64,000 bases of DNA from the IMG/VR virus record IMGVR_UViG_3300030099_004448, positions 124,001-188,000 of that record. One strand, 5' to 3'. Position numbers and translations under genes: made by a program. Positions 1 to 64,000 of the stretch are shown here, piece after piece (position 1 is the stretch's first letter; each line of letters starts with the position of its first letter). The notes under the pieces were generated by a model. That model saw only the letters and a list, made by a program, of their open reading frames with translations, was not told where the DNA came from and searched no databases.

Positions 1-987
1 GATCAAGAAAGATCCAGAGTTATTATTGAAAAACCTTTTGGGACCGATTATAAATCTGCTGATAGTTTACAGTCTGTGGTGGGGAGATGTTTACGCGAGA
101 AACAAGTATATCGCATTGACCATTATCTTGGTAAAGATACTGTTAATAATATCCTTGCCACTAGGTTTAGCAATATACTTCTTGAACCACTTTGGAACAG
201 GAATTACGTAGAGGAAGTTCAAATCTATGCAACCGAAACTATTGGTTGTGAAGGTAGATCTCAATACTACGAAACTGCAGGTGCAGTCAGAGATATGTTA
301 CAGAACCATATGCTTCAGGTTCTTGCATTGATTGCAATGGAAGCGCCATGTAAAATGGACGCTAAAGAGATTCGTAGAGAGAAGACAAAGGTTCTTGCTG
401 CATCCAGATTGGGCACTAAACTAATCTGTGGTCAGTACAATGGATATAGAGATGAAGAGGGTGTAGATCCTGAATCAAGCACTCCAACCTTTGTTGCGGG
501 TGATATTTACATTGATAACTGGAGATGGGAGGGTGTTCCATTTCACTTCATGACTGGTAAGAAAATGCCTTATCAGTGTGTTGAAGTAGTTGTTAAACTC
601 AAGGCTCCACCACAACAATTATTTGAAGGTCATGAATACAATGACCGTATCGTAATGAGACTTCAACCACATCCACACTTCGATATCAGAATTGATATGA
701 AGGCGCCAGGATTTAAAAATGATGTAGAGACTGCAACTCTTACACATCGTTATCCTGATTGGTTGGGAGTTGACGGGTATGAAAAACTACTGTATGATGC
801 TATACAAGGAAACCAATCCAACTTCGTTCACTCCGAAGAAGTATTAGAATCCTGGAGAATCGTTGATGATCTTCTCTGCACTGGAGATAAGTGCCCTATC
901 ACGACTATTCCTTATTTGTATAATTATGGTTCTTGGGGCCCTCAACAAAAAACAGATTCAATTACTAATTGGGATTATCCCGCATGA
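1..987 (+). CDS. zwf: Glucose-6-phosphate 1-dehydrogenase, 5' truncated by the window edge
   Basis: Frame is open from base 1 (DQERSRVIIEKPFG...), upstream of the ORF-track start at 76. G6PD motifs RVIIEKPFG, YRIDHYLGK and RDMLQNH are present. Confidence 0.97.
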   Translation, partial: DQERSRVIIEKPFGTDYKSADSLQSVVGRCLREKQVYRIDHYLGKDTVNNILATRFSNILLEPLWNRNYVEEVQIYATETIGCEGRSQYYETAGAVRDMLQNHMLQVLALIAMEAPCKMDAKEIRREKTKVLAASRLGTKLICGQYNGYRDEEGVDPESSTPTFVAGDIYIDNWRWEGVPFHFMTGKKMPYQCVEVVVKLKAPPQQLFEGHEYNDRIVMRLQPHPHFDIRIDMKAPGFKNDVETATLTHRYPDWLGVDGYEKLLYDAIQGNQSNFVHSEEVLESWRIVDDLLCTGDKCPITTIPYLYNYGSWGPQQKTDSITNWDYPA

Positions 988-1223
988 CACCCACTATTGA
1001 CCCGACAGATCCAAGGTACTTTCTACAAACCTCGGATAAACCATACGATAGACACCAATACGTTCTATCGTACAATGGAGAAAAAGAATTACTATTTGAG
1101 GATTACGATCACTTGAGAGCTTACTGGTTTGAAACAGTTCGCAATTTCAGTGGGTGTACCGTACAAGTTTTAGATATCAAAAAGGACAAGAAAAAGTCGA
1201 AGTCGAAAGGAGGATTCAAATGA
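984..1223 (+). CDS. Small hypothetical protein between zwf and gnd
   Basis: ATG at 984 overlaps the zwf stop (ATGA); its own stop overlaps the gnd ATG. Confidence 0.7.
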   Translation: MTPTIDPTDPRYFLQTSDKPYDRHQYVLSYNGEKELLFEDYDHLRAYWFETVRNFSGCTVQVLDIKKDKKKSKSKGGFK

Positions 1224-2275
1224 AAGTTGGAATGATTGGACTAGGACGGATGGGTGAAGGCATGTCTCGCCGTCTTATTGCAGCAGGACACGAAGTACAT
1301 GGGTATCGTAACAATGTTAAAAAAGCTGAAGAACAATATGAGAAGGGTTATATCAGTGGATTTACCACTTCTCTGGAAAGCCTTGTTCAAGTAATAAAAA
1401 CAGGTGTTGGAACACTTACCCAGGAAGAATCAAAATCTCCTGGAGTCTATATGATGGTAGTACCAGCAGAGACCGTAGAGGATACACTTAATGAGCTATT
1501 ACAGTTTTGTAACGAGGGAGATATTATTATTGATCATGGCAATAGTAATTTTAAGGACAGTCGGAGACGGGCAGAACGTCTTGCAAAACTGGGCATCCAA
1601 TATCTTGACTGTGGTACTAGTGGTGGTGTGTATGGTCTGGAGCGTGGATTCTGTCTCATGGTTGGTGGCGGAAAGTCTGCAGTCGATGTCTGCCGTCCAC
1701 TCTTTGACGCACTCTCACCAGGCATCGGTGCCGCTCCTAGGACCAATGATTCAGACAACTTCACATGGTATCCTGAGGAGTATGGATGGATCTACGCTGG
1801 TCCAGCTGGTGCAGGTCATTTTGTAAAGATGGTTCACAATGGAATCGAATACGGAATCATGCAAGCCTACGCCGAAGGCTTTAATATCCTGCATGAGGCT
1901 AATGCTGGGTCAGTTTATGTTAAAGAGGGCGATGCTGAGGTTGCTCCGATGGAGAATCCGAAAGACTATTGCTACGACATTGACGTTGCTAAAGTGGCTG
2001 AGTGTTGGCGTCGTGGTAGTGTGGTTGGTTCTTGGTTACTTGACCTTACCGCTGATGTTCTTCGCAGCGATCGAGAGCTTAGCAAGTTCGATGGGGGAGT
2101 ATCAGATAGTGGTGAGGGTCGTTGGACTGTTCACGCTGCTGTGGATCTTGGTGTACCCTCTCCTGTCATCAGCAGTGCGTTGTGGGCACGCTTTGAGTCG
2201 CGCCGTCTGGGTGCTTTCACTGCCAAGGTTCTAAACGGTATGCGCGCCATGTTCGGTGGCCACGATGTAAGATGA
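1220..2275 (+). CDS. gnd: 6-phosphogluconate dehydrogenase (decarboxylating, short form)
   Basis: MKVGMIGLGRMG Rossmann motif, DHGNS, GAGHFVKMVHNGIEYG, DSGEGRW. GGAGG SD upstream of ATG 1220. Confidence 0.97.
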   Translation: MKVGMIGLGRMGEGMSRRLIAAGHEVHGYRNNVKKAEEQYEKGYISGFTTSLESLVQVIKTGVGTLTQEESKSPGVYMMVVPAETVEDTLNELLQFCNEGDIIIDHGNSNFKDSRRRAERLAKLGIQYLDCGTSGGVYGLERGFCLMVGGGKSAVDVCRPLFDALSPGIGAAPRTNDSDNFTWYPEEYGWIYAGPAGAGHFVKMVHNGIEYGIMQAYAEGFNILHEANAGSVYVKEGDAEVAPMENPKDYCYDIDVAKVAECWRRGSVVGSWLLDLTADVLRSDRELSKFDGGVSDSGEGRWTVHAAVDLGVPSPVISSALWARFESRRLGAFTAKVLNGMRAMFGGHDVR

Positions 2276-2308
2276 GTATTAAATAGGTATATAATTGTCA
2301 TACCTGCA

Positions 2309-2467
2309 ATGAATTTATTTCTACGTCCGTTGGAAGATCCAAACGGAGTCACCTGGTCAATCATCTGGTGTCTCGTTATTCTTCTATCGGGCGTTTCTTA
2401 TTACATATACACCATTATAAAAATGGCATATGCGGAACTTGAAGAGGACGAGAATGATCACGGCTGA
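2309..2467 (+). CDS. Small single-TM membrane protein (52 aa, below the ORF-track cutoff)
   Basis: Manual translation MNLFLRPLEDPNGVTWSIIWCLVILLSGVSYYIYTII...; one hydrophobic helix and an acidic tail. Confidence 0.6.
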   Translation: MNLFLRPLEDPNGVTWSIIWCLVILLSGVSYYIYTIIKMAYAELEEDENDHG

Positions 2468-3005
2468 AGATAATTTTTTTACTGAAGAAGAACGTAAGTT
2501 CGTCTTGGATTATTGTAAGAATGCCAGATTTCGTTATGGAGTTGCAGATTCAAGTCAGTTTCTTCCTACAGGAATGGTTGCGGACATCTATAAGAATGAA
2601 AAAATATATAAACTTTTTAGTGACACAACTAAACAATATGCACCAGGTAGAGAAATATACTGGATGCATGTAAATTTATTTGTTCCAAAAGAAGTTCCAT
2701 ACTTTCATGTAGATTCCGAAGAAGAAGGAGATCTTACATTTTTATATTATCCCAATAGTGATTGGCATTTCAATGATCTGGGATCTACAGAATTTTTTGT
2801 GAATGATCAAGTTATTGGTGTTCCTCCAATTCCAAATCGATTAATTTATTTTGATTCTCAGTTGAGACATAGAGCAACTACATTTAGATCTGATCATAGA
2901 TTTAATGTTATTATCAAATATAAATCAATAGAAAACTTGAAAAAATCATATGAAAGTGGTGCTTCTCCCCATGAATGGGATATTTCTCCTTACAATACTA
3001 TATAA
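2454..3005 (+). CDS. 2OG-Fe(II) oxygenase superfamily protein
   Basis: HxD (FHVD), LTFLYYPN, distal His-Arg (RHRAT...R) pattern typical of cyanophage 2OG oxygenases. Confidence 0.8.
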   Translation: MITAEDNFFTEEERKFVLDYCKNARFRYGVADSSQFLPTGMVADIYKNEKIYKLFSDTTKQYAPGREIYWMHVNLFVPKEVPYFHVDSEEEGDLTFLYYPNSDWHFNDLGSTEFFVNDQVIGVPPIPNRLIYFDSQLRHRATTFRSDHRFNVIIKYKSIENLKKSYESGASPHEWDISPYNTI

Positions 3006-3026
3006 CTGTAGATGCTATAAAAATCA

Positions 3027-3485
3027 ATGGGAGCGATGACACCCCCGAGTCGGAAGAGTTGCTACAACTTTCGAGTGATAGAGATCAACAGAGTAGTGGA
3101 CGGGGACACGATTGATGTCACAATTGATCTAGGTTTCGACCTTTATAAAAAAGAGAGAGTTAGAGTCGCTGGTGTAGACACACCAGAAAAACGCACAAGA
3201 GATCTAGAGGAGAAAGCCCTTGGAATCGACGCAACCAACTGGCTCAAAGAGAAACTGGAAGGCGCTCTGGCTGGTGACGATGATCTTGTTATCCGCACTG
3301 AACTTGTTGGCGGTGTCGGGAAGTATGGTCGTCTTCTGGGTTGGTTATACCTTGGGGACGCAGCACTGTCCCTTAACGAAGCAATGATTGACGAGGGATA
3401 CGCCTGGGCGTATGATGGTGGAACTAAGCAAAAGAACTTTGAAGAACTTCGTGAAATCCGCAGGGCGCATGGCACACTTGTTTAA
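3027..3485 (+). CDS. Thermonuclease (SNase-like) family nuclease
   Basis: RVVDGDTIDV, RVRVAGVDTPE and KYGRLLG motifs. Confidence 0.9.
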   Translation: MGAMTPPSRKSCYNFRVIEINRVVDGDTIDVTIDLGFDLYKKERVRVAGVDTPEKRTRDLEEKALGIDATNWLKEKLEGALAGDDDLVIRTELVGGVGKYGRLLGWLYLGDAALSLNEAMIDEGYAWAYDGGTKQKNFEELREIRRAHGTLV

Positions 3486-3759
3486 TTTCCTTCTTGCAGT
3501 TACACTATGGGTACAAGTCCCACAATGGAATGATGATTGGTCTCACTGTGCTGTTGATATTCCTGACAGCTCTTGCCATTGGTACATTGCGGATGCCGAT
3601 AATACTTTTGGTGAGGGTTTTGACTGGGAAACTGCCCCCTGGTATTCTGTAGAAGGTCTTCAAGATATTGCAGATCTTCATGATAAAACATTGCAAGATG
3701 GTGAGTTGTACACTATGGACGCTCTTCAAACGCTAAATAGGAGCGACTCGAATTCTTGA
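3469..3759 (+). CDS. Hypothetical protein
   Basis: In-frame ATG at 3469 (MAHLFNFLLAVTLW...) with a hydrophobic N-terminus. Confidence 0.6.
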   Translation: MAHLFNFLLAVTLWVQVPQWNDDWSHCAVDIPDSSCHWYIADADNTFGEGFDWETAPWYSVEGLQDIADLHDKTLQDGELYTMDALQTLNRSDSNS

Positions 3760-4013
3760 CGATGCAAAAACTTATTAACGTTATCGCACTCCTATCAGGA
3801 CTGACTTCATTGGCAGTCATCGGTGGGGGTGTTTATGTTGTCATGAACCAAGATGCGTGGAGAGAAGCAGCAAAAGAACGTCTAACAGAACTAGTTGCAG
3901 GAGCAATCACTGATGAATTGCCAGGTATGATGGACGGTTTGATGCCTTTAGAAACTGGTCCATCCGTACCTTTTGGTGAGGTAGGACCATCTTCGGGAGT
4001 AAGATTGCCATGA
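3756..4013 (+). CDS. Hypothetical membrane protein
   Basis: N-terminal TM helix; overlapping start/stop with both neighbours. Confidence 0.7.
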   Translation: MTMQKLINVIALLSGLTSLAVIGGGVYVVMNQDAWREAAKERLTELVAGAITDELPGMMDGLMPLETGPSVPFGEVGPSSGVRLP

Positions 4014-4657
4014 AATTATTCCAGAAAACCAAAGAGCAACCAGGCGACTATTATCCAGAACCCAAGAAAGAGGTAAGTACTATGAAACCGATGAAGTGGT
4101 TTGTTATTACTGTTGGTGGAGTTATTGGAGTTGCTCACATTGGTATTCTGGGACATTTACTAAAACCTCAACCAGAGGTTCAACAACCACCTGCATTCAA
4201 TATTCCTCATACTCCTTACTCATCTTATAGAATTAAGGCAGGTAAAGATGGATATACAATTGAATATCGTGCAAATGATCCTAAAGTTTTAGAATCATCT
4301 AAAACTCACGCCTCCGATAAAGCGAAGAAAGGACTTTTTGGTGGCAGTACAGAAGTTCGTCGCGAGACTCGTTACGATCAATATACTATGGAAGGAATCC
4401 GTAATATGGGTTCAGGAGGTGCCGTACTGGACGGTGAGGGAAAGTCTGCGAAAGACGTAGAGTGCATAGTGGCGGACGCTGGAGCACGGTCACAAGGTGC
4501 AATGGCAGGTAGTGCTATCGCTGCTGGTGTTGCAGTTCCTGCCGTAATCGGCATTCCATACATTGGATGGTTGGCTGCAGGATGGGCAACTTTATTGGGA
4601 ACCAACATTGGATCTGAGGTAGGATCACAAGTAGGTGATGTGTTTAATGATTGCTAA
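4010..4657 (+). CDS. Hypothetical membrane protein with a C-terminal Gly/Ala-rich (glycine-zipper-like) segment
   Basis: N-terminal TM; C-terminal AGSAIAAGVAVPAVIGIPYIGWLAAGW...GSEVGSQVG. Confidence 0.7.
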   Translation: MKLFQKTKEQPGDYYPEPKKEVSTMKPMKWFVITVGGVIGVAHIGILGHLLKPQPEVQQPPAFNIPHTPYSSYRIKAGKDGYTIEYRANDPKVLESSKTHASDKAKKGLFGGSTEVRRETRYDQYTMEGIRNMGSGGAVLDGEGKSAKDVECIVADAGARSQGAMAGSAIAAGVAVPAVIGIPYIGWLAAGWATLLGTNIGSEVGSQVGDVFNDC

Positions 4658-5436
4658 TGGAAATTCGTGATATTGCTATTGATGATGTGAATATACCTGA
4701 CATTCAGGTTTATCAACCACCTGGATGGACAACAAATCCTTCAGCAATATTCACTGCTCCGCCAGTAACGGTGGAGGTTGGTGTGCCTATTGTGAATATA
4801 CCTGGGTGTGTAGAAGCACATGAACAGAATACTACCAGAGAAAGGAGTGGTATTATTGGTGAAGATGATCCAAAGGGCGTAAAGACTTTTTGTGATGCAG
4901 GGGTGCCATCTTTTGGACCTATTGATTACAGTCCAGATGACTTGGAATATAACTATGAACCACCTGTTCCAAAAGTAGCGCCGACATCAAAACCAGAAGT
5001 ACCAGCACCAGTAACACAAACCGAAACACCTCCACCACCAAAATGTCCTACTAGAGAACAGGAGTTATTAAACCCTGTAGGAAAGATCCTAGAAGGTAAC
5101 AAAAAAATTACTGGTTATGAACAGGTCGGAAAACAGTGTTTGATGGTTACAGAGGACCTAAGTATTACTGATCAAATCGTACAAAATATTCCCAACCCTG
5201 GAGTAGTAACTGCTACTGCGAGTATTGCTGTTGTCGCTACAACATCAGCACTATTAGCAAAACCGTTAGCCGATCTACTATTGAAAGTAGTCAAACCAAC
5301 CGTTAAGAAAGTTATTAAAAAAATTGCTGCTATTAGAGGTAAAAAAGTTAAGGTCGAGTCTGTAAGGGACCGCCGAGATGAGCAGCGCCAGAGGAGTGCT
5401 GCAATTCGGGCATTACGGTTGATGAAGAAGAAGTAG
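4657..5436 (+). CDS. Hypothetical Pro-rich protein with a C-terminal hydrophobic segment and basic tail
   Basis: ATG overlaps the previous TAA; long ORF. Confidence 0.75.
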   Translation: MEIRDIAIDDVNIPDIQVYQPPGWTTNPSAIFTAPPVTVEVGVPIVNIPGCVEAHEQNTTRERSGIIGEDDPKGVKTFCDAGVPSFGPIDYSPDDLEYNYEPPVPKVAPTSKPEVPAPVTQTETPPPPKCPTREQELLNPVGKILEGNKKITGYEQVGKQCLMVTEDLSITDQIVQNIPNPGVVTATASIAVVATTSALLAKPLADLLLKVVKPTVKKVIKKIAAIRGKKVKVESVRDRRDEQRQRSAAIRALRLMKKK

Positions 5437-6265
5437 TGCGTCTAACTTTTGGGATACTGTGACGGTGCGGTGGAACAGTGTTTTTACCAACCACTAATAC
5501 ATCAGCACAAATCTTTGCCATCTCTGTACCTGGTCTAAACATAATTCCACGCTGCATTAATTCGCCACAATTCTTGAGTCTGGCGATCTCAAAATCAAGG
5601 CGCTTATTAGCAGTTAATTGTTGTTGTAATGCAATCTGAGTTGCTGCAGCTTCTTTACATTGATCCTGTAACTTTTTATCTGTCGGGGTACTCCAAGTCA
5701 TTGAAAAACCAACAGAGAGATTATAATTATCTTTCTGTCCTGTTCTCATTGGACGATAAAATTGTACAGAACCAGGATTATCTAAAATACCATCTCCAAT
5801 TGGATTCCCCTCATCATCGAAGGAGCCAGTATTATCACTCATATCATATACAGGATCGTCATAGTAACCTTCAAAAGGTTTTGCTGCCGATACGTTTCCT
5901 GTTACAAATGGGGTGAAATTGCGGGTAGGACCCTGACACTGGATTCCACCGCCGTACGTATTCGTAATATATGGGCCCTGCAACACCTGGACGGCTTGAT
6001 TTGTAACGCTGCCAGAACTATTAGCAATAGGAGAAGCAGTAGCGGAGACGCCACCAACAGTTTCTGCCAAGGATTGAGATGGGAATAATCCACTAAGAAT
6101 TATTGGGAGAAAATACTTGTAGTATCGGTTATACTTGTTACTTCCGTTTCTCTTTGAATAATTGTGTGGTTGCTCAGGCCGGGCCCTGAATAAGTTTCCG
6201 TGAACTGAAACGCTGCCCCTGGTGTCGTTTGTGTGAACGTTGGTTTGCTTGTTGCACCAGTCCAT
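5348..6265 (-). CDS. Hypothetical secreted protein; true start unresolved
   Basis: Long ORF with a signal-peptide-like YKYFLPIILSGLFPSQSLA-ETVGG segment near 6110. The only upstream ATG (6265) lies deep inside the preceding gene. Confidence 0.7.
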   Translation of the reverse strand: MDWCNKQTNVHTNDTRGSVSVHGNLFRARPEQPHNYSKRNGSNKYNRYYKYFLPIILSGLFPSQSLAETVGGVSATASPIANSSGSVTNQAVQVLQGPYITNTYGGGIQCQGPTRNFTPFVTGNVSAAKPFEGYYDDPVYDMSDNTGSFDDEGNPIGDGILDNPGSVQFYRPMRTGQKDNYNLSVGFSMTWSTPTDKKLQDQCKEAAATQIALQQQLTANKRLDFEIARLKNCGELMQRGIMFRPGTEMAKICADVLVVGKNTVPPHRHSIPKVRRTTSSSSTVMPELQHSSGAAHLGGPLQTRP

Positions 6266-6543
6266 GATGATGTCACTCCATTAATAGTTACATTAACTGA
6301 ACCTGTCCCTGGGGAAAGGTTTCCACTTGCGGTTACTCCAGATCCAGTTGCTGAATATTGGTAACCAGTGTTATAATCCATCGAATTGATGGTTTCTGTG
6401 ATTTTACTAGTCGTCTCCGTATGGCTGGTCATGGAGCCTTGTGTAAAATTCGGGACCACTGGAACCGAGTATGCGGGTTGAAGTAGTCCATGAATCACCC
6501 CAAGAACCAATCCGAGACCGATTGCTTCTTGTAATCTAGTCAT
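6100..6543 (-). CDS. Hypothetical secreted Thr/Ser-rich protein
   Basis: Signal-peptide-like N-terminus followed by VPVVPNFTQGSMTSHTET; beta-rich composition. Confidence 0.75.
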   Translation of the reverse strand: MTRLQEAIGLGLVLGVIHGLLQPAYSVPVVPNFTQGSMTSHTETTSKITETINSMDYNTGYQYSATGSGVTASGNLSPGTGSVNVTINGVTSSWTGATSKPTFTQTTPGAAFQFTETYSGPGLSNHTIIQRETEVTSITDTTSIFSQ

Positions 6544-7037
6544 CAGTCGATAACAGTAATTTCTGAAACGAACTGGCCAGTAGCAGAAGAACCTGCGCCG
6601 CCAGCGGTTACGGTAAGTGCTCCAGTAGTTAGAACAGTACCTGCAAGATCCCCAGCGGTTCCAGCAGTGTAAGAAGTGGTGCTAGAGAAATTAGGCACCG
6701 TACCTACAGTAGCTGCACTAGTTGGAACCGCATCGCCTTGAGTATAAGATTGACTAAAGGAGAATGCTGAACCAGCAGTATCTTGAGTAGCGGTAATCGT
6801 ACCAGGACTATAGATACCAGAAGTGATAGTACCAGCAGATACAGCACCTGCTGTGCTACCGTCTGTAGTATCAATATTTGAACCTGAGATGCTATAGGAA
6901 GAACCGATTCTTGTTGCAGTGGTTCTTGCTGCGTCAACAGTCAGTTGAACACTGGAAGCATGTTTCGTAACAAGTCCGCCGGCATTTGCTGCACTTGCGG
7001 TCATCAGTAGCATAATAAGAGGAATAAATTTCTTCAT
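6543..7037 (-). CDS. Hypothetical secreted Thr/Gly/Ala-rich protein
   Basis: Likely start MKKFIPLIMLLMTASAANA (signal peptide) at 7037; late-promoter-like CTAAATA just upstream. Confidence 0.8.
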   Translation of the reverse strand: MKKFIPLIMLLMTASAANAGGLVTKHASSVQLTVDAARTTATRIGSSYSISGSNIDTTDGSTAGAVSAGTITSGIYSPGTITATQDTAGSAFSFSQSYTQGDAVPTSAATVGTVPNFSSTTSYTAGTAGDLAGTVLTTGALTVTAGGAGSSATGQFVSEITVID

Positions 7038-7064
7038 GTGAAAGGATATTATGCACATATGCCC

Positions 7065-7071
7065 TATTTAG
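7065..7071 (-). promoter_or_regulatory. T4-type late promoter variant (CTAAATA)
   Basis: Reverse complement of TATTTAG, about 30 nt upstream of ATG 7037. Confidence 0.5.
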
Positions 7072-7100
7072 GGCACTTAATATTGTCATAACAATAACTA

Positions 7101-8303
7101 TTAACTTACAAAGTTAATTGTACCTAACATGCCGCCATGAATGGTGCATTGATATACAATTGAACTGGGTCCGTCAAATGGAACGGTTAATATTTGTGTA
7201 CCAGTTGTAGATCCAGTGAGAAAATTTCCTCCAGGAGAATAATTTGAACCACCACTGGTGACTCTTAAAGCAAATGGGTGACTACCTCCAGTGGAGTTCT
7301 CCAAGATATAAGTAAATCCTCTATGGAAGTAAAGAGTTGGGTTATTTGTACTGTTCAGAACACCTGGTCCAGCAAAACGATATGCAGAAGCACCACTTGA
7401 TGTAATGTAATACTTGGTAGTAAATCCTCTGTCACTACCATCACCAGTTGTGGTGTTACCTTGGAATGATGTTGCGGTTACAATTCCACTAAAGTTTTGG
7501 TTAACTGATGTTAGATATCCAGCAGATGCATGATTACCCCAACCATATGCAGTATCCCAATTAGAAACGTTAGTGTTAGCAGCAAAACCAGAAAGATCGG
7601 GTGGAGTATAAGAGAAAACTCCGTTTGAATTATTATATGAGAGTGCTGCTGTTCCAGCGGATGCAGTAGAAACAGAAAGATCTGTTAGTGCGATACCTCC
7701 ACCACCGCCACCACCAGAATAGTTAGTAATATTACTAGTGGAGATACCTGTAATGTTTGCACCATCACCAACAAATGATGTTGCAGTGCAAATACCAGTA
7801 ATGGAAACACCATCTCCAGTGGTTTCTAATTTCTTATTTCCATCATGGTAAAGATTTACACCACCATCATTAATAAAAGATGCAAGAGTTTCTCCACCAT
7901 TCTCATCAAAGAAGAAATAACTACCAGTGTTCTTAAACTTAATGTCACCATTTGAGTTCTCAAAACGACAATCATTGGGGTCATGAACAATTTTAAAATC
8001 ATCACCAGCACCAAATCTCAGTTCATCATCATCACCAAGATGAACATGACTTTGGAATGTAGAAACACCAGATACACTCAGTGTCGTTGCTGTTAGGTTT
8101 GCAGGAACACTAGCACTGATATTAGTTAGATTTGATCCATCACCAACAAATGCCGTTGCAGTTATAACGCCTGCGATACTAGTATTTGTTGTTATTGCAA
8201 CCTGTTGACCACCAATATTTAAGTCACCTGCACTTTCAATGGTCGGTGTCCCTGCAGCGCCAATTACATTTAATTGTTTTACACCAAAAGGTTTTTGCGT
8301 CAT
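7101..8303 (-). CDS. Virion structural / tail-fibre-like protein
   Basis: G/T/S-rich with ATSFVGDG and KKLETTG fibre motifs; shares modules with 10665..14549; late promoter upstream. Confidence 0.75.
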   Translation of the reverse strand: MTQKPFGVKQLNVIGAAGTPTIESAGDLNIGGQQVAITTNTSIAGVITATAFVGDGSNLTNISASVPANLTATTLSVSGVSTFQSHVHLGDDDELRFGAGDDFKIVHDPNDCRFENSNGDIKFKNTGSYFFFDENGGETLASFINDGGVNLYHDGNKKLETTGDGVSITGICTATSFVGDGANITGISTSNITNYSGGGGGGGIALTDLSVSTASAGTAALSYNNSNGVFSYTPPDLSGFAANTNVSNWDTAYGWGNHASAGYLTSVNQNFSGIVTATSFQGNTTTGDGSDRGFTTKYYITSSGASAYRFAGPGVLNSTNNPTLYFHRGFTYILENSTGGSHPFALRVTSGGSNYSPGGNFLTGSTTGTQILTVPFDGPSSIVYQCTIHGGMLGTINFVS

Positions 8304-8321
8304 GACACCTACTTTTTTAAC

Positions 8322-8328
8322 TATTTAT
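8322..8328 (-). promoter_or_regulatory. T4-type late promoter (ATAAATA)
   Basis: TATTTAT on the + strand, 19 nt upstream of ATG 8303. Confidence 0.6.
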
Positions 8329-10652
8329 TCTTGGACTCTGATTGTTATATCACCAGTGAATGTGATACCATCTCCACCACCATCAATCAATTTGGTTTCG
8401 TCGGGTTCTGATCCTGTTGGAGCATCCCAAATAACAGGTGCATCACTGCCTTGGAGGGTGTATGGATCCGTCCATAACGAACTCGTATAATCTGAACCAC
8501 CCTCAACACCAGAATACACTGTAGATGTTCCTGCGGAATCTGTGCTTCCCGCAAGAGGTCCATTCAAAGCCGTCTTGAACCAGTGTTTCATATCTGCCCA
8601 GGTCCAATTTCTATTGTATTCAAGTTTAGTTGCCATGATACCAACAGCAATAGGAGTTGCTGAACTTGTGCCATTGAATAATCTATCTTCAGACTCTTCA
8701 GATTGCACTCCATTAAGAGTGTAATAAGCATCATACCTGTTGTAACTAGTACCCGCGTTGTCATCTGCTGCGGATAGACTGTCATCACATTGAGCAAAAA
8801 TATCAACACCGTTTCCCATGGTGCTATAAAAAGTTTTACATTGTCTATAATAAGTTGTAAATCCAACTTCACCAGAAGCATTTTTTTGCACTCCTACTTC
8901 ATCCAATGCACCGACTCCAATTCCTTTGTAGAAAGCTACTCCATTATCATCATGTCGTTTACCAATTTGTCCTGGATATCCGATCCTATTATAGAAGGGT
9001 CTGTAAGAGATTCCAGACATACTAGAATATCCTGTTCTTTTTGCATCCTCAGGAGTTTGTCCAGCAGATGCTGAATAGTAGTTATTAAAATCTGGGTGAT
9101 CACCTCTTACTACTTTTTGGTCTCTATTACCAGCAGCGTAACAGAAAATAACTCCAGATTCCACAAGTTCTCTGCCAGCTTGAAGAACAGAATTATCATA
9201 TTCATATTCGATTACTAACGTATTACTATAACCAATAAGAGGTCCTACCAAACTATTATAAAATACTCCGTTTGATCCATCTAATGGTGCTTGACCAGTT
9301 CCTGCAGAATCTCTATGATTAATATATCCACTGGTGTGAGGAGTTCTTCTATGACTCCAACTATTACTGGAAATTGTAGGATCTTTATCACCCTTTAGTG
9401 GGTTAATTGGTTTGATCTGGTGGAATACTTTTTGTAAATCAAATCCAATTTCCCAAAACACTCCAAAATCGCCATATAAATTTAGGAACCACTTATTTGC
9501 ATTATATGCCCAACCATATTGTCTACCATATGCTTGTGAAGCGCATGGAGTTCCATGAAAACCATCATTGTCTTGATATGCAGTATTACTACCGTTAGCC
9601 CTTGCTCTTGTATAATTTGTAGTTACAAGAATAGAACCAAAGTCTTCGATTGAACCTGCAACAGCAGTTCCAGTGCCTATACCTTGAGTTACAAACTTTG
9701 GCGATCTATAAGTTGTACTGTTGTTTCTCCACCAGTTTCTACCAGCTGTATCTGTAGGAACTGTAGTTCCATCCCATCTAGTTGTTAAACTGGATGGATT
9801 TGCATTAAAGAAGTCTGGGTCCAAATAATATGGAGCATCTAAAACTAAATCCAGAAGATCACATGTACCGACTGTCGTAGAGATACCACTGTTAGATAAT
9901 TTATTGCCACCAACATAATTTTGTGGAGTGTCTGAAGTAGTGAGTGTGCTAATACCCAAAGTATTTTGGAATTCAATATGACCAAACCACATATCTTGGT
10001 CGCATACAATAACGTCTACATCTTTACCAGTTCCATATTGTGGTATCTGACTACCAAGTTGAGTGTATGATCCTGTTGTAGAAGCGACTCCATCTTGGTT
10101 TGCGCCATTAGACCACCAACCACTAACCCAAGGACTTTCTTTTTGAACATGTCTCAACAGTTGCGCTGACCCTCGGTTCTTTAAATTTGAACCAGGACTA
10201 TTTGATAGATAACTATTTCGATTCGCATAACCCTGACACCAAACATTAGATGCATATCTATTTTCTTTAGTCAAACTTTCAATCAAATCATCAGGATTAT
10301 CCATATAAGTTCCTGGATATGCAGCGGCATTTATAGTTACATTTGCAACACCAGGATGATTTCTTAACTGTTCAACTTCGTCATCATCTAGTAAATAAAT
10401 TCCTCTGACATCACTGTGATTACATGCACTTGGACAGTCCACACTCCTAGATGGAATATTATCCTCAAGGGTTCCATCTTGCATTAAGATTTCATGAACA
10501 TGTTTCCAGTCTTCTTTTGTATGACAATAAACACCATATTCTTTTTTTGCTCCCGATTCCGTTGGTTCTTTTGTGTAAGTTTCTTTTCTAGCTTCAAATG
10601 CAACTCTTCTTTGTTCCAACCAATCTTCGTAACCTGCTTCAGTAGAAATCAT
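8325..10652 (-). CDS. Subtilisin-like (S8) serine peptidase with an N-terminal propeptide-like region
   Basis: Catalytic motifs: VIVCD (Asp), FHGTPCAS (His), YAAGN (oxyanion Asn), FNGTSSATP (Ser). Confidence 0.85.
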   Translation of the reverse strand: MISTEAGYEDWLEQRRVAFEARKETYTKEPTESGAKKEYGVYCHTKEDWKHVHEILMQDGTLEDNIPSRSVDCPSACNHSDVRGIYLLDDDEVEQLRNHPGVANVTINAAAYPGTYMDNPDDLIESLTKENRYASNVWCQGYANRNSYLSNSPGSNLKNRGSAQLLRHVQKESPWVSGWWSNGANQDGVASTTGSYTQLGSQIPQYGTGKDVDVIVCDQDMWFGHIEFQNTLGISTLTTSDTPQNYVGGNKLSNSGISTTVGTCDLLDLVLDAPYYLDPDFFNANPSSLTTRWDGTTVPTDTAGRNWWRNNSTTYRSPKFVTQGIGTGTAVAGSIEDFGSILVTTNYTRARANGSNTAYQDNDGFHGTPCASQAYGRQYGWAYNANKWFLNLYGDFGVFWEIGFDLQKVFHQIKPINPLKGDKDPTISSNSWSHRRTPHTSGYINHRDSAGTGQAPLDGSNGVFYNSLVGPLIGYSNTLVIEYEYDNSVLQAGRELVESGVIFCYAAGNRDQKVVRGDHPDFNNYYSASAGQTPEDAKRTGYSSMSGISYRPFYNRIGYPGQIGKRHDDNGVAFYKGIGVGALDEVGVQKNASGEVGFTTYYRQCKTFYSTMGNGVDIFAQCDDSLSAADDNAGTSYNRYDAYYTLNGVQSEESEDRLFNGTSSATPIAVGIMATKLEYNRNWTWADMKHWFKTALNGPLAGSTDSAGTSTVYSGVEGGSDYTSSLWTDPYTLQGSDAPVIWDAPTGSEPDETKLIDGGGDGITFTGDITIRVQE

Positions 10653-10664
10653 TTCTTACCCTCC

Positions 10665-13600
10665 TCAAAGCATTTTGTTTGCACTGAATCTGTAAGTAGT
10701 AACTCCAGATATTCCAGTTAAAGGAACTAAGTTCACTTGAATTTGACCTGCAGCAACAGAAACTGATATATCTGCTATTCGATTTGGTTCATACATTACT
10801 CCATATTCCGATACATATGCGGTTGTTCCCACACCCATCACTAGTGCTTTTTGTGCCTGATAGTTATTACCATTGATGATGTGTATTGTGTATTCTGCTG
10901 TTACGAAATCATCAACGTAAACATCCATTTCATGAGGTGTTCCTGCAGAGGCTGTGAACGATGATGATGCAACTCCACTACCCTGATATACAGAGTTCTT
11001 GACTTGTAATACAGCATCGCCAACTGGATTTGTAGTTCCTAGACCGATTGATCCACCACCATCAACCAGGGAAACACCATTCGTAGCTGTGTTGAACAAA
11101 AGTCCTGCGTCGGGTATTGCCCAAGCACCATCACCCCTGAGGAATGTAGAACTGCTTGGAGTTCCACTAGATGCAAGTCTGTTTACACCAACTGTACCAG
11201 AAGCGAGGGCGCCAGCATTTAAGTTTGTGATAGAAGAACCATCACCACTTAGAGTACTTGCAGTTAGTCCAGTGCAATTAAGGTTTGTGGTTTGTAGGAT
11301 ATTGGAGAGTGGATTGAAATAAAGGACACCACTATCAACTTCAAGTTCTCTGTAACCACCACCAGACTGAGTATCTCTTAAGAATGGGATTAGTTTATTT
11401 TCATTATTGTCTGTAGATTCATAGATGTAAGAGAACGTTGTTGATCCAATACCAGCGCCGCCAGTCTGATCTGTCACCCAAGCATAATCAGAACCATTCC
11501 AACTTAAGATCTGATTGGTAGTTGCAGTGCCAACATTAAGGTGAGTATCTACGTCATTATTTGTGAAGGAACCGCCTCCACCTTCACCAGCAGAGTATCC
11601 TATGATCTGAGATGTGGTGATACCAGTTATTTGTGAACCAATACCAATGAACTCTGTTGCGGAAAGAGTTCCAGTGACTGTCGCGCCAATACTAGTGGTT
11701 TCTAATTTCTTAGAACCATTCCACCAAAGTTCTACAGATCCACCCGAATTAAATACACCTAAATTGACATCGCTAGGATTTTTAATCTGAAGAGAACTAC
11801 TCTTTATTATCAAAGAACCTGCGCCAGTTTCCTCAATGTAACTTGTAGATCCATCACTGTAAATTTCTAATTCTATACTGTCACCAAATCTTAATCTATC
11901 ATTATTCCCAAGAGATATGCTAGAACTGAATGATACATTACTAGTAAATGTAGAATCACCACTAACGTTTAGACGATTAAAGGAAGAAGATCCCGTGGTA
12001 GCAATACCAACTATACCAGTAATAAAACCAGCATCATTGATTAACTCACTTGTACTAGTAGCTGAGGTTGTAATATATCCAGCAGCCCCATGATCTCCCC
12101 AACTGTAAGAAGTATCCCAATTAGAAATTTGTGTGGGTGTAATTGTTGATGCGGTTCCTGTATATGATGGAACTGTTACTGTTGCAATATCTCCAGTTAC
12201 TGATGCAGTGATTCCAGTACCCACAAAGTTTAGAGTTTTTGCAGATCCTACTAGAGATCCCTCATCCCTAATACTGAGAGATACGTCAGTTGCTGCAACT
12301 CCTGTGAGTCCAGAACCGTCTCCAACAAAATTGGTTGCAGTAATAATACCAGTGATGTTTTGATTACCAGTCTGAGTTAAGTCAGCCGTAATTTCTACTT
12401 CATTAGTAAACGAATCGAGAATAAGGTTTCCTGATTGGGTAGTAATTCTATTTGTTTGATTACCTGCTATAATGAGATTGCCAGCATCAACTCTAGGTGC
12501 GCTTATGTCATTGAGTGCTAGATCTATGCCACCACTCATGGTGACAATTCCAGTGAATGTAGTTCCTCCCGTGGTTACAAATCCAACTGTTGCATTATTG
12601 ACATAACCTTCAGATGCAAGTCCTGCGACAATACCAGATGTTACAAAACCTGCATTGTTTGTTAGATCGCTGGTGTCTGATGGAATGGTAGGTTTATCTT
12701 GTAAATCAACATAACTACCAGAGAAAGTCTTGATACCAATTTGAGTATCAACATAGTTTGTAACGTATGCAGTGGTTGTGAATCCTCTACTTAAAACATA
12801 ACCATCCGTCACAAAACCAACGATTGCATTGTTCACATACCCCGTGGTCGCCATGCCAACAATGGCATTATCAACATAACCTTCGGATGCGAGACCTACG
12901 ATAGAAGTTGTTGTGGCGTATCCTGTGAGGTTTGGTGGGGTATATTCAAATACACCTGTTACCTGATTATATGTAAGTCCTGCAGAACCTGGTGAGTTTT
13001 GAGTTACAGATAGATCGGAGTATCCTATACCTGCTCCACCAGATCCTCCGATATCTGCAGCAGCCTGCCAAGTGTCACCAGACCATTTGAGAACATGTCC
13101 AATTGTTGGTGATGGTGCGTTTACATCATTCAGATCACTGATCTGTGTGGGGATACCTGGTCTGCCAGATAGGTCACTATATGCACCAGAGAAAGTTCTG
13201 ATACCGATTTGAGCATCGACATAAGTTATTGCAGCATAGTTGCCGATATTACTGATGTTTAATGTTGTAATTCCAGTAATTCCAGAACCATCACCAATGA
13301 GTGATGTTGCGGTAAGAACGCCGAGATTGATTCCCTTAGTTGTACTATTACCAAGTCCTAGAACATCATCGATGGTTTGAGTTTCAGTATATGATGTGAG
13401 ATAACCAACCGTTGCGTGATTACCCCAGTTATATGATGCATTCCAATTATTAATATCAGCAGTTCCAATTCCTAGTGCGATTGGTGTTTCTCTTTCCCAC
13501 TTACTAGTTGAAAAATTATATCTAAGAATATTACCGTCCCACCCAGAGTCGGGGAGATCATCTAAAGTATCACTGAGATCTGTAAGTTTACTGTTAATAT

Positions 13601-14549
13601 CTAATAACTGAATCCATGCACCAGCATGTGAAAAATAACCATGTCCAGTTTCATGAACATGTGCAAACATGCCATGATATGTACTTGGACTTACTGTGTT
13701 CAGTCCACTAAGAGTTGCCCAAACGTTAGAGTAATATAGTTTATCTGCAGTAAGAGATCCTACAGTTATGTCTCTACTGGTTGAACTTCCTAAACTAACA
13801 ACATCATCTAGTGTTTGTGTCTCTGTATATGATGTGAGATATCCTGCTGCACCGTGATCTCCCCAACCATATGCACTATTCCAGTTTGTAATATCTGCGG
13901 TAGTAATTCCACTGTATGGATATGTTGGCCAAGATACTGATACTGTTGATATACCTTCACTGACAGGTGTTAGGTCCAGATTAGGACCAAAGTCTAGTTT
14001 TGTTACATCACCTATGGTTACATTATCATCGCGAACTTCGACGCCAGCTATACCTCCTCCGCCGCCAGTTCCACCTGCTCCGATGATACTTGACGCAACA
14101 GAAATATTAACTCTACCTCTACCGTCTGGAGCACTAACCTCAATATTCTCTGCAAAATTTAATTCTTTTGCAATACCTCTTCTAGTTCCATCTTCATAAA
14201 CATCAATACCTGCACTTGTTGCAGTGACATTTGTTAGTTGAGATCCATCTCCAAAGAATTGGAGAGCAGTTACAATTCCAGCAACCTCTAGATCTGTAAC
14301 TTGGATTGACTGAACTGTTGAAACACCCGTATTTGTTAGTCCAGAAACCTCAATAGATGGTGTACCTGTAAGGTTTTGTGTAAGAGTAGAAATGCCCGCA
14401 GTACTTGCATAACTGATTACGTTTGCACCATCTCCGAGGGTGTTGTAGATCTCCGTAAAATTATCATTAACCTTGGACAGACCCGTTCTTAACGGATCTC
14501 CAGTTCCATCATTGGGAGCGTTTCCTATGTTAATAACACGTTTAGACAT
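10665..14549 (-). CDS. Long tail-fibre / baseplate-associated fibre protein (1294 aa)
   Basis: N-terminal INIGNAPNDGTGDPLR...KVNDNFTEIY motif as in T4 gp9/gp10-type proteins; internal NWxxAYxWGxH and GLASEGYV repeats. Confidence 0.85.
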   Translation of the reverse strand: MSKRVINIGNAPNDGTGDPLRTGLSKVNDNFTEIYNTLGDGANVISYASTAGISTLTQNLTGTPSIEVSGLTNTGVSTVQSIQVTDLEVAGIVTALQFFGDGSQLTNVTATSAGIDVYEDGTRRGIAKELNFAENIEVSAPDGRGRVNISVASSIIGAGGTGGGGGIAGVEVRDDNVTIGDVTKLDFGPNLDLTPVSEGISTVSVSWPTYPYSGITTADITNWNSAYGWGDHGAAGYLTSYTETQTLDDVVSLGSSTSRDITVGSLTADKLYYSNVWATLSGLNTVSPSTYHGMFAHVHETGHGYFSHAGAWIQLLDINSKLTDLSDTLDDLPDSGWDGNILRYNFSTSKWERETPIALGIGTADINNWNASYNWGNHATVGYLTSYTETQTIDDVLGLGNSTTKGINLGVLTATSLIGDGSGITGITTLNISNIGNYAAITYVDAQIGIRTFSGAYSDLSGRPGIPTQISDLNDVNAPSPTIGHVLKWSGDTWQAAADIGGSGGAGIGYSDLSVTQNSPGSAGLTYNQVTGVFEYTPPNLTGYATTTSIVGLASEGYVDNAIVGMATTGYVNNAIVGFVTDGYVLSRGFTTTAYVTNYVDTQIGIKTFSGSYVDLQDKPTIPSDTSDLTNNAGFVTSGIVAGLASEGYVNNATVGFVTTGGTTFTGIVTMSGGIDLALNDISAPRVDAGNLIIAGNQTNRITTQSGNLILDSFTNEVEITADLTQTGNQNITGIITATNFVGDGSGLTGVAATDVSLSIRDEGSLVGSAKTLNFVGTGITASVTGDIATVTVPSYTGTASTITPTQISNWDTSYSWGDHGAAGYITTSATSTSELINDAGFITGIVGIATTGSSSFNRLNVSGDSTFTSNVSFSSSISLGNNDRLRFGDSIELEIYSDGSTSYIEETGAGSLIIKSSSLQIKNPSDVNLGVFNSGGSVELWWNGSKKLETTSIGATVTGTLSATEFIGIGSQITGITTSQIIGYSAGEGGGGSFTNNDVDTHLNVGTATTNQILSWNGSDYAWVTDQTGGAGIGSTTFSYIYESTDNNENKLIPFLRDTQSGGGYRELEVDSGVLYFNPLSNILQTTNLNCTGLTASTLSGDGSSITNLNAGALASGTVGVNRLASSGTPSSSTFLRGDGAWAIPDAGLLFNTATNGVSLVDGGGSIGLGTTNPVGDAVLQVKNSVYQGSGVASSSFTASAGTPHEMDVYVDDFVTAEYTIHIINGNNYQAQKALVMGVGTTAYVSEYGVMYEPNRIADISVSVAAGQIQVNLVPLTGISGVTTYRFSANKML

Positions 14550-14580
14550 TAAAACTCCGCCCTATGTCCCTATTTTATTA

Positions 14581-14601
14581 TATTTATCGTACACATAAAT
14601 A
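14581..14601. promoter_or_regulatory. Back-to-back late promoters (ATAAATA on both strands)
   Basis: TATTTAT at 14581-14587 faces the fibre gene; ATAAATA at 14595-14601 faces the small ORF and carbamoyltransferase. Confidence 0.6.
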
Positions 14602-14616
14602 AGAAAGTTCTCGATT

Positions 14617-14736
14617 ATGTTGATGAAAAAAATGATTGAAGATCTCATGGAAGTCTTCCAAGAATGGAGACAAGATAGAGCATTTAAAAAGAGATTGAAA
14701 AAACAACAGAAACGTGATCCATTTATTTACAAATGA
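14617..14736 (+). CDS. Small basic protein (39 aa) coupled to the carbamoyltransferase
   Basis: Manual translation MLMKKMIEDLMEVFQEWRQDRAFKKRLKKQQKRDPFIYK; stop overlaps the next ATG. Confidence 0.55.
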   Translation: MLMKKMIEDLMEVFQEWRQDRAFKKRLKKQQKRDPFIYK

Positions 14737-16199
14737 TGACTAGATGGGGAATCTCCGCGAATAGTCACAACGCTGCATTAAGTGTATTCGTTGGAGATCG
14801 ATTAGTCTTCGCTTCTTCAAGTGAAAGATACAGTAAACTTAAGAATGATGCTCATCTATGTAAAGCTTTAGTGGATGAGGCCATGTGGTGGGGGAAACCT
14901 CATGAGATTTATTGGTATGAAAATCCCAAACTGAAATCATATAGACAGTTTCTTGCGGGTCAAAAAGTACCTAAGGGGGAAAACAATATAAGAAAATATA
15001 TTGAAAAGTATATTGGAGATATTCCGATCCGATATACAACTCACCACAAGAGTCATGCGGCCGCAGGTTACTATACAAGTGAATTTGATAATGCTGCAGT
15101 CGTTGTATTAGACGCAATAGGAGAGTTTGAAACTTTTACTATTTGGAAAGGTCGCGGTGATAAGTTAAGGAAAGTATATTCTCAATCATATCCTTCCAGT
15201 TTGGGTTTGTGGTATTCCGCAATGACTCAACGATGTGGATTAAAACCAAATGAGGAAGAATATATTCTCATGGGCATGTCTGCATTTGGTGATCCCGATA
15301 GACTTTATAGAGAAATATTGTCAGACTTCTTTGATCTGAATAAGAATCCCTATCGGGTGAAACATAATTTACATAAAGGTTGTTCAAACTGGAGAGAAGA
15401 CCTTCATAGTCAAAAAGATATATTCGACATTGCTGCAGCGACACAGAAAGTTTATGAAAAAATACTGGAACGTGTTCTTATAAAAGCAAAATCACTAGTG
15501 AAGAGTGAAAACTTAGTGTTTATGGGTGGGTGTGCATTAAATTGTGCTGCCAATCCTATTGCATATAAATCTTTCAAAAATGTTTGGATTATGCCTGCTC
15601 CTGGTGATGATGGTAATGCTATTGGTGCAGTTCTCGCACACCATAAAAAACACATTAAATGGCCAGGTCCATACCTAGGAAAAAATCTTGGACACAATGT
15701 TAACAATGAGATGATTGTTGAAGATCTTCTTAGGAACAAATTGTGTGGTATTGCGAGAGGTCGTGCAGAGTTTGGTCCTAGGGCACTAGGAAATCGCAGT
15801 CTCATTGCAGATCCTAGAGACAAAGACATCAAGGACCAAGTTAATGAGATCAAGAAGAGAGAAACATTCAGACCATTTGCTCCTGCAATTTTAGAAGAAT
15901 TTGCGAGTGAATACTTTGACATGCCTTCAGAAAAAAGTCCTTACATGCAGTTGATTGCAAAATGTAGAAGACCAGATCTCTATCCCGCAATCGTTCATGT
16001 GGATGGTACTAGTAGAGTTCAAACTGTATCCAAAGAAGATAACCCCGAATTTAGAGAACTTCTGGAACTATGGTATGAAAAGACTGGTTGCCCGATGCTT
16101 TTAAATACTTCGTTAAATATAAAAGGAGAACCCATTCTGAATAGTAAAGATCAAATTCAAGAGTGGGAAGAAAAATACAACGTTAAAATTTGGACATGA
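14733..16199 (+). CDS. Carbamoyltransferase (NodU/CmcH/TobZ family)
   Basis: HHKSHAAAGY, DAIGE, GGCALNC, GRAEFGPRALGNRS, FRPFAP and LLNTSLN motifs. Confidence 0.95.
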   Translation: MMTRWGISANSHNAALSVFVGDRLVFASSSERYSKLKNDAHLCKALVDEAMWWGKPHEIYWYENPKLKSYRQFLAGQKVPKGENNIRKYIEKYIGDIPIRYTTHHKSHAAAGYYTSEFDNAAVVVLDAIGEFETFTIWKGRGDKLRKVYSQSYPSSLGLWYSAMTQRCGLKPNEEEYILMGMSAFGDPDRLYREILSDFFDLNKNPYRVKHNLHKGCSNWREDLHSQKDIFDIAAATQKVYEKILERVLIKAKSLVKSENLVFMGGCALNCAANPIAYKSFKNVWIMPAPGDDGNAIGAVLAHHKKHIKWPGPYLGKNLGHNVNNEMIVEDLLRNKLCGIARGRAEFGPRALGNRSLIADPRDKDIKDQVNEIKKRETFRPFAPAILEEFASEYFDMPSEKSPYMQLIAKCRRPDLYPAIVHVDGTSRVQTVSKEDNPEFRELLELWYEKTGCPMLLNTSLNIKGEPILNSKDQIQEWEEKYNVKIWT

Positions 16200-16984
16200 C
16201 AACATTAATTGCTTTCGGTGACAGTCATACTGCTGGTGCCGAAATTGAACAAAGATGGGGGCAAGGTAATATTAAAAAAGCTTACCCCGCTAAAATTGCT
16301 AATCACTATGGAATGGACTATGAAAACTATGGTCAAGTCGGTGGTAGTAACTACTGGTTGATGAAAAAGTTTATGTCCAGAGTTCAGATAGGACTCCGAA
16401 GAAACGAGAAGATGTTTATGGTCTTTGGTTTCTGTGAACCTGCAAGAAATTTTGTTAGTAGTGGTAGGGGAACTCTCCATGGAACTCCATACCTCTTAGG
16501 AAGATACCAAGAAGGTGTAGTAGAAGAACGTGAAAGAGTTAATGAAAAATTATTACGACTATACGAATACTGGTTGAGAGCACACACAGACGAAGAAGTT
16601 CATAGTATGTCTTTAGACATTATATGGCAGATTCAATGTATTTGCAAACAATACAATATTCCATATCTGTTTACCTCTGCTACTGATTTTTATTACGGCG
16701 ATTGGTCAAATATTGATCCAAGATATTACTATGGACATCATGCGACTAATAAAACAATCTATGAACCGAGTAGACCTGGTAATGTAATTGTTAGAGAACA
16801 ATATAGTTATTGGGGTGTTGCTACAAATCATCCAGATTGGAAACATTTGAAAGATACTGATCGTTGGTCTATGCACTATCCAGAAGAATATCATGAATAC
16901 TGGGCAGGTCGCCTGATCAAGTTTATTGAGGATCAGAAGATTCTTGAAGGTAAAGTTGACAAAGCCCTACAAACATCACTATAA
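16196..16984 (+). CDS. SGNH/GDSL-hydrolase-like protein
   Basis: N-terminal IAFGDSHTAG (block I), GGSN block and C-terminal HY motif; ATGA overlap with the carbamoyltransferase. Confidence 0.6.
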   Translation: MTTLIAFGDSHTAGAEIEQRWGQGNIKKAYPAKIANHYGMDYENYGQVGGSNYWLMKKFMSRVQIGLRRNEKMFMVFGFCEPARNFVSSGRGTLHGTPYLLGRYQEGVVEERERVNEKLLRLYEYWLRAHTDEEVHSMSLDIIWQIQCICKQYNIPYLFTSATDFYYGDWSNIDPRYYYGHHATNKTIYEPSRPGNVIVREQYSYWGVATNHPDWKHLKDTDRWSMHYPEEYHEYWAGRLIKFIEDQKILEGKVDKALQTSL

Positions 16985-16985
16985 T
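16956..16985 (+). promoter_or_regulatory. Sigma70-like early promoter
   Basis: TTGACA-18 nt-TATAAT; an ATAAATA late motif follows at 17006-17012. Confidence 0.6.
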
Positions 16986-17033
16986 GACTCTGTGGAGTTT
17001 CAGAAATAAATATAGCTAAACTTAAAAAGCTAT

Positions 17034-17477
17034 ATGGTTGATTATGAAAACCCTTGGATGTATGAGGGTCGTGCGTTTTTGTCGGAAGATATTGGAGATA
17101 ACTACGGGTTCGTTTATAGAATTACAAACTCTCTTAATGGTAGAGAGTATATCGGAAGAAAATATTTTGTCCAGAAGCGAAAACCAAAAGGTGGTAAACG
17201 TAAAGTTACCTCAGAGTCTGACTGGAAGAAGTACTATGGGTCTTGCCCAGAACTGAAAGAGGATATAAAGAAGTACGGGAAACAGAACTTTTCTCGCCAG
17301 ATTCTGAGTATACATACTACACTAGGAAAGGTGAACTACGAGGAAACCCGTCAGTTGTTCGTTCAAGGTGTCTTGACCGAATCGCTTGACAACGGCGTCC
17401 CAAGGTTCTACAATTCTAATGTTCTCGGCCGTTACTACAGGAAGGACTACTTTCATGGAACAAGATCTGATGAATGA
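17034..17477 (+). CDS. GIY-YIG endonuclease (T4 DenA/Seg-like)
   Basis: GFVYRITN...YIGRK motif and YYGS. Confidence 0.85.
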   Translation: MVDYENPWMYEGRAFLSEDIGDNYGFVYRITNSLNGREYIGRKYFVQKRKPKGGKRKVTSESDWKKYYGSCPELKEDIKKYGKQNFSRQILSIHTTLGKVNYEETRQLFVQGVLTESLDNGVPRFYNSNVLGRYYRKDYFHGTRSDE

Positions 17478-17598
17478 GACCCAGCTTCTCAAGGACAGTA
17501 TCATTGATCGCATCCATGACCTAGTGGCTATGGGTGACTATCTGAACGCTTGTGCTGTTTATGAAGAATTCAAAGAATCGTTTGAGGAACTTATCTGA
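17470..17598 (+). CDS. Small hypothetical protein
   Basis: ATG at 17470 (MNETQLLKDSIID...). Confidence 0.5.
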   Translation: MNETQLLKDSIIDRIHDLVAMGDYLNACAVYEEFKESFEELI

Positions 17599-17599
17599 C

Positions 17600-18199
17600 A
17601 TGTTAATGAACACCATTTTTGTTGGTGGAACTGGACTTCTTTCAGCTTTCATCATTACTAATACTAATACTACTCCTCCAGCTGAATTTGACCCATCATC
17701 AGCAGTAGAAATCCCTGTAGTAGAATTCAAAGTACCAGAATGGAAGTGCCCTGATTGTACACCAGAAGAACAGTATGTCCTCTCAGAACTCCAAGAACAC
17801 ACCCGAATCACAGATCGTAATGCTCTTGCTACGATTATGGGAAACATTAAACAGGAAAGCAAGTTTATTTCCAACATATGCGAGGGAGGGGCTCGAGTTT
17901 CTTACAGGGATTGCCTTAGCGGTGGTTATGGTCTTATTCAGTGGACCTCAATAGGACGCTATAATAACCTCGGTAAGTTCTGTAATAACTATGGGTGTGA
18001 TCCTAGCACCTTGGAAGGCCAAACTCGTTACATGATTAACGAAAGTGTCTTCCAACGCTATCTGCCTGAGTTTGAAGGTAGTGGTAAAACGGTAGATCAG
18101 TATATGGTTCCCGCATATTACTGGTTGGGTTGGGGTATTGAAGGAAGTAGGAGAAATTACTCATATAACTATACTAAGAGGTTGGTACTCGAAACATGA
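17600..18199 (+). CDS. Lysozyme-like cell-wall hydrolase (phage tail lysozyme type) with an N-terminal TM
   Basis: ATIMGNIKQES (catalytic Glu) and GYGLIQWT motifs. Confidence 0.75.
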   Translation: MLMNTIFVGGTGLLSAFIITNTNTTPPAEFDPSSAVEIPVVEFKVPEWKCPDCTPEEQYVLSELQEHTRITDRNALATIMGNIKQESKFISNICEGGARVSYRDCLSGGYGLIQWTSIGRYNNLGKFCNNYGCDPSTLEGQTRYMINESVFQRYLPEFEGSGKTVDQYMVPAYYWLGWGIEGSRRNYSYNYTKRLVLET

Positions 18200-18618
18200 T
18201 TTTGCGCGCCATTAAAGAACTCCTTTCTTCAAAAAAATTTGAAGAAGAGAAAGTTGAATGTTCAGTTGATGAGGAAACAGTTCCTTGCGACACACTAGAA
18301 GATGTATTTTTCAGTCCAGAAGCACAGGGTAGTTGGACGGGTGTTCCTGCACCCGCATACCTTGAAGACGATCCATGGTTTGGTTCTGCGCCTACTCTTA
18401 CAGAGAAACAAGAGGAGTTCAAGGCAGAATCAGAGGCATTCAAAGCAGAGGCTTTGAAATATTATGGTGAACAGACCAATGAACCAGAAAACATCCATGA
18501 AGTGATGTATCAGATGTCTACAAGTAGTGGTGAAACCACTGTTCAACGAGATCCTATCGGTGGTTCTGAGACATTTCAGGAAGGTCCAGGTGGTTGGCAA
18601 TCAGGTGTTGGTCGTTGA
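18196..18618 (+). CDS. Acidic hypothetical protein
   Basis: ORF overlapping the previous stop. Confidence 0.65.
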   Translation: MILRAIKELLSSKKFEEEKVECSVDEETVPCDTLEDVFFSPEAQGSWTGVPAPAYLEDDPWFGSAPTLTEKQEEFKAESEAFKAEALKYYGEQTNEPENIHEVMYQMSTSSGETTVQRDPIGGSETFQEGPGGWQSGVGR

Positions 18619-18643
18619 CAGACCCCATCCCTGGTGGTATACT
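18615..18643 (+). promoter_or_regulatory. Sigma70-like promoter for the tRNA region
   Basis: TTGACA-17 nt-TATACT with a TGG extension. Confidence 0.75.
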
Positions 18644-18649
18644 TAAAAA

Positions 18650-18717
18650 GTTGAGACACAACTCAACTGCGGTGACCCCCTTGGTAGTTCAGGGTTAGCG
18701 GCGATAGGAACTACCAA
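18650..18717 (+). ncRNA. Candidate structured (pseudoknotted) RNA 5' of tRNA-Arg
   Basis: Hairpin GTTGAG/CTCAAC; 10-bp stem TTGGTAGTTC/GAACTACCAA whose loop GGGTTA can pair with upstream TGACCC. Confidence 0.55.
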
Positions 18718-18719
18718 TT

Positions 18720-18793
18720 GGTTCAGTAGCTCAGCTGGATAGAGCAACTGCCTTCTAAGCAGTCGGTCGTAGGTTCGAGTCCTACCTGAATCG
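18720..18793 (+). tRNA. tRNA-Arg(UCU)
   Basis: Cloverleaf: acceptor GGTTCAG/CTGAATC, anticodon loop CTTCTAA, T-loop GTTCGAG. Confidence 0.95.
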
Positions 18794-18809
18794 TGTCCTT
18801 TTATTTCTT

Positions 18810-19004
18810 ATGGACAATTACACCTTTGGTGGGAGACCTGTAACGGGGGTTCATCTTCTATTACTTATAAGTGAGATGGAAGGTACTTACCAACATCTTA
18901 AGTATATGGGATTTGAAGATGACATGAACACCATTGATGAAATGAAGAAGAGGTATTATAAACTCTACTTCAAAACAAAGAAAGAAGAAAACAATCCCCT
19001 GTAG
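18810..19004 (+). CDS. Small hypothetical protein
   Basis: 64-aa ORF between tRNAs; its stop overlaps the tRNA-Asn 5' end. Confidence 0.6.
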   Translation: MDNYTFGGRPVTGVHLLLLISEMEGTYQHLKYMGFEDDMNTIDEMKKRYYKLYFKTKKEENNPL

Positions 19005-19068
19005 CTCAATCAGGCAGAGCACGGAGCTGTTAACTCTGGGGTTACTGGTTCGATTCCAGTCGGGGGAG
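18995..19068 (+). tRNA. tRNA-Asn(GUU)
   Basis: Acceptor TCCCCTG/CGGGGGA, anticodon loop CTGTTAA, T-loop GTTCGAT. Confidence 0.93.
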
Positions 19069-19193
19069 TAAGGGACTGGAATGCATCCTGGCTCACATCT
19101 CCGAGAGAAAAAAGAATCGGAAACCAACCCATGTGAGAGAGAGGTGGGATCCCTCTTGAGCCTCCCCCGCTGACGAGTGGGGGATATTCCCAA
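19069..19193 (+). ncRNA. Candidate structured RNA between tRNA-Asn and tRNA-Leu
   Basis: Nested stems CTCACAT/ATGTGAG and TCCGA/TCGGA, plus GAGAGG/CCTCTT and TCCCCCGCT/AGTGGGGGA hairpins; GC-rich relative to the flanks; no ORF. Confidence 0.55.
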
Positions 19194-19275
19194 GTCGATG
19201 TGGCGGAATTGGTATACGCGCTGGGTTTAGGTTCCAGTGAGGCAACTCATGAAGGTTCAAGTCCTTTCATCGACA
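19194..19275 (+). tRNA. tRNA-Leu(UAG)
   Basis: Acceptor GTCGATG/CATCGAC, anticodon TAG, long variable arm. Confidence 0.95.
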
Positions 19276-19304
19276 CTAAATAGAAGAAACTGGGCAAACC
19301 TCCT

Positions 19305-19775
19305 ATGCAGATAGTAGAACCCCATTCGACCATATTGGTGTTAAACAGTTCATACGAACCATTACACTTCACCAATTGGAAACGAGCGATCATTCTACTA
19401 TTCAAGGACAAAGCTAAGTTAATCTCAAAAAGAGTCATCAGACTCGTTAATTACGTGAGACTACCTTTCATACGTCTGGGGGAGATGTTTCCCTCCCGAC
19501 ATTTGATTTACAAACGTGATAATTATGAATGCCAATATTGTGGATCTAAGAAAGATCTCACTATTGACCATGTGACACCAAGGTCCAAGGGTGGCGATGA
19601 TACATGGACAAACCTTGTAACAGCATGTTCATCCTGTAATGTAAAGAAAGGTAGTAAAACTCTCAAAGAAGCTGGATTGGTTCTAAAGTCTACGCCAAGA
19701 GCACCAATCAGCAAAGTCATGTTAGACTTAGAAAAGACTACAATCTCAGAGTGGAAAGAGTACAACTGGGGTTGA
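19305..19775 (+). CDS. HNH endonuclease (McrA-like)
   Basis: RD..CQYCG...LTIDHVTPRSKGG...WTNLVTACSSCN..K. Confidence 0.92.
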   Translation: MQIVEPHSTILVLNSSYEPLHFTNWKRAIILLFKDKAKLISKRVIRLVNYVRLPFIRLGEMFPSRHLIYKRDNYECQYCGSKKDLTIDHVTPRSKGGDDTWTNLVTACSSCNVKKGSKTLKEAGLVLKSTPRAPISKVMLDLEKTTISEWKEYNWG

Positions 19776-19800
19776 CACTAATATAGTCTCACGTTATAAT
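19772..19800 (+). promoter_or_regulatory. Consensus sigma70-like promoter
   Basis: TTGACA-17 nt-TATAAT, 8 nt before tRNA-Gly. Confidence 0.85.
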
Positions 19801-19808
19801 AATCACAT

Positions 19809-19883
19809 GCGGAATTAGTTCAGTGGTAGAACGTCAGCCTTCCAAGCTGAATGTCAGGGGTTCAAATCCCCTATTCCGCTCCA
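19809..19883 (+). tRNA. tRNA-Gly(UCC), CCA encoded
   Basis: Acceptor GCGGAAT/ATTCCGC, anticodon loop CTTCCAA. Confidence 0.95.
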
Positions 19884-19955
19884 GGGAGATTAACTCAGCG
19901 GTAGAGTGTCTCGTTTACACCGAGGTTGTCACTGGTTCGATCCCAGTATCTCCCA
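19884..19955 (+). tRNA. tRNA-Val(UAC)
   Basis: Acceptor GGGAGAT/ATCTCCC, anticodon loop TTTACAC; abuts tRNA-Gly with no spacer. Confidence 0.95.
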
Positions 19956-19969
19956 TACAGGTACAAAAA

Positions 19970-20218
19970 ATGTTAAGAGTAAGATGCAAAGAATGTAATA
20001 CAGAATTGACAAGTAGTAGTAAAGTTCAGTTCTGTGGATGTCCTAATCAAATGAGAGTTGTGGATGACAAGGTTGGTGCAGTTGATTTGAATCAAGTAGT
20101 GATGTTAGACTCCTACAAGAAAGATCAAAGTAAAAATGTTCTTTCTCAAAGTGATCTTGCATATCAAGAAGCAAGACGTTCACGAAAGGTTCGCAAGTTA
20201 GATTTTGAAGTTCGATGA
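19970..20218 (+). CDS. Hypothetical protein with CxxC/CxC (possible Zn ribbon)
   Basis: ATG at 19970 (MLRVRCKECN...FCGCPN). The ORF-track extension to 19823 runs through tRNA genes. Confidence 0.7.
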   Translation: MLRVRCKECNTELTSSSKVQFCGCPNQMRVVDDKVGAVDLNQVVMLDSYKKDQSKNVLSQSDLAYQEARRSRKVRKLDFEVR

Positions 20219-20445
20219 GAAAAATCCTTAAGATATGGAAGTATTCACTAGGAAGTTTCTCTGATGAAAAAACAGAACCCTATGATAACTACGTGGCTGG
20301 CATACGTACTATTATATTCATTTCTTATATGGTTACTAATTGTTTTATTGTCAGCGGAGTAATCCGCCATTGGAATGAAAACCCTCCTAATCCACCTGAT
20401 AGCGTTCTGGAATGTAGTTGTAATGAACTGTATCCAACCCCCTAA
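20215..20445 (+). CDS. Small hypothetical membrane protein
   Basis: ATGA overlap with the previous gene; one TM segment. Confidence 0.6.
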   Translation: MRKILKIWKYSLGSFSDEKTEPYDNYVAGIRTIIFISYMVTNCFIVSGVIRHWNENPPNPPDSVLECSCNELYPTP

Positions 20446-20575
20446 CTGGAAACATTGTTATCGTGTTGACCAGTGGTTATTACCCGAAGTAGTTCAGGGA
20501 TATAAACTCTGGACTGGGCAAGAAAAGATCTATCAAAATGAAAAAGAGTTCTTAGAAACTCAATCTCTTAAATGA
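20375..20575 (+). CDS. Small hypothetical protein
   Basis: ORF whose stop overlaps the next start. Confidence 0.55.
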   Translation: MKTLLIHLIAFWNVVVMNCIQPPNWKHCYRVDQWLLPEVVQGYKLWTGQEKIYQNEKEFLETQSLK

Positions 20576-21201
20576 AAAATTTACTATTGCTACTTGCACT
20601 ATTAATTCCTTCTGCATCTGCTGAAGAAAGTGTATTTTACACATATGAAGCAATGCAGTGTATGAAATTCCGTGAGTGTACTGAAGGTGTTAGGAGACTT
20701 TCTTCCGAAGACTATGAGGGAGAAGCAAAGATTATCATCAGTAATCTTGATAAGATGGGAGTGGAAGTATATAATGCCATTCCACAATATTTTGTAGATG
20801 AATATCGTGCTGTATATTATTCGGATAAGAATACTATTTTTATAAACGAACGATATACTCAAAAACCTGAAAAATTTTTGTCAATTCTACGTCATGAGTC
20901 ATGGCACGCTGCACAAGATTGTATGGCAGGTGGTATGCATAACTCAGACATTTTAAGTATTCTGAGTCACGAAGTAATTCCTGATGAAATTGTTGAAGAA
21001 ACTTTTTCTCGTTATGGTTTAAACGATCCCGAAGTCATTCGTATTGAACGTGAAGCAGTCTGGGCAATGTACAAACCCAATATGACGGTCAAAGCACTGC
21101 AAGCTTGTAATTCTGATACACCAATGTGGGAAACATATTTTCCACCAAAGAGAACTTGGAGATGGTTGTATTGGAATGGTCACCTAGAACACTTGTATTA
21201 A
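20572..21201 (+). CDS. Secreted protein with an HExxH zinc-metallopeptidase motif
   Basis: Signal peptide MKNLLLLLALLIPSASA; ILRHESWHAAQ motif; downstream E.EA. Confidence 0.6.
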   Translation: MKNLLLLLALLIPSASAEESVFYTYEAMQCMKFRECTEGVRRLSSEDYEGEAKIIISNLDKMGVEVYNAIPQYFVDEYRAVYYSDKNTIFINERYTQKPEKFLSILRHESWHAAQDCMAGGMHNSDILSILSHEVIPDEIVEETFSRYGLNDPEVIRIEREAVWAMYKPNMTVKALQACNSDTPMWETYFPPKRTWRWLYWNGHLEHLY

Positions 21202-21304
21202 AATTATTTTATATTTTTTTAATGTATGTTAAGGAATGGTCACATTTGTTGACAGTCTGAGTACGTTAATTACAATATAGCTTGTACGATTAAATACCTA
21301 TCAA

Positions 21305-21487
21305 ATGGACAAATACACCTACGAGAATTGGGTGAGAGTAAAGGCAACATTTGAAGAATCTGGTAACACAGACAATTTGTTTTATCAAAGAGCCTGTGCA
21401 ATTGTAGGCGGTGCTCCAGATCCGCTAGATAAAATGCTGGGAAAACCAATACAGAATGACACACAGGATGACGGAACTGAGACCTGA
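21305..21487 (+). CDS. Small hypothetical protein
   Basis: ORF downstream of TTGACA-16 nt-TACAAT (21249-21276). Confidence 0.6.
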   Translation: MDKYTYENWVRVKATFEESGNTDNLFYQRACAIVGGAPDPLDKMLGKPIQNDTQDDGTET

Positions 21488-21671
21488 ACATTTAGTTACA
21501 CATAGTGAGTGTCAACGGATGATTGATGATGCTATCCGAAGACACAATCGAAATGCTGGAATTATCAGTATGTTTGTGGGTTTCTTTATTCTCGGACTTT
21601 TTAGTGAGGGTTTATTGAGATTAATTGGCGTCATTCCTCCACTACTACCATGGTTACAAATCAAATTGTAG
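21456..21671 (+). CDS. Small hypothetical membrane protein
   Basis: One TM segment near the C-terminus. Confidence 0.6.
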   Translation: MTHRMTELRPEHLVTHSECQRMIDDAIRRHNRNAGIISMFVGFFILGLFSEGLLRLIGVIPPLLPWLQIKL

Positions 21672-21673
21672 AA

Positions 21674-21823
21674 ATGAATCAGGAAGAAAGAAGAGAATTT
21701 TACAAAGATTTGCGAGAGAGGATTCATCAACTCAGAATGGGTCATTTATTTGAAGAACCATGCCCACTATACGAACCCGAATGGGATTCCGATACTCGCA
21801 TGACTTATGATGATCATGAATAA
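21674..21823 (+). CDS. Small hypothetical protein (49 aa)
   Basis: Manual translation MNQEERREFYKDLRERIHQLRMGHLFEEPCPLYEPEW... Confidence 0.5.
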   Translation: MNQEERREFYKDLRERIHQLRMGHLFEEPCPLYEPEWDSDTRMTYDDHE

Positions 21824-21928
21824 TCTTTAGAAACGGAGATATGCAATGAAATACACTATGAGTGTTTTTCTTGTAGTATATACACTAATAACCCTTCTAG
21901 TAGTCTATGGACTACACAGTGCGTACAG

Positions 21929-22141
21929 ATGAAACAGTCTATCATTCTTATTGCGTGTTTTACACCTCTCGCAATCATCTACATAGTAATGAAGATAGCT
22001 GTTTGGATGTCCGCTGTTAACCAGGAGAAGAAGTATGTTGCCCAAGAACCCTTCAGAAAACGAGGACCCTATTTGGACAACGCATATGCTGACGTTGACG
22101 AAGAGGAAGAGGAGTATGGAGATCGCACAGACTATCGATAG
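21929..22141 (+). CDS. Small hypothetical membrane protein
   Basis: N-terminal TM and acidic tail. Confidence 0.6.
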   Translation: MKQSIILIACFTPLAIIYIVMKIAVWMSAVNQEKKYVAQEPFRKRGPYLDNAYADVDEEEEEYGDRTDYR

Positions 22142-22258
22142 TGCTCTAAAAGAGTATTACTCCGAGAAAGGAATGACTGTACCACAATGGAAACAAAGAA
22201 AAGATCCATTATGGTGGAGAGAATATTTAATTAGACTAGGAATTGACCCTAAAAATCC

Positions 22259-22393
22259 ATGATACTTGCACAATTTTTACTTTTTTCTTGCGTCCCATTT
22301 GTGATCGTAACTTTATTCTTTGGAACCAAGGGTGGGTACTATGATACAGATCTGTATGATGGTGATGGAACTGCTCACAAGGTGTTGAGGTGA
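22259..22393 (+). CDS. ndhP: NdhP-like small subunit of the cyanobacterial NDH-1L complex (44 aa)
   Basis: Manual translation MILAQFLLFSCVPFVIVTLFFGTKGGYYDTDLYDGDGTAHKVLR. A TM helix followed by FFGTxxGxYDTDxYxGxGxAH matches the NdhP C-terminus as I recall it. Confidence 0.75.
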   Translation: MILAQFLLFSCVPFVIVTLFFGTKGGYYDTDLYDGDGTAHKVLR

Positions 22394-22444
22394 CTCGGGA
22401 TAGCAACCCCGTAAAAAGTTCTGTTTACCCTAACGGACAAACAG

Positions 22445-22594
22445 ATGGCAAACTCACCCACCGACAAGAGCAAAGACTTTATTAAGTCTGGTATGACACT
22501 TATAACTCAACTTGATAGTGACAAATATCTAAAACGATACAAAGAAAAAGATGATGCATCAAGCCGGGCAATTAGCCGCGTGGACTCTGAATAA
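22445..22594 (+). CDS. Small hypothetical protein (49 aa)
   Basis: Manual translation MANSPTDKSKDFIKSGMTLITQ...; preceded by two hairpins. Confidence 0.45.
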   Translation: MANSPTDKSKDFIKSGMTLITQLDSDKYLKRYKEKDDASSRAISRVDSE

Positions 22595-22715
22595 TCCTTG
22601 GACACTAGGCATCTTATCTTGGTGCCTAGTGTTTGTGCCCATCTTAGGAATGTGGGCAATCCATAAGTACGGATGGGAACACTGGGAACCATTTGACAAA
22701 ATGTTCAAGAAGTAG
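22551..22715 (+). CDS. Small membrane protein (54 aa)
   Basis: Manual translation MMHQAGQLAAWTLNNPWTLGILSWCLVFVPILGMWAIHKYGWEHWEPF... Confidence 0.55.
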   Translation: MMHQAGQLAAWTLNNPWTLGILSWCLVFVPILGMWAIHKYGWEHWEPFDKMFKK

Positions 22716-22731
22716 TATACTTAATTCACTA

Positions 22732-22805
22732 CGGGATGTAGCTCAGTTTGGTAGAGCACTCGCTTTGGGAGCGAGTGGCCGTAGGTTCAAATCCTATCAT
22801 CCCGA
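22732..22805 (+). tRNA. tRNA-Pro(UGG)
   Basis: Acceptor CGGGATG/CATCCCG, anticodon loop TTTGGGA. Confidence 0.95.
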
Positions 22806-22808
22806 TTT

Positions 22809-23588
22809 ATGAAAGTTCAATTCTATACCAAATATGGTAATAAGGATATCATTCCAGAACCCATACCTGCTTCTAAAGTAGTTCCAAAGTGGTTTTCGGA
22901 TATAAAAATTGAAAAAATAAAATCACCGATTATATCAGACCCAGAAAATATAAGAGATCTTGAAAGAAATAGAGGTAAGGTCACTATAAAAAAGTGTCCT
23001 GGGGTTCAGGAGATATTAAAGACTGGATATGTTATAAGATCTTGGGTAGATTTTGTTTTTAGAGAAGAAGATGGTTCTCTATATGTAAACTGGATTGATG
23101 ATCATAGTGATCACCAGAATGAATATTCCCTGCATGGTATGAATCAAATAGAGGGCATTCCAAATGCTCCTCTTTATGGAGGGTTTCATAAAATTATTTC
23201 TCCTTGGACTATAAAAACAGAACCAGGAGTTTCCATAATGATAATGGATGCTTTTTGGCAAAACAAATCTAATTTTACATCCGTACAGGGTATAGTTCAT
23301 ACGGATGTATCTCCTTTGCAATTGCATTGGATGTTTGAGTGGAATTATAAGATCGAGACTGGAATGTCTACTGATATTGATGTGGATAACCAACTTGTTA
23401 AATATGGTGACCCCCTATTTTTGGTTATTCCCTTCAAAAGACAATCGTTTGAGATAGAATGTAATTACGTCAGTGAAGAAGAATGGACTAGACTGAATGG
23501 TGTAGAACTAACTATGTTGGATGACAAGTTGGCATCTAAGTGCCCTTACGTAAAATTTAGACAGACTATTGGCAATCTTTTCCGATGA
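22809..23588 (+). CDS. Hypothetical protein
   Basis: Long ORF with PEPIPA...PKWF and TIKKCPG...GY motifs, a pattern seen in phage accessory proteins. Confidence 0.75.
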   Translation: MKVQFYTKYGNKDIIPEPIPASKVVPKWFSDIKIEKIKSPIISDPENIRDLERNRGKVTIKKCPGVQEILKTGYVIRSWVDFVFREEDGSLYVNWIDDHSDHQNEYSLHGMNQIEGIPNAPLYGGFHKIISPWTIKTEPGVSIMIMDAFWQNKSNFTSVQGIVHTDVSPLQLHWMFEWNYKIETGMSTDIDVDNQLVKYGDPLFLVIPFKRQSFEIECNYVSEEEWTRLNGVELTMLDDKLASKCPYVKFRQTIGNLFR

Positions 23589-24889
23589 CAGAATTTAATA
23601 AAGTATTTTGCATGGCTCCTTGGGTTCACATGAACGTGAACTGCAATGGTGATGTATATCCATGTTGTATGTTGCCTATTCTTGAAACAGAAGAGAATGA
23701 AGATACTGATAAGATGCTTGACTATGATGGATTTGATAAAGATAATCCGTTGGAGTATGTTGCTGGAGAATGTGACGGAGCTCCCAGAGAGTTCAAAACA
23801 GGATCTCTAATCAATCAGTCCATGAAGGAAGCATGGAACAGTGAAGAGATGAAAGAACTGCGTAGAAATATGATTGCAGGGAAGAGATCTAGTTTCTGTA
23901 CCACTTGTTACAAGGAAGAATCTGTTGGAGCCTTCTCTCATCGTCAAGCGATGAATAATAGTTATGGTCATCACTATAAGTATGTTGATGAAACTAAAGA
24001 AGATGGTACGTTTGATCGATTTAATCTAGTTTATTGGGATTTTAGACTCAGTAACGTTTGTAATTTCAAGTGTCGTATGTGTGGACCTGGATGTAGTTCT
24101 GCATGGGAAAAAGAAATGCGGAAAGAGTTTGATATTAAAGACCCTTTCCCTAAGATTGATATGGACATGGTTCGAGATAACATCGAACCTTTGTATGACA
24201 TTGTGGAAGAATGTTATTTTGCTGGTGGTGAACCCATGATTATGGATCATCACTATGAAATCCTACAAGAATTAATCAAGAGAGGTAGAACTGATGTAAG
24301 AATCAGATATAATACAAACTTCAGTACCCTCACATATAAAGGTATCAATGTTCTTGATCTCTGGGAACAGTTTGATGATGTTCAGATTATGATCAGTATT
24401 GATGGTATTGGTGAAAGAGGTGAACTTGTCCGTAAAGGATTTAATTGGCAAAGATTCTTGGATAATTCTAAAAAATTTAGAGAGAGATTTCCAGATAAAA
24501 AGATTACCATCAATTATGTTATTCAAGCATTGACTGCATTTCATGCCATAGATGCACAGAATGAACTTTACTTGCGTGGTATTATTAATGAATTGGATGA
24601 TTTCTATTGTTGTCTATTGCACAACCCAGACTTTCTTTCTGTCTGTATCTTAGATTCAAAAACTAGAAAAGAACTCGGACAAAAAATTAAAGAACATATT
24701 AAAGAAACTCTTGTTCCTGCCAATGCAAAGGATTCTATTAACGGATATATAAGTGTATTAAAGCTTCTTGCTAGTGAAAAAAGATCTGATCTTATTCCTA
24801 ACTTTAAAGCATATATGAATGCTTTGGATGCTTTGCGTGGTGAAGACACTTTAAAAACATTCCCAGAATTAAAGAGAGTTCTACAATGA
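23585..24889 (+). CDS. Radical SAM enzyme with an N-terminal SPASM/twitch domain
   Basis: FCMAPW...DVYPCC...CTTCY (SPASM-like); NVCNFKCRMC (CxxxCxxC); FAGGEP. Confidence 0.9.
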   Translation: MTEFNKVFCMAPWVHMNVNCNGDVYPCCMLPILETEENEDTDKMLDYDGFDKDNPLEYVAGECDGAPREFKTGSLINQSMKEAWNSEEMKELRRNMIAGKRSSFCTTCYKEESVGAFSHRQAMNNSYGHHYKYVDETKEDGTFDRFNLVYWDFRLSNVCNFKCRMCGPGCSSAWEKEMRKEFDIKDPFPKIDMDMVRDNIEPLYDIVEECYFAGGEPMIMDHHYEILQELIKRGRTDVRIRYNTNFSTLTYKGINVLDLWEQFDDVQIMISIDGIGERGELVRKGFNWQRFLDNSKKFRERFPDKKITINYVIQALTAFHAIDAQNELYLRGIINELDDFYCCLLHNPDFLSVCILDSKTRKELGQKIKEHIKETLVPANAKDSINGYISVLKLLASEKRSDLIPNFKAYMNALDALRGEDTLKTFPELKRVLQ

Positions 24890-25050
24890 TTGACGAACAT
24901 GGTTGGACACAAAAAGATCCTATTTCAGACGAGGAATGTATCCTAATTTGTTTGAGAAACGCTCCCTGTGGAACTGATAGAAAACAAGTAGATCGTTTGA
25001 TCAAAAATTTCCATGAACTTGTGCCTATTTTAAAGGATATTAAAAAATGA
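24886..25050 (+). CDS. Small protein (54 aa) between the two radical SAM genes
   Basis: Manual translation MIDEHGWTQKDPISDEECILICLRNAPCGTDRKQVDRLIK...; ATGA overlaps at both ends. Confidence 0.6.
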   Translation: MIDEHGWTQKDPISDEECILICLRNAPCGTDRKQVDRLIKNFHELVPILKDIKK

Positions 25051-26327
25051 TTGATACAAGTAGAGTAAAATTTGATGATGATGTATTCTGCGTTGCTCCT
25101 TGGTTGAATCTTGATATTCGCCAGGATGGTGAGGTAAAACCTTGTTGCGTTTCTGAATATACTATGGGAGATATCAAGGAAAAATCTCTCTTTGATGTAT
25201 GGAATGATGAACCAATACAAAAATTAAGAGAAGCTTTTCTAAGTGGAACAAGACCAAAGTCCTGCGAAGTATGTTGGGTCAATGAAGCATCCAATAAAAG
25301 TTCTCTACGACAAGATCTCAATGGATTTTTGAATCCAAAAGATCCTGATTGGTGTAAACCTGAGTATAAAGATCATATTATTAATGATACAAATGACGAT
25401 TTTACCGTTAAAAAGCCAGGTTTTATTCACTGGGATGTGAAACTCACCAGTAAATGTAATTTTAAATGTAGGATGTGTAGCGAAACATCATCTTCTACAT
25501 TTGAATTAGAACAAAACGGATTTATTTCTGGTCGATGGGATGCAGAAGAAAAAACTTTTGAAGAAGTTCAACAATATATCCCAATGGTTAAACATCTCTA
25601 TTTCTCTGGGGGAGAACCACTTATTATTGACGCTCATTATAAGATTCTAGATGAAGTAATTAAACTTGGTAGAGAGAAAGAAGTGACCCTTGCTTACAAT
25701 AGTAACTTCAGTACTCTGGTTTATAAGAAGAAACACATCTTTGAATATTGGGAGAAGTTTAAGGATGTAGAAATTCATATCAGTATTGATGGAACTGAAA
25801 AGAGAGGGGAACTTATTCGTAAGGGATTTAACTGGGAGAAGTTCTTATCCAATGCAGAAGAATTTATTGAGAAGTTTTCAGACAAAAATCATCGATTATA
25901 TTTTGATACCACAGTTCAAGCCTTGAACGTCTTTAACGTTGTCGATCTGCACCAAGAACTGTTCAATCGGGGACTCATGAAAGATATTGACTATTTCTTC
26001 TTGAACTTCCTACAGGGTCCTAGACAGATGTCTGTGTGGGTTCTAGATAGACAAACAAAGAAACGTGCTCAAGCTAAGATCCGAGATCATATTGATAACT
26101 TCCTCAAACCCAATAAATCAAAACGATCAGTAGATTTCTATGAGAGTTTGATTACATATATTGATTTGTATCAAGAACAAAAACTTATTCCATCTTTTCT
26201 TGACACCATGAGGCACTTTGATAAAATTAGAAATGAATCTACTATGAAAACTTTTCCAGAATTTCAACGTATCTGGGATGTAATTAAAGTACGAAAAGTA
26301 CCCAAACATCTTAAGGATAAGGTATAA
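25047..26327 (+). CDS. Second radical SAM enzyme with an N-terminal SPASM/twitch domain (paralog of 23585..24889)
   Basis: FCVAPW...VKPCC...CEVCW; KCNFKCRMC; YFSGGEP; shared RGELIRKGFNW. Confidence 0.9.
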   Translation: MIDTSRVKFDDDVFCVAPWLNLDIRQDGEVKPCCVSEYTMGDIKEKSLFDVWNDEPIQKLREAFLSGTRPKSCEVCWVNEASNKSSLRQDLNGFLNPKDPDWCKPEYKDHIINDTNDDFTVKKPGFIHWDVKLTSKCNFKCRMCSETSSSTFELEQNGFISGRWDAEEKTFEEVQQYIPMVKHLYFSGGEPLIIDAHYKILDEVIKLGREKEVTLAYNSNFSTLVYKKKHIFEYWEKFKDVEIHISIDGTEKRGELIRKGFNWEKFLSNAEEFIEKFSDKNHRLYFDTTVQALNVFNVVDLHQELFNRGLMKDIDYFFLNFLQGPRQMSVWVLDRQTKKRAQAKIRDHIDNFLKPNKSKRSVDFYESLITYIDLYQEQKLIPSFLDTMRHFDKIRNESTMKTFPEFQRIWDVIKVRKVPKHLKDKV

Positions 26328-26332
26328 TAAAT

Positions 26333-26521
26333 ATGAAGAACACTAACGACATTGAATTTTTCACAGTCGAATACTGGCAAAAAAACTGGGATAGTCTTAT
26401 GGAAAGAGTAGAAAACGGAGAAACCATTGGAGTTGAAAATGAGGAAGGGGAACGGGCTGTAATGGTGCCTGCAGACGATGAACTGATTAAAATATACACG
26501 GAACATAACGAAGCATCCTGA
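26333..26521 (+). CDS. Phd/YefM-like (antitoxin N-terminal fold) small protein
   Basis: FTVEYWQKNWDSLMERVENGETIGVENEEGERAVMVP fits the Phd/YefM beta-alpha-alpha-beta-beta pattern; ATAAATA immediately upstream. Confidence 0.5.
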   Translation: MKNTNDIEFFTVEYWQKNWDSLMERVENGETIGVENEEGERAVMVPADDELIKIYTEHNEAS

Positions 26522-26526
26522 CTTCT

Positions 26527-26599
26527 GGGGGATTAGCAATCTGGTGAATGCACCGAACTCATAATTCGGCTAAGGTGGGTTCGATCCCCTCATCCCCCA
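26527..26599 (+). tRNA. tRNA with CAU anticodon (elongator Met or Ile2; not initiator)
   Basis: Acceptor GGGGGAT/ATCCCCC with a G1-C72 pair, anticodon stem CCGAA/TTCGG, loop CTCATAA; one U-U mismatch in the T-stem. Confidence 0.85.
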
Positions 26600-26628
26600 T
26601 TGACAGATCCCTGTCAATCCCTTACAAT
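26600..26628 (+). promoter_or_regulatory. Sigma70-like promoter with a palindrome over the -35 box
   Basis: TTGACA-17 nt-TACAAT; TTGACAG-ATCC-CTGTCAA inverted repeat at 26600-26617. Confidence 0.7.
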
Positions 26629-26651
26629 ACTGAGGTAAACACACAAGACCA

Positions 26652-26870
26652 ATGGCACTCACTACTAAGTTCAAGAAAGACATTCAAATGTTGAAGTCTG
26701 CTGCGAACGGAGATTGTTATCTCGATGTAAAGAATCCGAAACTTTACAAGAAAGTTCGTCGCTTCTATGAACAGAACGGAGTAGTCTTCTCGGGTGATGC
26801 GCTTGATGACTACGAAATGCTTATGGAGAACCTGTATGCAGATCTGTCTTCTGAAGGAGTACTCGCGTGA
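26652..26870 (+). CDS. Small hypothetical protein
   Basis: 72-aa ORF directly downstream of the promoter. Confidence 0.7.
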   Translation: MALTTKFKKDIQMLKSAANGDCYLDVKNPKLYKKVRRFYEQNGVVFSGDALDDYEMLMENLYADLSSEGVLA

Positions 26871-27100
26871 AGATCATCCTTGAGCGTTTTCCCTATCGTT
26901 ATGTTGAATGTGGAACCTTAGATAACGGGTTCCCCGACTACCGTATTCAAAAAGCGGATAGTTGGACCAAACGTTATAGTGACATGTATCTTCTTGACAA
27001 TCAGATGCAACTTCTGACTGCGATGGAAGACTTTGAGTACACCAAATGGCTTGATCCAGAAGGTGTACCTTGTTATCAAAAAGACTCGGTAAGTCGTTAA
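26867..27100 (+). CDS. Small hypothetical protein
   Basis: GTG start overlapping the previous stop; 77 aa. Confidence 0.7.
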   Translation: MKIILERFPYRYVECGTLDNGFPDYRIQKADSWTKRYSDMYLLDNQMQLLTAMEDFEYTKWLDPEGVPCYQKDSVSR

Positions 27101-27104
27101 TCTA

Positions 27105-27277
27105 GCCCTGGTCGGTGAAGGATCCCCTTCAATCCCGAAGTTTCCTAGTTCTTAAAACTAGGTGGTGGAGTCAATCCCCTTTTGCCCGTGATGGAGACAC
27201 GATAACAACCCTGGTGCGGATGGGATTATCTCCCGCTCTGTTTCTTGTTTCAGGTAAAAAAACAAGTGGCGTGCATG
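27105..27277 (+). ncRNA. Tandem structured RNA resembling the cyanophage wcaG/manA RNA motifs
   Basis: Two units of CCCTGGT-hairpin-TTTC-stem-TGGYG; lies 5' of a WcaG-family epimerase. The Rfam assignment is from memory and unverified. Confidence 0.7.
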
Positions 27278-27290
27278 AAAAGACCTCCCG

Positions 27291-27325
27291 AGACCCTTGA
27301 CATCAAGGGTCTTTTTTTGTATCAT
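27291..27325 (+). terminator. Intrinsic terminator with an embedded sigma70-like promoter
   Basis: AGACCCTTGA/TCAAGGGTCT hairpin plus T-tract; contains TTGACA(27297)-17 nt-TATCAT(27320). Confidence 0.7.
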
Positions 27326-27351
27326 ATATAAGTATAGTCTAAACACAAGTC

Positions 27352-28452
27352 ATGTCTGAAACTAGAAAAACTGCACTGGTTCTCGGTGCAGGTGGATTTA
27401 TTGGAAGTCACATGGTGAAGAGACTCAAGTCCGAAGGATATTGGGTCCGTGGTGTAGATCTTAAGTACCCAGAATTTTCTGCAACTGCTGCAGATGAATT
27501 TGTTCAGGGTGATCTGCGTGATGTAGAATTCGTTCGTCGGGTCATTCAGTTCAAGGGTGAGCAAGGAAATTTCTATAATTCAGTACCTTACCGTTACATC
27601 CGTCCTTTCGACGAGATCTATCAGTTCGCTGCTGATATGGGTGGTGCAGGTTTCGTTTTCACTGGAGAGAATGATGCAGACATCATGCACAACTCCGTAT
27701 CTATCAACCTGAATGTCCTTGAGGAAGTTCGTAAACTCAATGAGACTTTTGATGGAGAACCTGCTAATCATGAGTGTGTGCGTCCTGCACTAGATCAACC
27801 TACTAAGATCTTCTATTCTGGTTCTGCTTGCATGTATCCAGAACACAACCAACTTGACCCTAATAATCCCGATTGCCGTGAAGAATCCGCATATCCAGCA
27901 AACCCTGATTCGGAATATGGATGGGAGAAACTCTTTAGTGAGAGACTCTACTTCGCATATCATCGCAACCATGGTATCCCTGTTAGGGTTACTCGTTATC
28001 ATAACATTTTTGGACCCGAAGGGACCTGGGAGGGTGGAAGAGAGAAAGCTCCAGCTGCAATCTGCCGTAAAGTCGCCTATCTTCCTGAGGAAGGTGGAGC
28101 AATCGAGGTGTGGGGAGACGGCTTACAGACTCGTTCCTTCCTGTTCATTGATGAATGCATTGAAGCGTCTCGACGGTTGATGGACTCCGACTTCATTGGA
28201 CCTGTAAACATTGGTTCTGAAGAGATGGTAACCATCAATGAACTTGTAGAAACTGCTGCTCGAGTCTCTGGGAAGGAAGTAAGAAAGATTCACAAACTGG
28301 ATGCTCCTCTGGGTGTTCGTGGACGCAACTCTAACAACGATGTTGTCCGCAGAGAACTTGGGTGGGATTATTCGCAAACTCTTGAGGAAGGTATTCGTAA
28401 AACCTACAACTGGATCTCTGAACAAATTATTAACAACCAAAATGAAAATTGA
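27352..28452 (+). CDS. NAD-dependent epimerase, GDP-mannose 3,5-epimerase (GME)-like
   Basis: GAGGFIG, AADMGG, SACMYPE, YGWEK, GTWEGGREKAPAAICRK and WGDGLQTRSF, all characteristic of GME-type extended SDRs. Confidence 0.88.
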   Translation: MSETRKTALVLGAGGFIGSHMVKRLKSEGYWVRGVDLKYPEFSATAADEFVQGDLRDVEFVRRVIQFKGEQGNFYNSVPYRYIRPFDEIYQFAADMGGAGFVFTGENDADIMHNSVSINLNVLEEVRKLNETFDGEPANHECVRPALDQPTKIFYSGSACMYPEHNQLDPNNPDCREESAYPANPDSEYGWEKLFSERLYFAYHRNHGIPVRVTRYHNIFGPEGTWEGGREKAPAAICRKVAYLPEEGGAIEVWGDGLQTRSFLFIDECIEASRRLMDSDFIGPVNIGSEEMVTINELVETAARVSGKEVRKIHKLDAPLGVRGRNSNNDVVRRELGWDYSQTLEEGIRKTYNWISEQIINNQNEN

Positions 28453-29011
28453 CATCGTTCGTGACGAAGTAAAGTCATTAGATATTGATCATCTCAAAGC
28501 TCTGTCACTCAATCCTAATGATTGGCAGGCAGCAGGTGTCAGTGAGTATCGACTCTATGCATATCTGTCTACTTTCTTTAATAAGACTACCATTCTAGAC
28601 ATTGGTACTAGAACTGGTGGTTCTGCCCTTTCACTTTCATACAATCCACAGAACACTGTACGCAGTTATGATCTTGTGGAACAGGGTGCAAGTACTATCA
28701 AAAAAGATAATCTTTCATTCTTCATTGGTAATTTCATGGAGGATGAAGATATCGACTGGGATAATGTTTCTATTGTCATGATCGATGTTGATCCTCACGA
28801 TGGTGCTCAGGAACGAGTCATGATGGACTGGTTGCGAGATAAAGGTTGGAAGGGTATCATGCTTCATGATGATATCGGTCCTGGTTGGCCTGATATCCAA
28901 CTCATGTGGGATGAAATTCCCGAACCTAAAATTGATGTTACTGAGATCGCTCACATGAGTGGTACTGGTCTTGTCAATTTTGGTGAAGCACACGAAGTCT
29001 CTGTTGTATGA
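28442..29011 (+). CDS. Class I SAM-dependent methyltransferase-like protein
   Basis: ILDIGTRTGGSA motif I; IDVDPHDG; LHDD. Confidence 0.7.
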   Translation: MKIDIVRDEVKSLDIDHLKALSLNPNDWQAAGVSEYRLYAYLSTFFNKTTILDIGTRTGGSALSLSYNPQNTVRSYDLVEQGASTIKKDNLSFFIGNFMEDEDIDWDNVSIVMIDVDPHDGAQERVMMDWLRDKGWKGIMLHDDIGPGWPDIQLMWDEIPEPKIDVTEIAHMSGTGLVNFGEAHEVSVV

Positions 29012-29862
29012 TGAAAATTCTTGTTCTTGGTTCTAGTGGTCAGGTTGGTGCATACCTGGTTGAGTATCTTCGTGAGAAAGGTCACGAAGTAATTGAGTTT
29101 GATAAAAACAAAGATCCTCATTGGCAGGATCTTACGGTGAATAATAATGCATATCTTATGGAGTGCATGATCAAGGCAGACTTTGTGTTCTTCCTTGCAT
29201 TTGACGTTGGTGGATCTAGGTATCTGAAGAAGTATCAACACACTTATCGATTCCTCCATAACAATACAAAGATGATGGCAAACGTCTTTGAACAACTTGA
29301 AGCCAATAAGAAACCATTTGTCTTTGCATCATCTCAGATGAGCAATATGTCTTACTCACCTTATGGTGTTGCTAAGAAGATGGGAGAACTATACACCAAA
29401 GCCCTTGGTGGTAAGATCGTTCACTTCTGGAATGTCTATGGTATTGAAAAAGACATGGACAAGGCACACGTCATCACTGACTTCATTAAGAAGGGATTTG
29501 AAACGGGTGATATCTCTATGTTGACAGATGGAACTGAACAACGTGAGTTCCTCTATGCAGAAGATTGTTGTGAAGCCTTAGAGTCTGTCATGGAAAACTA
29601 TGATAAACTCGATTCGGAAGATAATCTACACATCACTTCTTTTGAAGCAACTAGTATTCTTGATATTGGTCGCATCATCCAAGGATTGTTTGCAGAGGTT
29701 GGTCGTAGTGTAACTGTTACACCTGCAGAATCTAAAGACGAGGTTCAGAAAGATAAGAGAAATGAGGCAGACAGGTTCATTACTAAGTATTGGAATCCCA
29801 AAACCACAATTCAAGATGGTATTCGTAACGTATTTAATGACATGAAAGGAGAGTTCCTATGA
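29008..29862 (+). CDS. NAD-dependent epimerase/dehydratase
   Basis: LVLGSSGQVG; YGVAK (YxxxK); NVYG; DGTEQREFLY. Confidence 0.9.
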   Translation: MMKILVLGSSGQVGAYLVEYLREKGHEVIEFDKNKDPHWQDLTVNNNAYLMECMIKADFVFFLAFDVGGSRYLKKYQHTYRFLHNNTKMMANVFEQLEANKKPFVFASSQMSNMSYSPYGVAKKMGELYTKALGGKIVHFWNVYGIEKDMDKAHVITDFIKKGFETGDISMLTDGTEQREFLYAEDCCEALESVMENYDKLDSEDNLHITSFEATSILDIGRIIQGLFAEVGRSVTVTPAESKDEVQKDKRNEADRFITKYWNPKTTIQDGIRNVFNDMKGEFL

Positions 29863-30071
29863 AACTACTTACACTTGAAGATTATCAGAAGGCAGGTGAG
29901 ACTTTTTGGCCAAAGTATTGGTATGTTGCCAAAGAACTTGGTGAAGATGCCAAGGCAGAGGACATTTTGAAGTGCATGGAAGCTGTTGGTACAGTTGCAC
30001 TGAGATTCAAGATGGAAGAGAAAGAAGGTCCGTTCGGTTTTAACAAAACAGAAAAAAATAATGAAGATTAA
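29859..30071 (+). CDS. Small hypothetical protein
   Basis: ORF coupled to both neighbours. Confidence 0.65.
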   Translation: MKLLTLEDYQKAGETFWPKYWYVAKELGEDAKAEDILKCMEAVGTVALRFKMEEKEGPFGFNKTEKNNED

Positions 30072-30852
30072 TTTGATTTGCAACGACTCATTGTTGCCCT
30101 CTACATCAGACAAAAACACTGCTAAGAATACTGAATGGGTCTATGATGGATCGGGTGCGGTGAGTTTGTATGTCAATCAGAAATCTTTAGATATATTGCA
30201 AGATGTCTCTAGCACGCCTAAGTATATTTGGCTATTAGAGTCAAAACAAATTATCCAGGGGATCTATGATTGGATTCTTACAAACTATGACTTTGTTGCT
30301 TCCAGAGTGGACGGTATTTTTAGTTGCGATAAAGAACTCTGCGAAAAATATCCGAAGTTCTTTTACGCACTGAGTAACGCTGCACCATGGATTGAAGAAC
30401 GTCAGATCTATGAGAAGACTAAACTAGTCTCCATGATTTCTTCAAACAAAGCAATGGTTCCTGGTCATCGCAAGAGACTGGAATTCGTCCAAAAATTTAG
30501 AGATCAAGTTGATCTTTATGGTAGGGGATTTAATGACCTTCCCCGTAAGGAAGAGGGTATTCGAGATTACATGTTCTCTGTGGCAGTAGAGAACGCCGTC
30601 TATGATACATACTTTACGGAGAAACTTACAGACTGTTTCGCCACAGGAACGATTCCTGTCTTCTACGGTTGTAGAGGAGTCACAGAATATTTCAACGAAG
30701 ATGGAATTATATTCCTAGATGATGACTTTGACATTTCCACACTGACTGAAGATCTTTATCATTCCAAATTGGATGCGGTTAAAGATAACTTTGAACGTGC
30801 CAACAACCTGCCAGTGGCAGAAGATTATCTATATGAAACTTATTGGAAATGA
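30061..30852 (+). CDS. Glycosyltransferase, GT10 (alpha-1,3-fucosyltransferase)-like
   Basis: YMFSVAVEN...YFTEKLTDCFATGTIPVFYG, the GT10 signature. Confidence 0.8.
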   Translation: MKINLICNDSLLPSTSDKNTAKNTEWVYDGSGAVSLYVNQKSLDILQDVSSTPKYIWLLESKQIIQGIYDWILTNYDFVASRVDGIFSCDKELCEKYPKFFYALSNAAPWIEERQIYEKTKLVSMISSNKAMVPGHRKRLEFVQKFRDQVDLYGRGFNDLPRKEEGIRDYMFSVAVENAVYDTYFTEKLTDCFATGTIPVFYGCRGVTEYFNEDGIIFLDDDFDISTLTEDLYHSKLDAVKDNFERANNLPVAEDYLYETYWK

Positions 30853-31514
30853 GTAGTCGATTTAGTTATTTTGGAGAGAATGACATCACACTCACTGGTG
30901 TCATTCACGTCGGTGCCCACAGGGGTGAAGAGGTCAATGAATATGAAGACCTTGGCGCTAAACAAGTCATTTGGGTTGAAGCGAACCCTGATGTATTTGA
31001 AGAGATGCGTGTTGCATTGACTAATGCTGAATCTACTATTGAATCTCATGCATTTCAATACGCTGCAAGTACAGAGGATCATGCTACTGTAAAGTTCAAC
31101 AGATATTATGGACCCGATGCTGGTTATCTTAGGGGTAACAAGGGATGTTCATCTCTTCTGAAAGCAGAGGGTAGATTTGAAGCCTGGTATAAAGATACAA
31201 TCGAAGTAGAAACCATTACTATTGATACTCTTTTAGAAGAGAATGACTTCAAAGTAGAAGACTTCCAACTCCTAAACATGGATGTTCAGGGTGCTGAGTT
31301 AATGGTTTTGAGGGGTTCTGAAAAAGTCCTAGATAATGTGAAGTGGGTTACCACTGAAGCAACCTGGGAAGATCCTGATTACATTGACAACGTAATGTAT
31401 GATGAGTTAAAATCTTTCTTGGAATCTAAAGGATTTGTTGAGACACAAATTATTCCCCATGCAGAGAACTGGGGTGATGTTCTTTTTGTAAAGGAGACCC
31501 ATGAACAGAGTTAA
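30849..31514 (+). CDS. FkbM-family methyltransferase
   Basis: HVGAHRGEE, VEANP, TIDTLL, LNMDVQGAELMVLRG. Confidence 0.88.
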   Translation: MSSRFSYFGENDITLTGVIHVGAHRGEEVNEYEDLGAKQVIWVEANPDVFEEMRVALTNAESTIESHAFQYAASTEDHATVKFNRYYGPDAGYLRGNKGCSSLLKAEGRFEAWYKDTIEVETITIDTLLEENDFKVEDFQLLNMDVQGAELMVLRGSEKVLDNVKWVTTEATWEDPDYIDNVMYDELKSFLESKGFVETQIIPHAENWGDVLFVKETHEQS

Positions 31515-32259
31515 GGATTTTCAAGAGTTAGAAACAAGAATCGTGACATGGATTAAAGATTATGTCACTAAGAACAAACTGAATAGTCTTGTAGTCGGGG
31601 TATCTGGAGGCATTGATTCTGCAGTAGTCTCGACTCTTTGTGCTAGAACTGGTCTGCCGACCTATGTTCTCTCGATGCCACTGAACTCAAGTTCTGCAAA
31701 CGATGACCTTTCGGATTCATACTCTAATTTCCTTGAGGACAATTATGAGAATGTAACTAAAATTCGAGTGGATCTAGGTAAAGTTTATCAGTCATTCATG
31801 GACAGTCTTGACTTCTGGTGTGGTGATGGTGAATATACGACGAGTGGTCTAGCAAATGCGAATACTAAATCTCGTATGCGTATGGTAACTTTGTATCAAG
31901 TTGCAGGAACCACTGGTGGAATTGTTGTGGGAACAGGAAATAAGGTTGAAGATTATGGAGTTGGGTTCTATACTAAGTACGGTGACGGTGGTGTAGACAT
32001 TGCACCTATCGCAGATCTATACAAGACTGAAGTATGGGAACTTGGTAAACACCTTGGTGTTGATCAACGTATCATTGATGCTCCTCCTACTGATGGTCTT
32101 TGGGATGACAGTCGAACTGATGAAGATCAGATTGGTGCATCCTATGAAGATCTAGAATATGCCATGGAACATGGAACTGGTCCTGCAGTCCGAATCCTCC
32201 ATGACTATCATACAAAAAACAAGCACAAAATGAATCCTATCCCGACTTTTGAACTATGA
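31501..32259 (+). CDS. nadE: NH3-dependent NAD+ synthetase
   Basis: GVSGGIDSAV (PP-loop), NTKSRMRM, GTGNKVE, TKYGDGGVD, PIADLYKTEV, PPTDGLW. Confidence 0.93.
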   Translation: MNRVKDFQELETRIVTWIKDYVTKNKLNSLVVGVSGGIDSAVVSTLCARTGLPTYVLSMPLNSSSANDDLSDSYSNFLEDNYENVTKIRVDLGKVYQSFMDSLDFWCGDGEYTTSGLANANTKSRMRMVTLYQVAGTTGGIVVGTGNKVEDYGVGFYTKYGDGGVDIAPIADLYKTEVWELGKHLGVDQRIIDAPPTDGLWDDSRTDEDQIGASYEDLEYAMEHGTGPAVRILHDYHTKNKHKMNPIPTFEL

Positions 32260-33401
32260 AAATTGGTCTTATTGGTGCAGGAAGACTCGGTATCTGTCTT
32301 GCTCTCTTGATCGAGAGGGCTGGGTATAATGTTTTGGTATCTGATATTCGTCCTGATTACGTTGACGCCTTAAATAGGAAGGAGATCGTAACGGAGGAAC
32401 CTGATGTCCAGTGGCTCCTTAAACAAACGGAAAGATTCGAGGCGACTTGGGAAAACCAACGTGTCATCGACGAGTGCGACTTTATTATTTGTCTTGTTGC
32501 AACTCCTTCTCTTAATGATGGTTCTTATGATATAAGTTCTGTTTGGAATGTTGTTGAAGACTTCAAAAAGTCTGAATCAAAACTAAACGGAAAAACTCTG
32601 GTGGTTGGATGTACAACTAACCCAGGAGATTGTGAGAAATTTAGTGAAGAGCTTTCATACTTTGGAGTGAATGTCGTTTACAATCCTGAATTTATTGCAC
32701 AGGGTACTATTGTTAGTGATTTGCAAAATGCAGATATGGTTCTCATCGGTGGTGCTGATGATGAGACCTATGAGTTCATGCAAGAAATTTATAGTCGCAT
32801 CCAAGCAAGTCCGCCTCGGTGGGGACGAATGTCTACAACTGCTGCAGAACTTGTAAAGATCGCAGTAAATTGTTTTCTGACTATGAAAATTAGTTATGCC
32901 AACATGGTTGGTGAAGTCATGATTCAAGCAGGTCTTGCGGATGAAATCGAGGGAGTCATGCAAGCCATCGGAGACGACTCTAGAATCGGAAATAAATATC
33001 TTAAGTTCGGGTATGGATTTGGTGGTCCATGTCTTCCAAGAGACAATCGTGCCTTTGCATCATTTGCATCTAAGGTTGGTGTCAAGTATAATCTTGGTGA
33101 GACTACTGATAACTTCAATGACGAACATGCGAAGTTCCTCTGTAATTACTATTTGAGCAAGAACAAAGATAGTAAACCCTTCTACTTCCGATATGTTTCA
33201 TATAAGGAAGGAACGGACATCCTTACGGAAAGTCAACAGTATCGCCTCTGCGAGGATCTTTTGTATCAAGGATACACTTGTTATGTTGACGACAACGAAA
33301 GTATTATCACCCAACTAAAACAAAATTCCAAATTAGATGTCACTAGACTTAAGTTTGGAAAACCACCAGAAGATGTACAAGTTATTGAGATTGACCTATG
33401 A
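32256..33401 (+). CDS. ugd: UDP-glucose/GDP-mannose 6-dehydrogenase family protein
   Basis: IGAGRLG, VATPS, YNPEFIAQG, AELVK...N, GFGGPCLPRD. Confidence 0.88.
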   Translation: MKIGLIGAGRLGICLALLIERAGYNVLVSDIRPDYVDALNRKEIVTEEPDVQWLLKQTERFEATWENQRVIDECDFIICLVATPSLNDGSYDISSVWNVVEDFKKSESKLNGKTLVVGCTTNPGDCEKFSEELSYFGVNVVYNPEFIAQGTIVSDLQNADMVLIGGADDETYEFMQEIYSRIQASPPRWGRMSTTAAELVKIAVNCFLTMKISYANMVGEVMIQAGLADEIEGVMQAIGDDSRIGNKYLKFGYGFGGPCLPRDNRAFASFASKVGVKYNLGETTDNFNDEHAKFLCNYYLSKNKDSKPFYFRYVSYKEGTDILTESQQYRLCEDLLYQGYTCYVDDNESIITQLKQNSKLDVTRLKFGKPPEDVQVIEIDL

Positions 33402-34258
33402 TCGGGTACAACAGACTCGGAAGTAACGGACGTTTGGGAAACCAAATGTTTCAATATGCATCATTAAGAGGCATTGCAGATAAAAATGGATATGATTGGT
33501 GTATTCCTCCTGAGGAATATGATCATAAGGATAACTATGGTTTGTTTGAAACTTTCAAACTAATTAGTGTTGCGCCAAAGAATATTGGATTTGTTCAGGG
33601 TGATTATGTGCAAGAAAATGATCATTGTTTTTTAGAAGACTTTTTCAATGTTCTTCCAGACAACGTTAGTTTAGATGGATACTTTCAAACAGAAAAATAC
33701 TTCTCGCACATTAGAGAAGAAATACTCGCGGATTACACATTCAGGGACGATTTCTTCCTTCCTTGTAAACAGTATGTTGATAGTCTGGATGTGCCTCCTA
33801 TCTTCCTGCATATTCGTCAGTCTGATAACATCGGAAGAGAAGAATACCACCCCATTCTTCCCCTTACATATTATGAAGAAGCTCTGAAAGAGTTTCCTGA
33901 AGATACCCCTTGTTTTGTTCTTACAGACGATATTGAGTGGTGTAAGAAACAACCGTTCTTTGATAATGATAGATTCATGTTCAATGAGAACAATGATCGG
34001 TATCAATACCAGACTATTGATGGTCTTGGACGTATGCAGAATACTCTTCTGCCCCAGGTTGATCTCTGTCTTATGAGTCTTTGTTCTGGTGCTATCATTG
34101 CAAACTCATCATTCTCTTGGTGGGGAGCATGGTTGCAGGATGATGCGGGTAAGGTTGTTGCACCTAATCCTAAGAAGTGGTTTGGTACTGCCATGACGCA
34201 TCTAGATACCTCAGACATCGTGCCTCATCGTTGGATTATTAAAGAGTGGAGTAAGTAA
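33398..34258 (+). CDS. GT11 alpha-1,2-fucosyltransferase-like #1
   Basis: GRLGNQMFQYA, GYFQTEKYF, HIR, IIANSSFSWWGAWL. Confidence 0.92.
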   Translation: MIGYNRLGSNGRLGNQMFQYASLRGIADKNGYDWCIPPEEYDHKDNYGLFETFKLISVAPKNIGFVQGDYVQENDHCFLEDFFNVLPDNVSLDGYFQTEKYFSHIREEILADYTFRDDFFLPCKQYVDSLDVPPIFLHIRQSDNIGREEYHPILPLTYYEEALKEFPEDTPCFVLTDDIEWCKKQPFFDNDRFMFNENNDRYQYQTIDGLGRMQNTLLPQVDLCLMSLCSGAIIANSSFSWWGAWLQDDAGKVVAPNPKKWFGTAMTHLDTSDIVPHRWIIKEWSK

Positions 34259-35154
34259 TGGCTGTAACATTTAAAGGACTTGGTAACGAGGGTCGCCTTG
34301 GTAACCAAATGTTTCAATATGCCTTTGTCCGAGGTGTGGCTGCAAACCGTGGATTTGATTGGATGATCCCTGGCCCAAATGCAGATAGACTTGATAACTA
34401 TGGTTTGTTCGATGCATTTGAACTAACCAACTGCGATCTAAATAGGAACACTGGAGAACCCTTCTACAAAACAGTAGAATATAGGGATATGCACTTCAAT
34501 GAAGAAATCTATGACCGTTGCGAGGACAATACCAATTTCTCTGGTAATTTCCAAACGGAGAGATATTTTGAGACAATCGCGGCGTCTATCCGTGAGGATT
34601 TCACTTTTAAAAAGGCGTATCTGGAACCGTGCCAAGATTTTATTGATAGTCTTGGTGGACGTGATGAGTGTATCTTTTTGCACGTTCGTAGAGGTAATCC
34701 GAATCTTACTGGACGTAGAGGGGAAAAGTGGTCTTATCAGATGGTGCAAGAATACCACCCTCTCTGTAAAGCTGAATATTATGTACGGGCCCTCCAAGAG
34801 TTCCCCGAAGACAAAACAGTCATCGTCGTCTCAGACGTAATCGACTGGTGTAAGAAACAACCCTATCTTCAGGGAGATCGATTCCAATTCTCAGACTCAT
34901 CTTATGAGGTCTTTGGTGATGGTGCATCCGTTCCTTATGTTGACCTCTGTTTAATGAGTCTTTGTGGTGGTGCTATCATCGCCAACTCTTCTCTATCATG
35001 GTGGGGTGCATGGTTGCAAGGTGATACAGGAAAGGTAGTTGTACCCGATCCCTGGTTTGGACCTGCATATGACCACTACAACATGAAGGATATGATTCCA
35101 GATCGATGGGTCAAACTCCACAACGATCCATCCCCAGTTACTCCAGAACAATGA
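34258..35154 (+). CDS. GT11 alpha-1,2-fucosyltransferase-like #2
   Basis: GRLGNQMFQYA, HVRRG, IIANSSLSWWGAWL. Confidence 0.92.
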   Translation: MAVTFKGLGNEGRLGNQMFQYAFVRGVAANRGFDWMIPGPNADRLDNYGLFDAFELTNCDLNRNTGEPFYKTVEYRDMHFNEEIYDRCEDNTNFSGNFQTERYFETIAASIREDFTFKKAYLEPCQDFIDSLGGRDECIFLHVRRGNPNLTGRRGEKWSYQMVQEYHPLCKAEYYVRALQEFPEDKTVIVVSDVIDWCKKQPYLQGDRFQFSDSSYEVFGDGASVPYVDLCLMSLCGGAIIANSSLSWWGAWLQGDTGKVVVPDPWFGPAYDHYNMKDMIPDRWVKLHNDPSPVTPEQ

Positions 35155-35966
35155 AAGATTTAACATTCCTATTACCATGTCGCATTGAGTCTGAAGATCG
35201 ACTCAAAAATGTAATTACATCTACGACATATCTCCTCAAGAACTTTCCAGAAGCAAAAGTAATTCTGAAAGAAGTTGATACCAGGTCACACTTCAAGTTT
35301 CGTGCCCTACCTATCATCAAAAAGTATGTAAATACGGATCAACTCACTCACATCTTTGAGGAGAGTAATGAGAAGTTCTTTCATAAGACTCGTATCTTGA
35401 ATGATCTTTTGGTTGCTTCTGATACTTCTATCGTTTATAATCATGACGTGGATGTAGTTCTTCCCAAAGAAAGTTATGAACTCGCATACGCTGCAATTAA
35501 AAAGGGTCAATCTGATGCAGTATATCCTTTTGGTTGCGGAGTCTATCAATGGGCTGTAAACTATTCCGAATCAATTTTCAGTCAGTTCTTGGATTCTGAT
35601 TTTGATTTCAGTACACTTGATGAAGGTAAATTTAGAGTTGCTTCATCTATTGGTTGGGGTCAAATGATCAAAAGAGATACTGAGATTGAAGTTGGTATGT
35701 GGAATGAAAACTTCATCTCATGGGGTGCGGAGGATTGTGAGTTCTACTTCCGTCTGAATAGTTTTGGTCGAAAGGTGGGTAGAGTTCTTGGTGACATCTA
35801 TCACTTTGAACACGGTAGAACATTCAACTCGCACTACCATAATCCCAAGTTCATGGATAACCACAATCTATGGCAAGATATTAGAACGTGGGATGCCGAT
35901 AAACTTATTGAGTATTATCAAAAACAAGATTACAACGCAAAGAGGTTAGAAGAACTGTCATGCTAG
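35151..35966 (+). CDS. GT-A fold glycosyltransferase (GT2/GT7C-like)
   Basis: FHKTRILN, HDVD (DxD), WNENFISWGAEDCEF, YHFEH. Confidence 0.85.
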   Translation: MKDLTFLLPCRIESEDRLKNVITSTTYLLKNFPEAKVILKEVDTRSHFKFRALPIIKKYVNTDQLTHIFEESNEKFFHKTRILNDLLVASDTSIVYNHDVDVVLPKESYELAYAAIKKGQSDAVYPFGCGVYQWAVNYSESIFSQFLDSDFDFSTLDEGKFRVASSIGWGQMIKRDTEIEVGMWNENFISWGAEDCEFYFRLNSFGRKVGRVLGDIYHFEHGRTFNSHYHNPKFMDNHNLWQDIRTWDADKLIEYYQKQDYNAKRLEELSC

Positions 35967-36814
35967 CAATTAATGAGCTCGGGAACATGGGTCGTCTAGG
36001 AAACCAGATGTTCCAATATGCAGCAACGCGAGGACTTGCAGCTGCAAAGGGGTATGAATGGTGTATTCCACCTTTTACGACTCCCAGGATTGATAACTAC
36101 AGTCTTGCTAATTGTTTTACCATGGAGAGTGTTACTCCTAGTAATCAATACATCCTTGATCGTGGACATGCTCCAGTAGTTATGGAAAAACAGTTCCACT
36201 TCGATGAGGAACTGATGCAATTGTGTCCCAATGATGTTTCTTTGTATGGATTTTTCCAGACTGAGAAGTATTTTGCACACATTCGAGATGAAATTCGTAG
36301 GGACTTTACTTTCCATGAAGATCTGACGGTTCCCATCCAAGGATTCCTTAACGATCTGAAAGATCCTATCTTCTTGCATGTACGTCGTGGTGATCCCAAC
36401 CTTGTCGATGCTCGTGGATTTAAGTGGTCTTACACTCAGTGTTCTTCTATGCACCCGCCACAAGGCGTTGAGTACTACGAAGAGGCGTTGAAACAATTCC
36501 CAGACGATCAAGAGGTTGTCGTCGTCTCAGACTCGCCTGAGTGGGTTATGGAACAGGAACTATTCAAACCTGATCGTTTCTTTGTTTCTACACCCGAAGA
36601 GAAGTATCCTGATGGATCTTATACTCCTTATATTGACCTCTGTTTGATGGCGAATTGTAAGGGTGCTATCATTGCAAACTCTACTCTTTCTTGGTGGGGT
36701 GCATGGTTGCAGAATGGTGCTGGTAAAGTCATTGCACCTAAGAACTGGTTCGGTCCAGATTACGCTGATAAAGATACTAAAGATTTGTACTGTGAGGGTT
36801 GGGAAGTTATTTGA
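35960..36814 (+). CDS. GT11 alpha-1,2-fucosyltransferase-like #3
   Basis: GRLGNQMFQYA, GFFQTEKYF, HVRRGD, ANSTLSWWGAWL. Confidence 0.92.
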   Translation: MLAINELGNMGRLGNQMFQYAATRGLAAAKGYEWCIPPFTTPRIDNYSLANCFTMESVTPSNQYILDRGHAPVVMEKQFHFDEELMQLCPNDVSLYGFFQTEKYFAHIRDEIRRDFTFHEDLTVPIQGFLNDLKDPIFLHVRRGDPNLVDARGFKWSYTQCSSMHPPQGVEYYEEALKQFPDDQEVVVVSDSPEWVMEQELFKPDRFFVSTPEEKYPDGSYTPYIDLCLMANCKGAIIANSTLSWWGAWLQNGAGKVIAPKNWFGPDYADKDTKDLYCEGWEVI

Positions 36815-37605
36815 TGGATAAGAATAAGTCTGTATCTAAACTGAAAGGTATGGGACCCATCTATTACATCAACTTAGATGGGCAACCAGAACGCAAACAG
36901 TACATGGAAGACATGTTTGCACATTGGGAAATTGAAAACTACGAACGTATTTCTGCATATGATGGTAGAGAGGATGATCTAAGCGACATCCTCCACGGTC
37001 GTTATCCAGAAAATATGAGTTCTGGTGAGATTGGGTGTGTAACCTCTCACCTTAAACTCCTTAAACATTTTCTAGAGACATCTGATGCACCATACTGTGT
37101 GGTGATGGAAGATGATGTTGATATTAATGTTGCTAAGTATTGGACTTTCACTTGGAATCAACTTTATGCAAGATTCCCCTATGATTATGATGTTGTTCAG
37201 TTGGCAGTCATCTGCCCTGGTACACTTCACGTCAATCTACACAGGAGATTTGTAAACGATTTCTCCACGGCGTGTTATGTCATTACACGTCACCATGCGG
37301 AAAAGGTGGTTCGCCTCCATTGTCGGGGGGAAAAGTATAAACTAGACTATAAAATCAAGCCACGTGCTGTTGCAGACGATTTGATCTATAACTCTGGTAA
37401 TACGTTCGCCTTGCCTATATTTCTCTATAAGATTGAGTTGGGGTCCTCAATTCATCCTGAACATATTGAGATTTTCCATCGAGGATCACATGACGGTTTA
37501 CGAGAACTCTGGGAAAGACAAGGATCGACACTAGAAATTGATAGATTGATGGAGTGGGATCCGTATTTGGGACGAACGTCAGAAGGTCCTCAAAAAAATA
37601 CTTGA
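36814..37605 (+). CDS. GT25-family glycosyltransferase
   Basis: YYINLD...ERKQYM, GEIGCVTSH, VVMEDDV, STACYVIT. Confidence 0.85.
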   Translation: MDKNKSVSKLKGMGPIYYINLDGQPERKQYMEDMFAHWEIENYERISAYDGREDDLSDILHGRYPENMSSGEIGCVTSHLKLLKHFLETSDAPYCVVMEDDVDINVAKYWTFTWNQLYARFPYDYDVVQLAVICPGTLHVNLHRRFVNDFSTACYVITRHHAEKVVRLHCRGEKYKLDYKIKPRAVADDLIYNSGNTFALPIFLYKIELGSSIHPEHIEIFHRGSHDGLRELWERQGSTLEIDRLMEWDPYLGRTSEGPQKNT

Positions 37606-37630
37606 CAAAGTTGTTACATTACTATATACT
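37602..37630 (+). promoter_or_regulatory. Sigma70-like promoter upstream of hli
   Basis: TTGACA-17 nt-TATACT. Confidence 0.75.
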
Positions 37631-37653
37631 ATGTAAAGTTTCGCAACAAACTA

Positions 37654-37884
37654 ATGACTCGCTCAGGAACAATCACAACTGAAGACGGCGGAAGAACAAA
37701 TATGTTCGCTACCGAACCTCGTATGTATGTCGATCAAACTGCAGCAGAACGCTATGGTTATGAAACCTATGCGGAACGTGCAGAAAAACTGAATGGTCGC
37801 ACCGCGATGCTCGGTTTTATTGCCGCAGTAGTTTCTTATGCTACTACTGGTAGTTTGTTCTTCTTTGGTGCATTTGGTATCTGA
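37654..37884 (+). CDS. hli: High-light-inducible protein (long form)
   Basis: AEKLNGRTAMLGF chlorophyll-binding motif plus TM. Confidence 0.93.
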   Translation: MTRSGTITTEDGGRTNMFATEPRMYVDQTAAERYGYETYAERAEKLNGRTAMLGFIAAVVSYATTGSLFFFGAFGI

Positions 37885-38105
37885 TGGAAAACTCCCTTCT
37901 TGAAATTCTTACTTATTATGTAATTGGTGGTGCCCTTTTGATTGGTGCCCCAGGAGTATTCTTCTTTGTAGTCTTCATGTCTGCCCTCCAAAATACGAAG
38001 GGTCGCATGGTGGGTTACAAAGACCATAAAACATATGGTGATTCTTCTGTCTACGAAAACACACAAAGTGACAACACTAACTTTTATCTTGTACTAGATA
38101 GTTGA
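37884..38105 (+). CDS. Small membrane protein
   Basis: N-terminal TM; coupled to hli. Confidence 0.6.
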   Translation: MENSLLEILTYYVIGGALLIGAPGVFFFVVFMSALQNTKGRMVGYKDHKTYGDSSVYENTQSDNTNFYLVLDS

Positions 38106-38119
38106 AAAGATTTGATACC

Positions 38120-38269
38120 ATGACCAACGAGAACGCACTGTGGGAAGACATGCGAAGACTCAATGCCCTATACGAAGAACTCTGCTGGGGGCACGATGAT
38201 GAACTTATTTTTACTCACGAAAACGGTAGAGTCGTAATCTTTAACCAATCCTTGGAGAAAAAACAATGA
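38120..38269 (+). CDS. Small hypothetical protein (49 aa)
   Basis: Manual translation MTNENALWEDMRRLNALYEELCWGHDDEL...; stop overlaps the next hli ATG. Confidence 0.55.
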   Translation: MTNENALWEDMRRLNALYEELCWGHDDELIFTHENGRVVIFNQSLEKKQ

Positions 38270-38373
38270 CTGAAAGAGCAGAACGTATTAACGGTTGGGC
38301 CGCAATGATCGGTGTAATCGCAGCAATTGGATCCTATGCAGCAACAGGTCAAATCATTCCAGGTATCTGGTGA
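38266..38373 (+). CDS. hli: High-light-inducible protein (35-aa short form)
   Basis: MTERAERINGWAAMIGVIAAIGSYAATGQIIPGIW: AERxNGWxAMIG and TGQIIPG motifs. Confidence 0.92.
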   Translation: MTERAERINGWAAMIGVIAAIGSYAATGQIIPGIW

Positions 38374-38434
38374 TGGGATTTTTAGTAGCAGCAGTGCTGA
38401 TGCTAATTCCTATTGCAGCAGTAGCAATTAAGTC

Positions 38435-38572
38435 ATGAGTATTGAATGGAGTCAGACGGTAATTTTTTTCTTGACGCCTCTTTTCTTTATGCTTCTCTTT
38501 GTAGAGACTGATGACGACGATGGAGACGGTCCAGACAGTGGACTGATGTCACCCATCTTAGAGGGTATCTAA
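38435..38572 (+). CDS. Small TM peptide with an acidic tail (45 aa)
   Basis: MSIEWSQTVIFFLTPLFFMLLFVETDDDDGDGPDSGLMSP... Confidence 0.5.
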   Translation: MSIEWSQTVIFFLTPLFFMLLFVETDDDDGDGPDSGLMSPILEGI

Positions 38573-38576
38573 ATAC

Positions 38577-38601
38577 GAGGAGGGAAACCTCCTCATTTTT
38601 T
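38577..38601 (+). terminator. Intrinsic terminator
   Basis: GAGGAGG-GAAA-CCTCCTC followed by a T-tract. Confidence 0.75.
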
Positions 38602-38612
38602 ATGGGATTATT

Positions 38613-41003
38613 ATGTTAACCAACACAATTACGGATGGAGTAAAGGAACGTCTTCTGTACACACTAGGAAAGCGTCCCGAATCTGCCTCTGCACACGATG
38701 TCTACATGGCACTTTGTTATGCCGTTAGAGATCGAATGATTGATAATCATTTAGTTGAAAAGCCATATAAGAAGGAAGTTGCATATTTGTCTGCAGAGTT
38801 CCTTATTGGACCGCAGTTGAGTAACAACTTACTCAATTTGGATATTCGCAAAGAAGCTGCTGCAGCAGTTGGTCAGTTTGGATATGATTTGGATGAGATT
38901 TTAGAATTGTCTGAAGAACCTGGACTTGGAAATGGTGGTCTAGGTAGACTTGCTGCATGTTACATGGAATCCATGGCAACTCTAAAAGTTCCTGCCACTG
39001 GATATGGTATTAGATATAAGTACGGTATTTTCAAACAAACAATCCGTGACAATCAACAGGTAGAAGTCACCGATAATTGGTTGCATGGAGATTGGCCATG
39101 GGAAGTTTGTTATCCAGATGAATCTGTCATGATCGGATTCGGGGGAAAGGTAGAACACTATGAGTTTGATGATAATGACCATAGAGTTCGTTGGGCACCT
39201 CAACAACATGTGGTTGCAGTTCCTTATGATGTTTTGCAAGCAGGATATAAAGTAGATAGTTGTGCAAAGATTAGACTCTGGAGAGCAGACGCTATTGATG
39301 TGTTTGACTTCAAAGCATTCAACCAGGGAGACTATCTGGGATCCGTAGAGAACAGTGTAACCACGGAGACTATCTCAAAAGTTCTTTATCCAAATGATGG
39401 AACCACTCAAGGAAAAGAACTGAGATTAAAACAGCAGTTCTTCTTTGTGAGTGCTTCTCTTCAGGACATGATCAGAAGTCTCAAAGAACGTGATCTACCT
39501 CTCGAAGAGTTCTACAACTATTATCAAGTTCAGTTAAATGATACTCATCCATCAGTTGCGGTTGCAGAACTAATGAGACTTCTTATGGATGATCACCACA
39601 TGGAGTGGGATCTTGCATGGGATATTACAAGTAAGTCGATTGCATATACCAATCACACACTACTTCCAGAGGCACTGGAGAAGTGGAGTGTAAGTCTGTT
39701 TGAAAAACTCCTACCCAGACACTTGGAGATCATTTATGAAATCAATTCCAGATTCCTCCAGATCGTCAGAATGCACTACCCAGGAGACGAAGAAATCCTC
39801 AGAAAACTGTCCATCATTGATGAGACGGGTGGTAGATTTGTCCGCATGGCCAATCTTGCAACAGTCGGATCTCACCATATCAATGGTGTTGCTTCACTTC
39901 ACTCAGATCTGATCACTAAGAACCTCATGCCTGAGTTCTATGACCTTTGGCCTCACAAGTTCACCAATGTAACCAATGGTGTGACTCCTCGTCGCTGGTT
40001 GGCAGACTCTAACCCTGCACTTGCTGAGGTTCTTACAAATTGCGTTGGTGATGAATGGGTTACTGATATGACTCGTCTCAGTGATCTAGAGAAGTTTGCT
40101 GATGATCCTATTGTTCTTGAAAAGATTGGTGCGACAAAACTCATTGGTAAACATAAACTGGCACAATATATACAGAAGACACTTGGCATCTCAGTTGATC
40201 CGTCAAGTATGTTTGATGTACAAGTAAAGAGGATTCATGAATACAAACGACAGCATCTCCTTGCTCTATGGATTGTGTCTCGGTATTTGTATATCAAAAA
40301 TCATAAAGACGATTATGTTGTTCCACGTACAGTAATCTTTGGTGGTAAAGCCGCACCTGGTTACTATATGGCGAAAGAGATTATTCGTTTCATTTGTAAT
40401 CTTGCGGAGACTGTCAACTCAGATCCTGATATGGATGGAAAGTTGCGTGTGGTATTCCTACCTAACTATAGTGTGAAGTTGGGTGAGAAAGTCTATCCCG
40501 CTGCGGATCTCTCTGAACAGATCTCAACCGCAGGTAAGGAAGCATCTGGTACTGGTAATATGAAGTTCCAGATGAATGGTGCTCTGACTATTGGTACACT
40601 CGATGGTGCAAATGTAGAGATTCGTGACTTGGTAGGTGAAGAGAACTTCTTCCTCTTTGGTAATACTGAAGAAGAGATCGGTGATCTATGGAAGAATGGT
40701 TATGATCCTAAAGAACACATGAGTTCTGGATTGTTTGAGTCGATTGAATTAATCAAGTCTGGTCACTTCTCGAATGGTGATAAGAATGCATTTGTTTCTA
40801 TCATTGATAATCTGCTGCAGAGTGATCCATTCTGTGTCTGTGCAGACTTTGCAGATTATTGCCGTGCCCAGAACGTTGTAGATAACACCTGGGGTAATAG
40901 AGAGGAATGGAATCGTAGATCTCTGATGAACATTGCTAGATCTGGATTCTTCTCATCCGATAGATCTATTCAAGATTACTGTGACAACATCTGGAAAATA
41001 TGA
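38613..41003 (+). CDS. glgP: Glycogen/starch/alpha-glucan phosphorylase (GT35)
   Basis: YLSAEFLIG, GLGNGGLGRLAAC, QLNDTHP, YTNHTLLPEALE, VKRIHEYKRQHL, GGKAAPGY and the PLP-lysine motif EASGTGNMKF; 796 aa, uninterrupted. Confidence 0.97.
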   Translation: MLTNTITDGVKERLLYTLGKRPESASAHDVYMALCYAVRDRMIDNHLVEKPYKKEVAYLSAEFLIGPQLSNNLLNLDIRKEAAAAVGQFGYDLDEILELSEEPGLGNGGLGRLAACYMESMATLKVPATGYGIRYKYGIFKQTIRDNQQVEVTDNWLHGDWPWEVCYPDESVMIGFGGKVEHYEFDDNDHRVRWAPQQHVVAVPYDVLQAGYKVDSCAKIRLWRADAIDVFDFKAFNQGDYLGSVENSVTTETISKVLYPNDGTTQGKELRLKQQFFFVSASLQDMIRSLKERDLPLEEFYNYYQVQLNDTHPSVAVAELMRLLMDDHHMEWDLAWDITSKSIAYTNHTLLPEALEKWSVSLFEKLLPRHLEIIYEINSRFLQIVRMHYPGDEEILRKLSIIDETGGRFVRMANLATVGSHHINGVASLHSDLITKNLMPEFYDLWPHKFTNVTNGVTPRRWLADSNPALAEVLTNCVGDEWVTDMTRLSDLEKFADDPIVLEKIGATKLIGKHKLAQYIQKTLGISVDPSSMFDVQVKRIHEYKRQHLLALWIVSRYLYIKNHKDDYVVPRTVIFGGKAAPGYYMAKEIIRFICNLAETVNSDPDMDGKLRVVFLPNYSVKLGEKVYPAADLSEQISTAGKEASGTGNMKFQMNGALTIGTLDGANVEIRDLVGEENFFLFGNTEEEIGDLWKNGYDPKEHMSSGLFESIELIKSGHFSNGDKNAFVSIIDNLLQSDPFCVCADFADYCRAQNVVDNTWGNREEWNRRSLMNIARSGFFSSDRSIQDYCDNIWKI

Positions 41004-41686
41004 ACATTTGGGTTGGGTATGACACCCGTGAACACTGGGCATTCAAGGTCTGTGATTACAGCATCCGCAAATACAGACCTGATGCAATCGTAAAACCGAT
41101 TGAACAACGAAACACAAGACTTCTTGGTCTCTACGATAGACCTATAGATGAGAATGCCTCTACTGAGTTTTCTCTAACTAGATTTCTAACGCCTGCACTA
41201 TCAAACTTTAAGGGATGGTCACTTTACTGTGATTGTGACTTTCTCTTTTTGAATGATGTTAAAAAGTTATTTGATCTTGCTGATCCTAAGTACGCTGCAA
41301 TGGTGGTCAAACATGACTATAAACCAAAGAGTAATACAAAGATGGATGGTCAAATTCAGTTTCCATATCCTAGAAAGAACTGGAGTTCTTTGATCTTATT
41401 CAATAACGAACATCCATCCCATAAGTTTTTGGATGTCAATGGTATGACTCCTGCAGAGCTGCACCAGTTTGACTGGATTGCAGACAAAGATCTGGGTGAA
41501 TTGCCTAAACGGTGGAATTGGTTGGTTGGTTATTGCACCGATGAAGACCTATGGTCTGATATTCCAGCTGCATTACATTACACAGATGGTGGACCATGGT
41601 TTGAAGAGACTAAAGACTGTGATTACTCTGGTTTGTGGAATCAATATTATGAGGAGTGTCTAGATGCAAATAAAATATATCGTTGA
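41000..41686 (+). CDS. GT8-like glycosyltransferase resembling plant CDI
   Basis: VGYDTRE, STEFSLTRFL, DCDF (DxD), VVKHDY, KMDGQ, YPRKNWSS, HYTDGGPWF. Confidence 0.85.
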   Translation: MNIWVGYDTREHWAFKVCDYSIRKYRPDAIVKPIEQRNTRLLGLYDRPIDENASTEFSLTRFLTPALSNFKGWSLYCDCDFLFLNDVKKLFDLADPKYAAMVVKHDYKPKSNTKMDGQIQFPYPRKNWSSLILFNNEHPSHKFLDVNGMTPAELHQFDWIADKDLGELPKRWNWLVGYCTDEDLWSDIPAALHYTDGGPWFEETKDCDYSGLWNQYYEECLDANKIYR

Positions 41687-42482
41687 CGAGACTGGTATAA
41701 ATTTTGAACATCCTCCAAATAGAGTCATGAGATTCAATCCTGTAATTTTGGATTCCATGTCTGAAAAAATGGTTAGAAGTAGTTATAAATCTAACTTGAA
41801 AAATATAGATATATTTTTTAATTCTGGAGCTAAAGAAAAACTTAGAACTATAACTAAACTTCCATATCAATATTTGGACTACAAGAAATATGGATGTTTC
41901 ATGTATCCATACATTGCAACAGATTTAAATATTATTGATGGGAAGGGGTATAGTAAAACCAATCCAGAGAGATGGAATCTTCAGACTGGATCAGGTAGAC
42001 TTTTTATTCAGAGTAGATACTTCCCAGAAAGTAAATATCCACTTGCTCACTTTTCCTTACAATATGGAACAGGTGGAGGTGAAGTTATTGAAGAATATGT
42101 TGAATACGTTAAGCAAACTTCTTGGTGGAAAGACAAAGATGTATCCGATATGGTAGCATTTGTAAACTTACATCCATATCCAGAACCAAAATGGAATACA
42201 AGTAAGATTGAAGTTTCTCTCAATGAACAGGAACACAGGTGGAATGAAAAAAATGTTTGGTTCATTAAACTTGTAGATTTTGTGCCTCGGAAAGATGCGG
42301 AGAAACACATGGAACCCAGGTTAAAACCTGATTATTTCTTGAATAAGATCACTCAAAACAATCTAAATAAGAGACTGCATAAAATATACGAAGAATTTGA
42401 AGGAGAAAATATAGATCTTTTGGACAAATTAATTTTAGATAATCTAGACTACGTGGAATCAATTTATGACTGGAGACTTTAA
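41664..42482 (+). CDS. Unknown paralog family, copy 1 of 6
   Basis: ITKLPYQY..FMYP..GSGRLF..YFP..YGTGGGE. Confidence 0.75.
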   Translation: MQIKYIVDETGINFEHPPNRVMRFNPVILDSMSEKMVRSSYKSNLKNIDIFFNSGAKEKLRTITKLPYQYLDYKKYGCFMYPYIATDLNIIDGKGYSKTNPERWNLQTGSGRLFIQSRYFPESKYPLAHFSLQYGTGGGEVIEEYVEYVKQTSWWKDKDVSDMVAFVNLHPYPEPKWNTSKIEVSLNEQEHRWNEKNVWFIKLVDFVPRKDAEKHMEPRLKPDYFLNKITQNNLNKRLHKIYEEFEGENIDLLDKLILDNLDYVESIYDWRL

Positions 42483-43230
42483 AATATTATGTTTTGATGA
42501 TACAACTGGGATGTCTATAGATATTCCTACCATCGTGGACTACAAGTATGAAGTCAAACCACCAACAGATCAAATGGTTCAAGACGCCTTTAAAGTCTTC
42601 ACTTCAGATGTAGATGAGTTTTTTAAGGATAATGTTTCTTTATTAGAAGAAGAGTATATCTTCAGTGAAAAATATACCTTTCCTTACGATGTATTTACAA
42701 AACTGCCATATCTTTATTATGACTTGTGTGTTAAAAAACTACCCTTCAAGTATCCTGCATATGTTTATCCCGACAGGAAAAAGAAGAGGAAAATGCTCTC
42801 GGGTTTGGGTAGAACTCTTATAACTTCTACTTTTGCTGATGATATTCCTTTGGATATCACTACACATTCTGAACAGTTTGGCACTGGTGGGGAGGAAATA
42901 ATCAGAAAATTAATTAATGATATTTCTAATAATAGATATTGGATGGGTCATGTAAAATATCCTATTGCAGTTATCTTACTTTCAAAGTATGAAAAAGATT
43001 TGTATGTAATTAAGGATTTGAGTTTTACTGATGAAAACTATATGAACTCCTATAGAAATTTTAGACCAGAACCATTCATAGAAAGATCTATGGATATGGA
43101 ACTGTGGAATAGAATTAAACACATATTGAAATCGGGTAAATACTACTTGAATTCTCGTAAATACTACACCGAGATTCTCAATGACATTGTTTTTAAGAAT
43201 TTAGATTATGTTAAAGATAAAGTACTTTGA
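42466..43230 (+). CDS. Unknown paralog family, copy 2 of 6
   Basis: FTKLPYLY..FKYP..GLGRTL..FGTGGEE..RPEPF. Confidence 0.78.
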   Translation: MTGDFKILCFDDTTGMSIDIPTIVDYKYEVKPPTDQMVQDAFKVFTSDVDEFFKDNVSLLEEEYIFSEKYTFPYDVFTKLPYLYYDLCVKKLPFKYPAYVYPDRKKKRKMLSGLGRTLITSTFADDIPLDITTHSEQFGTGGEEIIRKLINDISNNRYWMGHVKYPIAVILLSKYEKDLYVIKDLSFTDENYMNSYRNFRPEPFIERSMDMELWNRIKHILKSGKYYLNSRKYYTEILNDIVFKNLDYVKDKVL

Positions 43231-43930
43231 TGATAGTAGTGGGAAAGAATTAAAATCTACCAGACTTAAACCTCTAATGATTGCGGACTTTGAGTATGAA
43301 TCTCAAGTTAAAATATCTGAAGAGTTTCATAGTTGTGCCATAGATGACATTAACTATCATGTAAATAGAGTACTTAATGGTAATCCTAAACCTAGGATCT
43401 TCACTAAATTACCTTACCTTTATAGAGACTTCAAAGAAGATGGAATGATGCGCTTTCCTTTTTTTGAATTCTGTGATCATCCAGATATAAATGTGCGATA
43501 TGGTGTGGGATATGGTAGAGCATTAGTTGCACAGAAGTATTTTCCAGATATCAAAATAGATCACATAAAGTCATCTAAAGAGTTTGGTATAGGATCGGTT
43601 GAGATTGCAGAAAAAGCAATTAGTTTGATTAGAAATAATGTGTACTGGAAAGATAAGTCAGTTCCAGAAACTGTGATTGTAATGTTGGATAAACATAATT
43701 GGTTTTATTATCTTAAGGAGATAGGGTTTGCTTCTGACGAATATCTAGAGAGAAGAAAGAATTGGAGACCTCAAGAATTTGTAGAATCAACAATCAATGA
43801 TGAGTTGTGGAAATTACAGGAACAGATAATAAAAGAGGATCCTGACAATTGTTTTGATGAGGTTGTAAGAGGTGTGTTAAATAACCTTGATGGACTTCAA
43901 TCCAGTAATATCAAGTATTATACAAAATGA
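43208..43930 (+). CDS. Unknown paralog family, copy 3 of 6
   Basis: FTKLPYLYRD..RFP..GYGRAL..YFP..FGIGS..RPQEF. Confidence 0.78.
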   Translation: MLKIKYFDDSSGKELKSTRLKPLMIADFEYESQVKISEEFHSCAIDDINYHVNRVLNGNPKPRIFTKLPYLYRDFKEDGMMRFPFFEFCDHPDINVRYGVGYGRALVAQKYFPDIKIDHIKSSKEFGIGSVEIAEKAISLIRNNVYWKDKSVPETVIVMLDKHNWFYYLKEIGFASDEYLERRKNWRPQEFVESTINDELWKLQEQIIKEDPDNCFDEVVRGVLNNLDGLQSSNIKYYTK

Positions 43931-44781
43931 AATACGATGTAACTTACTTTAATGCTGACGATGGTCAGTTGATTGAATTTGACGATGGTCTCTTTAACTT
44001 AAACCTTGTAAAGTTTAAGTATTATAAGAATGAAAAAATTTCATCAGATAGACTTGCAACTGCATTTGATCTTTTCAAATATGATGTTAATAGGTATGTA
44101 AATGGTGGCACTGGATATAGTATGCGTGATTTTGACAACGGTAATATAGCCTTTGATACTTTCACCATACTTCCTTTTCTATATCTAACTGCAGAAAAAG
44201 GAGAACCGTTTCAATATCCCATCATGGAATCTCCGTATCAGGAGAAGTGGTTGACTTCTAATGACTATGGACTCAAACATACGCCAATGTTGTCTGGAAA
44301 TGGTAGGAGTTTAATTTTAGGTAAATATTTTCCAGAACAAACCATTGATATCGTTAGTAGTGATATATCGGAAGGTATTGGTGGCGATGACGATATGGAA
44401 GAATTTTTGGATAACTTATTTGCAAATTCATATTGGAATGGTAAAGATATATCTGATTATAAAATCATAGTTAACCTATGTTCTGTAGGCGAAAATAGTT
44501 TATTTGGTGGATTGAATGAGTTTTACGATGACTATACTTATAGAATGTTATACACTCTAAAGACAGTGGAGTTGGTTGATCATGAATACATGGAAGACTA
44601 TAAACATTACAGACCTGAAAGGTTTATAGAAAAAACTTCTAGACTAACTAACTGGAAGATCCTTAAAAATATTATTGATGAATCTACATTAGAAACTGAT
44701 GAAGACTATTGGGAGTTATTAGATAATATAGTTAATGGTTATAAAAAATATTTTGAGAGTGTTTATACTTGGAAGATATGA
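43927..44781 (+). CDS. Unknown paralog family, copy 4 of 6
   Basis: FTILPFLY..FQYP..GNGRSL..YFP..EGIGG..RPERF. Confidence 0.78.
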   Translation: MKYDVTYFNADDGQLIEFDDGLFNLNLVKFKYYKNEKISSDRLATAFDLFKYDVNRYVNGGTGYSMRDFDNGNIAFDTFTILPFLYLTAEKGEPFQYPIMESPYQEKWLTSNDYGLKHTPMLSGNGRSLILGKYFPEQTIDIVSSDISEGIGGDDDMEEFLDNLFANSYWNGKDISDYKIIVNLCSVGENSLFGGLNEFYDDYTYRMLYTLKTVELVDHEYMEDYKHYRPERFIEKTSRLTNWKILKNIIDESTLETDEDYWELLDNIVNGYKKYFESVYTWKI

Positions 44782-45506
44782 AACCTATATTATATTTTAA
44801 TGATAAGACTGGTGAGTCGTTAAATCTTGGCGATCAGTTAAAGGTAGTTGGATACAAGTATGAACACAATACTATATCTGAAAGACTATTTCAAGAATCT
44901 CTTTTCATTTTTAAGAGAGATATCACACGCTTTAAGTCTGCTCCGTTCAATCCCGCCTGGAACAAACCACATGATGATGCTTTCATAGAATTTGGAGAGG
45001 GATATTGGTTAATAACAAAGTTGATTCATCTGTATGATGCCCTCATAAAGGAAGGTAGATTTAAACAACCATTTGTTATTAATCCTAATAAGGAAAGACT
45101 TCTTTCATGTGGGCATGGTAGAACGTTGATTGGGTATAGATATTTTCCATACCTTGTTCATGATTACACTACTCATAGTAAAGAATATGGTATTGGTGGT
45201 GAAGAGTTAGTAAGAAAATATTTAAGTCTTGCTGCAAGTGCGGGTGATCTTGATAAGGAATATGTTGTGTCAATACTTCCCTTTCAGGATGTATGGCAAA
45301 TTAGGAGTGTCAACTTTGTAAGTAAAGAATACTTGTCTGAAAGATTGAAGAAACCGACAACTAGACAACTAGATCCTTTTCTAGAAAAGGTTTGTACTTT
45401 AGATGACTGGTTCGAGATAAAATCAAAGATAAAACTTGCTAAGTTAGAAACCGATGAAGATTATCTACAACTTTTGGATGATATTGTATTATGCAGAGAG
45501 AGATGA
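44778..45506 (+). CDS. Unknown paralog family, copy 5 of 6
   Basis: ITKLIHLY..GRFKQPFVI..CGHGRTL..YFP..EYGIGGEE. Confidence 0.78.
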   Translation: MKPILYFNDKTGESLNLGDQLKVVGYKYEHNTISERLFQESLFIFKRDITRFKSAPFNPAWNKPHDDAFIEFGEGYWLITKLIHLYDALIKEGRFKQPFVINPNKERLLSCGHGRTLIGYRYFPYLVHDYTTHSKEYGIGGEELVRKYLSLAASAGDLDKEYVVSILPFQDVWQIRSVNFVSKEYLSERLKKPTTRQLDPFLEKVCTLDDWFEIKSKIKLAKLETDEDYLQLLDDIVLCRER

Positions 45507-46162
45507 ATATTCTATACAATGATGCAATAACTTTTGAACCTTTGGATCCATTTGTAAAAATTTCCAAATTTAAGTATTACGATAAAACTCAAGTAACTGA
45601 TGATGATAAACATGAATCATTTGAACAATTCATTCAAGATGTCCACGATGTAAAAAGTGGAAAATATGATAGTGATAGCTTAGAGTATCCACGATCTCAC
45701 TTCACTGCCTTGCCTTTTCTTTATAGAGATATAAAAAAAAATGATGTGAAATATCCAACTTTTTATACACCAGATCCCACTTCTCCCATGAAACTAACTG
45801 GTGTGTGTAGAAAACTTGTTCTATCTCATTTCTTTCCTTATACTCTTTTGGATAGAGTTCACTATTCTGTTCAGAAGGGTGGTAATCTATATGAATTGAT
45901 AGAAAATATATCCACAAACATCTATTGGTCTACTGAAAATGTGAATTCCGCTTGTGTTCTAGCCTGTAAAGGAACAATGTATCCTGCACACACATATGTC
46001 ATGGGGGTTGAATTCAATGAACCTAATCCACATCCTCTGGGTCCTTGGAGTGGTAGAGTTTACGAAGAAGAAGACATGTGGTATGATATGAAACGTCTGA
46101 TTGTAAAGTCAGACTGTGACTATGAAAAGCTGCTCCAAAAATTAGTTTTGGATTACGCTTGA
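45503..46162 (+). CDS. Unknown paralog family, copy 6 of 6 (motif diverged: GVCR)
   Basis: FTALPFLYRD..KYP..TGVCRKL..FFP..QKGG..NIYW. Confidence 0.72.
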   Translation: MNILYNDAITFEPLDPFVKISKFKYYDKTQVTDDDKHESFEQFIQDVHDVKSGKYDSDSLEYPRSHFTALPFLYRDIKKNDVKYPTFYTPDPTSPMKLTGVCRKLVLSHFFPYTLLDRVHYSVQKGGNLYELIENISTNIYWSTENVNSACVLACKGTMYPAHTYVMGVEFNEPNPHPLGPWSGRVYEEEDMWYDMKRLIVKSDCDYEKLLQKLVLDYA

Positions 46163-46192
46163 CATGATACGGATTTCCGTATAGTATAAATA
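46159..46192 (+). promoter_or_regulatory. Overlapping early and late promoters for psbA
   Basis: TTGACA-17 nt-TAGTAT with TATAAATA at 46185-46192; the spacer holds an ATACGG-ATTT-CCGTAT inverted repeat. Confidence 0.7.
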
Positions 46193-46244
46193 GATCAACG
46201 ACGTGGGATGTAAAGTTCCGTTAAGTTGTACAACTCTCCGTAAA

Positions 46245-46335
46245 CCGAGACCTCTAGGGAGTATAAACACGTCTCTCATACCTCTGCTAAGGGTGCAGAG
46301 GAATAGTAACTCCACCATTTCCCTGATGGTCTTAC
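46245..46335 (+). ncRNA. Structured psbA leader, PhotoRC-II-like RNA motif
   Basis: Hairpins CCTCTGC/GCAGAGG and ACCAT/ATGGT with complementary loops (AGGG/CCCT); GAGAC/GTCTC stem; position matches the published cyanophage psbA leader motif. Confidence 0.65.
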
Positions 46336-46351
46336 TTTTTTGTTCAAAACA

Positions 46352-47387
46352 ATGGCTTCAACACTTTCAAGACAACAATCACAATCCTCGTGGGAAAATT
46401 TCTGCGAGTGGGTAACATCCACCAATAACCGTCTCTATGTCGGTTGGTTCGGCGTTCTGATGATTCCAACTCTGTTGGCAGCAACTATCTGCTTCATCGT
46501 CGCCTTCATCGCTGCTCCCCCTGTGGACATCGATGGCATCCGTGAACCCGTCGCTGGTTCACTCATGTATGGTAACAACATCATCTCTGGTGCGNNNNNN
46601 NNNNGCATCGCTCGACGAGTGGCTGTATAACGGTGGTCCTTTCCAACTCGTAGTCTTCCACTTCCTCATCGGCATCTATGCTTACATGGGTCGTGAGTGG
46701 GAACTTTCCTACCGTCTCGGTATGCGTCCTTGGATCTGTGTTGCATACTCTGCACCCGTTGCAGCAGCATCCGCAGTCTTCCTGGTCTATCCTTTCGGTC
46801 AAGGTTCATTCTCTGACGCAATGCCACTGGGCATCTCTGGTACGTTCAACTACATGCTTGTATTCCAGGCAGAGCACAACATCCTGATGCACCCCTTCCA
46901 CATGTTGGGAGTCGCAGGTGTCTTCGGTGGTTCACTCTTCTCCGCAATGCATGGTTCCCTCGTTACCTCTTCACTGGTTCGTGAAACCACTGAAACTGAG
47001 TCCCAAAACTACGGTTACAAGTTCGGTCAAGAAGAAGAGACCTATAACATTGTCGCCGCACACGGTTACTTTGGTCGTCTAATTTTCCAATATGCATCCT
47101 TTAACAACTCACGCTCTTTGCACTTCTTCCTCGCTGCGTGGCCTGTTATTGGAATCTGGTTCACTGCCCTTGGTGTTTCTACCATGGCATTTAATCTCAA
47201 TGGTTTCAACTTCAACCAGTCGATTCTCGACGGTCAAGGTCGTGTCCTGAACACCTGGGCAGACGTTCTCAACCGTGCAGGTCTGGGTATGGAAGTAATG
47301 CACGAGCGCAACGCTCACAACTTCCCTCTCGACCTTGCTGCAGCTGAGTCAACTCCTGTTGCACTCACCGCACCTACCGTTGGTTGA
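46352..47387 (+). CDS. psbA: Photosystem II D1 protein; interrupted by a 10-N assembly gap at 46595-46604
   Basis: [48 protein letters not shown]. About 18 conserved codons (VVPSS...WEA) fall in the gap. Confidence 0.97.
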
Positions 47388-47413
47388 TATCTAATCAATC
47401 CATGGTATACTTA

Positions 47414-47439
47414 AGGGACCCTCGGGTCCCTATTTTTTT
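47414..47439 (+). terminator. Intrinsic terminator after psbA
   Basis: AGGGACC-CTCG-GGTCCCT followed by a T-tract. Confidence 0.8.
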
Positions 47440-47451
47440 CGCTATACTATT

Positions 47452-47805
47452 ATGCATGGTAAACTTGATCCAGAAGATAATGTTATGGATGACGGAATCG
47501 TTTCAAAACGCAAAGCGATTGCAGTATGCAATCAGAGTGTAGTACAAGAACTTTACGATGTAATCGCAAAACTTGGATGGGGCTGCTATGACAACGTTAC
47601 TGTTGAGATTGGTGGTACTGCAGTTTCTGGTATTGATGTTGGTGAGGAGTACAACAAAAAGTGGCAGTCGCCAATAGGTACTCGCAAGTATAATAAAGAC
47701 GCATTTATTATCATCAAGAACCAGGATCGTAGAGACCTGACTAAATCACAACCTTTCCCCGAAGGTGAATTTAAACCTCAACATCCTCACGAAGAAAAGA
47801 AATGA
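47452..47805 (+). CDS. Hypothetical protein
   Basis: 117-aa ORF after psbA. Confidence 0.7.
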   Translation: MHGKLDPEDNVMDDGIVSKRKAIAVCNQSVVQELYDVIAKLGWGCYDNVTVEIGGTAVSGIDVGEEYNKKWQSPIGTRKYNKDAFIIIKNQDRRDLTKSQPFPEGEFKPQHPHEEKK

Positions 47806-48107
47806 CTAAATTTTTGATGTTCACCAAACACTCCTGTGGACCCTGTGGTCTTGTTAAAAAATACATTACCGCACTAGAGGATTCACGGGAACATATCATT
47901 GAAGAAATCTATTTGGAAGATTTTTCCGATGAACCTATCTCCGAAGAGAATCTTGCATCTGCTAAAAAGTATGGTGTAACTGCAACTCCAGTCCTTGTGA
48001 TTGCGGATGAAGATGGTGAACTTCTAGAGACTTTTGTTGGAGGTATGTCTATCACTCAGAACATTCGTAGTCTCTGGGATAAGTATGAGATTCCTCACAA
48101 AGACTAA
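47802..48107 (+). CDS. Thioredoxin/glutaredoxin-like protein
   Basis: CGPC active site and cis-Pro motif ATPVL. Confidence 0.85.
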   Translation: MTKFLMFTKHSCGPCGLVKKYITALEDSREHIIEEIYLEDFSDEPISEENLASAKKYGVTATPVLVIADEDGELLETFVGGMSITQNIRSLWDKYEIPHKD

Positions 48108-48153
48108 GTATAACCACGTAAAAACTGATACATAGTGTAGTCGCGTAAACTCA

Positions 48154-48477
48154 ATGAAGTTTTTTTTCGCACTTTTGGCTACACTATTTCTTGCAGCTCC
48201 AGCGTGGGCAGTGGACGTACAAATGGGATCAAATGGTAATCTAGTTTTTGATCCAGAAGAAGTTACTATTTCAGCAGGAGAGACTGTTCACTTTATTAAC
48301 AACATGCTCCCCCCGCATAATGTGATCGTAGAAGATCGTCCTGATCTTGCTCACGAATCACTTGCTATGCTTCCTGGAGAAGAGTTTGATATCACCTTCA
48401 ACGATGCAGGTGATTACACATACTGGTGCGCTCCTCATAAAGGCGCTGGTATGATCGGTACAGTACACGTCGAATGA
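48154..48477 (+). CDS. petE: Plastocyanin
   Basis: Signal peptide; PHNVI and YWCAPHKGAGM (His, Cys, His, Met Cu ligands). Confidence 0.96.
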   Translation: MKFFFALLATLFLAAPAWAVDVQMGSNGNLVFDPEEVTISAGETVHFINNMLPPHNVIVEDRPDLAHESLAMLPGEEFDITFNDAGDYTYWCAPHKGAGMIGTVHVE

Positions 48478-48483
48478 TAACCA

Positions 48484-48771
48484 ATGGCACAAATCACAAT
48501 CGAAACTTCATCAGGAACCTCAACTTTCGAGTGTGATGAAGATACATATATTCTAGATGCCGCTGAAGAAGCGGGTATAGATCTACCATATTCATGTCGT
48601 GCAGGTGCATGTTCATCTTGCTGCGGTAAAATTTTAGAAGGAACAGTAAATCAGGAGGATCAATCCTTCCTAGATGATGATCAAATTGAAGCTGGATTCG
48701 CACTTCTCTGTGTGTCATATCCAACTTCCGATGTTAAAGTAAGAGGAGAAGCTGAGGAGGAACTTTATTGA
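48484..48771 (+). CDS. petF: Plant-type 2Fe-2S ferredoxin
   Basis: [13 protein letters not shown]...LLCV. Confidence 0.96.
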
Positions 48772-48998
48772 TGTCTTGTGATCTAAGAAATGATATTCTT
48801 GATGCACTTCGATCTAATGCCGAAGGTGAAATCAAAAAAGCAAAAGCAAATGTAGAAGTGTACCTTCACAACCCCGTGGGTATTGGTGAACATCCAGATG
48901 TTCTCGGAGCAATTCAAGAGCAGTTGGATATCATTGTCCATGCAGAGGAACGTATTGAAGCAATTGAAAATTACTTCAGACAACACAACCCCGAATGA
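48771..48998 (+). CDS. Small hypothetical protein
   Basis: NPVGIGEHPD motif; coupled to petF. Confidence 0.7.
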   Translation: MSCDLRNDILDALRSNAEGEIKKAKANVEVYLHNPVGIGEHPDVLGAIQEQLDIIVHAEERIEAIENYFRQHNPE

Positions 48999-49066
48999 GT
49001 ATAAGTCTCTATTGACCATTTCCGTAAAGTTATGTAAACTAAATACGTTAGATTACAACGGAGGTT

Positions 49067-50128
49067 ATGGCTTCTTCTACTCTTTCCCCGCCCATTTCAC
49101 AACGAGGTTGGTTCGATGTCCTTGATGACTGGCTTAAACGAGATCGCTTTGTCTTTGTGGGTTGGTCTGGATTACTTCTTTTTCCCACTGCTTATCTGGC
49201 CATTGGTGGCTGGCTTACTGGCACGACCTTTGTTACAAGCTGGTACACCCACGGGTTGGCGTCTTCTTATCTTGAAGGTGCTAATTTCCTCACGGCAGCT
49301 GTGTCAACGCCTGCTGACGCTATGGGTCATTCTCTTCTTCTACTTTGGGGTCCTGAAGCTCAGGGCGATTTCGTCAGGTGGTGCCAACTTGGGGGACTCT
49401 GGCCTTTTGTGGCGCTCCACGGAGCTTTCGCTCTAATTGGATTCATGCTTCGTCAGTTTGAACTGGCACGTCTTATTGGTATCCGTCCCTACAATGCTAT
49501 TGCTTTTTCTGGTCCTATCGCTGTTTTTGTCAGCGTCTTTCTCATATATCCTCTGGGACAGTCGTCCTGGTTCTTCGCGCCATCGTTTGGGGTTGCGGCT
49601 ATTTTCCGCTTCCTACTTTTCCTACAAGGTTTCCACAATTGGACGCTTAATCCGTTCCACATGATGGGAGTCGCAGGTATCCTGGGTGGAGCACTACTCA
49701 GTGCAATCCATGGTGTGACTGTTGAAAATACTCTTTATCAAGATGGTGAACAAGCAAATACTTTCAAAGCATTTGACTCAACTCAAGAGGAAGAAACCTA
49801 CTCAATGGTTACTGCAAACCGTTTCTGGTCTCAGATCTTTGGTATTGCGTTTAGTAATAAGAGGTGGTTGCATTTCTTTATGCTCTTTGTTCCTGTTATG
49901 GGTCTTTGGACAAGTTCCATCGGTATTATTGGTCTTGCTCTCAACCTTCGTGCTTATGACTTTGTTTCCCAGGAAATCAGAGCAGCAGAGGATCCAGAAT
50001 TTGAAACTTTTTACACCAAAAATATTCTTCTGAATGAAGGACTTCGTGCTTGGATGGCACCTGCCGACCAACCACATGAGAACTTTGTATTCCCAGAAGA
50101 AGTATTACCAAGAGGTAACGCACTGTGA
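49067..50128 (+). CDS. psbD: Photosystem II D2 protein
   Basis: [51 protein letters not shown]; intact. Confidence 0.98.
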
Positions 50129-50239
50129 TTCAGTTCGCAATCGGATTAGTTGTCGGGTATTTTCTTACCCGACTTATCATCACCACATATAAAGCGTCTA
50201 GAGTTTTATATGAAAACTTTAGACATATGGGGTAAGTAA

Positions 50240-50449
50240 ATGAATCATTATCTTGTTCTTGTTTATGGTATATGCTTTTCCCTTATTGGTGGTGCAGCAT
50301 TTGCGATGATGTGGGCGAATATCAATTCACTTGACATCAAACCTAGATCGAAAAAACCGAGTCATCCAGAGGCACCAGAACCAGGAGAAGAGGTAATGTA
50401 TGTTGATCTCTCTAGAGAAAAACTTGAAAAACTTTACGATGAAAACTAG
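50240..50449 (+). CDS. Small membrane protein (DUF2973-like)
   Basis: TM followed by HPE...GEEVMYV, a pattern of the cyanobacterial DUF2973 family. Confidence 0.55.
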   Translation: MNHYLVLVYGICFSLIGGAAFAMMWANINSLDIKPRSKKPSHPEAPEPGEEVMYVDLSREKLEKLYDEN

Positions 50450-50513
50450 AGGATGTTGCGGAGCAGGATGTTATGACTGTCCATTCAGACCATCACCACG
50501 AACCAAACGGTGA
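50439..50513 (+). CDS. Cys-rich micro-ORF (24 aa)
   Basis: MKTRGCCGAGCYDCPFRPSPRTKR. Confidence 0.45.
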   Translation: MKTRGCCGAGCYDCPFRPSPRTKR

Positions 50514-50730
50514 GAGTTCTACATTAAAACAATTGATAATTAGTTGTGCAGTATTACTTGTCTTTACAATCATTTGTTTTCTAATCATGCTTGCCGGGAT
50601 GATTTACGTATGATTACTTCAACAACACCCCATAAAGTTAGGGAGATAATTATGGATACGTGGCCTCAACTCTATTGGTTAAAAAAGAAAGCTAGAAACC
50701 AAAAATAGCTTTTTTTTCCAAAAATAGCGC

Positions 50731-50770
50731 AAAAAAAATCCCTGGCAATTTTTGATTGCCAGGGTTTTTT
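50731..50770. terminator. Bidirectional terminator-like hairpin
   Basis: A-tract, CCCTGGCAAT/ATTGCCAGGG 10-bp stem, T-tract. Confidence 0.7.
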
Positions 50771-50808
50771 ATGGTATTATAATTAGTATGTAATATATCG
50801 AGGATCAT

Positions 50809-51360
50809 GTGAAAGTAGACATGGAAAAACTCTTGAATGTTCCTTACATTCAAGATTACAGGAACAATCCCAAGTTTCAAGAGTATTGCGAACAATACGT
50901 GGATTTTTGGAGTAAACAAACTCCAGAAGGATTAGACTCAATCGCTCTTGTACGTGCAGTTGAGTGTACTAATGGTATTGTGCAGTATTCTTATAGAGAC
51001 GGTGATCCCTGGGCCCTGGATACTGAACAGACTCGACTTTGCATGAAGACTTCTATGTCTTTTATAAAGTCTAAGGAGTTACCTCTACCCGATGGTACAG
51101 TTGTTAAATGTGACCCATCTGTTATCGATGCTTTGAACAAAGTAAGAGATATTTACATTAAAGGATTCAAAATGGGTGACGAAGATTGTATGATGGAATT
51201 CTATGCACAATCTATCGCACAGTTTTATGTGATTGGTAGAGAAAAATTGAATGAAAAGTGCGACTTCGTTGCAGAACACTTCAAACATGTTTTTGGAGAG
51301 TTTATGCTAAAAGAAGGAAGAGCTTACATAATGTCCTATCTAAATGCTATGGGTAAATGA
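50809..51360 (+). CDS. Hypothetical protein
   Basis: 183-aa ORF (GTG start, or ATG at 50821). Confidence 0.7.
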   Translation: MKVDMEKLLNVPYIQDYRNNPKFQEYCEQYVDFWSKQTPEGLDSIALVRAVECTNGIVQYSYRDGDPWALDTEQTRLCMKTSMSFIKSKELPLPDGTVVKCDPSVIDALNKVRDIYIKGFKMGDEDCMMEFYAQSIAQFYVIGREKLNEKCDFVAEHFKHVFGEFMLKEGRAYIMSYLNAMGK

Positions 51361-51776
51361 CCGAAGCTTATGTTCAGAGAGTATGGTTCTCTGTTATCTA
51401 CAAATCTACTGGAAAGAAAAAATGTGATTGTGGATTGGAAACTACTGCAATGGAAATAGTTGCAAAAAATCCACATGAATTGACCTATGTAAGGAGTGAC
51501 GCCCATCTTATGGGTCAAGTTATTGATGTCACTCCTCCCCCTGCACTCCCTACTAATGAAATTGTTATGGCTGACGGTTACAGTACAAGTGAAGATGATA
51601 TCGTTGTAAATATGGATGGTGGAGTTGGTGGATCTTGGAAACAGATCAAACCAGAAGATGAAGAGTACGAACATATCAATGACGATCCCCATGATGGATG
51701 GTGGTTGAGACCTGAACATAGAGATGATGTCCTACCGCAACTCCAAGAGAGTAACTTAGAACCCTTCAATCCATGA
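51357..51776 (+). CDS. Hypothetical protein
   Basis: ATGA overlap with the previous gene. Confidence 0.65.
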   Translation: MTEAYVQRVWFSVIYKSTGKKKCDCGLETTAMEIVAKNPHELTYVRSDAHLMGQVIDVTPPPALPTNEIVMADGYSTSEDDIVVNMDGGVGGSWKQIKPEDEEYEHINDDPHDGWWLRPEHRDDVLPQLQESNLEPFNP

Positions 51777-51909
51777 CCAAAAATTGGAAAGAAATTGCTA
51801 TCGAATCCGAGTCTGATGAAAGAATTTTAAAAGTTCTCAAAGAAGGACCTAAAAGTCTTGCTCAGTCTTGGATGTTGCAAGCAATGAAATATAAGTACGA
51901 TAGAAAAAA

Positions 51910-52224
51910 ATGACACACCCACATCACGAACATAATACACTTTCTGCAATTCGTGGATTTCTTGAGAATATTGCTAACGAAGAGTTGACAGATGTTCCAG
52001 AAAAGATTAGAATGAGTGCAAGATATTTTTTGAAAACCTATCCATCTCAGGAAAGGTTGAACGAACTATATCAGGGTCAAACTTTTACTGATCTTGCTGC
52101 TCCTGCAGAACCAGAGAAGGCGATTCCCAACCCAAATAGGATTGTGAATGATAACCAAACTTGGGAAACACCAGGATTCAAGTGGAAGAGTGAAGTAGAG
52201 TTTAAACCCTCTCAGGGGAATTAG
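51910..52224 (+). CDS. Hypothetical protein
   Basis: 104-aa ORF; its stop lies inside the tRNA-Ala 5' end. Confidence 0.6.
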   Translation: MTHPHHEHNTLSAIRGFLENIANEELTDVPEKIRMSARYFLKTYPSQERLNELYQGQTFTDLAAPAEPEKAIPNPNRIVNDNQTWETPGFKWKSEVEFKPSQGN

Positions 52225-52287
52225 CTCAGCTGGTAGAGCGCCTGCTTTGCAAGCAGGATGTCAGCGGTTCGAGTCCGCTATTCTCCA
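52215..52287 (+). tRNA. tRNA-Ala(UGC)
   Basis: Acceptor GGGGAAT/ATTCTCC (G3-U70), anticodon loop TTTGCAA. Confidence 0.96.
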
Positions 52288-52539
52288 TACATTACTAAAT
52301 GTTGACTTTCTGTTAGGGTTAGTTGACAAATCCTATAGATAGACTAGAATTGTCCTGTGACGAACATTCATTATGGAAAGACACCGATCCGCTTTGGGTA
52401 GAGTCTTGTATTTTACAATGCCAGAGCAGGAAATCATCTACAGAGCAGTAGATGAGTACGTGCAACGGAACCCTGGAGTTGCATCCACTTCAGAGGACAT
52501 TCTAAAAGACTTTTATCGACGACACTTTGACGGAGGAAA

Positions 52540-52737
52540 ATGAGAGATCAAAATTCTATTGACGACAATGAATCGAAACAAGACAAGTGGAATCGAGGTC
52601 TTGACATTTTTATTGAGTCTGTGAATAAACCAGACTCTGCACTTAGGGGATGTGCTCACAATCAACGGTGCTACCATGAACTTATGGATATTCGGAATGA
52701 TGTCCTGGAGTATCTAAAATCTAAGAGATGGAACTAA
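52540..52737 (+). CDS. Small hypothetical protein
   Basis: GGAGG SD 5 nt upstream of the ATG. Confidence 0.7.
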   Translation: MRDQNSIDDNESKQDKWNRGLDIFIESVNKPDSALRGCAHNQRCYHELMDIRNDVLEYLKSKRWN

Positions 52738-53018
52738 ACATAATTTTACTGTTCTCGTTTTGTGTAGTCGCCTGGTTCATTGCCTCGGATGAGTCGGTTG
52801 CCGAATTCGTGGTATTAGTGGGAGAATACATAAAGACAAAGACACGGATTTCTTGGTGGTGGATAACCAATAATCCAAGAAATCCCATTGTAAAATTCTT
52901 AATTAACAGAAGGTCTCACCGAGAGGCTGAGAAATTGCTCAAGATTATTAATGAAGAACGCAATAGTAATCCCAGTTCGATTGAACAGTCAGAGACTTCC
53001 CAAGAAAGCTCTGATTGA
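52728..53018 (+). CDS. Hypothetical membrane protein
   Basis: N-terminal TM. Confidence 0.6.
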   Translation: MELNIILLFSFCVVAWFIASDESVAEFVVLVGEYIKTKTRISWWWITNNPRNPIVKFLINRRSHREAEKLLKIINEERNSNPSSIEQSETSQESSD

Positions 53019-53661
53019 TATCGAAGGTAAAACCTTAATTCAAAGAGTAGTCGGGCAGTGTCTTAAAACAGATCTGCCTGTGTATCTTATTACAGACAGT
53101 CAAGAAATTGCTGATTCCGTGTGTCCCCGTAGGACCACGGTTCTTTTTTTAAGAGAAGAAGCATGCTCGGGAACAGAAAGAATTGCAAATGCAATTGATA
53201 TGATTCCTGCGGATGGTGTTATTAATGTTCAAGGTGATCAACCGTTCGTCGATCCTCAAGAGATCTTGGTCATGAATGAACATATGATTGCAAACAATTC
53301 AACGTATCCCGTGATCACACCATCTAAGATCTACGAGAGGGATCATCCATATGCTAAGGACCCGAACAAAGTTAAAGTTGTTTCTTCTAAGTATGGTCGT
53401 GCTCTTTACTTTAGCCGCCATGCCATCGGCGATGAGAGAGTTAGAATCCACATGGGAATTTATGGATACCGAAGATCTGCATTAGAAAGGTATCAATACA
53501 TGAAACCAACTCCTTTAGAACAAAGAGAGAGGTTGGAACAGTTGAGATTCCTTGAAAATGATATTTCTATCTACACTTATGAAACAGAAAGAGATCTGTT
53601 TTCTGTAGACACGCCACAAGACCTAGAACACGCTAGAGAGATAGCTTGGGAATACGACTAA
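52951..53661 (+). CDS. kdsB: 3-deoxy-manno-octulosonate cytidylyltransferase (CMP-Kdo synthetase)
   Basis: IPVRLNSQRLPKKAL, SGTERI, INVQGDQP, ALYFSR, LEQRERLEQLRFL, SVDTPQDL. Confidence 0.93.
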   Translation: MKNAIVIPVRLNSQRLPKKALIDIEGKTLIQRVVGQCLKTDLPVYLITDSQEIADSVCPRRTTVLFLREEACSGTERIANAIDMIPADGVINVQGDQPFVDPQEILVMNEHMIANNSTYPVITPSKIYERDHPYAKDPNKVKVVSSKYGRALYFSRHAIGDERVRIHMGIYGYRRSALERYQYMKPTPLEQRERLEQLRFLENDISIYTYETERDLFSVDTPQDLEHAREIAWEYD

Positions 53662-54357
53662 GGGTATTTGGGAGTGTCGGTCTGAGAGTGCCCTAGAGGG
53701 ATCTGGATGCACCTCAGCGAAGAATGCTTCTGCACCCCAGATTTTTGCACTCTGTGCAAGAGGTTGTGCATAGAACCAGTTACCACCAGTTGTAGATTCT
53801 CCACCTTCCTGGGTAGAGTGAGTTGAATCAAAACAAACTTTGAATCCAGCACTCTTCAGTTTATGAATAGTTCGGAAGTCAACCACCAGGTTGTCATAAC
53901 CGAAAGATGTACCACGTTCGCAGATATAAAAGTCTTCGCAACCATATGCTTCCATGTTCTCACCTAGGAGAATTGCCTGACGAGGGGACATAAACTGACC
54001 CTTCTTGACATTGACTAATTTACCAGACTCTGCAACTGCTTGAAGCAGGTCGTTTTGACGACACAAAAATGCAGGGACTTGGTATGCGTCTACATAGTTT
54101 GATAGGATCGCAACGTCTTGTGGTTCATGGACATCGGTGATGACTTTGTAACCTGCATCACGCAGTTTTTCAAAGATCTTGATTGCGAATCTAAGTCCAT
54201 GTCCACGAAAACTCTTATGACTGGATCGGTTTGCCTTGTCAAAGGATGCCTTGAAGTAATAATCTACATCTTCGGGTAGATTTTCAGTAATAGTTTTCGC
54301 CACTAGAAATGCATCTTCTTCAGACTCTAGTAGACATGGGCCTGCAAACAGCTTCAT
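53623..54357 (-). CDS. kdsA: Kdo-8-phosphate synthase
   Basis: AGPCLLES, KASFDKANRSS..SFRG, TDVHE, PAFLCRQ, NVKKGQFM, ERGTSFGY, FDSTHS. Confidence 0.95.
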   Translation of the reverse strand: MKLFAGPCLLESEEDAFLVAKTITENLPEDVDYYFKASFDKANRSSHKSFRGHGLRFAIKIFEKLRDAGYKVITDVHEPQDVAILSNYVDAYQVPAFLCRQNDLLQAVAESGKLVNVKKGQFMSPRQAILLGENMEAYGCEDFYICERGTSFGYDNLVVDFRTIHKLKSAGFKVCFDSTHSTQEGGESTTGGNWFYAQPLAQSAKIWGAEAFFAEVHPDPSRALSDRHSQIPLVVFPSYLSSVF

Positions 54358-54391
54358 TCTATGTTAAACTACTTGTACTAATTATACCACG

Positions 54392-55291
54392 ATGACACAG
54401 TATTTTCCAGAGTATGATCGACTAAAAGAATGTTGGGTAGGTCGTGCATACGATTCTTCGCTCGTAACTGATACATTTGTTAAAGATATCCTTGACGAAA
54501 CAGAAGAGGATCTGTCAAACTTTAGTCAAATGTTGAGAGATCTGGGAGTAGAAGTTAAAAGACCGACTTATAAAAATCCCGATGTAACTCGGAAACCACA
54601 ACTTCTACATGCACGGGACCATCTCCAGTATCTTAACGGCAAACTTTATATTGGTCCAAGGTATGAAGATAATATTGCTGATTGGTTGGAGTTGCTTGAT
54701 AATCGAACTCCTTTTGTCACTCTGGATAATCTATGCGCGCCTTCTGTAGTTCGTGCTGACAGAGTTTACTTTGATGCGGTATCATGGACACGCAAACGTT
54801 TTGAATATTTTCAACATGGGAATCCTGATCTGCCTTGTGTTTTTGAACGACTCTCTTCTCGCGATTTTAACATCGAACGTCATACAGATGGTGTATTCTG
54901 TGTAGTTAAAGAAGGTGTAATCATCTCCACCCCACAGGGACGTAACCTAGAGTATCTGTTTCCAGAGTGGGATATCTTATATCTTGATCAAAATACTCAG
55001 GATCTTAATGATATGTCGAAGACCAAGGGTAAGTTTATTTGGTCTCCAGATCAGATCCCTGATGATTACAGAGATTGGGTAGGATATTCACCCGAAACTT
55101 TCTTTGATGTCAATGCACTTGCTGTTGATGAGAAACACTTTATGTGTACTCGATACAATAAACAGGTGTTTGATTTCCTGAAGAAACATAAGGTGGAACC
55201 TATCATTGTTCCTTTCCGACATAGATATTTGTGGGACGGCGGACTTCATTGTATGACGTTTGATTTTATTAGAGATGCATATCAACAGTAG
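54392..55291 (+). CDS. Amidinotransferase (glycine/inosamine amidinotransferase superfamily)
   Basis: ARD, RHTDGVF, DVNAL and C-terminal GGLHCMT (catalytic Cys). Confidence 0.85.
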   Translation: MTQYFPEYDRLKECWVGRAYDSSLVTDTFVKDILDETEEDLSNFSQMLRDLGVEVKRPTYKNPDVTRKPQLLHARDHLQYLNGKLYIGPRYEDNIADWLELLDNRTPFVTLDNLCAPSVVRADRVYFDAVSWTRKRFEYFQHGNPDLPCVFERLSSRDFNIERHTDGVFCVVKEGVIISTPQGRNLEYLFPEWDILYLDQNTQDLNDMSKTKGKFIWSPDQIPDDYRDWVGYSPETFFDVNALAVDEKHFMCTRYNKQVFDFLKKHKVEPIIVPFRHRYLWDGGLHCMTFDFIRDAYQQ

Positions 55292-55967
55292 TCTTTATAA
55301 CGCCGAGATCATCTATGAACCTTGGCCCTATACAGTTATTGATGATTTTTTCACCAAAGATACTTGGGAAAAGTTAAGTCAAATATCGAAGTATATTTTA
55401 TCGGATACTCCCAATGAATATTTGAGAAACTCTATTCAAAAAGCAAAAGAAACTAAAGTTGGTGGAAAGGTATTCAATATCTGGGAACTCATTCAATGTG
55501 GAGTTCCCGAAGACATTGTTGAGTGTTATTGGGATGCATGTCAAGAGATTTTAGAAAACAAGGAAAGAATTTACGGTCAGTTTCCTTCTCATAAACCTGA
55601 TGTGAAGTCATTAATGAAACCATGTTTGAATTTAGACTTCGAGGGAAACTGGTATGAACCGCATCCAGATTCTGACACAAAGGTTATTAGTCTCATTTGT
55701 TACCTTGATCCAGAGGAAAGTGAAGGTACTGCATTGCATACTGACGGAACTCATGATAGTATGATACATAGACTGGATTGGAAACCAAACAGATGTACGG
55801 TTTTTTGTCCAAGTGATCACACTTGGCATTCTTTTCGATGTCAATCCAAACATAGATTAGTTCTTGCTATGTTTGTTGAACGTTATATTATCAATAGAAA
55901 GAAAATTAAAGATAGACACACATTTTCTAACGGTAAAGTCGCTGAGTTCTGGTATGATTATGGCTAA
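55275..55967 (+). CDS. 2OG-Fe(II) oxygenase superfamily protein
   Basis: IDDFF, PHPD (HxD), SLICYL, HTWHSF...R. Confidence 0.75.
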   Translation: MHINSSLYNAEIIYEPWPYTVIDDFFTKDTWEKLSQISKYILSDTPNEYLRNSIQKAKETKVGGKVFNIWELIQCGVPEDIVECYWDACQEILENKERIYGQFPSHKPDVKSLMKPCLNLDFEGNWYEPHPDSDTKVISLICYLDPEESEGTALHTDGTHDSMIHRLDWKPNRCTVFCPSDHTWHSFRCQSKHRLVLAMFVERYIINRKKIKDRHTFSNGKVAEFWYDYG

Positions 55968-56190
55968 AATTCAAGTCGGAGATTACGTCAAGTACAATGG
56001 ATGTACAAAAGAACAAATCCGTTGGGGTAATAATGATGATCCAAGTGATCAACTTGCGATTAATGGTATATATTATGTGAATAAAGTAGATATTAGGTCA
56101 TCTCATACTAAAATTTCCCTGCGTGGCATTCAGGGTAGATTTAATAGTGTATGCTTTGATATCTTGAGTGGGGGATATGATTATAAATGA
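55960..56190 (+). CDS. Small hypothetical protein
   Basis: ATG at 55960 (MAKIQVGDYVKYNGC...). Confidence 0.6.
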   Translation: MAKIQVGDYVKYNGCTKEQIRWGNNDDPSDQLAINGIYYVNKVDIRSSHTKISLRGIQGRFNSVCFDILSGGYDYK

Positions 56191-57152
56191 AAAAGATTCG
56201 TAGGGTAATTCAAAAAGACCAGAATCTTATGCACTTGACCTGGATGGTCAATAATATTTGTCAGAATAAGTGTGCCTATTGTATTCCTGGATTGAATAGT
56301 GGTAAAGGACACCATTATAAGTGGGAAAATGCAAAGAGATTCATAGATATTCTTTTTGAAAGATATCCTAAGATTCATTGTTCTGTTACTGGTGGAGAAC
56401 CAAGTATCAGTCCTTTTTTTCCAGAACTAGTTCAACGATTTGTTGATGCTGGACACACCATAGGAACAACTACGAATGGATTCAAACCTGTAGAGTATTG
56501 GAAAGATATTTCCAAGAATCTTAGTTATGTTTGTTTTTCATATCATCCAGAACAACCAACAGAAGATTTTCTAGACAAAGTTCTTTACTGTTCACTTAAT
56601 ACAATGGTGACTGTAAGAATCATGATGCACCCTAGACACTGGGATCATTGTGTAGAAGTTTATAATGATATTAAAGATATCCCAACAATTTTTGTAGAAC
56701 CTGTTCGATGTCTTGATTGGGGTAGCGTTGATAGAACGGTTCACTTATACGATGAAAACCAACTTGCATGGTTTAGAGATGCAGAGTCTTCTCTTGGTCA
56801 TGAAAAATACTTAGAAACTGATGAAAAGTTTAATAGAACTCCAGACATTACTGCCGATTTCGAGATGGACGATGAAACTATCGAGAAAGGTACAAATACT
56901 CTGGATTACATTAACTCAGGACAAACAAACTTTAAGGGGTATGTTTGTGAGGTTGGTTTGAAGAGTTTGTTTATTGATCACTCTGGTGAAATCTTCTTGG
57001 GTAACTGTTGTATTGGTGGACCACAGGGTCACATGGATGAACCAGATGAAATTGCATGGCCTACTAAGAGAGTAATTTGTTCAAAACATATCTGTCACTG
57101 TTCTATTGATGTCAATATAAATAAGTGGACTAGGGGATATTTTAGAAAATGA
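56187..57152 (+). CDS. Radical SAM protein with a Cys-rich C-terminus
   Basis: CQNKCAYC, TGGEP, TTTNG; C-terminal C...CC...C..C.C. Confidence 0.9.
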   Translation: MKKIRRVIQKDQNLMHLTWMVNNICQNKCAYCIPGLNSGKGHHYKWENAKRFIDILFERYPKIHCSVTGGEPSISPFFPELVQRFVDAGHTIGTTTNGFKPVEYWKDISKNLSYVCFSYHPEQPTEDFLDKVLYCSLNTMVTVRIMMHPRHWDHCVEVYNDIKDIPTIFVEPVRCLDWGSVDRTVHLYDENQLAWFRDAESSLGHEKYLETDEKFNRTPDITADFEMDDETIEKGTNTLDYINSGQTNFKGYVCEVGLKSLFIDHSGEIFLGNCCIGGPQGHMDEPDEIAWPTKRVICSKHICHCSIDVNINKWTRGYFRK

Positions 57153-57487
57153 GAGTTGACAAACCCTGGGGATGGTATAAAGATCTTGAGAGAACACCTA
57201 ATCTTGTTATAAAAAAGATTTACATCAAACCTTTCTCTAAGTTTTCACTTCAAAAACACTCTGAAAGGGAAGAATTCTGGTACATTATCAATGGGTATGG
57301 TAAACTGACCCTTGATGATAAGTTTCATACAGTTGGACCTGGAGATTCTTATAAAATTAAAAAAGAACAAATTCATAGAATGGAAGCCTATGCAGATGGT
57401 GTAACTTTCGTGGAGGTACAGAGTGGAGAATGCAGAGAAAACGACATCTACAGAATCGAAGACGACTACGGAAGAGAAAACTCTTGA
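57149..57487 (+). CDS. Cupin, mannose-6-phosphate isomerase type II C-terminal-like
   Basis: KPWGWY, SLQKHSEREEFW, HRME, EVQSG...E.DIYRIEDDYGR. Confidence 0.88.
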   Translation: MRVDKPWGWYKDLERTPNLVIKKIYIKPFSKFSLQKHSEREEFWYIINGYGKLTLDDKFHTVGPGDSYKIKKEQIHRMEAYADGVTFVEVQSGECRENDIYRIEDDYGRENS

Positions 57488-57620
57488 ACCACCAATTCCC
57501 CAGTTAATTGGATTGGGCTTGTTTTTCTTTGGTACACTTGGTATAATCTATGCTGGGTACGTCCACGGAAACATGCATTTGCTGACGACACTGAAAAACG
57601 CTAAAGAATTTTATGGCTAA
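57423..57620 (+). CDS. Small membrane protein
   Basis: One TM segment. Confidence 0.5.
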   Translation: MENAEKTTSTESKTTTEEKTLEPPIPQLIGLGLFFFGTLGIIYAGYVHGNMHLLTTLKNAKEFYG

Positions 57621-57764
57621 AAAACAATTCGTAAACAAATCAGGCGACACTTTTGAGTGGGAAGAAACTGAAGAAATGCGTAAAGCAGTTGCAAGACTGC
57701 ATCAAAATATTCGAGATCTAGAAAAAGATCATGGTAAAAAAGGCGGAGACTACGGAGTAGGTAA

Positions 57765-58412
57765 ATGAAAATCTTTCTTGACACTGCAGATTACGATGCA
57801 ATCTCTATGAGGTATGACACTGGTCTTATCGATGGAGTTACAACTAATCCTAGTCTGATCAAAAAAAATGGTGAGGATCCTTTTGAGTCAATTAAAGTAA
57901 TCTCGGAATCGTTTCCTAAGTTACAATCTATCTCTGCTGAAGTAGTTGCAGATGTGGCATGTGACATGGTTGAACAGGCCAAACCTTTTATGGAACTAGA
58001 TAATGTAACGATTAAAGTTCCGTGTACTGTTGAAGGTCTGAGAGCTTGTCGTCAACTTCGTGACCTCGGTGCAACAGTTAATGTTACCCTTATCTTCTCT
58101 GCTGCTCAGGCTGTACTTGCAGCTAAAGCTGGTGCAACTTACGTCTCTCCTTTCGTTGGTCGTCTTACCGATAATGGTTTTGATGGTCTTGAATTGATTA
58201 AGACAATTTATGACATCTATGTTAAAGATGGTTGTCGAACTGAGATTCTTGCTGCATCTGTTCGTAGTCCAGAAGTTGTCGCACTTTGTTATCGTGAAGG
58301 TTCTGATATCGTGACAATGCCACCTGGAGTTTTTGACCGTATGTATGAAAGTGTTCTAACTAGAGAAGGTCTTGCTATTTTCCAGAAAGACTGGGATTCT
58401 ATCAACAAATAA
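57765..58412 (+). CDS. talC: Transaldolase (TalC/Fsa type)
   Basis: IFLDTAD, GVTTNPSL, IKVP (Schiff-base Lys), NVTLIFS, YVSPFVGR, LAASVR. Confidence 0.96.
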   Translation: MKIFLDTADYDAISMRYDTGLIDGVTTNPSLIKKNGEDPFESIKVISESFPKLQSISAEVVADVACDMVEQAKPFMELDNVTIKVPCTVEGLRACRQLRDLGATVNVTLIFSAAQAVLAAKAGATYVSPFVGRLTDNGFDGLELIKTIYDIYVKDGCRTEILAASVRSPEVVALCYREGSDIVTMPPGVFDRMYESVLTREGLAIFQKDWDSINK

Positions 58413-58413
58413 C

Positions 58414-58602
58414 ATGTACGAAGAACTAAATTGTTTTGAGGAAGCACTTAAACACTTTGGCACTCGGGTTGAAATTATCTGTGCTTTAGAACTTGGTGGC
58501 AGACTCCCCTCTGAGGCTGCCTATCAGATGATCAAAGATGAGATGAAGGAACTCAAAAAGTGCCGTAAACAGTTTAACAAAGCCGGCGAGTGCGATAAAT
58601 AA
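58414..58602 (+). CDS. Small hypothetical protein
   Basis: ATG at 58414 (MYEELNCFEEALKHFGTRVE...). Confidence 0.65.
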   Translation: MYEELNCFEEALKHFGTRVEIICALELGGRLPSEAAYQMIKDEMKELKKCRKQFNKAGECDK

Positions 58603-58621
58603 ATTACACAGGTAAAGTATT

Positions 58622-59164
58622 ATGGCTGCGGAAATTACTTCCACTGGTATTCAATTCAGTGATTCTACGCAAGTAAACAGTAGGGGTTGGATGACCCCAG
58701 ATGGAACTTCAATGTTTTTCTATCAGTCATCCGCCCCTACTCATTGGGTAAAGAGCACCTCTCATGATAATAAGATGCTTAGAGTTGTTAGTGGAAATGG
58801 TGGAGGATCTGGAGGTAGTGTTAGTTTTTCTGATTTTAGTAGTAGAAGTTTTACATTTCCATATTCATCCAATAGTTCAACAAATAATAAAACTCTAAGT
58901 TCAAACCAAATTCCTTCCCATACACATAGTAATATGGGAACTAAACTTACTTTCTTTCCACAAAATCCAAACGGAACTTATAATGGTGGAGACGTAAGAA
59001 GAGGTCCTGGTTGGACTAGGAACACTAATAGTACTGGTGGAGTTTCTGGACCTTCACAACATAGTCATCCGTTCAGTTCATCTGGTACTAGTCCAAGTAT
59101 TTCCTGTAATATCAATGTTCAGTATATCGATATCATTCAGTGCAACTTCGATATCGACGCATAA
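58622..59164 (+). CDS. Tail-collar/short-fibre-like structural protein #1
   Basis: Late promoter ATAAATA at about 58596; FYQSSAPTHW..LRVVSG, PSHTH, QHSH, VQYIDII. Confidence 0.65.
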   Translation: MAAEITSTGIQFSDSTQVNSRGWMTPDGTSMFFYQSSAPTHWVKSTSHDNKMLRVVSGNGGGSGGSVSFSDFSSRSFTFPYSSNSSTNNKTLSSNQIPSHTHSNMGTKLTFFPQNPNGTYNGGDVRRGPGWTRNTNSTGGVSGPSQHSHPFSSSGTSPSISCNINVQYIDIIQCNFDIDA

Positions 59165-59204
59165 TAAATAACCATAGCAAACCCTCATCATCCCGTGAAA
59201 TAAA

Positions 59205-59723
59205 ATGGCAGCAGAAATAGATGGAACTGGTATTGTCTTTAGTGATTCCACTCGACTAGACTCTAAGTATGATATTTTTGCACAAGGAACTTCTTCCATA
59301 TTCTTTCAGTCGTCTGCTCCAACGGGGTGGTCAAAAAGCACTTCCAACAATAATAAAGCGCTTAGAGTTGTAACTGGATCTGGTGGAGGTACTGGTGGAT
59401 CAAATACTTTTACTAGTGCATTTCCATCTTCAAAACCAGTTTCTGGTAACTTCCCTATTTCTGGAACGGTTGGTAACCACACTCTAACGTCAAACCAACT
59501 TCCGAGTCATACCCATGCTAATGGCGGTGCAGTTACATTGAGTCCTGGTGGCGGAGACGTAAGATCTGGTGGTGGGTGGTCAAGAAGCACTCCAGGCACT
59601 GGCAACAATACTACTAATGCATCTTCACATAACCATGGATTTAGTAGTGGTAGTGCAAGTTTTAGTGCAAATATCAATCTTGCCGTGCAATATATTGATG
59701 TGATAGTTTGTAGTTTCTCCTGA
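59205..59723 (+). CDS. Tail-collar/short-fibre-like structural protein #2 (paralog of #1)
   Basis: ATAAATA at about 59164; FFQSSAPTGW..LRVVTG, LPSHTH, HNHG, VQYIDVI. Confidence 0.65.
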   Translation: MAAEIDGTGIVFSDSTRLDSKYDIFAQGTSSIFFQSSAPTGWSKSTSNNNKALRVVTGSGGGTGGSNTFTSAFPSSKPVSGNFPISGTVGNHTLTSNQLPSHTHANGGAVTLSPGGGDVRSGGGWSRSTPGTGNNTTNASSHNHGFSSGSASFSANINLAVQYIDVIVCSFS

Positions 59724-59739
59724 TACCTGAGTTTTTATT

Positions 59740-60099
59740 ATGATGAGATTCAAAAAAGAAGAACCAGGTAATTGGTGTCCTCTGATCAAAAAAGATTGTG
59801 TTGAACACAAGTGTGCATGGTATATGCATATTCGTGGAATGGATCCTAATACAGGACAAGATATCGATCACTGGGGATGTGCAGTAGGTTGGATGCCCAC
59901 TCTCCTCATTGAAAATTCTCAACAACAAAGACAGACTGGTGCTGCTGTGGAATCTTTCCGTAATGAGACTGTTAAAGAGTCTCAGAAGAATCGTACTATG
60001 TACGAGGATATGATGAAACAACAATCAATTATGCCAGTTCAAGTTAATCCACTTGAAAACCTTTTGGAGGCCTCTGATGAATCTGACAGTAATAATTGA
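59740..60099 (+). CDS. Cys-containing hypothetical protein
   Basis: CPLIKKDC...CAWY...CAVGW, C-terminal coiled segment. Confidence 0.7.
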   Translation: MMRFKKEEPGNWCPLIKKDCVEHKCAWYMHIRGMDPNTGQDIDHWGCAVGWMPTLLIENSQQQRQTGAAVESFRNETVKESQKNRTMYEDMMKQQSIMPVQVNPLENLLEASDESDSNN

Positions 60100-60721
60100 A
60101 GATAAAGCCATCTACGTTGATGGTTTTGTTGTACAACCTGCTGATATGAGTTGGTTTAATCCCGATGATTATGAAAGAGAGGTTAATGCAATTCAGTGGG
60201 AAGAAGATTGTGGTGAGATTGAATACGTAGAAGGACCTCCCACTCCCATCGATAACATCGACTTTTTGAAAGATGTTATCACTGTCCATCAACTTGCAAG
60301 AGAAAAATTTGAGCAAGATCAGGAAGCTTATAGAAAAGAATGTGAACTCAGTTCTCTTGTCGAATACAATGAAGATGATCCCAAACTAGAGTTTGTGGAT
60401 TATGATGAAACTCGCGATATTGACGAAGATAAACTAAATGATATTCTGGACGAAATTGATTTTGATCTAGAAGATGAACCTGATAGAGGATATGCTGAAC
60501 TAGTCCATGCAGATGATGAAGATGGTCCAGAATCTGCAGAAGATATACTTGGAATTGGGTCATTAGATCAGGAACCAGTGCCCCAAACCGAGGATAATGA
60601 TATAATGCATGAAGATCTCCGTGATGCTCTTGATACTCAAGAGGAAAGTTCATACGAGATGGAAGAGGAAGTAGAAAACCAAATCTACTATGATATTGAA
60701 GAATTACTCAAAGAGATATGA
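60077..60721 (+). CDS. Highly acidic hypothetical protein
   Basis: GGAGG SD then ATG 60077; D/E-rich C-terminal half. Confidence 0.7.
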   Translation: MNLTVIIEDKAIYVDGFVVQPADMSWFNPDDYEREVNAIQWEEDCGEIEYVEGPPTPIDNIDFLKDVITVHQLAREKFEQDQEAYRKECELSSLVEYNEDDPKLEFVDYDETRDIDEDKLNDILDEIDFDLEDEPDRGYAELVHADDEDGPESAEDILGIGSLDQEPVPQTEDNDIMHEDLRDALDTQEESSYEMEEEVENQIYYDIEELLKEI

Positions 60722-61866
60722 TTCCTGAACTCCAAGTCAATGATTATACTGTAGTCAGAAACTTCATTGATCAGGAAAGGGCAATAAAACTGGGTTATGA
60801 GTTCATGAACTTCTGTGAAGAACATGATGCTGCGGGTGATAATCAGGCAGTAAACTCAAACTCAGTTCATAATTACTTACCTTTTCTTGAGTTACTTTGT
60901 GAAAAAACACCTGAGGTGAGTAAGATTGTTGGAGAAACAGTCTTGCCCACCTATGTTTATTCTAGGGTGTATAAGAATGGTTCTGACCTAAAACGACATA
61001 CTGATAAGGATGAGTGTGAGATTTCTCTTACACTCAATTTGTGTGCAGATAGACCTTGGAAAATATGGATTGAAACTCCTAGAGGAGAAAGGAGATCTGT
61101 GATGCTTGCTCCTGGAGATGCCATGTTCTATCATGGATGTAATGCACCACACTGGAGAGATAACTATACAGGAACATACTACACTCAAGCATTTCTACAT
61201 TATGTGTATAGTAGAGGTGAACGTGTTAACTCTTACTTCGACAAGAATCGACCAGGTGTAAACAACTTTGAACAGAAATCACCAAAACTTTTAGTAGAAC
61301 CAGGAAGAGGAGAATCAATGATCAGTGATTATATCATGGTAATCAAGGGACTTGTGCCTGAAGATCTGTGCGATGATATTCTAAAAGAATTTCCAGAAGA
61401 CTCTGTTTATTGGGATCCTTCTACCGTGGGTGCTGGTGATGTCCGTGAAGATATCAGAAGTTGTAATACGATTGGATTATCTAGACTTCCACATCAAAAT
61501 TTGGTGTATGAAAATCTAGACTCTAGAATGTTTGAGTGTGCAGCAGAAGCTATCAGACAATATAGAGAACGTTGGCCAGGTGTAGAAACAGAAATCGATA
61601 CTGGTTACGATCTACTTAGATATAGAACTGGAGAGTTCTACACTCAACATACAGACTCATTCAAAGAACAACAAAGATCTGTAACTTGTTCTTTTCATCT
61701 CAATGATGACTATGAAGGTGGTGAGTTTGCCTTTTTCAATAGAGAAAAGGTATATAAATTTGAGAAAGGTGATGCGATTCTTTTCCCATCAAACTTCATG
61801 TTCCCGCATGAAATCTTGCCTGTAACTTCTGGAACACGCTACTCTATTATTACTTGGTATGTCTGA
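60718..61866 (+). CDS. Two-domain 2OG-Fe(II) oxygenase (C-terminal prolyl-4-hydroxylase-like)
   Basis: Domain 1: RHTD..EISLTL..HWR. Domain 2: QHTD..LNDDYEGGEF..FPSNFMFPHEILPVTSGTRYS. Confidence 0.88.
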   Translation: MIPELQVNDYTVVRNFIDQERAIKLGYEFMNFCEEHDAAGDNQAVNSNSVHNYLPFLELLCEKTPEVSKIVGETVLPTYVYSRVYKNGSDLKRHTDKDECEISLTLNLCADRPWKIWIETPRGERRSVMLAPGDAMFYHGCNAPHWRDNYTGTYYTQAFLHYVYSRGERVNSYFDKNRPGVNNFEQKSPKLLVEPGRGESMISDYIMVIKGLVPEDLCDDILKEFPEDSVYWDPSTVGAGDVREDIRSCNTIGLSRLPHQNLVYENLDSRMFECAAEAIRQYRERWPGVETEIDTGYDLLRYRTGEFYTQHTDSFKEQQRSVTCSFHLNDDYEGGEFAFFNREKVYKFEKGDAILFPSNFMFPHEILPVTSGTRYSIITWYV

Positions 61867-62632
61867 TAAACTTAAAGGTCTCCCAATGGTATATTGGTTG
61901 AGTTGTGATATTGATAGGATTGCTCGTATGGAATCCCAGTTTGAAAAGTGGGGTATCCAAAATCAAAAATTTTGGTTCGGTAATCTAAAACCAGATCATT
62001 ATGAAGTATGGAAAGATAAAGTATTCAAACCAGAATTAATTCACCCAAAAGATTATCTATCCACATGTATTACGATCTCTACACTTGAGATGATTCGTTA
62101 TTGGTTGGAGAATACCAATGACAAATATCTGATTCTAATGGAAGATGATTATGATTTAGATCTGATCGAGTATTGGCATTTCGATTGGAAAACTCTGATG
62201 AAGAATCTTCCTTATGATTGGGATTGTATTCAGTTGGGATTTGAATCGCAGGAATATGTTTCTTTCTTCCTTCATCCAAAGACAAGACATAGTGCCTTTG
62301 GACCTGTAATGATCAATAGGTGGTTTGCGGAAAAACTACTTCGTATTCATACAGTTCAGGGAAAATACTTTTTCCTCCGAAGATTTGCGGGATATCCTGG
62401 AATTCGTTCACTTGATGTTGATCACTTTTTTGGATTTGTTGGTAGAACATACCAGTTACCACTTATCACTCAAGATCCTTACCTAGATAAAGTGCCAAAG
62501 AAACATCACTTTGTCTGCAGAGATCTTTACTATGATTGGTGGGAAAACGAGAGAGATAAGTTTACTCTTAAAGAATTCTTCACTTATGGTAAACCCAACG
62601 ACGGTGACATGACCAAAATTGTTGATCTATGA
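61859..62632 (+). CDS. GT25-like glycosyltransferase #1 of terminal trio
   Basis: LILMEDD, LPYDWDCIQLG. Confidence 0.75.
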   Translation: MSDKLKGLPMVYWLSCDIDRIARMESQFEKWGIQNQKFWFGNLKPDHYEVWKDKVFKPELIHPKDYLSTCITISTLEMIRYWLENTNDKYLILMEDDYDLDLIEYWHFDWKTLMKNLPYDWDCIQLGFESQEYVSFFLHPKTRHSAFGPVMINRWFAEKLLRIHTVQGKYFFLRRFAGYPGIRSLDVDHFFGFVGRTYQLPLITQDPYLDKVPKKHHFVCRDLYYDWWENERDKFTLKEFFTYGKPNDGDMTKIVDL

Positions 62633-63396
62633 AGTTATCCAATCTACCTCCCATCTATTATCTCAACCTTCAGGAGAGGGAGGAGAGACGAGAATACATG
62701 GAGAAACAATTTAAGAAATATGAGATCCGCAAGTGGAGGCGCTGCAACGGATCCATTTTTGGGGAGGAAAATTTTCCTGAGTGGAAAAAGTTAGTTCTGG
62801 ATTCTCAATTTAAGACTCAAAAGAGATTTTATAGTGTATTATTGAATCGATCTGAGATGATCGCCAACTTTCTTTTTGACCTAGATTCTGATGTTGTTCT
62901 TCTATTAGAGGACGACTTGTCTTTTCATACGGAGAGATATTTAAACTTTGAGTGGGAAGAGTTTATCGAACGTCTACCCCATAATTGGGACTGTGTTCAA
63001 CTTCATATCATCGGTGAGAAGTTCATGCCCTTGACACTTTCTCCTTGGTCTGTGAACAATCATAGTGCTGCAGCAATCCTAATCAATAAAAGATATGCAG
63101 ATAAGTATGTGAATATGTTCATGGAAAATGGTAAGTGGAGATTTTTGAATAACTACGGGTATAGTAATGATCTTCCCGAGTATCATTATCACTCTGCAGA
63201 CTTCATCCCATATCAAGTGGGTACGACTTATTCTTTCCCTATGTTTGTGACCAACTCTAAGTTTGAGAGTGATGGCTCTGGAATCAATGCTTTGGCTAAA
63301 CGATCTGACGCAACTGTGTTAGAATGGTGGAAGAATAATGAAAAGAGTTTGGAAGAAATGATGTATCTTGATCGTCCTATGTTTGCCCAACTATGA
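62629..63396 (+). CDS. GT25-like glycosyltransferase #2
   Basis: YYLNLQEREERREYM, LLLEDD, LPHNWDCVQL. Confidence 0.8.
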   Translation: MKLSNLPPIYYLNLQEREERREYMEKQFKKYEIRKWRRCNGSIFGEENFPEWKKLVLDSQFKTQKRFYSVLLNRSEMIANFLFDLDSDVVLLLEDDLSFHTERYLNFEWEEFIERLPHNWDCVQLHIIGEKFMPLTLSPWSVNNHSAAAILINKRYADKYVNMFMENGKWRFLNNYGYSNDLPEYHYHSADFIPYQVGTTYSFPMFVTNSKFESDGSGINALAKRSDATVLEWWKNNEKSLEEMMYLDRPMFAQL

Positions 63397-64000
63397 AACT
63401 GAAAGGTCTTCCGACTTTATATTATCTGAATCTAGACGAACGACCAGATCGTAGGGAATACACAGAACTACAATACGATGAGTTGGGGATCACTAACTTC
63501 AAGAGATTTTCTGGTTCTGAGTATAAATTTGATAATTTTTTAGATTGGAAAGAACGGGTAATATTGAATGATATGTCTGATTGTGTCAGATGGAGACAAC
63601 ATATCATTGAAATTGCAATAGCAATCTCTACTCTCGATATGATTAAACATTGGTTGACTACGACCAATGAGAAACATCTTCTACTAATGGAAGATGACTA
63701 CGATTATCGATTCGTCAAATATTGGCATTTTGATTGGGAATATTTGATGAATCATATTCCTTTTGATTGGGACTGTATCCAACTTGGGTTTGAAAACGAA
63801 CATGAGATTCCATGTTTTCTTCATCCAATCAGATCACATCATGATTATGGTCCTATTCTAATTAATAGACCATATGCAGAGAAGTTGATGAGACTTTTTA
63901 CTGTTGGTGATCAATACGATCTTTCCCAGAGGATTCAAAACTATAAGTGGGGAAAGATGTTAGATATGCCCAATAGGACTATTGATTATTTCATGTGTCA
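63393..64000 (+). CDS. GT25-like glycosyltransferase #3, 3' truncated by the window edge
   Basis: Manual translation MKLKGLPTLYYLNLDERPDRREY...LLLMEDD...IPFDWDCIQLG; absent from the ORF track because there is no stop in the window. Confidence 0.78.
   Translation, partial: MKLKGLPTLYYLNLDERPDRREYTELQYDELGITNFKRFSGSEYKFDNFLDWKERVILNDMSDCVRWRQHIIEIAIAISTLDMIKHWLTTTNEKHLLLMEDDYDYRFVKYWHFDWEYLMNHIPFDWDCIQLGFENEHEIPCFLHPIRSHHDYGPILINRPYAEKLMRLFTVGDQYDLSQRIQNYKWGKMLDMPNRTIDYFMC

What the first reader, a model, noticed from the sequence alone, without database searches (positions are those of the whole stretch)
52951..54357. Kdo biosynthesis pair kdsB/kdsA arranged tail-to-tail with overlapping 3' ends
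Seen: kdsA is the only convincing minus-strand gene after about 14.6 kb. It converges on kdsB with a 39-bp overlap and is separated from the divergent amidinotransferase by only 34 bp, which suggests an inversion or separate acquisition. Established: KdsA and KdsB give activated CMP-Kdo, and LPS of some marine Synechococcus has been reported to lack Kdo. Inference: the phage may add a sugar its host does not make to a virion or surface glycan; the overlap could also give antisense regulation.
Basis: partly seen in the sequence, partly recalled or inferred. Interest (0 to 1): 0.6.

Follow-up and report, generated by a model that had tools for sequence, protein, structure and literature searches.

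The report
Cyanophage Kdo-sugar gene pair, tail-to-tail
A large marine cyanophage carries two intact genes for making the activated sugar CMP-Kdo, inherited as a fixed tail-to-tail overlapping pair; its hosts already have the whole pathway, so the phage probably boosts a host sugar supply rather than adding a new sugar.

Summary
kdsB (52951-53661, +) and kdsA (53623-54357, -) converge with a 39-bp overlap. kdsA lies 34 bp from a divergent 299-aa gene and is the only large minus-strand ORF after 14.6 kb. Both genes are intact and under purifying selection, and they score as KdsA (metal-dependent type) and KdsB.

The window comes from a 239-kb T4-like cyanomyovirus close to Synechococcus phage S-SCSM2R. 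The 2025 paper on that phage already reported kdsA/kdsB as a first for cyanophages.

What I add:
- **Ancestral overlap, not an inversion.** Every lineage of this phage KdsA clade that has both genes shows the overlap (36, 39, 45 or 60 bp), in three genome contexts and both orientations.
- **Partial pathway.** The phage has no kdsD, kdsC or known Kdo transferase.
- **Hosts have the pathway.** All five Synechococcus/Cyanobium genomes tested carry clustered kdsA-D, at no more than 50% identity to the phage genes, and no WaaA.
- **A travelling partner.** A GT8-like glycosyltransferase travels with kdsA/kdsB in most of the phage lineages checked and sits in most host kds clusters.
- **Mosaic pair.** kdsB has been swapped between close phages.

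"A sugar the host cannot make" is not supported. Antisense regulation remains untested.

The parts
52951..53661 (+). kdsB, CMP-Kdo synthetase (3-deoxy-manno-octulosonate cytidylyltransferase), 236 aa
   Evidence: Pfam CTP_transf_3, E = 5e-39. NCBIfam NF003952 scores 217.6 bits, above the 193-bit cut-off; PseF scores only 23.8 bits. All 13 PDB hits are KdsB. dN/dS is 0.11 against L106. The protein is only 58.5% identical to S-SCSM2R KdsB.
53623..54357 (-). kdsA, Kdo-8-phosphate synthase of the metal-dependent type, 244 aa
   Evidence: Pfam DAHP_synth_1, E = 3e-44. NF003543 scores 276 bits, above the 242-bit cut-off. The best PDB match is Aquifex aeolicus KDO8PS 1FWN, 207 bits. Invariant residues are C8, H180, E215, D226 and the KANRSS motif. 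dN/dS is 0.02-0.12. The protein is 98.8% identical to S-SCSM2R KdsA.
53623..53661 (.). 39-bp shared 3' end: the last 12 codons plus stop of kdsB and of kdsA, read on opposite strands
   Evidence: The C-termini are ...DLEHAREIAWEYD* (KdsB) and ...PLVVFPSYLSSVF* (KdsA). Overlaps of 39, 39, 39, 36, 36, 45 and 60 bp occur in the related lineages. The fold energy is not unusual, with z = -1.95 and -1.42.
54381..54409 (-). sigma-70-like promoter candidate for kdsA (TGGAAA, 17-nt spacer, TATAAT with a TG extension), reaching into the first codons of the divergent gene
   Evidence: 10 of 12 matches, with TG before the -10 hexamer. The region-wide count of such sites equals the chance expectation. The TGnTATAAT element is kept upstream of kdsA in L106, L107 and L007, which has a different upstream neighbour, and in S-SCSM2R. 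A metatranscriptome contig ends at 54374, 7 nt below the -10 hexamer; contig ends are not proof of an RNA end.
54392..55291 (+). divergent neighbour, 299 aa, weakly amidinotransferase-like (guanidino-modifying fold with a C-terminal GGLHC motif); co-inherited with kdsA in one sub-lineage
   Evidence: No Pfam or NCBIfam hit. PDB matches are HsvA at E = 2e-4 and L-arginine:glycine amidinotransferase at 1e-3, over the C-terminal 75-85 residues only. It is 96.6% identical to S-SCSM2R ORF266, which was detected in that phage's virion proteome (PMC12801897). Nucleotide identity to S-SCSM2R is 87-98% from 53633 to 55252, against 50-57% in the flanks.
41000..41686 (+). GT8-like DxD glycosyltransferase, 228 aa, which travels with kdsA/kdsB in phages and sits between kdsA and kdsB in host genomes
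   Evidence: It co-occurs with the pair in the window, S-SCSM2R, L003, L007 and L109. Among deposited cyanophages only S-SCSM2R has it. It is 39% identical (E = 5e-47) to a host gene directly upstream of kdsB. Homologues lie in 15 of 20 host kds loci. The family is in 61 of 151 Cyanobiaceae genomes, and 57 of those have kdsA. The AlphaFold model (pLDDT 86) matches GT8/GT24 enzymes such as LgtC and glycogenin.
27352..37605 (+). context: phage glycan-synthesis block (GDP-mannose dehydratase, epimerase, GT10, FkbM methyltransferase, UDP-glucose dehydrogenase, three GT11, one GT2, one GT25)
   Evidence: Pfam hits.

Best explanation
**What it is.** This is an intact two-gene auxiliary metabolic module of a large T4-like cyanomyovirus.
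- KdsA condenses arabinose 5-phosphate with phosphoenolpyruvate to give Kdo-8-phosphate.
- KdsB activates free Kdo with CTP to give CMP-Kdo.

**What the phage lacks.** It encodes only these two steps. It must rely on the infected cell for arabinose-5-phosphate isomerase (KdsD), for the Kdo-8-phosphate phosphatase (KdsC, or another phosphatase) and for whichever transferase uses CMP-Kdo. The marine Synechococcus/Cyanobium genomes examined encode kdsA, kdsB, kdsC and kdsD. The module therefore most likely raises or sustains the cell's CMP-Kdo supply during infection. It does not introduce a foreign sugar.

**What the sugar is for (inferred).** I infer that it feeds a non-LPS, Kdo-containing surface glycan. 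The associated GT8-like transferase and the phage's many other glycan genes would take part.

**The arrangement.** The tail-to-tail overlap is an inherited feature of the module, not a local inversion. Once the two 3' ends share codons, the genes can only be separated by duplicating that stretch, so the layout persists. kdsA is the head of its own short transcription unit, with a host-type extended -10 promoter in the 34-bp gap.

**Shown:** gene identity, intactness, purifying selection, the conserved architecture, the missing pathway steps, the presence of the pathway in hosts, and the mosaic exchange of kdsB.

**Inferred:** the boosting role, the glycan target, the promoter, and persistence through constraint rather than through selection for regulation.
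For: **Enzyme identity and intactness.** Family scores exceed the curated cut-offs. The best PDB hits are KDO8PS and KdsB. Catalytic and metal residues are invariant. dN/dS is 0.02-0.12.

**The same layout is annotated in S-SCSM2R** (PMC12801897).

**The architecture is ancestral.**
- 39-bp overlap: window, S-SCSM2R, L106, L007-9.
- 36-bp overlap: L107/108, L211.
- 45-bp overlap: L109.
- 60-bp overlap: L003-6.
- All lengths are multiples of three, as expected from descent.
- In L007-9 the pair sits between an ndhD-like gene and the gp43 DNA polymerase, with kdsB as the reversed gene.
- The KdsA phage clade is monophyletic (SH-aLRT 99) and so is the KdsB phage clade (100).

**Missing steps in the 100%-complete phage record.** There is no match to KdsD/TIGR00393, KdsC/TIGR01670, SIS, Hydrolase_3, WaaA/PF04413, KpsS-C/PF05159 or MptE-like. 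HAD_2 gives only a 13-bit sub-threshold hit.

**Hosts.**
- kdsA, kdsB, kdsC and kdsD lie in one cluster in 5 of 5 genomes, and no WaaA was found.
- kdsA is in 66 and kdsD in 65 of 151 Cyanobiaceae genomes, with 64 genomes sharing both.

**GT8-like partner:**

**Presence in RNA libraries.** Relatives at 93-96% identity occur in marine metatranscriptome assemblies from three studies. One 1.4-kb contig spans both genes.
Against: - No direct evidence shows that Kdo levels change in infected cells, or where the sugar ends up.
- LPS of two marine Synechococcus strains lacks Kdo. No known Kdo transferase family was found in phage or hosts. The acceptor is therefore unknown.
- The GT8-like partner has the fold of UDP-hexose transferases, not of any known CMP-Kdo transferase.
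- The 244-aa KdsA subclade lacks about 10 C-terminal residues and has a 2-residue deletion in the active-site loop after the HST motif. Altered specificity is not excluded.
- KdsB is below the cut-offs of the strict equivalog models (TIGR00466: 136 against 155.2 bits; NF003948: 200 against 281 bits).
- The promoter-like site is one of eight in a region where chance gives 7.9. Part of it lies in coding sequence, which would also conserve it.
- Metatranscriptome contigs cannot show strand, RNA ends or true transcription.
- Two members of the KdsA phage clade, basal P0029 and long-branch P0034, have kdsA without an adjacent kdsB.
Confidence: 0.6

Rival explanations
1. One reading: the phage supplies a sugar that its host cannot make, and adds it to virions or to a surface glycan.
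For: Kdo is absent from the LPS of Synechococcus WH8102 and CC9311. No WaaA was found in five host genomes. About 57% of sampled Cyanobiaceae species, mostly with small genomes, have no kdsA or kdsD. S-SCSM2R also infects Prochlorococcus (PMC12801897). The phage carries many glycosyltransferases.
Against: All five Synechococcus/Cyanobium genomes tested have clustered kdsA-D. The phage has no arabinose-5-phosphate isomerase or SIS domain. In a host without KdsD, its KdsA would have no substrate. kdsA and kdsD co-occur almost perfectly in hosts (64 genomes share both, out of 66 and 65).
Confidence: 0.12
2. The overlap is kept because it is regulatory. Convergent transcription gives complementary 3' ends or polymerase collisions, which couple or time the expression of KdsA and KdsB.
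For: The overlap is retained across divergence to about 55% identity, and even where kdsB alleles have been exchanged. kdsA has its own promoter-like site. No terminator lies between the genes. A metatranscriptome contig spans the junction.
Against: The overlap length varies (36-60 bp). Its sequence is no better conserved than the rest of kdsA (0.87 against 0.93-0.98 identity to S-SCSM2R). No RNA structure is significant. Retention is also expected from simple constraint, because separating the genes needs a duplication. No strand-specific data exist.
Confidence: 0.2
3. The CMP-Kdo is used to glycosylate the virion itself rather than the host surface.
For: The genome encodes a large glycan toolkit. 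The neighbouring gene product was found in S-SCSM2R virion preparations. Giant viruses with predicted Kdo pathways (CroV, Fadolivirus) are discussed in the context of virion glycans (PMC9614988).
Against: No glycan data exist for any cyanomyovirus virion. The S-SCSM2R authors regard the non-structural proteins in the virion proteome as probably carried along or highly expressed. The kdsA, kdsB and GT8-like trio mirrors a host chromosomal cluster, which points to a cellular glycan.
Confidence: 0.1
4. The two enzymes make and activate a different ulosonic acid, not Kdo.
For: The 244-aa KdsA subclade has a shortened C-terminus and a 2-residue deletion in the substrate-closing loop. KdsB is below the strict equivalog cut-offs. 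The nearest non-phage KdsA relatives are short forms from polysaccharide clusters; the two that carry names are Gram-positive bacteria, which have no LPS.
Against: The KANRSS and QxPAFLxRQ motifs and all metal ligands are invariant. DAHP-synthase models score far lower (86 against 276 bits). PseF scores 24 bits against 218 bits for KdsB. The nearest relatives sit in kdsB-kdsA-kdsD-kdsC operons, which are true Kdo operons.
Confidence: 0.06
5. kdsA was inverted locally in this phage, and the overlap is a recent accident.
For: kdsA is the only large minus-strand gene in about 49 kb.
Against: The same convergent overlap occurs in seven lineages, in three genome contexts and in both orientations relative to the backbone.
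Confidence: 0.02

Closest known systems
KdsB/KdsA (ORF264/ORF265) of Synechococcus phage S-SCSM2R (PQ898602; BMC Biol 2025, PMC12801897)
   Same: The layout is the same: kdsB +, kdsA -, a 39-bp overlap, then the divergent 'glycine amidinotransferase'. KdsA is 98.8% identical and the neighbour 96.6%. The paper lists both genes as cell-wall synthesis and modification genes, and as the first kdsA/kdsB in a cyanophage.
   Different: KdsB is only 58.5% identical, so the allele has been replaced, with the breakpoint near 53.5-53.63 kb. The surrounding gene order differs: psbA and psbD lie upstream of the pair here and downstream there. The paper does not discuss the overlap, the missing kdsC/kdsD, the host pathway or the GT8-like partner.
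Bacterial Kdo pathway (KdsD, KdsA, KdsC, KdsB, then WaaA), as in E. coli and as clustered in marine Synechococcus
   Same: The enzyme families and catalytic residues are the same. The phage trio of kdsA, kdsB and the GT8-like gene mirrors the host cluster kdsA, GT8-like-kdsB, kdsC, kdsD.
   Different: Only two of the four steps are present. Identity to host proteins is 37-50% for KdsA and 38-44% for KdsB. Host genes are mostly divergent and never overlap 3' end to 3' end. One host (G002) has kdsD-kdsA-kdsC converging on kdsB, with a 13-bp kdsC/kdsB overlap. No WaaA was found in phage or host.
Predicted Kdo pathways of giant viruses (Cafeteria roenbergensis virus crov265-267; Fadolivirus)
   Same: These are virus-encoded Kdo-8-P synthase and cytidylyltransferase within a glycan gene cluster, and the use of the sugar is unknown (PMC9614988).
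   Different: CroV encodes all four steps as fused bifunctional proteins and infects a eukaryote. Here there are two separate, overlapping bacterial-type genes and the pathway is partial.
Viral LPS/glycan auxiliary metabolic genes in ocean viromes
   Same: kdsA and kdsB are reported among the commonest glycan auxiliary genes in surface-water viromes (PMC10653327). At least 559 IMG/VR stretches encode a KdsA relative. One environmental viral genome with KdsA is described in PMC5332604.
   Different: Those more distant viral kdsA genes (47% identity or less) have no adjacent kdsB, or a co-directional one. The convergent overlapping pair is specific to this cyanophage clade.

Membership tests
Kdo-8-phosphate synthase (KdsA), metal-dependent class | Scores above the curated cut-off of an equivalog model, and better than the DAHP synthase models | tested here: met
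   NF003543 scores 276 bits against a 242-bit cut-off. The best DAHP synthase model scores 86 bits. TIGR01362 scores 264 bits, below its 314-bit cut-off.
Kdo-8-phosphate synthase (KdsA), metal-dependent class | KANRS(S) motif and the Cys-His-Glu-Asp metal ligands (Cys in place of the Asn of metal-independent enzymes) | tested here: met
   AGPC (C8), KANRSS (41-46), THS (H180), EVH (E215) and SD (D226) are invariant in 15 sequences. They align to Aquifex 1FWN. The assignment of these residues as ligands rests on my knowledge of the Aquifex enzyme.
Kdo-8-phosphate synthase (KdsA), metal-dependent class | Full-length TIM barrel including the C-terminal helix | tested here: inconclusive
   The alignment to 1FWN covers residues 3-237 of the query and 6-244 of the 267-residue chain. 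The 244-aa subclade ends about 10 residues before its 252-258-aa relatives. No structure was predicted.
Kdo-8-phosphate synthase (KdsA), metal-dependent class | Catalyses A5P + PEP -> Kdo-8-P | not testable with these tools
   This needs an enzyme assay.
CMP-Kdo synthetase (KdsB) | Scores above a curated KdsB model cut-off, and far above other CMP-sugar synthetases | tested here: met
   NF003952 (a subfamily model) scores 217.6 bits against a 193-bit cut-off. The equivalog models are below their cut-offs (NF003948: 200 against 281; TIGR00466: 136 against 155.2). PseF scores 23.8 bits. All 13 PDB hits are KdsB.
CMP-Kdo synthetase (KdsB) | Catalyses Kdo + CTP -> CMP-Kdo | not testable with these tools
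   This needs an enzyme assay.
Complete virus-encoded Kdo pathway (as predicted for CroV) | Arabinose-5-phosphate isomerase (KdsD, SIS domain) is present | tested here: not met
   TIGR00393 and PF01380 find nothing at E <= 1 in the 238,937-bp record, which is rated 100% complete.
Complete virus-encoded Kdo pathway (as predicted for CroV) | Kdo-8-phosphate phosphatase (KdsC, HAD) is present | tested here: not met
   TIGR01670 and PF08282 find nothing. PF13419 gives only a 13-bit sub-threshold hit.
Complete virus-encoded Kdo pathway (as predicted for CroV) | A known Kdo transferase (GT30 WaaA, KpsS/KpsC) or an MptE-like candidate is present | tested here: not met
   PF04413, PF05159 and PF01973 find nothing. 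GT73 and GT99 were not tested.
Antisense-coupled convergent gene pair (regulatory overlap) | Transcripts from both strands extend through the shared region and affect each other | not testable with these tools
   Only unstranded contigs from RNA libraries were available. The physical overlap itself is confirmed.
GT8 retaining glycosyltransferases (for the associated gene 41000-41686) | GT-A fold with a DxD motif, resembling LgtC or glycogenin | tested here: met
   The DCD motif is invariant. Foldseek probability is 1.00 to 3tzt, 1g9r, 5gvw and glycogenin, with TM 0.5-0.62. Pfam PF01501 is below its cut-off (18.5 against 24.3 bits).

The most novel reading that the evidence does not exclude
The trio of kdsA, kdsB and the GT8-like transferase may mark an undescribed Kdo-containing glycoconjugate of marine picocyanobacteria that is not LPS. 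These organisms lack WaaA, and their LPS lacks Kdo. The trio is clustered in host chromosomes and was captured as a unit by several cyanophage lineages. On this reading, cyanophages deliberately rebuild that glycan during infection, and the fixed convergent overlap acts as a timing or dosage device for the two enzymes.
Probability: 0.2. Interest if true: 0.6.

Novelty: new member of a known kind. Interest (0 to 1): 0.35.

Why it matters
The presence of kdsA and kdsB in a cyanophage is already published, so the finding as stated is largely known. The comparison adds three things.

- **What the genes can do.** The phage makes only steps 2 and 4 of the pathway, and its hosts have all four. This is a flux-boosting gene set like other cyanophage metabolic genes, not a new sugar.
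- **An open question it exposes.** Marine Synechococcus keep a full Kdo pathway, although their LPS is reported to have no Kdo and no known Kdo transferase was found. A GT8-like gene linked to kdsA/kdsB in both hosts and phages is a concrete handle on that unknown glycan. The glycan could be a phage receptor or a shield.
- **A small evolutionary example.** The overlapping pair shows how a gene arrangement becomes locked in and then moves between phage genomes as a unit, while one half (kdsB) is still exchanged.

Tried and rejected
- **Missing pathway steps and transferases.** I searched the whole phage record for KdsD, KdsC, SIS, Hydrolase_3, HAD_2, WaaA, KpsS/C and MptE-like families. Nothing usable was found.
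- **The GT8-like gene as the missing Kdo transferase.** I rejected this on fold and motif. It is a DxD GT-A enzyme like the UDP-hexose transferases LgtC and glycogenin.
- **RNA structure or terminator at the overlap.** Fold z-scores are -1.95 and -1.42. Terminator-like sites occur at chance level and none lies between the genes.
- **Host origin of the phage genes.** Trees do not place phage KdsA with either Cyanobiaceae clade. KdsB is only weakly sister to them (SH-aLRT 83). The origin is left unresolved. These were quick trees with midpoint rooting. The non-cyanobacterial sample consists only of the top hits to the phage proteins.
- **Large unknown ORFs in a host kds locus.** The two ORFs beside kdsA in one host locus (594 and 617 aa) are not shared with other kds loci or with phages, apart from one related ORF in a second host locus (L202).
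- **PHROGs.** It has no family for either KdsA or KdsB.
- **Metatranscriptome contigs.** They show presence in RNA libraries only, with no strand or RNA ends.
- **Rfam on 45-58 kb.** It found only PhotoRC-II and tRNA-Ala.
Full report
**1. Where the window lies**

The window is bases 124001-188000 of a 238,937-bp virus record rated 100% complete. It carries psbA, psbD, a PhotoRC-II RNA, transaldolase, glycogen phosphorylase and a long glycan-synthesis block. It is therefore a large T4-like cyanomyovirus.

The nearest deposited genome is Synechococcus phage S-SCSM2R (244 kb, host WH7803). Shared segments are 82-85% identical at the DNA level.

**2. The observation**

- The overlap is 39 bp and the gap to the divergent gene is 34 bp.
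- After the minus-strand block that ends at 14549, no other minus-strand ORF exceeds 110 aa.
- S-SCSM2R annotates the same three genes in the same layout.

**3. Gene identity**

*The minus-strand gene is a Kdo-8-phosphate synthase.*
- NF003543 scores 276 bits, above its 242-bit cut-off. DAHP synthase models score 86 bits or less.
- The best solved relative is the Aquifex aeolicus enzyme.
- The protein starts MKLFAGPC, so it is not truncated at the N-terminus relative to that short, metal-dependent type.
- The Cys, His, Glu and Asp positions and the KANRSS motif are invariant across 15 relatives.
- The 244-aa subclade ends about 10 residues before its 252-258-aa relatives, and has a 2-residue deletion after the HST motif.

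*The plus-strand gene is a CMP-Kdo synthetase.*
- NF003952 scores 217.6 bits against a 193-bit cut-off. Every PDB hit is a KdsB, and PseF scores only 24 bits.
- It falls below the stricter equivalog cut-offs.

*Both genes are under purifying selection.* dN/dS is 0.02-0.12 for kdsA and 0.11 for kdsB.

**4. The arrangement is inherited**

Relatives of this KdsA at 55% identity or more form one clade (SH-aLRT 99). In every lineage of that clade where both genes are present, they converge and overlap:

| Lineage | Overlap | Context |
|---|---|---|
| Window, S-SCSM2R, L106 | 39 bp | same locus as the window |
| L007-9 (KdsA 79%) | 39 bp | between an ndhD-like gene and the gp43 DNA polymerase; kdsB is the reversed gene |
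| L107/108 and L211 (70% and 68%) | 36 bp | syntenic with the window, including the 299-aa neighbour and the radical SAM gene |
| L109 (57%) | 45 bp | small viral contig with GT8-like and GT25-like genes |
| L003-6 (55%) | 60 bp | the terminal genes of two convergent glycan operons |

All overlap lengths are multiples of three. That is what descent from one ancestral overlap predicts, because in-frame changes are the only ones tolerated.

Other arrangements occur elsewhere:
- More distant viral kdsA genes (47% identity or less) have no nearby kdsB, or a co-directional one.
- The nearest non-phage relatives have co-directional operons with kdsB immediately upstream of kdsA, and kdsD and a HAD phosphatase gene on the same strand.
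- Two members of the phage clade, basal P0029 and long-branch P0034, have kdsA alone.

A local inversion is therefore excluded. The pair behaves as a unit that has been placed at different genome sites.

**5. The pair is a mosaic**

Against S-SCSM2R, DNA identity changes sharply along the region:
- about 55% over most of kdsB;
- about 73% at 53513-53632;
- 87-98% from 53633 to 55252, which covers kdsA and the 299-aa gene;
- about 50% beyond that.

KdsA is 98.8% identical and KdsB only 58.5%. In the KdsB tree, the S-SCSM2R allele groups with the L107 type rather than with the window's allele. Likewise, L007 has a KdsA at 79% but a KdsB at 46%. kdsB alleles are therefore exchanged while the shared 3' end stays with kdsA.

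**6. What the phage lacks**

The whole record was searched for the rest of the pathway.
- No arabinose-5-phosphate isomerase or SIS domain.
- No KdsC or Hydrolase_3.
- No WaaA, KpsS/C or MptE-like protein.
- HAD_2 gives only a sub-threshold 13-bit hit.

The phage encodes steps 2 and 4 of a four-step pathway and no recognisable transferase.

**7. What the hosts have**

I reached named host genomes through the phage psbD.

*Five genomes examined in detail.* These are Synechococcus MIT S9451 and MIT S9452, two Synechococcus MAGs and Cyanobium BSA11S. Each has:
- kdsA at 41-48% identity and kdsB at 38-44%;
- kdsC and kdsD above their curated cut-offs, all in one cluster;
- no WaaA.

*A sample of 151 Cyanobiaceae species.*
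- kdsA-type matches occur in 66 genomes, excluding four 25%-identity hits. kdsD occurs in 65, and 64 genomes share both.
- Fifteen of the 20 negative genomes listed are 1.9 Mb or smaller.
- No host KdsA exceeds 50% identity to the phage protein.

*Gene order in hosts*. Across 20 host loci:
- 10 are divergent;
- 2 are convergent with kdsC in between;
- 1 is co-directional;
- 7 have no kdsB within 7 kb.

In MIT S9452 the order is kdsD-kdsA-kdsC converging on kdsB, with a 13-bp kdsC/kdsB overlap. Losing kdsC from such a cluster would give the phage layout. This is a hypothesis only, because the KdsA tree does not place the phage clade with Cyanobiaceae.

*Consequence.* The review literature confirms that LPS of WH8102 and CC9311 lacks Kdo. 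The hosts can nevertheless make CMP-Kdo and must use it for something else.

**8. A travelling partner**

- A 228-aa protein at 41000-41686 has homologues next to or near the pair in S-SCSM2R, L007, L109 and L003. It was not found in one 77%-complete related record.
- Among more than 50,000 deposited phage records, the only cyanophage with it is S-SCSM2R.
- It is 39% identical (E = 5e-47) to a host gene that overlaps the start of kdsB in MIT S9451.
- Homologues sit in 15 of 20 host kds loci, usually as a GT-kdsB operon between kdsA and kdsB.
- The family occurs in 61 of 151 Cyanobiaceae genomes, and 57 of those have kdsA. These counts are not phylogenetically independent.
- Its model (pLDDT 86) matches GT8/GT24 retaining transferases, and it has an invariant DCD motif.

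It is probably a UDP-hexose transferase working on the same glycan. It is not the Kdo transferase, which remains unidentified.

**9. Expression signals**

- A sigma-70-like site with an extended -10 (TGGAAA, 17-nt spacer, TGgTATAAT) lies at 54409-54381 on the minus strand, just upstream of kdsA.
- Such sites are no more frequent here than chance. However, a TGnTATAAT element is present upstream of kdsA in S-SCSM2R, L106, L107 and also L007, whose upstream neighbour is different.
- Marine metatranscriptome assemblies from three studies contain relatives at 93-96% identity. One 1.4-kb contig covers 52977-54374 and ends 7 nt below the -10 element.
- The tool warns that contigs cannot show strand, RNA ends or true transcription. 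I treat this as compatible with expression and no more.
- The overlap has no unusual fold energy.

**10. Comparison with what is known**

- S-SCSM2R's authors reported kdsA and kdsB as new for cyanophages. They grouped them with cell-wall synthesis and modification genes, and they found the neighbouring 'glycine amidinotransferase' in virion preparations.
- kdsA and kdsB are listed among common glycan auxiliary genes in surface viromes.
- At least 559 IMG/VR stretches encode a KdsA relative.
- CroV and Fadolivirus are predicted to encode the whole pathway.

The gene content is therefore known. The conserved overlap, the partial pathway, the host pathway and the GT8-like link are additions.

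**11. Verdict**

The most likely role is to sustain CMP-Kdo supply for a non-LPS surface glycan during infection (confidence about 0.6 for the package as a whole). Confidence is much higher for enzyme identity and the ancestral architecture, and lower for the physiological role. Interest is modest.

Noticed in passing
window 46596-46605: A run of 10 N lies inside psbA (46340-47387). It stands in for roughly 54 nt of D1 coding sequence, so ORF lists split the gene in two. It is an assembly gap or a masked stretch, not a broken gene.
   Followed up: partly
window 46221-46314 and 52215-52287: A PhotoRC-II RNA lies upstream of psbA (73 bits). A tRNA-Ala (tgc) lies about 660 bp upstream of kdsB.
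   Followed up: yes
window 54392-55291: The 299-aa 'amidinotransferase' is only weakly similar to amidinotransferases (HsvA, E = 2e-4; C-terminal GGLHC motif). Its S-SCSM2R orthologue was detected in virion preparations. Together with kdsA it forms the best-conserved block between the two phages (87-98% DNA identity, against 82-85% for psbA, psbD and the phosphorylase).
   Followed up: partly
window 41664-46162: Six consecutive ORFs of 223-284 aa lie in a low-GC stretch (about 0.32), right after the GT8-like gene. None of the six has a Pfam hit, and the two tested have no PHROG hit. They could be unrecognised glycan enzymes.
   Followed up: no
window 27352-37605 and 38613-41003: A dense glycan toolkit (GDP-mannose dehydratase, epimerase, GT10, FkbM methyltransferase, NAD synthase, UDP-glucose dehydrogenase, three GT11, one GT2, one GT25) is followed by a full-length glycogen phosphorylase (796 aa).
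   Followed up: partly
L199 (Synechococcus sp. MIT S9452) 5509-8778; L200 (MIT S9451) 6950-11821: Marine Synechococcus keep a complete kdsA-D cluster with an embedded GT8-like gene, yet no WaaA was found and their LPS is reported to lack Kdo. What these cells use Kdo for is unexplained.
   Followed up: partly
L007 3098-5274: In the TARA cyanophage contigs the kds pair sits beside a 512-aa NdhD-like (Proton_antipo_M) gene and a Glucosamine_iso family gene, between regA and the gp43 DNA polymerase. This is an unusual place for metabolic genes.
   Followed up: no
window 55260-57487: Downstream of the 299-aa gene lie a weak 2OG-Fe(II) oxygenase, a radical SAM protein and a small cupin (mannose-6-phosphate isomerase C-terminal type). 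The oxygenase and the radical SAM gene are syntenic with the pair in L107 and L211. No link to Kdo is evident.
   Followed up: no
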